The notes beneath the pieces are model-generated. The model had not been told where the DNA came from. It did not search any database and was given only the letters and a program-made list of their open reading frames with translations. The position numbers were made by a program, and so were the translations under genes. DNA of 63,092 nucleotides, filler included, from Reclinomonas americana ATCC 50394 (Eukaryota), in the NCBI GenBank assembly GCA_048213135.1. It is 11 parts of 11 records of this genome, joined end to end, with 100 filler letters (N's around TTAATTAATTAA, not from the genome) between each part and the next. Parts side by side here need not be neighbours in the genome. Positions count along the whole stretch, not along the records: positions 37,911 to 45,047 come from AFZH01017409.1; 10 more parts are not named here. The stretch is one strand, 5' to 3'. Shown here in pieces: positions 1 through 63,092 of this stretch (positions are counted from its first letter, which is position 1; each line of letters opens with the position of its first letter).

Positions 1-72
1 ACACGTACACGCACGTAGATGAGACAGTGAGACAGTGAGATGATGAGCACATGCTCAAACACAAACACACAC

Positions 73-683
73 CAATGCCGTCCTTCTGCTTGAGCAGGAA
101 TCCCATCACCAGCATCTCAATGTCCTCCGGTGCAATGCCCAGATCTTCGGCAAACGTCAAAATGCCCGAGTCATGCACTGCATCCTCGTAGCCGCCGCCA
201 CTCGCCGCTGCATTGCATGCATGTCACCACACTGAGGGGTCTTGCACAACCAACCATCCACAGCTCACCCTTGTACTTTTCAAACATGCCCTCTAGTTGT
301 GCCGCATTAATGGAGGGCCGCGCCGCTGGGTACCTTCACACGGGAGAGCGACAACTGTGAGGCACGAGTGCGCACATGATTGACTAAAGTGTGTGTGTTT
401 TTTCTGGCTCAACTTGTGGCTGTTGGTGAAGTAGTAGTCGACAGCCTCGTCGACACGCCAGTTGCACTTTTGTAGCACATCCAGCGCCACACGCTCACTG
501 CAGCAGGCGAGTGAGTGAGCGAGGAGGGGCGAGTCGCAATTTCCAAACACACACACACACGCGCACACACGCAGAGGCACGCAACGTCTGGCCAGTGACG
601 CTCTGCACATCATTCAACGCCTTGCGCTGCGCCGCAGTCATCTTGCCGCCAGCCGCCGCCGCGCTGCTCCCACGCGCGCTCAT
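73..683 (-). CDS. DCN1: DCN1-like cullin neddylation E3 (UBA-like + PONY domain), 3' part outside window
   Basis: Spliced model MSARGSS...VTGQT|ERVALDVLQKCNWRVDEAVDYYFTNSHK|YPAARPSINAAQLEGMFEKYK|...DSGILTFAEDLGIAPEDIEMLVMGFLLK matches the DCN1 UBA-like domain and the start of the PONY domain. Introns 498-585 and 334-413 have GTTGCGT and GTTGAGC donors. Confidence 0.85.
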
Positions 684-747
684 TGTGTTGTGATTGTTGT
701 CCTGTGGCCTCCTGACACTCTCTCTTTTACTACACACACACACACAG

Positions 748-1199
748 ATGTCAGCGGCAGCAGCAGCAGGCGACGACGACGACTACGACCCGATCTACCG
801 ACATGCGTGTTGGGTGGTGTCGCAGAAGCAAGTGGAGAAGCGGCGAGCAACCATTCGCCAGTGCGTCTGTCTGTCACACACACACACACATCCTCTCACA
901 TCCCTGCACACTCCTACTCACTCTCGCTTGTTAGGGTGGCGTCGGTGAGACGAGCACGCGCGGCGGAGACCTTCCGTGCGCGACCCAGTGTGGCCAACAG
1001 TGCGTCTTTCTCTTCACTCTTCTTGTGTGTGTGTGTGTGTGTGTGTCTCACAAGACACGCGCGCACAGTGGAGGCCTCACAACACAAGAACGCCAAGATT
1101 GCGGCGGCTGTGCGACAAGCGCTGTCATCCGACGCCGCTGCGCATGCGCCACCCGAGCGGCATTCAATGAGCCTGGGCGGCGGTGGTGGAGGCCATTAA
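748..1199 (+). CDS. Small hypothetical protein (~95 aa, 3 exons)
   Basis: ATG 748; two GTGCG...AG introns join MSAAAAAGDDDDYDPIYRHACWVVSQKQVEKRRATIRQ|VASVRRARAAETF|LEASQHKNAKIAAAVRQALSS...GGH* in frame. No recognised family. Confidence 0.5.
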
Positions 1200-1239
1200 T
1201 GTACTATGTTGATGATTACGTTCATTTGCTCTCTCTGTT

Positions 1240-2779
1240 TCAGAACTGATCGTCGCTGAAGGCCATGGACGAGGCGTCGTCGTCGCCGTCGAGGAACTTG
1301 TCGAAACTCTCATCGTCTTCGTCGTCATCGTCGTCGAGGGCGAGTCGCGAGGCTGCACCGCCGGTTTTGCCTGCGGCGGCGGCTGGCTTGGGAGGTTCTG
1401 GTGGTGGCTGTGGTTGCGGTGCGCCTGGTCGGCGTACTGCGGACACTGGACGTGCGCGCAGGGTGTTGGGTGGATGCCGGCCTGGTCGACCAATGGGCGA
1501 CGGTGTGGCGTCATCGTCATCGTCGTCGTCGTCGCCCTTGGTGCCGCGTGGTAGACTCGTCGGCAGCTGCATGCCGGCCAGCTTGTTGGGTCGGTGGCCG
1601 AGAGCTTCGTCATCGTCGTCGTCATCATCGTCGTCCAGCTTCAGCGCAGCCATCTTGGAGGCCGACGGAGCTGGCGGTGTTGGGCGCTTTGGCGGCGCAG
1701 CGACTTCGTCGTCGGCGTCCACATCGTGCACGCCGGTCTTGCTGGCCGCCGGTGCTGCTGCTGCTCCAGCTCCACTGCGCACGCGCCGTCCGGATGGTGA
1801 AGGCGCCGGTGCATCGTCGTCGCCACCGACTCCAGGAGCGGTTTTGCGCTGGAAGAATCCACTGCCGCTGTCACCGGTCGGCGGTTTGGACGCAGCCGCA
1901 GCCGGCGGCTTTGGTGCCTCACGCGACTGCTGGTGATGACGGCCATCGTCGTCGTCGTCGCCGTCCAGTTCCACGACCTCGGTCTTGGCATTGGCGCCTT
2001 GAGGGGAGCGCTTCAACCGACCGCGTGAACCACTGCCACCGCCAGCCGAGTTTGGCGGCGACGAGCGCTCGGCATCGCCCGGTACCTGCTTGCGACCAAA
2101 CAGAGGAGCAAGCGGCAACTTGAGTGGCCCTGATGCCGACGACTGCACGTTTTCGTCTGCACACGCACAACATGAGATGGTGGTACACCCACAATTTGTA
2201 CAAGAGACGAGTGTGACGCAACATCGTCGATTGCGCGCCGACAGAGTCTCCTCTGGCACACTCTGCACAATGGCCTTCTTGGTCTCAATGCTCGCCGCCA
2301 GATTCAGCTTGGCATCGTCTGCCGCACGCAGCGTATTACCTGCACCGGTCAGACACACAATCAGTCACGTGCACGTATCATACAAGACAACAACAATGAG
2401 TGACGCACCGACTTCGGTCTCGTCGTCCGAGAGTCCAAAGTCTTCGAGGATCTCCTCGTCACTCTCCTCTTGCACTCGCTTCGGTGGTGGCGGTGGTGCC
2501 TTGGGTGCAACGTCGCTCGCGCTGGAGCGTGTCGCCAGAGGTGGAACTGCGGCAGCAGATCGTGGCTCCTCTTTCTTACTCGCGGCCGCTCCGTCCGTCT
2601 GTTTCGACTCCGCATGCGATGCGAGCGGTCGTATCGAGTCGGCCAACACTGCCGGCGCCGTGCCAACAGGGCGGTTGAGCGGCGGCACAGTCGTCATCTC
2701 CTTGCGCCTCCTCTCGGCTTCCGCAGCCTCTTTCTGCTTCCGCTCGGCTTCCGCAGCTTCCTTTTGCCTCCTCTCCGCC
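1240..2779 (-). CDS. 3' portion of an acidic/Pro/Ala-rich low-complexity protein (possibly the C-terminus of the RPGRIP1L-like gene)
   Basis: Long open frame with EAERKQKEAA repeats, poly-D tracts, two introns (one GTTGCGT donor at 2222), ending SMAFSDDQF*. Truncated by the gap at 2780. Confidence 0.6.
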
Positions 2780-2879
2780 NNNNNNNNNNNNNNNNNNNNN
2801 NNNNNNNNNNNNNNNNNNNNNNNTTAATTAATTAANNNNNNNNNNNNNNNNNNNNNNNNNNNNNNNNNNNNNNNNNNNN
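2780..2879. other. Assembly linker (N-run + TTAATTAATTAA + N-run); same linker at 13096, 14731, 21222, 31109, 37811, 45048, 47029, 60205, 61665
   Basis: 100-nt N spacer carrying a six-frame stop cassette, repeated ten times in the window. Confidence 0.98.
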
Positions 2880-4026
2880 CGAGACCTCGTCATCTTGTGG
2901 CCGTCTGTGCACACACCCGAGTGAGATGCCTATGCGACCAAAGGCACGCGTTGATGCGTTCACGCAACTGGCGACCGCCCTGCAGATCGCGGGCAAGCGC
3001 GTTGATTTCGCGCTGCTGCTCCGCACTGTGCGACTGCAACAACGCAATGTTGTGTCGCAGCAGCTCGACCAGCACATCGCGCCGGTTCGACGACAAGTGC
3101 GCCGCTCGTAGTCTGCGCACACGAACAACAATCAGACCAGGCGATCCGGCGATGCGACAGAAACCGCGTCAACGCACTGCTCCAGCAGCTCATCCGACGA
3201 TGCACCGTCGTACTCGCTGCGATCAAAATCCGGATCGTCATTCGCGTTCGAGCGATACGATCCTGGCGGTTCGCGCGACGTGGCACGTCGCGTGACCACC
3301 TTGTGTTGCTGTGGTACGCTGGAAACCTAGTGTGCGTTCGCGCACCATCAGCTGACACGATCGTCGACATGAGACATGATCGCGATACAAGCGCACCCGT
3401 TTCTCCAGATCCTGCACCTGCTTCCTCAGTGCGCGGTTCTCCGCATTCAGCTGGTCGATGAATGCCTCCACTTCGTGATCCTGATGCCTCGGCGCTGATC
3501 ACAGGAGAGTGAGGTGCCTGCGAGCAAAGACGGGGAGGCAGAGGCCTGTCGATCGATCTCACCATCGGCATTGGGACCTCCAACTCCCTGCTGGTGCGTG
3601 GCACGATACTTTTTGTAATCCTCGGCCAGCTTTGTCAGCTTGTAGTGCATGCTGTGCATCGGGTAAGAGACTGCGCGAGAGACCGAAAGAGAGACTGCGA
3701 GAGACGCAACGTTCGAATGTTCTCGTCTTGCTGATCCAAATGCTCCTGCATCTCACGGTTCTTCTGTGCCATGCTGTGATACATGCCCTCCCAGTCGGTC
3801 ACACCACTGCCCGGTCGGCTGCCAGCTACACCACCACCACCATCGTGTCCGTCAGTGGCGACTCGCGAATCGAAACACCCCTCACTCTCATACACAAACC
3901 TCGTGCAGCGGCTGGCATGACTGCCGATGAGGGAGGTGGTGGTGTGCCCACTGCTGAGGGCCGGTTGCGCCCTGCGCTGCTGGCGCGCGGGGTACCGTTG
4001 GCAGTTCGCGGCGTTGATCGATGCAT
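2880..4026 (-). CDS. RPGRIP1L: RPGRIP1L/RPGRIP1-like ciliary transition-zone coiled-coil protein, N-terminal part
   Basis: Spliced DWEGMYHSMAQKNREMQEHLDQQDENIRT|MHYKLTKLAEDYKKY...GGPNAD|APRHQDHEVEAFIDQLNAENRALRKQVQDLEKRV parallels the RPGRIP1L N-terminus as remembered (QEDKIKRMATKLIRL...DVEMEEMIEQLQ). Start codon uncertain. Confidence 0.6.
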
Positions 4027-4371
4027 GGTGACGATCTACTGCGTACGAGTATGTATGTGCTTGTGCACGCGCGCGTGTATGTATACGAGAGCGTCTCTTG
4101 TTCACTGATACACGCACACACGATCTAAAGAACGAGCTTGCGGTGGACGACGAGTGATCACGAGGGACAGATGCGGTGATGAGTCATCGAGTAACGGTCA
4201 GTTTTCGGACCTCTCTCGGCTCCAAATGTTTGTGCTCCGCCTGCCTGTCAGCTATGGGCTAGAAAGCCAGTCAGCTCTTCTCTAACTTGACGATTGCGGT
4301 GCAAATGACGGGGGCAGGAAAAATAAAAAACCACATCCGATATCGCCCCTATTTGCATTTCGCGACAATTG

Positions 4372-5807
4372 TCATCGCCAGAGCGCATCCCACACTTGCT
4401 TCGTCCACAGCACATCGAGACCGCTGACGAGCGCCAGTGCCGGGAAGGCTGTGACCATGGTGGCTCTCTCGGCGAACAAGGACGACGACGACGACGATGC
4501 AGATGAAGAGGACGACGAATGCATGAGGTCCAGCAGCGGCAGCGGCGAGGCCGACTTGGCGGCGGCCGGCGAGTGAGCCATGCGTTGAGGCGAGACACCG
4601 GCGAGTTGCAGCTTGTGAGCCGCACGTGCCGATGGGCTCGGAGTGGTGGCGGTAACTGCATGCAGTTGCGCGACTCTGCCGGTTTGCGGAGACTTGCGGG
4701 CGGCGGCGGTGGAACGGAAGGCGCGTCGGCAAATGTACCACCACATGCGCGCCCAGTGCACGTCCAACGCGAGCCGGAAGATCATGCACGCCATGGCGAA
4801 CCACTTGGCGGCGCGCTCCCATTGCGGCCTGTGCAAACTGATAAGTCGCAACACGACAACCAACAGGGCATGCTCGCATACCAGTAGCGCGCGGTCCACG
4901 TGGTCAGCATGGTCGACATGGGCAGCACCTCGCTGATGCCGGCCGCGGAGCACAGCGGCAGCAGACGGTGCGTGAGCGCGCAGATCAGGTACACGCCACC
5001 GAACCCAATATGATGTGCCCACAACGAGGCCGCCGGCGGCACCGGTCTGCACACACGCTGCAATGAGCCACACGCAGAAGAAGACAATGAAGAGCACCAC
5101 ATGACCACTCACCGGTTCGGCAGGTAGTCCACGCTCTCATAGACCAGCGTGCCAGCAATGGCGCCGGTGGCAAACGCCGACAATCGCGACGCTCCGTCTC
5201 TCGTCGACCGCAGAGTGCCGCGACGCAACCGACGCGACTGCACAAACGTGGCCGCGCCCAGCACCACCGCCACCGTCGACGACACAAAGCGCACCACCTC
5301 ATGCGCCGTCGACGCACTCATCAGCCCGCCACTCCGCACCCTCGACGAGGTCAGCAGGCGCGTTAGCAGGTGCCCGCCCAACGCCAGTGTCACCGCGCCC
5401 GCGCCTGCTGCCACATACAATGCTCGTCGATCTGGTGCGCCCTCTGTTGCTGCTGCGGCTGCTGCTGCGGCCACCGCGGCCTCTGCACTCTCAAAATCCA
5501 TCGCCAACAGCGACACAGTCTGTCGCGATCGTGAAATCCGTCTTCTCCTCTCTATACTCTCATCATCATCATCGTCGTCGTCATCGTCATCGTCCATGTC
5601 GACGTCTTCGTGGAAGGTGTCGACCTTGTGGTGGTGATAGCCGTTCACAGTCATCATGTTGGTGGGACGTGGAGGCGATGGAGGCACATGCATGAGCGGT
5701 CGGCGTGTGTGTGTAAACTGATCGTGATCGCCGCCGTTCACGCGCAGGCGACCGGTGGGACCAGCGGGTGCAGCAGCAGCTGCGTAGGCTCCCCCACGCA
5801 GAGACAT
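4372..5807 (-). CDS. TLC (TRAM/LAG1/CLN8)-domain membrane protein
   Basis: Several hydrophobic helices, LWAHHIGF (HH motif), GISEVLP, MIFRL and LDVLW near the end; two GT-AG introns; acidic N-terminal tail. Confidence 0.65.
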
Positions 5808-5873
5808 TCTCGTTGTGGGACAATAGCATAAGCAAAGGACGCGCAGCGAAATGCAAGTTTGGTTTCTCTTTTT

Positions 5874-8631
5874 TTATGTGGGATTCCAGCCTCGGAAGGG
5901 GTCGCGCGCTGAGCCACCTGCGACAATGTCGTCGTCGTCGGGGATGCGGGTTCGGTTGCGACGAGCCGAGTTTGGGGCGCTGTTTGAGGCTGGTGCGGCG
6001 GCGGAGGCAGGAGCCGAGGCGGCAGCGGTGGCGGTCCCGGAGGATGCTGGTGCGGCTGCTGAGGGTGCGGCTGCTGATGCTGCAGGTGCTGCAGCAAAGG
6101 TGCTTGGTCGCGCGGTGCGACCACCCCCGGCACCGCCAGCCACGTCGCCTCTGCGCTGCAGCCGTCAGGCGCGGAATGGAGGGAAGTGGGGAGGAAGGTG
6201 GAGGAAAACGCAACTCGTTGGGCATCGGCATGTCCAGCTCACTCAGCAGGTCCACAAAGCGCACTGCACTGCAGACTTCGGTCGAACCTGCACGTGGCGC
6301 AGCCCGAGTGAGCGATTGGTGACTTCTTCAGGAGAAAATAAAGACACATACCGACGATAAAGTCCGTGTCAGACGTGGAGCCAGCGGCGGCGTACACGGC
6401 GCGCAGCTCGGCATACGTGACCGCACCCAGCACAAACACAATCACTCGTTGCGTCTGCGATGGGGTGTCGCGGTTGAGACGCAACTCACGACCATTTGCA
6501 AAAATCATCACCAGTCAACAAACCTGTGGCTTTACGCGGCGACGTGTGGCGGGGCCGGTGGATTCCGGTGGCGTCGTGTACATGCAGTCGGCTGCAGAGA
6601 GCTGGCCCGCGACCGAATCCTACGAGGAGGGGACCAAATGTCAACGAACGGCGACGAGAAAAGAAGGAGTCCACAGCGAGCATCACACCTGCAGCAGCTG
6701 TGCAACAGTGGGCGTGTGGCGATTGAGAATCACAAACTCCTCGCCCGGGCGCCGTGCTTTGCGCAGTTCCCTGGACCGATTGGTCTCCTTCAGCTCGCGT
6801 GTACCCGTCTTGCGATCCGACACCACCACCGGCACGTCAAGGTAGGCCACATTGCGCACGGCGTCTTGCAGCTGCACCACGTGTCAGTCAACCCATGGCA
6901 CACCAGTGCGAGAGCTGAAAGTCAGTACTCACCGCCGTTGGCAACTGCAGCCGGTGCATCAGCTGCATGCGCTGCTCGTCTGTCATTCCGCCGACCACCT
7001 TCATGTAAATCAGAAGCAGCCGCACTTGGTCCACGGGGCTGCCACGATTGAAAAGATCCAACAATGAGCAACCCGCCTTTTCCCGAATCACAGAGACACG
7101 CACACCGCCGCAACTCTGCACCAGCACTGCTGTCAATGACATCGAGTAGCGCCTGATACGGCGACTTGATCTTGCCTCCGTCTGGATCAGCTCCCAAAAT
7201 CAGATCCTCCTCCAGCTGCGCCAGACGGCGGAGACCGCGCCGCCTCTCCGTCTCGATCACATCGTGTGTAATCGACGCCACCACCGTGTACTCGTCCACC
7301 TGCTGGCGGTAGGCGGGCAGAGCGCGCAGCACGGCGAGCATGGACGTCGTCGAGGTCTCCTGCACCGGCGAGTGTTAACTTCAGGAGGGACAGCAAACAG
7401 GAAACAGCACCACGCAACTGGCGTTGGTTGATAGCCGGCGACCTTGTTGCGACTGAGGCCGAGCAGGTAGCTTTGCAGCGGCTCGGCAACGTCGCCCACG
7501 TGCCGATGGCGCATCTGTGTCCACAGCGTGTTCGAATCGCGCAGCAGGCCGCGCACTTTCTTGCCACCCTCGACCGCCACTTCATACACGTCCCCCTTGA
7601 TGTCCAGCAAATCGTAGGCCAGCGATTGCACGTGATAGTCATGATACAGCGGCGACACCACGTCGAAGCGCCTGTCCACAATGATGAGCGTGGCGCGATC
7701 GTTGTTGAACTGGCGGCGACGAATCAATCAGCAAGCACACGCAGACTGGGATGAAAGGGGAAGAAGAAGAGAGACCTTGAATGTCGGCACGTCACTCTTG
7801 TATCGAAGCAGGTTGTTCTCCACCATGGTCGCCACACGACGACTGGTCTCGTCGGTGGCCGTGTACCGAATGAACGGGTTCTCCTTGAGCGAAATGCACA
7901 GCGTGGTGAGCTGCTGCGCAATGTTGGCAACCTCCCGTGCCCTGTGCGCCAGCGCATACTCGCTCTGCGAGTACAGCATGTACATGCTGTGCGGCCGACC
8001 GAGCGAGAACACTCGGCTCTCGACCACCCAAAAGTCCAGATTGAATTCCACTGCACACCGCAGCGAGTGAGACACAAAGAACGCAGCACCTCTCCACGCT
8101 CGCACAGACCGAGATCCGCCAGTCGCTGGGCGGCTCCCGAGGACACCAGCACCTCCAGCACATCATCACTGATGCTTCCCGTGGTGTACACATACGAGGC
8201 TCCATACAGTCGCGTGCGCGTTATATCGGCGGCAATCGCGCGGAACGAGGCTACAGTTGGCGCCACAAAGTACATGGCATCCAAGTCGGGAAACGGTTGC
8301 CGCTGCAGCTCCAGTCGCTCAACAACTGACACACACACACACACACAATGCAATCAACAACAGATTGCATGCACGCACTCTCTCTCTCTCTCACACACAC
8401 ACCTGCCACACGCAAGGCAATGTCATCCATGGTGCATGTGCAGTCGAGAATGCGTGTGGCATACTCGTCGACAATGAGCACGCGATGTGAGCTGCTCGAG
8501 TCGCCCAGCATGTCGTGCAGAATGCGTTCGCGCATCATCTCCCGCAGTTGTCCCTCCACACGCGGGGTGTTGGCGGGCATAAAGTTGGCCGAGGCCAGAG
8601 CCGCAAGTGGGTCCCTGCTCCCCGAGGCCAT
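5874..8631 (-). CDS. SEC1: Sec1/Munc18 family SM protein, paralog A
   Basis: RVLIVDEYATRILD, ERLELQRQPFPDLDAMYFVAPT, ATLIIVDRRFDVVSPLYHDYHVQSLAYDLL, RVIVFVLGAVTYAELRAVY, IVGST; multi-intron; ends RGWNPT*. Confidence 0.93.
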
Positions 8632-8744
8632 CTCTCTCCCTCTCTTATGAGAATCGAATCGCGCGCGCGCGGTCGGAAAAAAACGCCAACTATTTTCACT
8701 TTTGTTGTCTTCCTCCGTGCCACCTGTGGCGCCACCGCAGCTTT

Positions 8745-9987
8745 TCATCTGTACGAGGAGGCGGATTTGGAGTGGATCCATTCCTGCATGCGCTCAAGCT
8801 TTTGCTCGGCGCGTTCCCGTTCTGCGTCGAAATGCAACAGCATGCCTCGCAAGCCGGCCACCTGTGCATATGCATGTATGGATGATGATGAGATAGATGC
8901 CTGGGGCCTCGTCGCTGCTCGCACGAGAGAGCCACGCAACTTGACTGTGTGCATCGGAGAGCTCGCGTTCCAGCAGCTCACAGCGCGATCGCAGCGCGTG
9001 CACCTCGGCATCGCGCTCCTGCAACACGCGCTCAAACTCCACTCGCATGTTCGTCTCGCGCATGTCGAGCTCTCGTCGGGCGTCGGTGAGCGCCGAGGTG
9101 GCGGCGATCTCTCTTGTGCGCATCGCATCATGCAGCTGCGACTGCGTCCGCCGCAGCTCCTCCTCCAGCTGCCCGACACGATCGAGCAGGCGCGTTCGAT
9201 CGGTGCGCACCTCCTGATACACCTGCGCCTGCTTGTTCAACTCAGCCATGCGCGTCGCCGTCTGTGCCTCCGCCTCCAACGCCCGTGCAGTGGCCCGATC
9301 CAGCGCCTCGCGCAGATCCTCCGCCACTCGTCGCAGCGACTGTGTCTCGGCCGACGCGCGCTCGACCTCGCGATGCTGCTCCATGCGCGCTCTCCTCGCC
9401 TCCTCCGCCTGCGCGCGCAACTGCGCCGCCTCCTGATGCAACTGCGTGGTCACTCGCGTGGCATTGTCGCGCGACACACTCACTGCCTCCTGCTCTCGCT
9501 GCAGCGCGGCCACTCGCCGCTCCAGCTCGATCTTGTTCATCTCAAAGGCGATGAACAGCTCGTCAAGGCGCTCGATCGTCGTCTGCGCACACACACAGAG
9601 ACATCAGAATCGCTCTCACAATGCACCGATCGCTCCCGCACAACGCACCTTGTGCGACGAGGTGCGGAAGCCGCCCTCGTGGCGATTCAACAGCGTGATC
9701 AGGTCCTCCTGGTCACAGCGCAAACAAGGGATGAGCGACATGACGTGGACACACACACACACGCACGCGCTCTTTCCACACAGACACACCTGCACCATGG
9801 CCTCTCGCGCTGCGGCCACGGCATGTGGCTGCAAGCGGAGAATCTCGCGTTCGGCGTCGGAAAGACGCGCACGCAATGTCGCCACGTCGACCTCGGCGCG
9901 CGCCAAATCGCTGCGCAGCGTCTCCACCTCGCGCTCCTGTCGCGCCGCAAAGTCGCGAATCACACTCGCCGCACTCTGCTCGTCCAT
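8745..9987 (-). CDS. Coiled-coil hypothetical protein
   Basis: MDEQSAASVIRDFAARQEREVETLRSDL... heptad-rich exons joined by GT-AG introns; ends HSKSASSYR*. Confidence 0.6.
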
Positions 9988-10055
9988 GTCACAAAAAAAG
10001 GCACTTTGATCGTCCGCTGGGGGACTTCAATTGGGGTCATTGACGCGCGACGCGA

Positions 10056-11894
10056 ATGAAGTTTGTGTCGACGCGCGGCGGAGGCTCTCGCGTGAGCTTT
10101 GAGGAGGCGCTTCTGTCGGGTTACGCGCCCGATGGTGGTCTGTATGTTCCGGCCACATGGCCGCGCGTGACTGCAGCGCGTCTGCATCAGTGGCGCGCCC
10201 TCGACTTTCCCGACTTGTGCCTGGCCGTGTTGCGCGTGTTCATCACCGAGAAGGAGGTAACTTGCGGAGGAGTGTGACGGAGGAAAAGAGACGGGCAATT
10301 GACTTGTGTGTGTGAGACAGGTTCCGCGAACAGAGTTGCAGCGCATTGTGGAGGCGGCGGCGGCGACGTTTGAGGAGCCGAGTGTGGTGGTGCCGATCAA
10401 GACCATGAGTGCCAGTGAGCAGCTGCTGGTGGCGGAGCTGTTTGCGGGCCCCACACTCTCGTTCAAGGATGTCGGGCAGCAGATCATGTGCCGCCTGCTG
10501 GACTACTTTGCCACTCGGTATGCATGCATGCATCGGAGAAACTCTTGTCTCGCTTTCGCTCATCTCGTTCATGCCAGGCGAGAGGCGAATCTCACGTTGC
10601 TGGTCAACACCACGGGCGACACGGGTCCGGCCGCCATTCACGGTGCTCTCGGTTCGAAGCGACTGCGCATCTTTGCGTGCTTCCCCGAGGGGCAGGTGTC
10701 GGCGTTGCAGGAGCGGCAAATGACCACGGTCGATGCGCCGAATGTGCACGTGGTCACCTACGAGGGTGCGGGTGACGACATGGACCGGCCCATCAAGAAC
10801 ATGATCCAGGATCGCGCGCTGAAGCGGCGCTACGGTCTCTCCAATGTCAACAGCATCAATCTGGGGCGTGTCGTGGCGCAGGTCGTGCACTATGGTTCGC
10901 GCGCGCACATGTCACAGCATCGTCGGCGACGTGTGTTGCTCACTGGATTGGTGCTCTACAGTGTGGGCCTACTTGCGCGTGCTCGACAAGCACGGCGTCG
11001 ATGCGCGAGTGGTGTTTGCGGTGCCGACGGGCGCCATGGGCAACATCTCGGCCGGCCTCATTGCCCGTCGCATGGGTTTCTTGCCGCAGGTCGAGCGTTT
11101 CATTCTCGGTGTGAATGCCAACGATATTGTGGATCGTGCGGTGCGTCTCGGCGAATTCCACCGTGCCGACCAGATGGTGCGCACCGTGTCCGAGGCCATC
11201 AACACGCAAGTTGCGAACAGGGGGGAAGGGAAAGGCTGGTGCCGGGATGGCGGAGGTTGTGCTGATGCATGAGTACAGGTGCCGTACAATTTCGAGCGTC
11301 TGCTGTACCTGCTGAGTGGCGAGGACTCGTCGCAGCTGCGCTCGTGGATGCAGACCATGGACCGCGTCGGCAAGGTGACCCTCGGCGGCTCCGTGTTGAA
11401 GAACATCCAGTCGGTGATCTCCTCTGTGGCGGTGGGTCTTCTTTCGTGACAATCTCATCGTCGGGAGAGTGTTTGGTTGTGTGTTTTGATCTCGCGACGC
11501 GTTGCAGGTGACCGACACCGAGACGCTGGACACGATTCGTCAGCTGTGGGAAAAGGAGCACTACTTGGCCGACCCGCACACGGCCGTGGGCGTGTGTGCC
11601 GCGCGCCGCGCCAAGGTGCCGTCGACTGTCACCGTGTGCCTGGCCACGGCGCATCCGTGCAAGTTTGAGGAGGCCATTCGACAGGCGCTGGGCGACGCGT
11701 TTTGGGAGGGCGAGATGCAGACGAATCACACGCCGGCACGTGCGCGTGCGGTGATGGAGGCCGCGGTGAATAAGCCGACGCGGTTCGCCTCGGTGGCGGG
11801 CTACGGTGTCGACTTGCCGCGCTCGCAGGTCGAATGGCAGCGCAAGCTGACCGAGCTGGTCGCATCGACGGCACCACTGCGAGCCAAACTATGA
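10056..11894 (+). CDS. THNSL2: Threonine synthase-like PLP enzyme (THNSL2-type)
   Basis: MKFVSTRGG, GYAPDGGLYVP, FAGPTLSFKDVG (PLP Lys), TTGDTGPAA, NSINLGRV, VPTGAMGN, QVPYNFER, DPHTAVG, ATAHPCKF; five GT-AG introns. Confidence 0.85.
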
Positions 11895-11943
11895 ATTCTT
11901 TCGCCAATCTTTCTATACGTTCATTTAGCTTTCGCTGACCTCA

Positions 11944-13095
11944 TCAGTCGCGCTTCTCCATGATGCCCGCAAAGAGGTCGACGCGGCGATCTTGCAGGTA
12001 GGGATTGCGCATGGCGTCGTCGACGTGGTGCTCCGTGAACGGGTTGAAGTTCACGACAAACACGTACTCGTCGTCGCCGAGGCTGAGCTGCTGTCGCAGC
12101 GTCTCGGTCAGCGCAGGATCGTAGGCCTCGGGATCGTCGTAGCGGATCTTCTTCGAGTCGGCGCCAGAGGCGGAGGCATACGCCGGCAACGAGCACAGCA
12201 CGGTGCCGTCGGGCGCCGCCGCCGTGCTGCCGCCACTAAAGGTGCCCGAGAGCTGAATGGCGTCGGGCGCGTCGGGCACCGGCGGCACCGCCGACGACGG
12301 GTAGTTGACAAAGAACACTCCAATGTGGTTCTCGACGGCGCGTGTCGACACAATGCAGCGCGAGGTGAGACCGTGCGCCTCGGCCGACGCCATGACGGCA
12401 ATCACCATCTTCGCGCCGCGAGTGGCATAGATGCGCGACGGCTCCGGAAACTCAATGTCGAAGCACACCAGCAGGCCGATCGGGATATCAGGAAAGCCTG
12501 TTTGAAGGGGGTCAGTGTCGTTTTGCAGCGATGAAGGGCTCTGCAACAACAACACGCTGCGTACCATGCAGGCACACGGGGGTGTACGGGTCATTCAACA
12601 CGTTGCTCATGGCGTACGGAGTGAGCGGGCCAGGGCCGGGCCGGAACACCACCTTTTCGTACTCACAGCCCCACAAGTGCGACTTGCGGTAGTTGGCCAG
12701 CAGCGCACCATCGATATCAAACAGCGCAAACGAGTTGTACACCTCATCGCCACTCGCGCTCTTCACCAGCTCCGCATACGGGAAACCAATGGCCACACCG
12801 GCCTCGCGCGCTGCACGCGCGACCGCGAGCAGTGGGTGTGAGTCGTCGTGCATCGGAGTCGGCAGCTCCACTGCACATCGACGCATCACCGTCGGGCCCA
12901 CGTGGTACCCGCTCAGATAGGTCTCTGGGAAGAGCACCAAGTCGGCGTGATCACGCAGCGCAGAGGCCACCTGCAAGACAGAGAGAGAGAGAGGGTGAGT
13001 CAACACACAGGGCGGTGTTTTTCCGTCTCCGCGCGTACCTGCTGCACACGTGCCACATTGGCAGCCGTGTCTCCGGGCACGGCATGGAGTTGACT
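11944..13095 (-). CDS. Nitrilase/carbon-nitrogen hydrolase, R-amidase-like; 5' end in gap
   Basis: DLVLFPETYLSGY, NYRKSHLWG, catalytic LLVCFDIEFPE, TRAVEN, and NPYLQDRRVDLF C-terminal motif. Confidence 0.88.
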
Positions 13096-13256
13096 NNNNN
13101 NNNNNNNNNNNNNNNNNNNNNNNNNNNNNNNNNNNNNNNTTAATTAATTAANNNNNNNNNNNNNNNNNNNNNNNNNNNNNNNNNNNNNNNNNNNNAGAGA
13201 GCGCGCATGACGTCGCGAAGTCACCATATTACATTATAGACAACCGACTTCCGCGA

Positions 13257-14456
13257 ATGTTGCGCGTTCCTCCGCCCCTCTCTGGCTCATTACGCAGCAA
13301 CAGCCGCTCGCCCAATGACACCTCCCAAGGCTCCTCACCGAGCTCAGGCACCACTCCACGCGGCACCAAACCCTCTCCCTCGCCTTCCGCGGCCTCCGCA
13401 GCAGCTGCTGCGGCCTCTGCACACTCGCCGCCCTCCGGCATCTCCCCACGCAGCAACAGCATGCGCCGCGCCAGCGACGTCTCCGCAGTCGCCGCCGCCG
13501 CCGCCGCCATGATGCAGCTGCACAGTCCCTCCACGGCCTCCACACCCTCCTCCACTGCCTCTGCGCGACGACGCAGCGGTGGAGGCGGAGGAGGCCACTC
13601 GCGACACGACTCGGCCTCGTCTGTCTCCGCCGGCGGCTCTCCATCGTCGTCCTCACGCAGCCCAGGGACACCACCAGCACTGCGCCGCTCGGGCTCGGGG
13701 CACTCGCGACACACCTCGCTGGCGCTGGATCTGCGCGTGGCCAGCAGTGGCGACAGCAGTACGTTGTCTGCGTTTTCTCCGACGGCGGTGTTGGGGGCGT
13801 TGGCGGTGCCGGTGCGCGCTGATGTGGAGCATACGTTGCGGGAGGCGGGCGATGATGTGTTGGGGGTGGCGTTCAACCCGAATGTGGGCTGTGAGGCGTT
13901 GCTGGCTGAGGCCTCGCGTGATGGGCATGTGCGGGTGTGGGATACGGAGAGTGGGCGCTGCTTTGCGACGCTGCCGCATGGCGGGGAGCCGGTGTTTGCC
14001 GTGGCGGTGAGTCGATTTCTTCCTTTTTTGTTGTTGTTGTTGCTGGTTGTCTCATCGCGTTTATGTCAGTGGATGTACGGGTATCGCGGCCACTTGCTCG
14101 TTGCGGGAACTCGTGATGGACGAGTCACGGTGTGGGATTTCATGCGCAGCAAGTGCGTGTCGTCGTTCACCGGCGCCAACAAGTCGTTTGTGTGGGGCGT
14201 ATCCACGTGCTCCAAGGGCGACCTGATTGTTTCCGGTAAGTGTGTGTGTGTGTGTTTTTGCTCCTCGCGTTGCTGTTTCCTTGTCACTCACTCGCCCATT
14301 TCGATGTCAGGCTGTGGCGACGGCATGGTGCGACTGTGGTCGTTCCGGGAACAGCGGGCAATTGCAAAGATGCGAGGCCATGAGGACACTGTGTGGCGCG
14401 TGGTGCGTGTATGTCGATTGTCGTCTCCGTTGGCTCCGCTGGGAGATCCTCATGCT

Positions 14457-14499
<43 letters not shown>

Positions 14500-14730
14500 G
14501 CGTTTAGCACGGAGGGAGACCGAGTGGCCTCTGCCTCCGAGGATCAAACGGCGCGCATCTGGTCGGTTTCGGAGCGCTCCTTTGTTGCCACTCTGCGTGG
14601 TCACACGGCAGGCGTGTGGGGTGTGGCGTGGAGTCCAGATGATCGGTGCGTTCTGTTTCACTGTCTTCCCCAAGGATCTATGTCCCTCCTCTCACCGCGT
14701 GTGTGACACAGGTACGTACTCACATCGTCT
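13257..14730 (+). CDS. WD40-repeat protein with Ser-rich N-terminus, 3' truncated
   Basis: ASRDGHVRVWD, GTRDGRVTVWD, GCGDGMVRLWS, GHEDTVWRV, ASASEDQTARIWS, GHTAGVWGVAWSPD. Confidence 0.85.
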
Positions 14731-14830
14731 NNNNNNNNNNNNNNNNNNNNNNNNNNNNNNNNNNNNNNNNNNNNTTAATTAATTAANNNNNNNNNNNNNN
14801 NNNNNNNNNNNNNNNNNNNNNNNNNNNNNN

Positions 14831-16080
14831 TTTCACGACTCTGCAAACACCCATTCGTGAGTACACTCGTGCGGTGTCAGCGTGCACATTGATCAGGCGC
14901 CTGCACACCTTGGTCTTCTCGTAGCGTGCCAGTGTCGAGTTCTGTTCCAAATCGTTGCCGTAGTTTTGCACAAACGGCGCCACATCGGCCAGATGCAGAT
15001 GCCTGACGCGGCGCCACAAATCATTGGCGTCGCCAATCACACCCTTCTGGCGACCGCCGAGACCCGTAGCATCCTCGCTGGACTCGTACTCGTAAATGTT
15101 GTTTTCGATCTTTAGCATGTCGCGAGCCAACGACTGGAAGTGGTAATCGTGGTACACGGGAGTAACCATGTCGTACCGTCGGTCAATGATCAACAGAGTG
15201 CCACGCTCTGGCACAGGCTGCAAAGAGAGAGATACGTGATCTACACACACCACACGCACATTTGCACAACAGAAACGCACCACAAACGAGTTGGGTTTCG
15301 ACAAGAAGTTCTCCATCAGCGCCTCGAAACGCTGCGCCAGCACCTCACACGACTCGTCGCCGACCGAGTAGCGCACGTGCGGGAACTCGTGGAACGTGGT
15401 GCACACGGTGACGAGACGCTCGCCGAGCTGCGACAGCTCCTGATCGCGTTTCACAAAGGCGTAATCGCTGTCCGAGTACATCCGATAGAAGCTCTCTGGC
15501 CGACCCAGCGAGAACACTCGGCTCTCCATCACCCAGTAGTCGAGATTGAGCTCGTGAATGTTGTGCAGGTACTTGGCCACACGCGGCTCCTCCAGCGCCA
15601 TGCGCAGATTCTTGCCGACCGCCGACGTGAAACACACCCACGCCGAGTTGTACATGGGGCCGTCACGAGACGCCGTCAAGTCCGCCACAATGGCTCGCAC
15701 CGAGGCCTCTGTCGGCTGGATAAAGTACACGGCCTCCAGGTCGGGGAAGGGCTCACGCCGAAGCTCCAGCCGTTCAATCACTGCACTCATGGGGCGATGA
15801 TTACAATGACAACGATGATGATGTCAAAGGCGACGCCTGCCTCACCAGAGATGTTGGTGTCCATGACGTCGCGCATGCCGCAGGCCGCATCAAGGACACG
15901 CATGGCGTACGCATCGACGACGAGCACGCGCCACATGCCAGCGTCCGAGGGAAGCGCGCGAAACATCTCATTCAGAATGCGCTCCTTGGACAAGCGACGC
16001 AAATCGCCTTCGTACTTGGGATGATCGGCTTCGCACTTGAAGCCGTTGCCACTGCCCGCTGCCGCTGATGACGACGCCAT
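14831..16080 (-). CDS. SEC1: Sec1/Munc18 family SM protein, paralog B; 3' half in gap
   Basis: WRVLVVDAYAMRVLDAAC, IERLELRREPFPDLEAVYFIQPT, GTLLIIDRRYDMVTPVYHDYHFQSLARDML, DLWRRVRHLHLADV. Confidence 0.92.
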
Positions 16081-16469
16081 GATGCACACCGCTGCTGGTG
16101 AATCACACACACAGGCACGCACGCGCACACAAAGGGAGAGATGGTGAGTGAGGTGCAGGCGGGGAGTGGTACGCACACGCATACAGAGACGGGCGACTGA
16201 GTGTGTGTGCGTGAGTTGTCTTGCGTCGAGTGGCAATTGACACCTCCTCTTCTCTCTCTCCCCCCACACCGTGCATGGTACTCGCTCTCGACGATGCACA
16301 TCGACGAGTGAAGGGACAGTGACTGCGACAACATGTACTCACCTTGCGTCAGCGTGTGTGAGCGTGTGTGTGTGTGTGTGTGTGAAGGACAATGCATGGT
16401 GAGTCAATACGAGGCACGAAGTAAAGAGAACACGGCAAAGGCCACCCTTCTCCTCCTCTCCCATTCACC

Positions 16470-19400
16470 ATGGGACTCGCCGTAGTCGACATGTTGCGTA
16501 CGAGAGATCGCGCGCGCGAGAGAGCAAGAGAGAGTGAGAAGTGTGAAGGACTGATGTCTGTGTGCATTCCTTGTCTTGCAGTGTGTTGATTGTGGTGTAC
16601 ATGGCTGGCATTGTGGCGGTTGGCCTGATTGCACAGCGACAGCTGAGCAAGGCCATGGCTCGAAGCAGCTCCGGAGGCGCAGAAGCTGGTCTCGGAGCCT
16701 ACTTTTTGGGTTCAAGACAGATTCCGGTGTGTGCAGAGTGTGTGCTCGCAGCGTGTGCCTGTGTACATGAGAAAGAGAGAGAGAGAGAGAGAGAGAGCAA
16801 TCTGCGACAGAAGCGCACGAGACACGGATTTGGGCTGCTGCATGCAGTTTGTCTTGTTTATTTTCTCTCTCCGCCTCGCACAGTGGTGGTGTTTGGCGGC
16901 ATCGGGAATGGCCAGTAACTTGGACGTGTCTGGTACTGTGTGGCGTGCTCTCTGCGCGCAGGGCGGGTGAAATGACTGAGTGTCGGTTTCCGTGCAGGCA
17001 CGATGATCAACACGGCATTCGTGTTTGTGATTGGCGTCAGTGGGCTGTACATTGAGGTGCGTGTGGATAACACGTATGCGTGTGAGAGAATGAGAGTACG
17101 GATCTCGTTTATAACCGGTGCTGCAGATCCGAGGCGGTGTGTCACTAATGCTGGCCTTCCTGCTCGCCTTCCAAGGCAAATGGACGCGTCGCAGCGGGGT
17201 GCGTTGTCATGTTTCTCTCTCTCGTTGTGTCTTCGTTCCCATGTGCGCTCACCAATTGCGGTAGGTGATGACCAGTGCCGAGTGGATGCAATTGCGCTTC
17301 GGCAACGGGCGCGAGGGTGATGCTGCGCGCATTCTCAGTGCGGTCGCATCGCTCATTAGCACCATTCTGCAAATCACCTACTTTGCGGTTGGTGCCGGCA
17401 AGTTCTTTGCCGAGTTCATGGACATTGGCAATTGGCTCGGCTTGTCTAATGAGGTCTGCTCCTACCACTCACACTCGATCACCACCACTCTGCTCACTGG
17501 CCAGATCAGTTTTGGTCGTCCATGATCCTGGTCGGGCTCTCCTTGATTTACACGGCAGCTTCTGGCCTCTACGGTATGTGTGTCTCCCAATTACATCACC
17601 TCTCTCTCTCTCTCTCAACCGCGCCCTGTCTGTGTGGCAGGTGTGGTGTGGACCGACGTGTTCCAGGCTCTGCTCATTCTGCTGGTGTGTTCTGTGTGCG
17701 TTCAAGCTTGCTCGCACGTGCGCGTATTCATTGTGCCCGCGCAGAGCATTCTTTACATTGTCATTCGCGCCATGATCGAGGTGTGTGTTTATTCTACGTC
17801 AACCGCGGTCACATGTGCGTGTTTTTCATGCACGTGGCGAACAGGTGGTGCTGCCGGAGAACTTCATCGTCTCAGTGCCGCTCATTGGTGGCGGCTTCCG
17901 CGCTCACTCTGTTGACCGCGCCGACTGGACGTCGCCAGTGCCGTCGTGGTCCCTCAACTTCCCTGCAGACTCCACCTACGACATTTACAATCGATTCGGT
18001 GCGCGCCATGCGTGGATTGCTATGTTTTCTCGCAGCCGTTCATGTTGCTGACTTGTCGTCGTGCTAGGCGTGGCCATTATTTTCTACCTAAGTATGTCTG
18101 CTTTCATCTCATAGACAGCACTCGTGAAGTGCGCCACTCACACTTCTCGTGCGCAGTGAAAACCACGATAGAGGGGCTCGGTGGTCCGAGGTGTGTGCAA
18201 TGTTCGAGTCGCATCTCCTGTCACCGCCCGTCTCACTGCTCGCCACCTCGCACAGTGGCTACATGGCACAGCGGTACCTGTCGGCGAAGGACGACGTGGA
18301 AGTCGGGAAGATTACGGCACTGTGGACCGTGCTGCTTGGTTTCCGGTGGCCATTTATCGTTGGCATGGCCATGCTTGGAATCAATGCCACCGCAACGTCC
18401 ACGGTGACCATTCAGGATCCGGAGCGTGTGATCCCGGTCGTCATCAGCACACTGGTGCCCACCGGCTTCAAAGGCCTGCTGGTGGCCGCCATGTTGTCGG
18501 CCGCCATGAGCACCTTTGACTCCACGGTCAACTGTGGTGCCTCGTACTGGGTGCGCGACTTGTACCAGACGTACATTTCGCAGAATGCGACGCAGCGCAC
18601 GCTCATGTGGCACAGTCGCTTGTCGAGTGTGGCCATTGTCATTCTCGGCATCATCCCCACGCTGTTCATTTCGGACATTAACGAGATTTGGTGTGTGCAG
18701 TCGACCGCGTGCATGCTGTGAGTCGGCATTCTCACACTTGAGCAGGGGCTGGCTGACCATGAGCATTGGTGTCGGCATGTACATTCCACTTTTCCTGCGC
18801 TGGTATCACTGGCGCATCAATGGCTGGGGATTTGCTATCGGCACTGGCTGCGGCATGATTTCCGCGGTCTTCACCAAGGCCTTTGCCTCCGGCATTCCCG
18901 AGTACTATAGCTTCATCATCGCGGCCAGCATCTCGTTTGTGGGCACGATTCTGGGCTCGTGTTTCACTCCAGAAACAGACATGGGTGCGTACTCATCCTC
19001 TCCCTCCCTCCCTCTCTCTCTCTCTCCGTGCGACGTTGCTTACGGTCGTCTTGCTGTTGCTATTGTTTTGTCTCCGATAGCCGCCCTGCGCAAGTTCTAC
19101 ACGTGCACTCGGTGCGTGGCGCACGTAGTGTGTGGGCCCTGATACTGCACACACCGGCTGACTGCTGTCTCCCCTTGCATTTGCGTAGACCGTTCGGATT
19201 CTGGGGTCCAGTGCGCCACGGCATGGAGAAGGAGATGCTGAAGCGCGTGCGGAGGGAGAATGCGTGGGATATCGTCAGCTTGGTGATCGCAGTGCCTGGG
19301 CAAATTCTCCTCTTTGTGTTCCTGATGGTTCGGTGATCACCATCAGCTTTCGCAATTGTGGCTCTGCTTGTGCTAACCTGACGCGGCTCGGCTGCAGTGC

Positions 19401-19622
19401 GTGGTGGTGATGAACTGGGCGGCCTCGCTGGTGCTCGGTGCCATTGTGGCCAGCATGTTCGTCTCCCTGTACTTTGTCTGGTGGAGGCGACTGGACGACG
19501 AGGTTGTCACAGGCAAGGCGGCCACGGAAATAACAAACACCGCCATGTGGTCAGGCGACGCCGAGGAAGAGGAGACACGCCTCCGACCGGCTGGCGCGTT
19601 ATCATCGGACGGTGCCGACTGA
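16470..19622 (+). CDS. Sodium:solute symporter (SSS/SLC5 family), 16 introns
   Basis: YFLGSRQIPWW...SGMASNLDVSGTM, MTSAEWMQLRFG, YTAASGLYGVVWTDVFQ, QRYLSAK, GLLVAAMLSAAMSTFDSTVN, RDLYQTY, LRWYHWRINGWG. Confidence 0.9.
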
Positions 19623-19707
19623 TAAAGATTATTACGTCGTACAAGAGAAAGTGTATTCCAGCAACATTTTTGTCGTATTCTTGCTCCACTCTGCACTGCA
19701 GCGCAGC

Positions 19708-35198
<15,491 letters not shown>

Positions 35199-35796
35199 CT
35201 TGCACGCTGAGTGTGCAGGTTGATGAGGGAGAGTGACAAAGAGAGACAAGCGAGTCGCACGTCGGAAAAACTGCCACGACTTGTCCTTTACAGCCACGTT
35301 AACGTTGCTGCCAGAAGAGTTAACAACAAGAACAACAACTTCTAATACAGAGAGCAACACAGCTGCACGATGATCACCATCTTGAGTGAGCACCAGAAAC
35401 TGACATGCATATGTCCACATCGAGAAAAAAAGTTAACGTTGATCGCGAACAGTCGAGAAACTGCGCGCGGCTCGTGCACGTGACAAGCATAATGCCTCCT
35501 GAAAGGGAAGATGACTGTTGGAGAAGTAATATGTGTTTGTATACTGTTGGTGTGCCAAGGTCATTGTCGGCAAGGGATTTGTGGGTGTTTATCGCATTGG
35601 AATGTGGTGAATGAAGTGTTTTGTTTGTTTCAACAGTGGTGTGTGTGCAGCTAGCTACAAGCACAAAGCACTCTTTTCCCGTGAACACAAGCCAGCGGCT
35701 TCACAAATATACAGCAAGATAAATATCGATATGTGTCGTACAATTTGTTAACGTTCTTTTGCGAACCACTTGGCACCTCAGTACGTGTGCCACTCT

Positions 35797-36597
35797 TCAA
35801 GGCCTGCCAGAGTTGGCGTTGATCTTGCTGGTCATGGTCACGTCCAGCTTCAGCCCGGCGGCCTGGATGAACTCGTCGCGCTTCGCGGTCGTCTCGAACG
35901 CGAACTTGAAAGCCTGCATGGTGGAGAGAAGTGAGTTCGCCATCACCTCTTCACCTGCACAATGTGTGGGCTCACCTTGTCGCCGAGCTTCTTGACAACA
36001 ATCACGTAGCGCGCCTTGCCGGCCACCTGCACCGTCGCCGGCACCTCAAAGTAGATGTTGTTGGTGTCGTTGATCTCGAACTTCTGCTTGCCCGGCAGCT
36101 TGCCGCGCTTCCACGAGATGTTGCTGCTCTCACGCAACACACATGTAAGCACAAATGCACGTGCTCCCAAGGAGAGAGAGAGTGTGTGTGTGTGTGTGAC
36201 GCAACACCACGGGCTTTGGTGCCACGCCATGCACAGCCGGCGGTGTCACTGTGGTGAGATCGACATCGCGCAGCTCCCAGTTGGTGTACGTCCTCTGCTT
36301 GCCGCCCTTGGAGCACTTGTACACGGGGAACACGGCCGTGGCCTCGACCATCTCCTCCTCGTCCTCGTCGTCCTCCTCCTCCTCTGCCTCGAAGAAACCG
36401 AGGGCTGGTGTGGTGGCGACAAGTGAGAGACAAGGAGAGAGAAGAGGGAGAAGAAGGGAATGCACGCAACCGTCGAGGTCCTTGATGCTCTCCACCATCT
36501 CCTCACGCGTCATGCGTCGTGCGTCAGTGGTGCCTGCCAGCAGTGCCACTGCGGCCACGAGTGCGGCGAACAGCAAAACGACGGAAAAGGCACGCAT
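35797..36597 (-). CDS. Signal-peptide protein with acidic segment and PH-like domain (~195 aa)
   Basis: Signal peptide MRAFSVVLLFAALVAAVALLAGTTDA; EEEEDDEDEEE; VYKCSKGGKQRTYTNWELRDVDL...AFKFAFETTAKRDEFIQAAG. Three introns; strongly G/C-ending codons. Confidence 0.7.
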
Positions 36598-37017
36598 GCT
36601 TTGCTCACGATGAGAAACTCAATGTGTGTGAGAGATATCTTGGGTTGGATATCGCGAGCACCCGTACGTGCGTGGCTGCATGCAATGCTTGGAGATGTGC
36701 GGGCTTCCGCTCACTCAGCACCAAGCTGAAGATGCACGCGGGGGAAACTGCAGACGCGCTGCCAATGACCACTGGTTGTTGCTGTTCGGCGCACGAGTAT
36801 TCTACAGTGAGAAACGCATTCGTAATTCCAACATCGTTAACGTCGCCACTGCCAGTACCCATGCCAAAGAATGCAAAGGTAGCTTCTCGGACCGTCGACA
36901 AGTCGATGAAGATGGTGAGCGACTTTGTTCCTGCTTGGCTATCTGTTAGTCATGACGAGAAGTTCTCAACCTCGAGTATGGTCAGTGAATTCCAGAAAGA
37001 GAGAGACGGACCTCAGC

Positions 37018-37156
37018 GTGTCACGATGCCTGTCTCCGTGCACCTCACACCTCACCAACACCTCCAGATACAGTCGCTCGGATTCGGCGGGACTTATTGA
37101 GAGTGAGAGAGACAGTGTCTCGATGCCTGTCTCCGTGCACCTCACGCCTTACCAGA
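37018..37156. repeat. Imperfect ~40-bp direct repeat, two copies about 97 bp apart
   Basis: GTGTCACGATGCCTGTCTCCGTGCACCTCACACCTCACCA versus GTGTCTCGATGCCTGTCTCCGTGCACCTCACGCCTTACCA. Confidence 0.85.
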
Positions 37157-37312
37157 ATGATAGAGAGACAGACAGCTGCAAGAACGGTAACGAGATCCAA
37201 CCTCCCGGTTGCGAATACCACTGCAAACACCCAAGCTGTCACGAGTACACTCTGCCAGACAGAGTCTCCCCACCAGAAAGCCAGGTAAAAGAAGTAGAAA
37301 GAAAAACACAAA

Positions 37313-37756
37313 CTAAAACAGCAAATCGTCGTCCTTCTTGCCGCCGATTATGCTGAGTGAGGCGGGTGCGTCGCCACGTTGAATCATCTCGGCCTCGACG
37401 GCACCAAACTCCTCCTTCAGCTGCTCCAGCTCCTCCTCGGCCTTGGCCTTCTTCTTGCCCTGCACCTTCTTCAAGCGGAAGAACTCCTCACGATCCAACT
37501 CGTCGAGCTCCGAGATAATGTACTGGATGGTGCCCTCGATACGCGGCGTCACCACCTTTTCCAGCGCATTCACACGTCGATTGGTGACCTTGATGGCCAG
37601 ATCGAGCGTCAAGAACGATGTTTGCAAGCCGGCCAGCAGAATCAGCTCCTCCATCAGCTTCGAGTACGCAGTGCGGCATCGTCGAATGTAGTCACCACCA
37701 CGTGCCAAACCCGTCATCTCCATGCCTGCACCACCAAACCAGAAGTCAGTCGAGAT

Positions 37757-37810
<54 letters not shown>

Positions 37811-38323
37811 NNNNNNNNNNNNNNNNNNNNNNNNNNNNNNNNNNNNNNNNNNNNTTAATTAATTAANNNNNNNNNNNNNNNNNNNNNNNNNNNNNNNNNN
37901 NNNNNNNNNNGACCCACACTCTCCATCACTGCGTAGCTAAAGTTGCCGGCCTGTGCATGAGTACGAGTGTGAATGAGCATGCAAACCCACGCTATTTTTG
38001 ATGATGTTTTGCCTCATACCTGGAACTTTGCCTCGGCGAGTGATATGGAGGCGTCGGGGAACGACTTGCCGACATTGGTCTTGGTGTCGGCGATCTTTTG
38101 CAGAATCGCTCGAAAGCGCACCGTCAGTGCGTCAGACTTCTTCTTCAACAATGAGTGGCCCTTCTTGGCACCGACAAGACGCTAAAGACACACAAACATG
38201 GGTGTGTGTGTGATTGGCGAGAAGAGCAGGGCGTGCGTGTGTTTGTCAACAAACCTGCTTCATGGACATCAGCGTCATGCGGCTCGGCAGCACCGGCAAC
38301 CGCGACTTGGTATCTGACGACAT
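37313..38323 (-). CDS. ATP6V1D: V-type H+-ATPase subunit D (spans a gap)
   Basis: [35 protein letters not shown] ... [26 protein letters not shown]...[19 protein letters not shown], ending DDDLLF*. Confidence 0.97.
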
Positions 38324-38466
38324 TCGAGAGGTGTCTCTTGCTGCTTACTAGTGCACAAAGAGACGCGCGGGGTGGTGGGTGATGGAGAAGAGTGTGCGTG
38401 AGTGTGAAATGGGACAATGCAAGATGTGACTCACGCGGATTGTCACATCACACACACACGTGAAGC

Positions 38467-40468
38467 ATGCGCGCGGCGGTTCTGCTTGTTGTTGTCTTGG
38501 CCGTGTCGGTGGTGTGCGTCAGCGCACTGCGCACCAACTGGAATGATGAGGGCGCCATGCACGAGTTTCGTCCATTATTGTCGGGGGTTCTTGCATGTGT
38601 GCGCGCGTGTGTGTGTCTATCTTCCTCCGCTCTCCTCTCTGTATGTGTGTGAGCATGCCGGGAAAAGGCGCTGACGAGTGGTAATGTGCGTGCGTGTGCG
38701 TGTGCGCACAGCGGCATGAAGGTCAATGGCGAGGTCATCTCCAGGGTTCGTCACGCCACGCTCTGCGCCCCTCTCTTTCACGTGTGCTTACCCTCTCTGT
38801 CCCCTTCTCTCTCTCTACACACATACAGGAGGAGTGGACGCGTCGTCATCCGGAGCACAAGCCTCGCGTGGTGCTCTCGGAGGAACCGTGGCAGCAGGTG
38901 GAGGCCGGAAAGCTGACGCTGCCGACGGCGTGGGACTGGCGCAACGTGACTGGCCCCAACACCAACCTTGGTATGTGTGTGTCTGAGCGTGTGTGTGCGT
39001 GTTTGTCATCAGCGTGTGTGACTGACATGATTCTGCGCGCCATCAGTCACCTTTTCGCGCAACCAGCACTTGGTTTGTCCCTCCCATGTCTCTCTTCTCC
39101 ACTTCTCACTCACTTCTCTGGGTAGCCGGTGTACTGCGGCAGCTGCTGGGCTCATGTTTCGTCCTTCGCTGCTTGCAAATGCGTGTCTCGGCTGCTGACT
39201 CGTTCTCGCCACCAGGGCACCACCTCGGCGCTGTCGGATCGCATCAAGATCCTGACCAAGGGCAACTGGCCGGCGGTCAACCTGGCGCCTCAGTACCTGC
39301 TCAACTGGTGCGTACAGCCGTGATTTGAGTTGTTGTTGTTGGCCGCTGCTGCTGCTGCTTACACTTGTTTTCGGCGCAGTGGACCGTGCGGTGGCTGCGG
39401 TGGCGGCTTCCCGGGCTGCGTGTACGAGTTTGCGCACGACAATGGCCTCGTCGATGAGACGTTGCGTTTGGCGATCAGCGTGTACGGGAGGCGACGTGTG
39501 TTTGTGTGTGACATTCCCCTGCCTGCAGCTGCGCTCCGTATGAGGCGAACGACCTCGACTGCAATGCCATCAACACGTGCAAGAACTGCAACTCAGTTGA
39601 GTCTGGCACCCCATGTGAACGCACATGTATATATTATATGCTGATGCCACCCACCTGTAGGACAAGTGCTGGGCGGAGACCAGCTTCAAGATGTGGAAGG
39701 TGTCCGAGTACGGCGATGTGTCTGGCGCGGTGCGTGCACAGCCTAACTCTTTGTCTCCAGCAACACGCTGACATCCCCTTCATTCTTGTGTGGGCATATC
39801 GCAGGCCAAGATGAAGGCTGAGATCTTTGCCCGCGGTCCGATTGCCTGCGGTTCGTGTGGCCAGTGATCGCTTATTTTTTTTTTGCTTCACGCTCCTCAA
39901 TGCAATCAACCCTCCGCGCAGGCATTCATGTGACCAACAAGTTCGAGTCCTACTCGGGTGGTGTCTACTCCGAGTTTGTCGTCTTCCCGACGGTGATTTC
40001 ACTCTGCTGTCGGCACACACATTCCCCTGTCACGTCGTCGCTGACCGTACGTCCAACAGGCCAACCACGTCATCTCGGTCGCTGGCTGGGGTGTGGAGAA
40101 CGGCGTCGAGTACTGGATTGGCCGCAACTCGTGGGGCACCTACTGGGGGTACGCTGCCGCCGCTGTCATTGCTCATGTCTGTCTCTCCTTATGTTTGCTT
40201 ACTGTGCACTCTTTTTTGTGTGGTCATTTTACAGCGAGACTGGCTGGTTCCGCATCATGGTACGTGTGTCTCTCTCTCTCTCAATCGTACCCCCTTGCAA
40301 TCTCTTGTGCTCATTGCATTGCGCGTCATTGCAGATGCACAAGGACAACCTGGGCATTGAGGGTGTGTCTCTATTCTCACACACTCACCACATGAAGTCA
40401 TCTGTACTCACAAAACTGCGTGTGCGCCATCAGATGACTGCAACTGGGCCGTCCCGATTCTCCAGTAA
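38467..40468 (+). CDS. CTSZ: Cathepsin Z/X (papain family C1A), 14 introns
   Basis: Signal peptide, [96 protein letters not shown]. Confidence 0.96.
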
Positions 40469-40619
40469 CCGGCGTGCTTGACTCGCCCTGTACGAGTGTT
40501 GTTGTTGTTGTTTTCTTTCGGAGTTGTTTTTGTGTGCTGCCTGCGCTTGTACGCAACAATCATGCATAGTGTGAAGTGCGGCAACGATCTCTGACCCCTG
40601 AAGAGAGCAGTTGTTATAG

Positions 40620-43600
40620 TTACATTCTATCTTCTAGCACGATGCTGTGGTAGGGCGACGTCGAGTTTGCTCGCCGTGACTCGGCCGCCGCCAGCAGCAT
40701 AGCAGAAGAGCTGCGCACCATGGTGGGCACGTGTAGACCGCGTGTGGCGGCCACGACGGAGGGTTCGGCGCCGCCCGATTCGGCCACCAACTCCCTCACT
40801 GTTTCGCGCAGGGCGCGAACCACGAGATCGTACATGTCTGTACGACTCAACAGCAGCTGCGCGCGTACACGGGTGAGAAGCTGGGTGATCGCCAACCGTT
40901 GTCGACAACAAGCACGAACCTTGAACTGCGGACGATTGGCGGGCGCGGCGGCGGCAAGTAGTGACAGTGCATCGGCAAAACCGAGCTGCCTCGGAGATGT
41001 GATGGGTGTTCCGCCGCTTCCGGAGCCAACGGACGATTGCCGTCGACTGTGACCGCTGACGGCAATGCTCGGACGGGGCAAGTCGAGTCGAGGCGACGTC
41101 GATGGTGTGTTGCCGGAGCTGCCGGCGTTGATGGTGAGGAAGGCCGAGGGACGCCGTATATGACCGCCGCTTGGCACCTCAATGCGTGGTGATACGGTGG
41201 GCGTGTTGGTGCCGCTGTTGGAGACTGTCAGAAAACTGGAGGGCCGTCTCATGTGTCCTCCTCCTCCGCCCGTGTTGCGTGGCGATGGCACAGGCGTTGT
41301 GTTGCCGCTGGAGGTGATGGTGAGGAAGCTCGACGGGCGTCGCGAGTGCCCACTGCCACCGCCGACGGCGACGCTCTCGCGATGGCGAGCCAGACGAGCA
41401 GAGATCTCGTGGCGTGTGTGGGTCGTTCTCGTCGTGTGCGCCAAGCCGGTGCGTGCAATCGCACACAACTCCACGTACTGGCGGAGTTTGTCACAGTGTT
41501 CGCGGCGTCGTCGATGCAGGTTGCGCACAACGGCATCGAAGCGGATCTTTTCTGTCACGGCGGTGTAGCGACCGAGTGCCGTCCACAATTCCATGGCTTC
41601 CCGTTTCATGGTCGATATTCTGCCAGACAGCAGCATGGCTACACATCAGCAACAGTACGATCAGAGACGCGTCAGTGCTCGTCATTACCTCTGTGCATCG
41701 ACGGCCTCCTTCATGACATCCTTCTCGGCCGGTGGCGACGATGGCCCGTCCCTAAAGGTGACGCTGCGCACCGTATCGACCAGAATGTCCTGCGCGATAG
41801 AGTGAGTTTCGTGCAACTCTTGGCGGCTTCAGCGGTGGACACGTACCCGATTGCCGGCCGAGAGTTTTCGTCGCAGTGGCCGTCCTGCCCGTGCACCCTT
41901 GGTCCTCAACGCAGACTTTTGCGTGTTGCCGGTCGGTGCAAGAGCAACACCGGTTGTCGTCTCGTAGAACTCACGCAGCTCTTGCTCAACATCCATGAAC
42001 TGTGTGCGCGCGACAGTGTAAGGCGCGGCACATGTAGCAAGTGAAGAAAAAAAGGTGACGCACCTGCAGCGTGAGCGTCCGCACAGTGGCGTGCACGTGT
42101 CGATAGAAGCGACACAGTACAGCGTGGGCGAGGGTCACTGCGTTGGGAGGCACATGTACGCATGAGAAACGCGACAACACAAGCAGTATGTGACAACGAC
42201 CATGGTGCGTACCCTTGCGATGGTAAGCGCGAATGAAGAGCGACACGGATTGTACACGATGCAGACTGGTGAAGAACGCACGCAGAACGGAGCATGCTTT
42301 GCGCTTGCGACAAATTCTCACAACGAGCTTGTAGCGCCAGTAAACTCTGCAGCACGTGACATGTGAGTCGGGGTCTGGCATCAGGGAGTTAGAGCCTCCA
42401 GCAAGAATTGCAGTAACCTTCGAATGACACGTGCGGCCTTGCAGAAACGAGCCACACGGCGCCGATGAATCATGGGCCACAGCAGCGTCTCCAACACTCG
42501 CACGGCGCCAATCTCTCTTCGCAGTGTGCGGAATTTCTGCCCGTGCGCACAAGCTCACGTCAGTGCCCTAGAGCCTCGCACACGTGCACCGCCACACCAT
42601 CTCCACTCACCAACAGCGACCTCCCAAAGTAATCCACTGCAAAACCGGTGACTACACACTTGAACAGCAGACAAATTCTGTCGCGATCCGTGTCGATGCG
42701 TTCCAGCCGCTTCCCCTGGGTTGTGAAGTCAGTGCGTGCACACTCCTTCTCTTTTTTCGACACACACAGACCGTCTTGATTTTGTGTTCGTAGGCCTGCA
42801 ACTTGCGCAGACGAATCTTCTCCTGGAACTCGTTGAATTCCTCGATGCGTTCCCGCATTTGCTCTGCATGCTCCCGTTGCTCTTGTATCTGTCGGTCGTG
42901 CGAGTGGCGTGAGCGATGGATGCTACTCGTGCACACCTCTCCTCAAAAACGACGAAAAACCAACCTTGCGAACACGTTCCTCCACTGGATTGCTCACTGG
43001 TCTCCTAAAGTCGATCCGGCCGACGTTGGAAGCCGCCCACACTTTCTTCAAGTGCTCCAGCTTCTCCCTCTTGATTTCTTTTTCCATTTCCTCTGTTTGT
43101 GTGCGTGCATGAGACAAGGAGCTCGCTGATCAACCGCGTATGAGAACGAGGCTACCTGCACGCTTGAACAACTCCGAGAGCGCATTCGGGTGATCCATAA
43201 AGTGCGCCTTGGTCATGGCCACACGTTCCGCCGCGGACGGTTGTCGCTTGCGCATGGCAGCCAGTCGGGACTCTGCGCTGTTTCGTGAGACTCTCGTATA
43301 GCTATACCATCGCAGCAGCAGTAAAAAAAAAAGAAGCACACCGAGAACAGTCGCCGAGACTGGCCGATGGCGCCACTTGGAGCCTGTGCACGTAGTGTGA
43401 GGCTCGCCGTCGAGGGCAAATGTGGCGACAAGTGGCAACTCACCATCATCGCCCGCCGAGTCCTTGTTCGCCCCAGCCGCGTCCTCGCGATGCTTCTTCT
43501 CCGCGACCTTGCTCTCCTCTGTGCCACATGCTGCGTTCAGTCTCTCGCTCACTCCTCTCGAGCTCCACTCATCCACCCCCCGACAATCACACCTGCTTTC

Positions 43601-44790
43601 GTCTTGAGCTCCGCATACATGGCGTCGAATACAGGTGCCGGCACCGGCTGCGGCATCACGGTGCCTGCCAGAAAACTCGTGTCGCCAATCACCATCGACG
43701 ACGCCCGGCCGACCAACACAGACGCCGAGGTTGGCCGACGAGTCCACGCGTCGCGTGACGAGGGCGACCGATCCAGCAGCATATCCGGTGGCACCACCGT
43801 CAACATCATTCCGCGGGGAGGTTGCTCGAACGGATTACGATTCTCGGCGTCGGCCTGCGGCGACGGCGACATGCCTCGTATCGAACTCTGTCGACGCGGA
43901 GCAAACATGGGGACAGCGACACTATTGCTGCGACTGCTGGCGGTGATAATCGTCGTCGGGGCCATCATGGTGCTCTGTGGCGTTGCCTTGGCGTTGAGTG
44001 CGCCCAGCATGTCACCATAGTAGCTGTTGCGCTGCGGAAGAGGGCGGAAGAGAACTTGTCAGTCACTGACTGGCGCACACGCACACGCACGATCGAGGTT
44101 AGTTACCGACGAAGCCAGTGCACTCAGACCGCGTGCTGAGCAGGCCGACTGAGGGCGATCAGGAAACACCTTGAGCTGTGTGCGTGATCGGATGAGTCAC
44201 ACACGTGCGCACACACACACACTCTCTGTCAACCGCACACGCACATCGCGAGCAGAGCGTGGAGTGGCATAGTGTACTCGACTGGTGTTGTTGAGCACAC
44301 GCGCTGTGGCCGAGGAGGTGATCGCAGTGGAGGAGGAGGTGTTGAGCGTGAGTCGACCACTCTCCGGTGCCGTGCGACGAGTGGACGCGCTGCGTGATCG
44401 CCGTGGCAAGCCCATCACACTGCTCCCTCTTCTCTCCGTGGGTGATATGGTGGCGCTGCGTGACGACGAGTGCCGTACATCGCCACAGTCACCGTCGTCG
44501 CCACTGCTCAACATTTCGCGATCGAGCAAAACGGGTCGAACGTTTTGTTTTATCGAATACTTGCCGTTTCGGAGGGGTTTGTGTGAAATGCCGCACCGAA
44601 TGCAGTTGTCGGGTTGCCAGGAAGGGCACTCGGTAGCAGCGCACACGAGAGTGCACACAAAGAAATGTGCGCGCTGCAGCACCCGACGCACAGGCCGGTG
44701 TGATATCGAATCATATCAATCACAACGGATCGTGCATCTCGCGGGACTTCGAACAGCAGGCAATTGTTTCTCAAAAATGGGGTTCATTTT
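40620..44790 (-). CDS. Large multi-exon hypothetical protein(s), Ser/Arg-rich with coiled-coil and IQ-like segments
   Basis: Successive minus-strand exons with GT-AG introns (e.g. QEQREHAEQMRERIEEFNEFQEKIRLRKLQ; repeated GH.RRPSxFLT); ends IVLEDRM*. 5' boundary uncertain. Confidence 0.45.
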
Positions 44791-44884
44791 GTGCATTGTG
44801 TCTTTCCTACAGCAGGCACCTTGGTGTATGTGGGTGTATGTTACTCTATTACGTGTGTGTCAAAAATTAGAGTGAGTGCTCTCT

Positions 44885-45978
44885 TCATGGCACCCATCGT
44901 CGGTCGGCAGCGTTGGCTGCCGCCGGCGACTGCGTCTGTCCGCCCGATCCTCGTCTCGAACCGGCCGAGCTCCGGTGGCTCTTGCTGCCGCTGGAGCGCA
45001 GCGAAGACGATCGTGAGGTCACGGACGTGGCGGATCCGTTGGGCGATNNNNNNNNNNNNNNNNNNNNNNNNNNNNNNNNNNNNNNNNNNNNTTAATTAAT
45101 TAANNNNNNNNNNNNNNNNNNNNNNNNNNNNNNNNNNNNNNNNNNNNTAGTGAGGCGCCGTACAAGGTGAACTGCACCCTGTTTTGTGTGGACAGGTGGA
45201 GTGATGAGTAAAACAGATTGATTGTTCCTACTCTCCGGCGTACGTGCGTATGGACGAAACTGAGCTGATGTTCGCGGGTCCAATGCTGCCTTGTGTGCCG
45301 GCGCTCGCCCCAGCACACGCACCTGCCTCTGCTCTCCATCCACACAGATCACCGACGGGATCAGACTCAGTGCGTTGGTGTCCTCCAGCAACAGCAGGCC
45401 GCACAGTGAGGTGGACGGTGCGCATGCTTCGGCCACTTGGGCCGTCATGACAACGTCCTCCTCCTCTTCTTCCTCCTCCTCTTCCTCTTCCTCCTCTTCT
45501 TCCTCTTCCTCCTCCTCCTCCATCATGCGCATGGCATCGTCCTCGTCGTCGTCATCCGTGTGCTCGTGAGGCGCAGGAGTGACGACCACCGAACAGGGCA
45601 ATCGATTGGAAGTCGTCGACGGTTGGTGCAGCGGGTGGAACGGGTTGTCGGTGTGCTCTGTCGGCAGCGTGGCAGTCCATCGTCGAACCACAGTGCCGTG
45701 CATTCTCTCGCGTGTGGGGGGTGTGGTGGTCTTGGCTCTCCACGCGGCTACAAAGGAACAATTGGTGAACACGAGGCTCTGCAAAAAGGAGTTCAGACAC
45801 ACGGGACAGCATGTTCGAATCGTCGTGCGGAAGGGAAAGAGGGCGCAGAGACAGACAGGCACACACGCGCGCGTATGCAGACGAGGGAAAACGCAAACCT
45901 CGAGTTGTCTTCACGAAAACGTGACTTCTCTCGCGCGATGCCGAAATGACAAATTCCAGTTTCCGGCCGATGACTCAT
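44885..45978 (-). CDS. Acidic protein with possible FHA-like domain (spans gap)
   Basis: Poly-E tract then VRVLGRAPAHKAALDPRTSAQ|VQFTL, resembling aprataxin/PNKP-type FHA. A Ser-rich end ...RRWVP* lies beyond the gap and may belong to it. Confidence 0.4.
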
Positions 45979-46078
45979 CCCGGCGATTTGTCACCGTCGC
46001 GGCGTTGAACGTGGGCATTCAGGGTTGCTCTTCTGGTTGATCTTTGCTGGCCACGAACCACTCTCTCTGAAGTGCACA

Positions 46079-49000
46079 ATGTTCGACCCTGAACGCGATA
46101 TCGATGTGCTGCCTCAGCCGTATCGCATGATCGACAAGCTGGTCAAGTCGATTCTCTCTCGCGCAGGAGGTGAGAGAGAGAGTGAAGGACAGAGAAGGAG
46201 AGAGAGGGAGAGAGAAACAGAGCGAAGGAGAGAGAGAGAAGAAGAAGAAGTGAAAGTGTGAGACGATCGAGAGGAAAAGCACGAATGACAGTCTCTTCTC
46301 TCTCTTTACACACACACACACACACACACTTACACTGCCGAGGAGGAGAAGTGCCATCCATGACAGAAACGCTCACTCGTGTCGTGTCGCATGCAGATGA
46401 GATTGACAAGATCGATGCCGGCGTGTATCAACGACGGCGGCAGGACTCGCGATCGGCGCCAGTGTGCCGGCCTTCTGCTGTACTCTCGATGCTGGGAGAG
46501 CCGTCGACTGGCGAAGCAGCCTCGTTGCGCGCTGTGTGCTTTGCTCTCCTTTTCTCTCTCACACCATAGCTGACGATCGGTGCAGCAAGTCGGCGCCCGA
46601 GACGGTCTCCTTTGGCTTCTTCACCTTGCGCAACGACACGTACATGGTGACGCTGGGCAGTGATTCGCGTCTGCGTGTGTATGCCGATGCAGAGGACAAG
46701 ACCCGTGTGCACAATCGCCTCGTCGGTGCGCGCTCTTTCTACACGCTCTCCACACTCTCGTGTCTTGCTGATCATATATGTGTGGACGGATGCAGTGCTG
46801 ACGCCAGAGACCGCATCGGTGGCATTGCCGTTCACCACGCCGCCACGCACCGTGTCGTGCTCGGTCACACCGGGCGGACAGCCGGTGATCCTGTGTGCCT
46901 CCGACAAGGAGTTGTGCGTGTGCAAGGCCATCTACCAGGAGTACGAGGGCATTCTGCTCGAGGTCAAGGGCGTGTCGGTGAACAGAGGCTTCCTGCCGGC
47001 TGCTGGTACGCTAGTGGTGGCAGTCGGCNNNNNNNNNNNNNNNNNNNNNNNNNNNNNNNNNNNNNNNNNNNNTTAATTAATTAANNNNNNNNNNNNNNNN
47101 NNNNNNNNNNNNNNNNNNNNNNNNNNNNCACCAGCCCCTGCCGCCGCGGCTGCTCCACCGCCTGCCGCCAAGGGTGGCAAGGTGAATGGCGGCGACTCGT
47201 GAATGGGGCAGTATGATTCATGTCGTAAAGCTGACGACATCTGCGCAGGGTCCACCACCATCCGCCGCCGCTGCTGCGCCACCAGAACCTACTGTGCCTC
47301 CCGGCATGGTTGCCATTGAACCGGGTGCGACGGTGTTCGACTCGGGTGCTGGCGTGATTCCCATGTATCATTTTGTCAGCGGGCCGGGCTACCGATCTCG
47401 CGCCGCAGAGGTGAATTCACCAGACACACGGATCATCTGCTTTGTCATTGCTCAACTGCTTCTTCTTCTCATGGTGGCAGCTACCGTATCGCGTCACCCG
47501 CCATGTGGCCGTGTACAACCGTGGTTCGTTGTCTGTCACCCTGCACTGCTTGGTGCCGCCGCCACCGAGTCGGTTGCCTGCTGGTGTCGGAGCAGCTGGT
47601 GGAGCCTCGGGAAGTGGAGCCGGAAACAGTTGCGTGCACGGGCCAGTTGATGTGTGTGCGTGTCGTGGCTCATGAGCACGTGTGTGTGTGTGTGTGTTTC
47701 TCCAGGTCTGCTGACGGCTCCGCGCGGGAATCGTGAACTGTTGCACCCGAGTCCCATCATGGCGTCTGCCATCAGTGCTGAAGGCGATCAGTTGGTGTGC
47801 GGCCTCTCCAATGGTGGCGTCGTGCTTTGGAATCTTACTACAGGTGCGGTGTCACGAGGCCACCCACACCAACGAGCGCGCTTCAGGACCCTCATGCTCT
47901 TTTTGTAATTCACAGCCACGCAAGAGCACGTACTCGCCAGACATAAGCGCAGTGTCACATTTGTTTCGATACCGCGATCTCGCTTGGTGGTGTCGGGTGA
48001 CGCCGACGGCATTGTACATGTGAATAATCTCGCCGACGCGCAGTCGTCTGTTGCTGGTGTACAGCGAAAGCCAGGCGCATCATCGGCAGCCGCCGGCAGT
48101 GTGGAGCGTCCAGCGGATGTTGCGTGACTGCGTGGTGGTGTGATGGAAACCGGGTGTCTCTGACGGTCTTGCGTGCAGATGGCCCTGTCACGCTTCTCGC
48201 CCAAGCAGGAACACCAGCTGGCAGGTCAGCATCTAATCTCCGTCAAGCTGGAAGAGTGCCCAGAATCCATTGCCGACATGCTGTGGTGGCCTCACTTCCA
48301 CATGGTGGGTCCCCACGATGCAGTCGCTGTCGTTTCTGTTGTATGTTGCTGATCTATACGTATCCAGTGCGCCACCGTGTCGGAAACGTGCCAAGTTCGC
48401 ATCTATGACGCAGACTCGGGCGACATGTTGGCCAAGCTGACAAACACCTCGCCAATGGACTCGTTCCTAGCCGGTCCGCTCCCGCAGGCCGCCATCCGCA
48501 CCCCTGCTTCTGTGTGTGGACGATTTGCGCAGCAGACTGGTGATCGACTACTGATCATGGAAGGTGACGTGTGTGTGTGTGTGTGTCGGCAGTCGAATAG
48601 AGATTGCTGTTTTTCGTACATGCTTCATGGAGCTCATCACGCGCTTGCCGCCCCGCCCGTAATACTGCACACATTATGCCTTTTATCTCTCTCTGCACTG
48701 TCTTGTTGTTGCCTTTGATTGCCTTGTCATGATTCCGTTCACAATCGCCAGACATGGGTAACTCAATGACTGTGTGGAAACAGCACACATTCACTCCACA
48801 TCACTCACTTTCAAACGTCACTCACAGAGCAAGGCCAACGGGCAGTGGTCATGTTCGATCTGGTGGACATTGCACTCGCCGTGTATCCGTCGCTGCGCGA
48901 TCCACTCGGCTTCACGCTGCCAGGAGTTGCGCGCGCGCGTGTGTGTGTGATTGCTGTCTCTTGTGCGTCACGACTTACCAACCCACTGTGCGCAGGAGGT

Positions 49001-49537
49001 TCGCAATTTGCTGCGCACTCTCTCACATCAAGAGCGCAAGAGGGAGCGTCAGGGTCCGTCGGCAACCTCGCTGGCTGGCGTCGGGCAGCCGCAGTCGGCC
49101 ATGTCGAATCGCAGCAACACATCTGGTGCGAAGCGGAAGACCAGTTTCGATCTGCTGGGAGGGCGCAAGAGTTCCAGTCACAGCATGCGCAGCAACAAGT
49201 CATCGGTGAGAGTGGAATTCACGGGCGGAAGAGGTGTGCGTCACATGCTCACAAGTGCATCAGGTTCGAGTCATGACGCTGGCCGATATCAAGAAGCAAA
49301 AAGACGCGGCCAAGGCACAGGAGTTTGCTGCTGCCGCTCTCGCGGTCGACCACGGTGACCCCATGGCACTCCTCATGCACGATGAGCAGCACAGGTTTGT
49401 TGTTTGCGAGGGCCGCGCTTTCCCCATTGTCGATACGTTTCCTTTCGCTCACACGTCCGCACAGACTATCGACAAGAGCCGAGCGCGAAATTCGTGTGCT
49501 GCAGCGTCTCTCGTCGCTACAGGCGGAACTACGCTGA
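46079..49537 (+). CDS. WDR93: WDR93-like ciliary WD40 protein (spans gap)
   Basis: N-terminal DVLPQPYRMIDKLVKSIL is characteristic of WDR93 as remembered; WD repeats LVCGLSNGGVVLWNL and VVSGDADGIVHV. Confidence 0.75.
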
Positions 49538-49634
49538 TTAGTGGCGGGTGGGCACGCAAGTCGCGAGTAAACAACCACCAACATTCATTACAAGTTACAA
49601 AGTTACACCGCCAGTGTGTGGGATGTGTCTTTTT

Positions 49635-52600
49635 TCATCTCGGCACGTTGAGGCCACCGGCAAAGCCACCTCGGCGAGCGTTGAACGTCATGATCTCCTG
49701 GTCGGCACTGGGAAAGAGCACAGGCATCACCGGCATTGGATTTGCGTCGATGGGGGGTCCGTTCAGGTCCATACCCGCGTCGGCAGTGCTGCCGCGAGAA
49801 ACCGGTCGTGCATTCAACGCACTCGCTAGCTTGCGCTGGTTCTCCGCGCGAATCTGCTCATCCAACAACGCGCAGATGCTGGTGTACTTGGCAACCAGCG
49901 CCACCGGCAGCACATCGAGAGAGTTGCTGTGCGTGTGCATGTGTGCAAACTCCGCCGGCGAATGGCTGATGGGCGACACGGATGAGCCGCGTCGACGATA
50001 CTCCTGCCACCACCACGCGCAATACAATCAGTTGCACAGGGCGATAGAACAAGACAAGACAAATGAGACGCACCGCTGCCGAGTCTTCCACTTGCACCAT
50101 GCGGGGCATGATGGAGATGGACAACTCGGGACTCATGTCCATCCGTCCAATGCCGACCTCACCATGGTCATCCGACGCCGTTCGCATCGACCACGACGTG
50201 GTTGTGCTGTGTCCGTTGGTGCCACTCGGTGCCGTCGACGACGGTACGTTCGTCGGCACCGCTGCTGAGAAGCCAATCAGCGCCGTGCCCTCGCTGGCAC
50301 GCCTGGCCGAGAGGTGCACGCGAGGCGGTGGCACTGTGTCGTCGTCGTCATCGTCGTCGTCATCTTCGTCACCACTATCTTCCACGCGACTGTGGTGGTC
50401 CACACCACCGTCGTCGCCGCTCTGCACACGCCGGCGACTGTGCACGCGCGAAATGTCGTCATGCAAGATCAGCTCGTCTTCCTGCATGTCGACTGGCGAC
50501 GGTGTGTACGAATGCGTGGTCACTGCCATGCTTGAGATGGTCACGGAGCGCGTCTGCCGCGTCTGTGGCGGCGAGTCGGGAATTCGCGGCATTGTGGTCG
50601 ACGAGGTGTCGCTGGGTGGAGCACCTGTGTCCAACATGCGCTGTGCCGACGGCGAGCCAAGACGGATCTTGTTGCGCAGTCGTGAAATGTCGCCCTGTGA
50701 CCCGCTAGCAATGCTGCCACGCGGTGAGGAGCTGATCAGGGGCGGCGGCGGCATCTGCACTGCCGGCATGGAGGCACGGCGTGCGGATGTCACGTGGAAT
50801 GGAATGGCACTCGCCACACCGGGTTCAGTGGCCGGCGTGTCAGTGAATTCGTCCTGGCCCACGGCAAAGAACGGCGATCGAGACCGTGAGCGATCCGGGC
50901 TGCTGCTCCATCAATGGCGAGTGAGGTGCACGGTACACAGAAAAACAACACAAACACATTCGGCGGACACACCTGTCGCCCGGATCCGACGGTGTGGTGG
51001 AGCGCACAAGGGGCGAGATGGCACGGGGTGAATGCACGCTGGGAGACAGAGACGGGGACGGCCGCATGCCGAGACCGCCACCACCCGCGCCAATGACGAC
51101 CGACTCTGCAGCACTGGGGATCAGGCATGTGTTGAAATGCACAGGAAATCACGGCGATCGCGCAACTTCGTCGCGCCATTCCTGCACTCATGGCAGCGCC
51201 GGGCGACGGAGCGCCCCACAGACCACGCTTCGCCTTCTTCGCCTTTTCGTTGGCCTCAATCAGCTCCTGCTTGTAGTCTCGGTCGAGAATCGTGTCACGA
51301 TGTGTGTGATTCAGCATGTCGAGGTCGGTGTACGACAGTCGGCCGAGACCCTGCGCAAGCATCTCCAGCTACAGGAGGAGTCACACATCGGCACACAAGT
51401 GCGAGTAGCGACGCGGCGCACAAGCAAACCTGCACGGAGCCGCCTTCGCTGAACTGCACGTCGACAATGAGCACGTCTTCCTTTGTGACACCGAGAGTGC
51501 GAAATCGGAGATTCTGCAGGTGCGACACCATGGCGTTCACTCGCTGCGTATGTGCGCCAGTAGATGATGAGTAGAGGTGATGCAAAGATGACAAGCGGAT
51601 GCACACGCAACTTGCACATAGCCCATGTGATGCCGCTGCTCCTCCGGCAGTACCTCCAGCGCAAAGAAACGAGCCAACAACGAGCCTGTCGCACGCACAG
51701 AATACTGTCAGCAAGAGCGATCCCAACCACACATGTGCGTCACACTCGCGTGCACACCATACTCGGTGTCGATGATCATAAAGTTGAGGTCCAGCACGGC
51801 AGCCACACTGCCGACCACAACACTGTCGAAGAGCTTCGCCTGTAATATCGCAGCCGGACTTGCCTGTTGCGAGTGCACTGGTGAGCCGTAAAAAAATGTG
51901 TTGCATGCACGCATGCATGCACGCACCTCATAGCACGCCTCGAGAGTGGAGATGCGGTTGACGTACATGGACGCGACCTCGCCCCTGTCGGTGCTTTGCG
52001 AGTGCGACAACATGTGCTTGAACTGGGAGAAAGAGAATCAGCGAGTGATCTTGCTCGCCACATCGTCTTCCCTCCATACCTTGGTGTCGGGCCCCGCGGC
52101 CACCGACGTCAGATCCATGGACTGCACGGAGACCAGCTGCTTCGTCGGCTTGTACGTCTGATTGTTGGCCGTCTTACTCGAAAGCTCCTCCAGTCGCCGT
52201 CGAGTTCGGTCCTCCTTGCGTTTCTCCTTGGCTCGTGCAAGCGCTGCGCCACGCACACACACACACACACAAACAATCAAAGTCAAAAAGACACACACAC
52301 ACAGTCTTCTCATCTCGCTGTCATTGTGGGGATGCAGACCTCGGTCACCGACAAAGACCACATTGGTGCGAGTGGCGGCGTGCACTGCGGCTCGAATCCT
52401 GGACGCCAGCACACCACCAGCGGGAAGCGCAGAATGCTCTGCTCCACCCTGCTGCGTGAGGAAGAACGATCGAGATGGTGGCGAGTCTGACCGCAGCGCC
52501 GGTGGCATCATGGCACTCAGTGCCGTGGGCGGTGCCGACGTGGGCCGCACAGGAGCCGACTCGAGCCGCTTCAAGCCCATCTCCTCGTGAATGAGAGCCA

Positions 52601-63092: not shown

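What the first reader, a model, noticed from the sequence alone, without database searches (positions are those of the whole stretch)
38467..40468. Donor class is predicted by the last exon base: G gives standard, non-G gives shifted
Seen in cathepsin Z: all 10 standard donors follow an exonic G, and all 4 shifted donors follow A, T, C, A. In the symporter, 14 of 15 standard donors follow G and the one shifted donor follows T. PUF60 shifted donors follow T, C, T. Exceptions exist: some non-G|GTRNGT standard sites, and G|GTTGCGT at 36470. Inference: in the shifted class the intron's G+1 takes over the U1 pairing normally made by exonic G-1, so the exon end is unconstrained. This dependence also argues against a sequencing artefact.
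Basis: partly seen in the sequence, partly recalled or inferred. Interest (0 to 1): 0.75.

Follow-up and report, generated by a model that had tools for sequence, protein, structure and literature searches.

The report
One-base-shifted intron starts free the exon end

Summary
In the cathepsin X/Z gene (38467-40468, +) all 10 standard donors follow G and the 4 shifted donors follow A, T, C, A. The symporter and PUF60 counts also match.

Across the window I predicted introns with my own gene finder, which never scores exon bases at donors. Of 144 retained introns (23 of 167 dropped):
- 83 of 99 standard donors (+5G) follow G.
- 4 of 37 shifted donors (GTTNHG) follow G. Fisher p = 2.7e-15.

Several shifted junctions lie in gap-free conserved protein blocks or at exact residue boundaries.

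The shifted motif is the standard one displaced by one base. The extra base is only ever T: GTTGCGT occurs 43 times against 17 expected, while GT[ACG]GCGT is not enriched. The exon end before shifted donors looks like position -2 of standard donors, close to background and A-enriched.

This fits a shifted U1 register, known in human only as a noncanonical register (human frequency not seen here). The evidence is sequence statistics only: no U1 gene, RNA data or whole genome was available, and duplex energies with a human-type U1 are inconclusive. I rate it a new variant of a known kind, of moderate to high interest.

The parts
38467..40468 (+). Cathepsin X/Z coding region with 14 short GT-AG introns (53-147 nt)
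   Evidence: My gene model. blastp to fetched homologues gives 55-62% identity over about 240 residues. The alignment is gap-free through the conserved part. Peptidase_C1 hit on the exon at 40060-40176.
38565..38571 (+). Shifted donor a|GTTTCGT (phase 2, intron 147 nt)
   Evidence: It lies in the unconserved N-terminal part, so only the frame supports it.
39156..39162 (+). Shifted donor t|GTTTCGT (phase 0, intron 60 nt, 39156-39215)
   Evidence: Read through in frame, the query aligns to PDB 1ef7 as residues 1-10 = chain 25-34 and 32-58 = chain 36-62. Exactly 20 residues are therefore inserted. Gap-free.
39461..39467 (+). Shifted donor c|GTTGCGT (phase 2, intron 68 nt)
   Evidence: The junction DET|C lies in a gap-free conserved block. 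The intron must be removed to keep the frame.
39596..39602 (+). Shifted donor a|GTTGAGT (phase 0, intron 65 nt)
   Evidence: The junction lies in a loop of variable length, where the model is one residue shorter than the nearest homologues.
38746..38751 (+). Standard donor g|GTTCGT
38971..38976 (+). Standard donor g|GTATGT, with a tandem alternative t|GTGTGT at 38977
   Evidence: The alignment was made with 38971. The finder chose 38977.
39073..39078 (+). Standard donor g|GTTTGT
39308..39313 (+). Standard donor g|GTGCGT
39730..39735 (+). Standard donor g|GTGCGT
39851..39856 (+). Standard donor g|GTTCGT
39993..39998 (+). Weak donor g|GTGATT (no +5G), after G
40149..40154 (+). Standard donor g|GTACGC
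   Evidence: The junction YWG|ETGW is gap-free against homologues.
40260..40265 (+). Standard donor g|GTACGT
40363..40368 (+). Standard donor g|GTGTGT
57875..59520 (-). ERGIC3/Erv46-like gene in which 5 of 6 donors are shifted
   Evidence: ERGIC_N and COPIIcoated_ERV hits on its exons. Model aligned to P0242 and nine others.
59309..59315 (-). Shifted donor c|GTTGCGT
   Evidence: Lies in the gap-free block TIHFNITFP. Sliding both ends by one base would give R where homologues have N or H.
59198..59204 (-). Shifted donor a|GTTGCGT
   Evidence: Lies in the gap-free block ACDILT. Sliding both ends would give S at a hydrophobic column.
58961..58967 (-). Shifted donor a|GTTGCGT
   Evidence: It lies in a variable region, so homology does not fix it.
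58755..58761 (-). Shifted donor c|GTTGCGT
   Evidence: Lies in the invariant CCNTC block.
58210..58216 (-). Shifted donor a|GTTTCGT (90-nt in-frame intron)
   Evidence: The flanking exons map to Pfam profile positions 15-183 and 185-227. PGVFFIYD is contiguous.
36464..36470 (-). The exception: g|GTTGCGT
   Evidence: A 66-nt in-frame, stop-free intron in a gene without known relatives. Not validated.
16493..16499 (+). The symporter's one shifted donor, t|GTTGCGT
   Evidence: second version of the model. Also listed.
55594..55600 (+). PUF60-like gene, shifted donor t|GTTGCGT
57341..57347 (+). PUF60-like gene, shifted donor c|GTTGCGT
57503..57509 (+). PUF60-like gene, shifted donor t|GTTGCGT
7412..7418 (-). 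Sec1 paralogue A, shifted donor a|GTTGCGT (phase 0, after GYQPTP)
   Evidence: Same position and phase as the standard donor of paralogue B.
14902..14908 (-). Sec1 paralogue B, standard donor g|GTGTGCA (phase 0, after RYEKTK)
   Evidence: The paralogues are 42.5% identical over 334 residues.

Best explanation
Both donor kinds belong to one population of short major-type introns. Both are read through the same seven-base U1 target, G-(G/U)-U-G-C-G-U.

In the standard kind the first G is the last exon base. It pairs with U1 C9, and the cut falls after it (G|GUGCGU). In the shifted kind the second base is U, so the only GU starts one base earlier and the cut falls before the first G (N|GUUGCGU).

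U1 then sits one base out of step relative to the cut:
- G+1 pairs with C9.
- U+2 faces C8 as a mismatch.
- U+3 pairs with A7.
- The GCGU core pairs as usual.

The last exon base now faces U10 instead of C9. It therefore loses its G requirement and behaves like position -2 of a standard donor. The cut itself is set later by the GU, not by distance from the U1 helix.

Shown here: the association, the one-base displacement of the motif, the T-only extra base, the reality of several shifted junctions, and the identity of the two classes in every other feature.
For: - Association: 83 of 99 standard donors follow G against 4 of 37 shifted donors. Exon bases were never used in donor scoring. Two cruder counts agree.
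- Homology-checked genes only: cathepsin plus ERGIC3 give 11 of 11 standard donors after G and 0 of 9 shifted donors after G.
- Displacement: the learned donor profiles show +4 to +7 of the shifted class equal to +3 to +6 of the standard class.
- The extra base is T only. GTTGCGT occurs 43 times against 17.3 +/- 4.5 in shuffles, and GGTGCGT 36 against 17.2. GT[ACG]GCGT occurs 37 times against 43.8.
- Exon end: -1 of the shifted class (A15 C9 G4 T9) does not differ from -2 of the standard class (A29 C32 G15 T23; p = 0.57). It differs from -1 of the standard class (p = 8e-14).
- Against the base before exonic non-donor GTT (G 13.7%, A 22.8%), G is not depleted (p = 0.42) and A is enriched (p = 0.012).
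- Pair counts with the 11-nt U1 5' end printed in PMC4856993: shifted donors make 4.3 pairs in the canonical register and 6.4 in the +1 register. Standard donors make 7.5 and 4.7.
All 8 donors with a weak intron part follow G. Standard donors after non-G are richer in exact GTGCGT (8 of 16 against 18 of 83).
- Same intron type: median length is 68 in both classes, with the same CTNAY branch motif and distance, the same CAG acceptor and the same first base of the next exon.
- One paralogous intron position has g|GTGTGC in one copy and a|GTTGCGT in the other, in the same phase.
- The shifted register is an established concept for human 5' splice sites (PMC4856993, passages read).
Against: - With a human-type U1 5' end, nearest-neighbour energies are near zero for shifted donors. 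The mean optimum is -1.6 kcal/mol against -5.9 for standard donors. The +1 register is better in 12, the canonical register in 2, and both are zero in 23 of 37.
- Pair counts do not separate the shifted register (6.4) from a bulged-U register (6.7).
- N|GTGCGT would give as many pairs without an internal mismatch. Yet after non-G, shifted donors outnumber standard ones 33 to 16.
- Position -2 of the shifted class shows no resemblance to -3 of the standard class beyond chance (p = 0.17, and p = 0.54 against -2).
- The A enrichment rests on 15 of 37 donors.
- Class frequencies come from a gene finder whose last version was trained on the two motifs.
- No RNA evidence, no U1, U5 or U6 sequence and no second window of this genome were available.
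Confidence: 0.58

Rival explanations
1. Bulged-U register. G+1 and U+2 pair with U1 C8 and A7 as usual, one of the two U's bulges out, and the GCGU core pairs one base further along.
For: - The pair count is as high as for the shifted register (6.7 against 6.4).
- The four shifted-class donors that do follow G include three (22676, 22910 g|GTTAAGT, 23044 g|GTTACGT) for which the optimum duplex is exactly this register, at -5.0 to -8.0 kcal/mol.
- The register is validated in human (PMC4856993).
Against: - C9 stays free in this register, so -1G should be at least as favoured as in standard donors (84%). It is 4 of 37 overall and 1 of 29 for GTTGCG.
- A bulged base need not be T, yet GT[ACG]GCGT is not enriched.
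Confidence: 0.12
2. A different reader. Either the organism's U1 has a remodelled 5' end (for example G and C where other U1s have the two pseudouridines), or a second U1 variant exists that matches GUUGCGU fully, so that the class is defined by another RNA sequence and not by a register slip.
For: - The G and C preferences at +3/+4 (standard) and +4/+5 (shifted) are not explained by a human-type U1.
- GTTGCGT is very stereotyped: 24 of 37 shifted donors carry it exactly.
- U1 genes with different 5' ends within one protist are reported for the diplonemid S. specki (PMC12621601, section 8 read).
Against: - The U1 5' end is conserved across almost all eukaryotes (recalled, not tested).
- A single U1 with an extra A that matches GUUGCGU would still put a C opposite -1 and so predicts -1G, which is not seen.
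- The two classes share branch site, length and acceptor.
- No snRNA gene could be examined.
Confidence: 0.17
3. History, not mechanism. Shifted introns are a separately gained family (introner-like elements or a burst of insertions at non-G sites), and the exon-end difference reflects insertion sites.
For: Shifted donors are unevenly spread among genes: 5 of 6 in ERGIC3 and 0 of 13 in the symporter. Heterogeneity p = 0.065.
Against: - Intron bodies of the shifted class are no more alike than those of the standard class (mean local score 6.66 against 6.49, maximum 15 against 21.5).
- Lengths, branch motif and acceptor are the same in both classes.
- One paralogous position carries one class in each copy.
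Confidence: 0.08
4. Artefact of my gene models or of the assembly.
For: - The models are ab initio from 63 kb, and the last version favours the two motifs.
- There is no RNA support.
- Several in-frame introns were missed or are ambiguous (GT tandems; 56604-56681).
Against: - Shifted junctions at 39156, 39461, 59315, 59204, 58761 and 58216 sit in gap-free conserved blocks or at exact residue boundaries.
- The heptamer excess and its -1 bias are seen without any model.
- Exon bases were never scored at donors.
- An erroneous extra T would keep -1G at 84%.
Confidence: 0.05

Closest known systems
Shifted (+1) register of 5' splice site / U1 pairing in human (Roca and Krainer 2009, cited as ref. 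10 in PMC4856993; the original paper was not held)
   Same: GU is used for the cut while all U1 pairs are displaced by one base. The cut site is not measured from the U1 helix. The test oligonucleotide in PMC4856993 Table 2 likewise has a non-G exon end before GU.
   Different: Here it would be a major class: 37 of 144 predicted introns in this window, with one dominant heptamer, GTTGCGT. Nothing here is experimentally tested. The human frequency was not seen in the passages read; that it is a handful of atypical sites is recalled.
Bulge +2/+3 and +3 registers (Roca et al. 2012; Tan et al. 2016, PMC4856993, passages read)
   Same: An extra nucleotide lies near +3 and the downstream pairs are displaced by one. 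Three or four g|GTTA(A/C)GT-type donors here fit it.
   Different: The main class lacks the -1G this register should favour, and it tolerates only T as the extra base. The human table lists 68 and 51 predicted sites for these two registers among 201,541 sites.
U12-type (minor spliceosome) introns
   Same: A long, stereotyped 5' motif with no exon consensus.
   Different: The motif is not (A/G)TATCCTT. The branch site, its distance and the intron length are the same as in the standard class. The U12 consensus is recalled, not taken from a call.
U1 5'-end variants in diplonemids (PMC12621601, sections 5 and 8 read)
   Same: A precedent for more than one U1 5' end in one protist.
   Different: Those species show (G)/GTATG or non-GT-AG introns and a branch motif in only 2-16% of introns. 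Here the branch motif CTNAY is found in 107 of 136 introns. No shifted class is described there.
U5-based explanation of the conserved exon-end G (PMC8283771, abstract read)
   Same: It addresses why the last exon base is G and how it trades off with +5G.
   Different: If U5 selected the exon-end G, the preference should follow the cut site. Here it follows the U1 register and disappears at shifted donors.

Membership tests
Shifted (+1) U1 register 5' splice sites | Downstream consensus displaced by exactly one base relative to the GU that is cut | tested here: met
   Donor profiles: shifted +4G .63, +5C .65, +6G .94, +7T .73 against standard +3G .61, +4C .43/T .37, +5G .89, +6T .72.
Shifted (+1) U1 register 5' splice sites | More potential pairs to the U1 5' end in the +1 register than in the canonical one | tested here: inconclusive
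   Met by pair count (6.4 against 4.3). By nearest-neighbour energy, both registers are zero for 23 of 37, +1 is better in 12 and canonical in 2. A human-type U1 was assumed.
Shifted (+1) U1 register 5' splice sites | +3 is U, so that it can pair with U1 A7 | tested here: met
   GTTGCGT occurs 43 times against 17.3 expected, while GT[ACG]GCGT occurs 37 against 43.8. 24 of 24 GTnGCGT donors have T, although the finder favours T.
Shifted (+1) U1 register 5' splice sites | The exon end faces U10 and not C9: no G preference, A favoured | tested here: met
   G in 4 of 37, baseline 13.7%. A in 15 of 37, baseline 22.8%, p = 0.012. Composition matches -2 of standard donors, p = 0.57.
Shifted (+1) U1 register 5' splice sites | The organism's U1 5' end carries ...ACC at positions 7-9, and suppressor U1s act in the shifted register | not testable with these tools
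   No genome held. No snRNA in the window. The suppressor test is an experiment.
Bulged-nucleotide (+2/+3) U1 register | G-1 still pairs with C9, so -1G is favoured | tested here: not met
   1 of 29 GTTGCG donors follows G. Met only by three or four g|GTT(A/G)(A/C)G donors.
U12-type introns | Own 5' motif together with its own branch-site motif close to the 3' end | tested here: not met
   Branch five-mers, branch distance (20 against 18.5) and length (68 against 68) do not differ between the classes.
Introner / transposon-derived introns | Intron bodies similar to each other | tested here: not met
   Shifted-to-shifted local alignment scores are no higher than standard-to-standard scores.

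The most novel reading that the evidence does not exclude
This lineage runs two parallel ways of recognising intron starts within one major spliceosome. One is a usual U1. The other is a second U1-like RNA, or a remodelled U1 5' end, that is fully complementary to GUUGCGU and ignores the exon. About a quarter of its introns would then be defined by a reader not known elsewhere.
Probability: 0.12. Interest if true: 0.85.

Novelty: new variant of a known kind. Interest (0 to 1): 0.62.

Why it matters
In human cells the shifted U1 register is documented as one of several noncanonical registers. Here it would be an everyday mode used by roughly one intron in four, which shows how far 5' splice site recognition can drift while GT-AG chemistry stays fixed.

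It also works as a natural experiment on an old question: what selects for G at the end of exons? In this organism the preference follows the U1 register and vanishes when the cut site moves by one base. That points to U1 C9 pairing and away from later contacts at the cut site, such as U5.

On the practical side, gene finders that use a single donor matrix will miss or misplace about a quarter of the introns in this genome.

Tried and rejected
**Data that could not be obtained**
- No RNA holder was listed for 34000-43900, so no reads could be laid.
- No whole genome is held.
- No Rfam family reached its threshold. At E up to 1 only simple-repeat 'miRNA' hits and weak snoRNA hits appear, and no snRNA.

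**Organism not identified**
- The best relatives are 61% identical for the V-ATPase D exon and 62% for cathepsin.
- The protein atlas gave family but no useful taxon.
- A diplonemid origin was considered and set aside, because those species rarely show a branch motif.

**Searches that gave little**
- The homologue search with the cathepsin pro-region exon found nothing.
- A 30-residue query was below the length limit.
- Pfam on 82 single exons gave only coarse support.
- Roca and Krainer 2009 and Roca 2012 are not held.
- Earlier-findings look-ups returned nothing relevant.
- Six literature searches found no paper describing shifted donors as a major class in any lineage. The searches were on 'shifted register', 'shifted base-pairing', 'noncanonical register' with 'protist', GTTGCGT and GUUGCGU. 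Subscription journals and supplements were not seen.

**Gene finder**
- The first version, using codon bias only, was too noisy.

**Ideas rejected**
- Introner family.
- A separate intron type with its own branch site.
- Introns slid by one base at both ends, TT...AGN. The first base of the next exon has the same composition in both classes (p = 0.94).
- Active avoidance of G before shifted donors: not significant against the exonic GTT baseline (p = 0.42; for GTTGCG p = 0.079).
- The RRM1/RRM2 introns of the PUF60-like gene as a second paralogous pair: they are offset by one codon.
Full report
**What the window is**

The window is 63,092 bases at about 57% G+C, with 20 masked runs of 44 N. 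It comes from an intron-dense eukaryote that I could not name. No genome is held and no RNA run was listed. The closest proteins in the large collections are only 61-62% identical.

Pfam on single exons identifies these genes:
- threonine synthase
- a WD40 protein
- an SSF symporter
- a papain-family protease
- an RRM protein (PUF60-like)
- ERGIC3/Erv46
- V-ATPase subunit D
- a HECT ligase
- two Sec1-family paralogues
- a CN-hydrolase

**How introns were called**

No RNA data could be used, so I wrote a small dynamic-programming gene finder. It uses codon log-odds, requires GT...AG and open frames, and checks split codons.

- The second version added a crude intron score: length, a CTNAY branch motif, and G-T at +5/+6 or +6/+7.
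- The third version learned a two-component donor profile over +3 to +9, a branch profile, an acceptor profile and a length density from the second version's output.
- In no version do exon bases enter the donor score, so the finder cannot create a link between the last exon base and the donor class.
- It can bias how many donors of each class are found.
- It misses some in-frame, stop-free introns (for example 56604-56681).
- It cannot resolve GT tandems (38971 or 38977).

Real introns are short, with a median of 68-69 nt. They have CTNAY about 20 nt from a CAG acceptor.

**The observation in the cathepsin gene**

The third model gives 14 introns. They match what I read by eye, except for the tandem at 38971/38977.

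The spliced protein matches fetched homologues at 55-62% identity, with as few as 3 gap positions over 237 residues. In the multiple alignment it is gap-free from RNQHL to the C-terminus, apart from a one-residue difference in a loop whose length varies among homologues.

The 60-nt intron at 39156-39215 can be read through in frame. Against the solved cathepsin X chain 1ef7, query residues 1-10 match chain 25-34 and residues 32-58 match chain 36-62. Exactly 20 residues are therefore extra, and the junction is WAH|G.

The donor list shows ten standard donors, all after G. The four shifted donors follow A (38565), T (39156), C (39461) and A (39596).

The symporter count is also exact: 15 standard donors, of which 14 follow G and one follows A at 18092, plus one shifted donor after T at 16493. 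So are the three PUF60 shifted donors after T, C and T, and the exception g|GTTGCGT at 36470.

**Is it more than chance?**

In the third model, 144 of 167 introns were kept. The 23 dropped rows came from genes scoring below 15 or had lengths outside 45-160, and they are listed.

| Donor class | Follows G |
|---|---|
| Standard (+5G) | 83 of 99 |
| Shifted (GTT, no +5G, +6G) | 4 of 37 |
| Other (weak intron part) | 8 of 8 |

Fisher's test gives p = 2.7e-15. Other cuts of the data agree:
- With all 167 introns the counts are 93 of 117 and 4 of 40.
- With only introns that must be removed and are free of GT tandems (103 introns), they are 60 of 71 and 2 of 25.
- The cruder second model gave 81 of 115 and 12 of 65 (190 introns).
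- Without any model, G precedes 3 of all 43 GTTGCGT in the window and 36 of all 128 GTGCGT (p = 0.003).
- Restricted to the two homology-checked genes, 11 of 11 standard and 0 of 9 shifted donors follow G.

Read the other way, after G there are 83 standard, 8 other and 4 shifted donors. After non-G there are 33 shifted and 16 standard donors. So 'G gives standard' is nearly a rule, while 'non-G gives shifted' holds two times in three.

**Are the shifted donors real?**

GTTGCGT occurs 43 times on both strands, against 17.3 +/- 4.5 in dinucleotide shuffles; none of 100 shuffles reached 43. Its excess is comparable to that of GGTGCGT, at 36 against 17.2. 26 of the 43 are predicted donors.

In ERGIC3, five of six donors are shifted. 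Four of them (59315, 59204, 58761, 58216) fall inside gap-free conserved blocks against ten homologues. For 58216, Pfam profile positions run 15-183 and 185-227 across the intron.

The odd alternative that both ends are slid by one base (TT...AGN) would put S at a hydrophobic column (59204), and R where homologues have N or H (59315). For 10 of 37 shifted introns it gives the same mRNA, and for 8 it gives a synonymous change.

**Anatomy of the two classes**

The learned profiles show the shifted donor to be the standard donor moved by one base:

| Shifted class | Standard class |
|---|---|
| +4 G .63 | +3 G .61 |
| +5 C .65 | +4 C .43 / T .37 |
| +6 G .94 | +5 G .89 |
| +7 T .73 | +6 T .72 |

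Aligned on this core, both classes read G-(G/T)-T-G-C-G-T. With G in second place the cut is after the first G. With T in second place the cut is before it.

The extra base is T and nothing else: GT[ACG]GCGT is not enriched, at 37 against 43.8 +/- 5.5.

Everything else is shared between the classes:
- Median length is 68 and 68.
- Branch five-mers are the same.
- Branch-to-acceptor distance is 20 and 18.5.
- The base at -3 is C in both.
- The first base of the next exon has the same composition (p = 0.94).
- Only body G+C differs slightly (0.53 against 0.56, p = 0.011).

Intron bodies of the shifted class are not alike, so this is not a recent mobile family. Spread over genes is uneven but not significantly so (p = 0.065).

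**What the exon end looks like**

- Before standard donors G is 84%, against 24% before exonic non-donor GT (p = 4e-36).
- Before shifted donors the composition is A15 C9 G4 T9.
- Compared with the base before exonic non-donor GTT (A 22.8%, C 28.0%, G 13.7%, T 35.5%), G is not depleted (p = 0.42; for GTTGCG 1 of 29, p = 0.079).
- A is enriched (p = 0.012).
- This composition does not differ from position -2 of standard donors (p = 0.57). It differs sharply from their -1 (p = 8e-14).

The exon end is therefore freed, not inverted, and it behaves like the position one step further from the core. No signal was seen at -2.

**Mechanism**

The simplest reading is the shifted U1 register described for human sites (PMC4856993, passages read; the original 2009 paper is not held):
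- G+1 pairs with C9.
- U+2 faces C8.
- U+3 pairs with A7.
- The GCGU core pairs as in standard donors.
- The last exon base faces U10.

This accounts for the one-base displacement, the T-only extra base, the loss of -1G and the rise of -1A. It also implies that the cut is set by the GU and not by distance from the U1 helix.

Donors with a weak intron part all follow G (8 of 8). Standard donors after non-G are enriched in exact GTGCGT (8 of 16 against 18 of 83).

One paralogous intron position in the two Sec1 genes carries g|GTGTGC in one copy and a|GTTGCGT in the other, in the same phase.

**What speaks against it, and the rivals**

With the human-type U1 5' end, nearest-neighbour energies are poor for shifted donors in any register:
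- The mean optimum is -1.6 kcal/mol, against -5.9 for standard donors.
- Both fixed registers score zero in 23 of 37. The +1 register is better in 12 and the canonical register in 2.

Simple pair counts favour a non-canonical register (canonical 4.3, +1 6.4). They do not separate it from a bulged U (6.7).

The bulge is disfavoured because it leaves C9 free and so predicts -1G, and because a bulged base need not be T. It does fit three or four donors of the type g|GTTAAGT, g|GTTACGT and g|GTTGAGG.

Pairing alone also does not explain why, after non-G, the shifted form is twice as common as N|GTGCGT, which has as many pairs and no mismatch.

The strong G and C preferences in the core are not explained by a human-type U1 either. 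This keeps alive the possibility that this organism's U1 5' end is remodelled, or that a second U1 variant exists. Variants with different 5' ends are reported in a diplonemid (PMC12621601, section 8).

A single U1 with an inserted A that matches GUUGCGU would still place a C opposite -1, so the data argue against that particular form. None of this can be settled without the snRNA genes.

**Comparison with what is known, and novelty**

Shifted and bulged registers are established for human splice sites. In the table I read, validated non-canonical registers cover 1.5% of 201,541 human sites, and the +2/+3 and +3 bulges cover 68 and 51 predicted sites. That the shifted register itself covers only a few dozen sites is recalled, not seen.

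Here the shifted form makes up 37 of 144 predicted introns in one window, with one dominant heptamer. Six full-text searches found no description of such a donor class as a major feature of any lineage.

I file it as a new variant of a known kind. It is not U12-type and not introner-like.

**Verdict**

- Interest is 0.62. It would be a genome-scale use of a register that in human is a minority, noncanonical one. It also bears on why exon ends are G, since here the preference follows the U1 register and not the cut site. That runs contrary to what a U5-based account would predict (PMC8283771, abstract read).

Noticed in passing
window 22904-22910, 23038-23044, 22670-22676 (- strand): Three donors of the form g|GTTAAGT, g|GTTACGT and g|GTTGAGG follow (A/C)G. 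With a human-type U1 they fold best with G+1 on C8 and a bulged U (-8.0, -6.1 and -5.0 kcal/mol). They look like a small separate bulge-register subclass inside one large gene.
   Followed up: partly
window 57875-59520 (-) and 16470-19622 (+): Shifted donors are unevenly spread among genes: 5 of 6 in ERGIC3, 0 of 13 (third model) or 1 of 16 (second model) in the symporter. Heterogeneity over genes with at least 5 introns gives p = 0.065.
   Followed up: partly
window 10257, 39993, 52804(-), 25778(-), 23304(-), 31698(-), 7775(-), 25297(-): All 8 donors whose intron part fits neither class follow G, mostly AG or GG. This looks like compensation between the exon and intron halves of the donor.
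   Followed up: partly
window 56604-56681 (+); also 55797-55913 (+): In-frame, stop-free introns (for example g|GTTCGC...CAG inside RRM2 of the PUF60-like gene) are read through by my gene finder. The intron count of the window is therefore an underestimate.
   Followed up: partly
window 2780-2879, 13096-13195, 14731-14830, 21222-21321, 31109-31208, 37811-37910, 45048-45147, 47029-47128, 60205-60304, 61665-61764: There are ten pairs of 44-base N runs, each pair separated by 12 bases. Some cut genes; for example Sec1 paralogue B ends at 14833.
   Followed up: no
window 30920-31080 and 31209-31286: A simple-repeat hairpin region gives sub-threshold matches to several miRNA families on both strands (best 52 bits against a threshold of 100). 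This is most likely low-complexity sequence next to a masked run.
   Followed up: no
window 6683-9987 (-) and 14833-16080 (-): Two Sec1-family paralogues, 42.5% identical over 334 residues, lie 5 kb apart. They share at least two intron positions and phases. The longer one carries a long N-terminal coiled-coil extension.
   Followed up: partly
exons of all predicted genes with score 15 or more: G is under-represented before exonic non-donor GT (23.9%, against 31.9% G in exons) and even more before GTT (13.7%). This may reflect avoidance of cryptic G|GT donors in coding sequence.
   Followed up: no
window 21460-35198 (-): Three adjacent large predicted genes on the minus strand, followed by a HECT domain at 19708-21097, may be pieces of one giant HECT-type ligase gene with more than 55 introns.
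   Followed up: no
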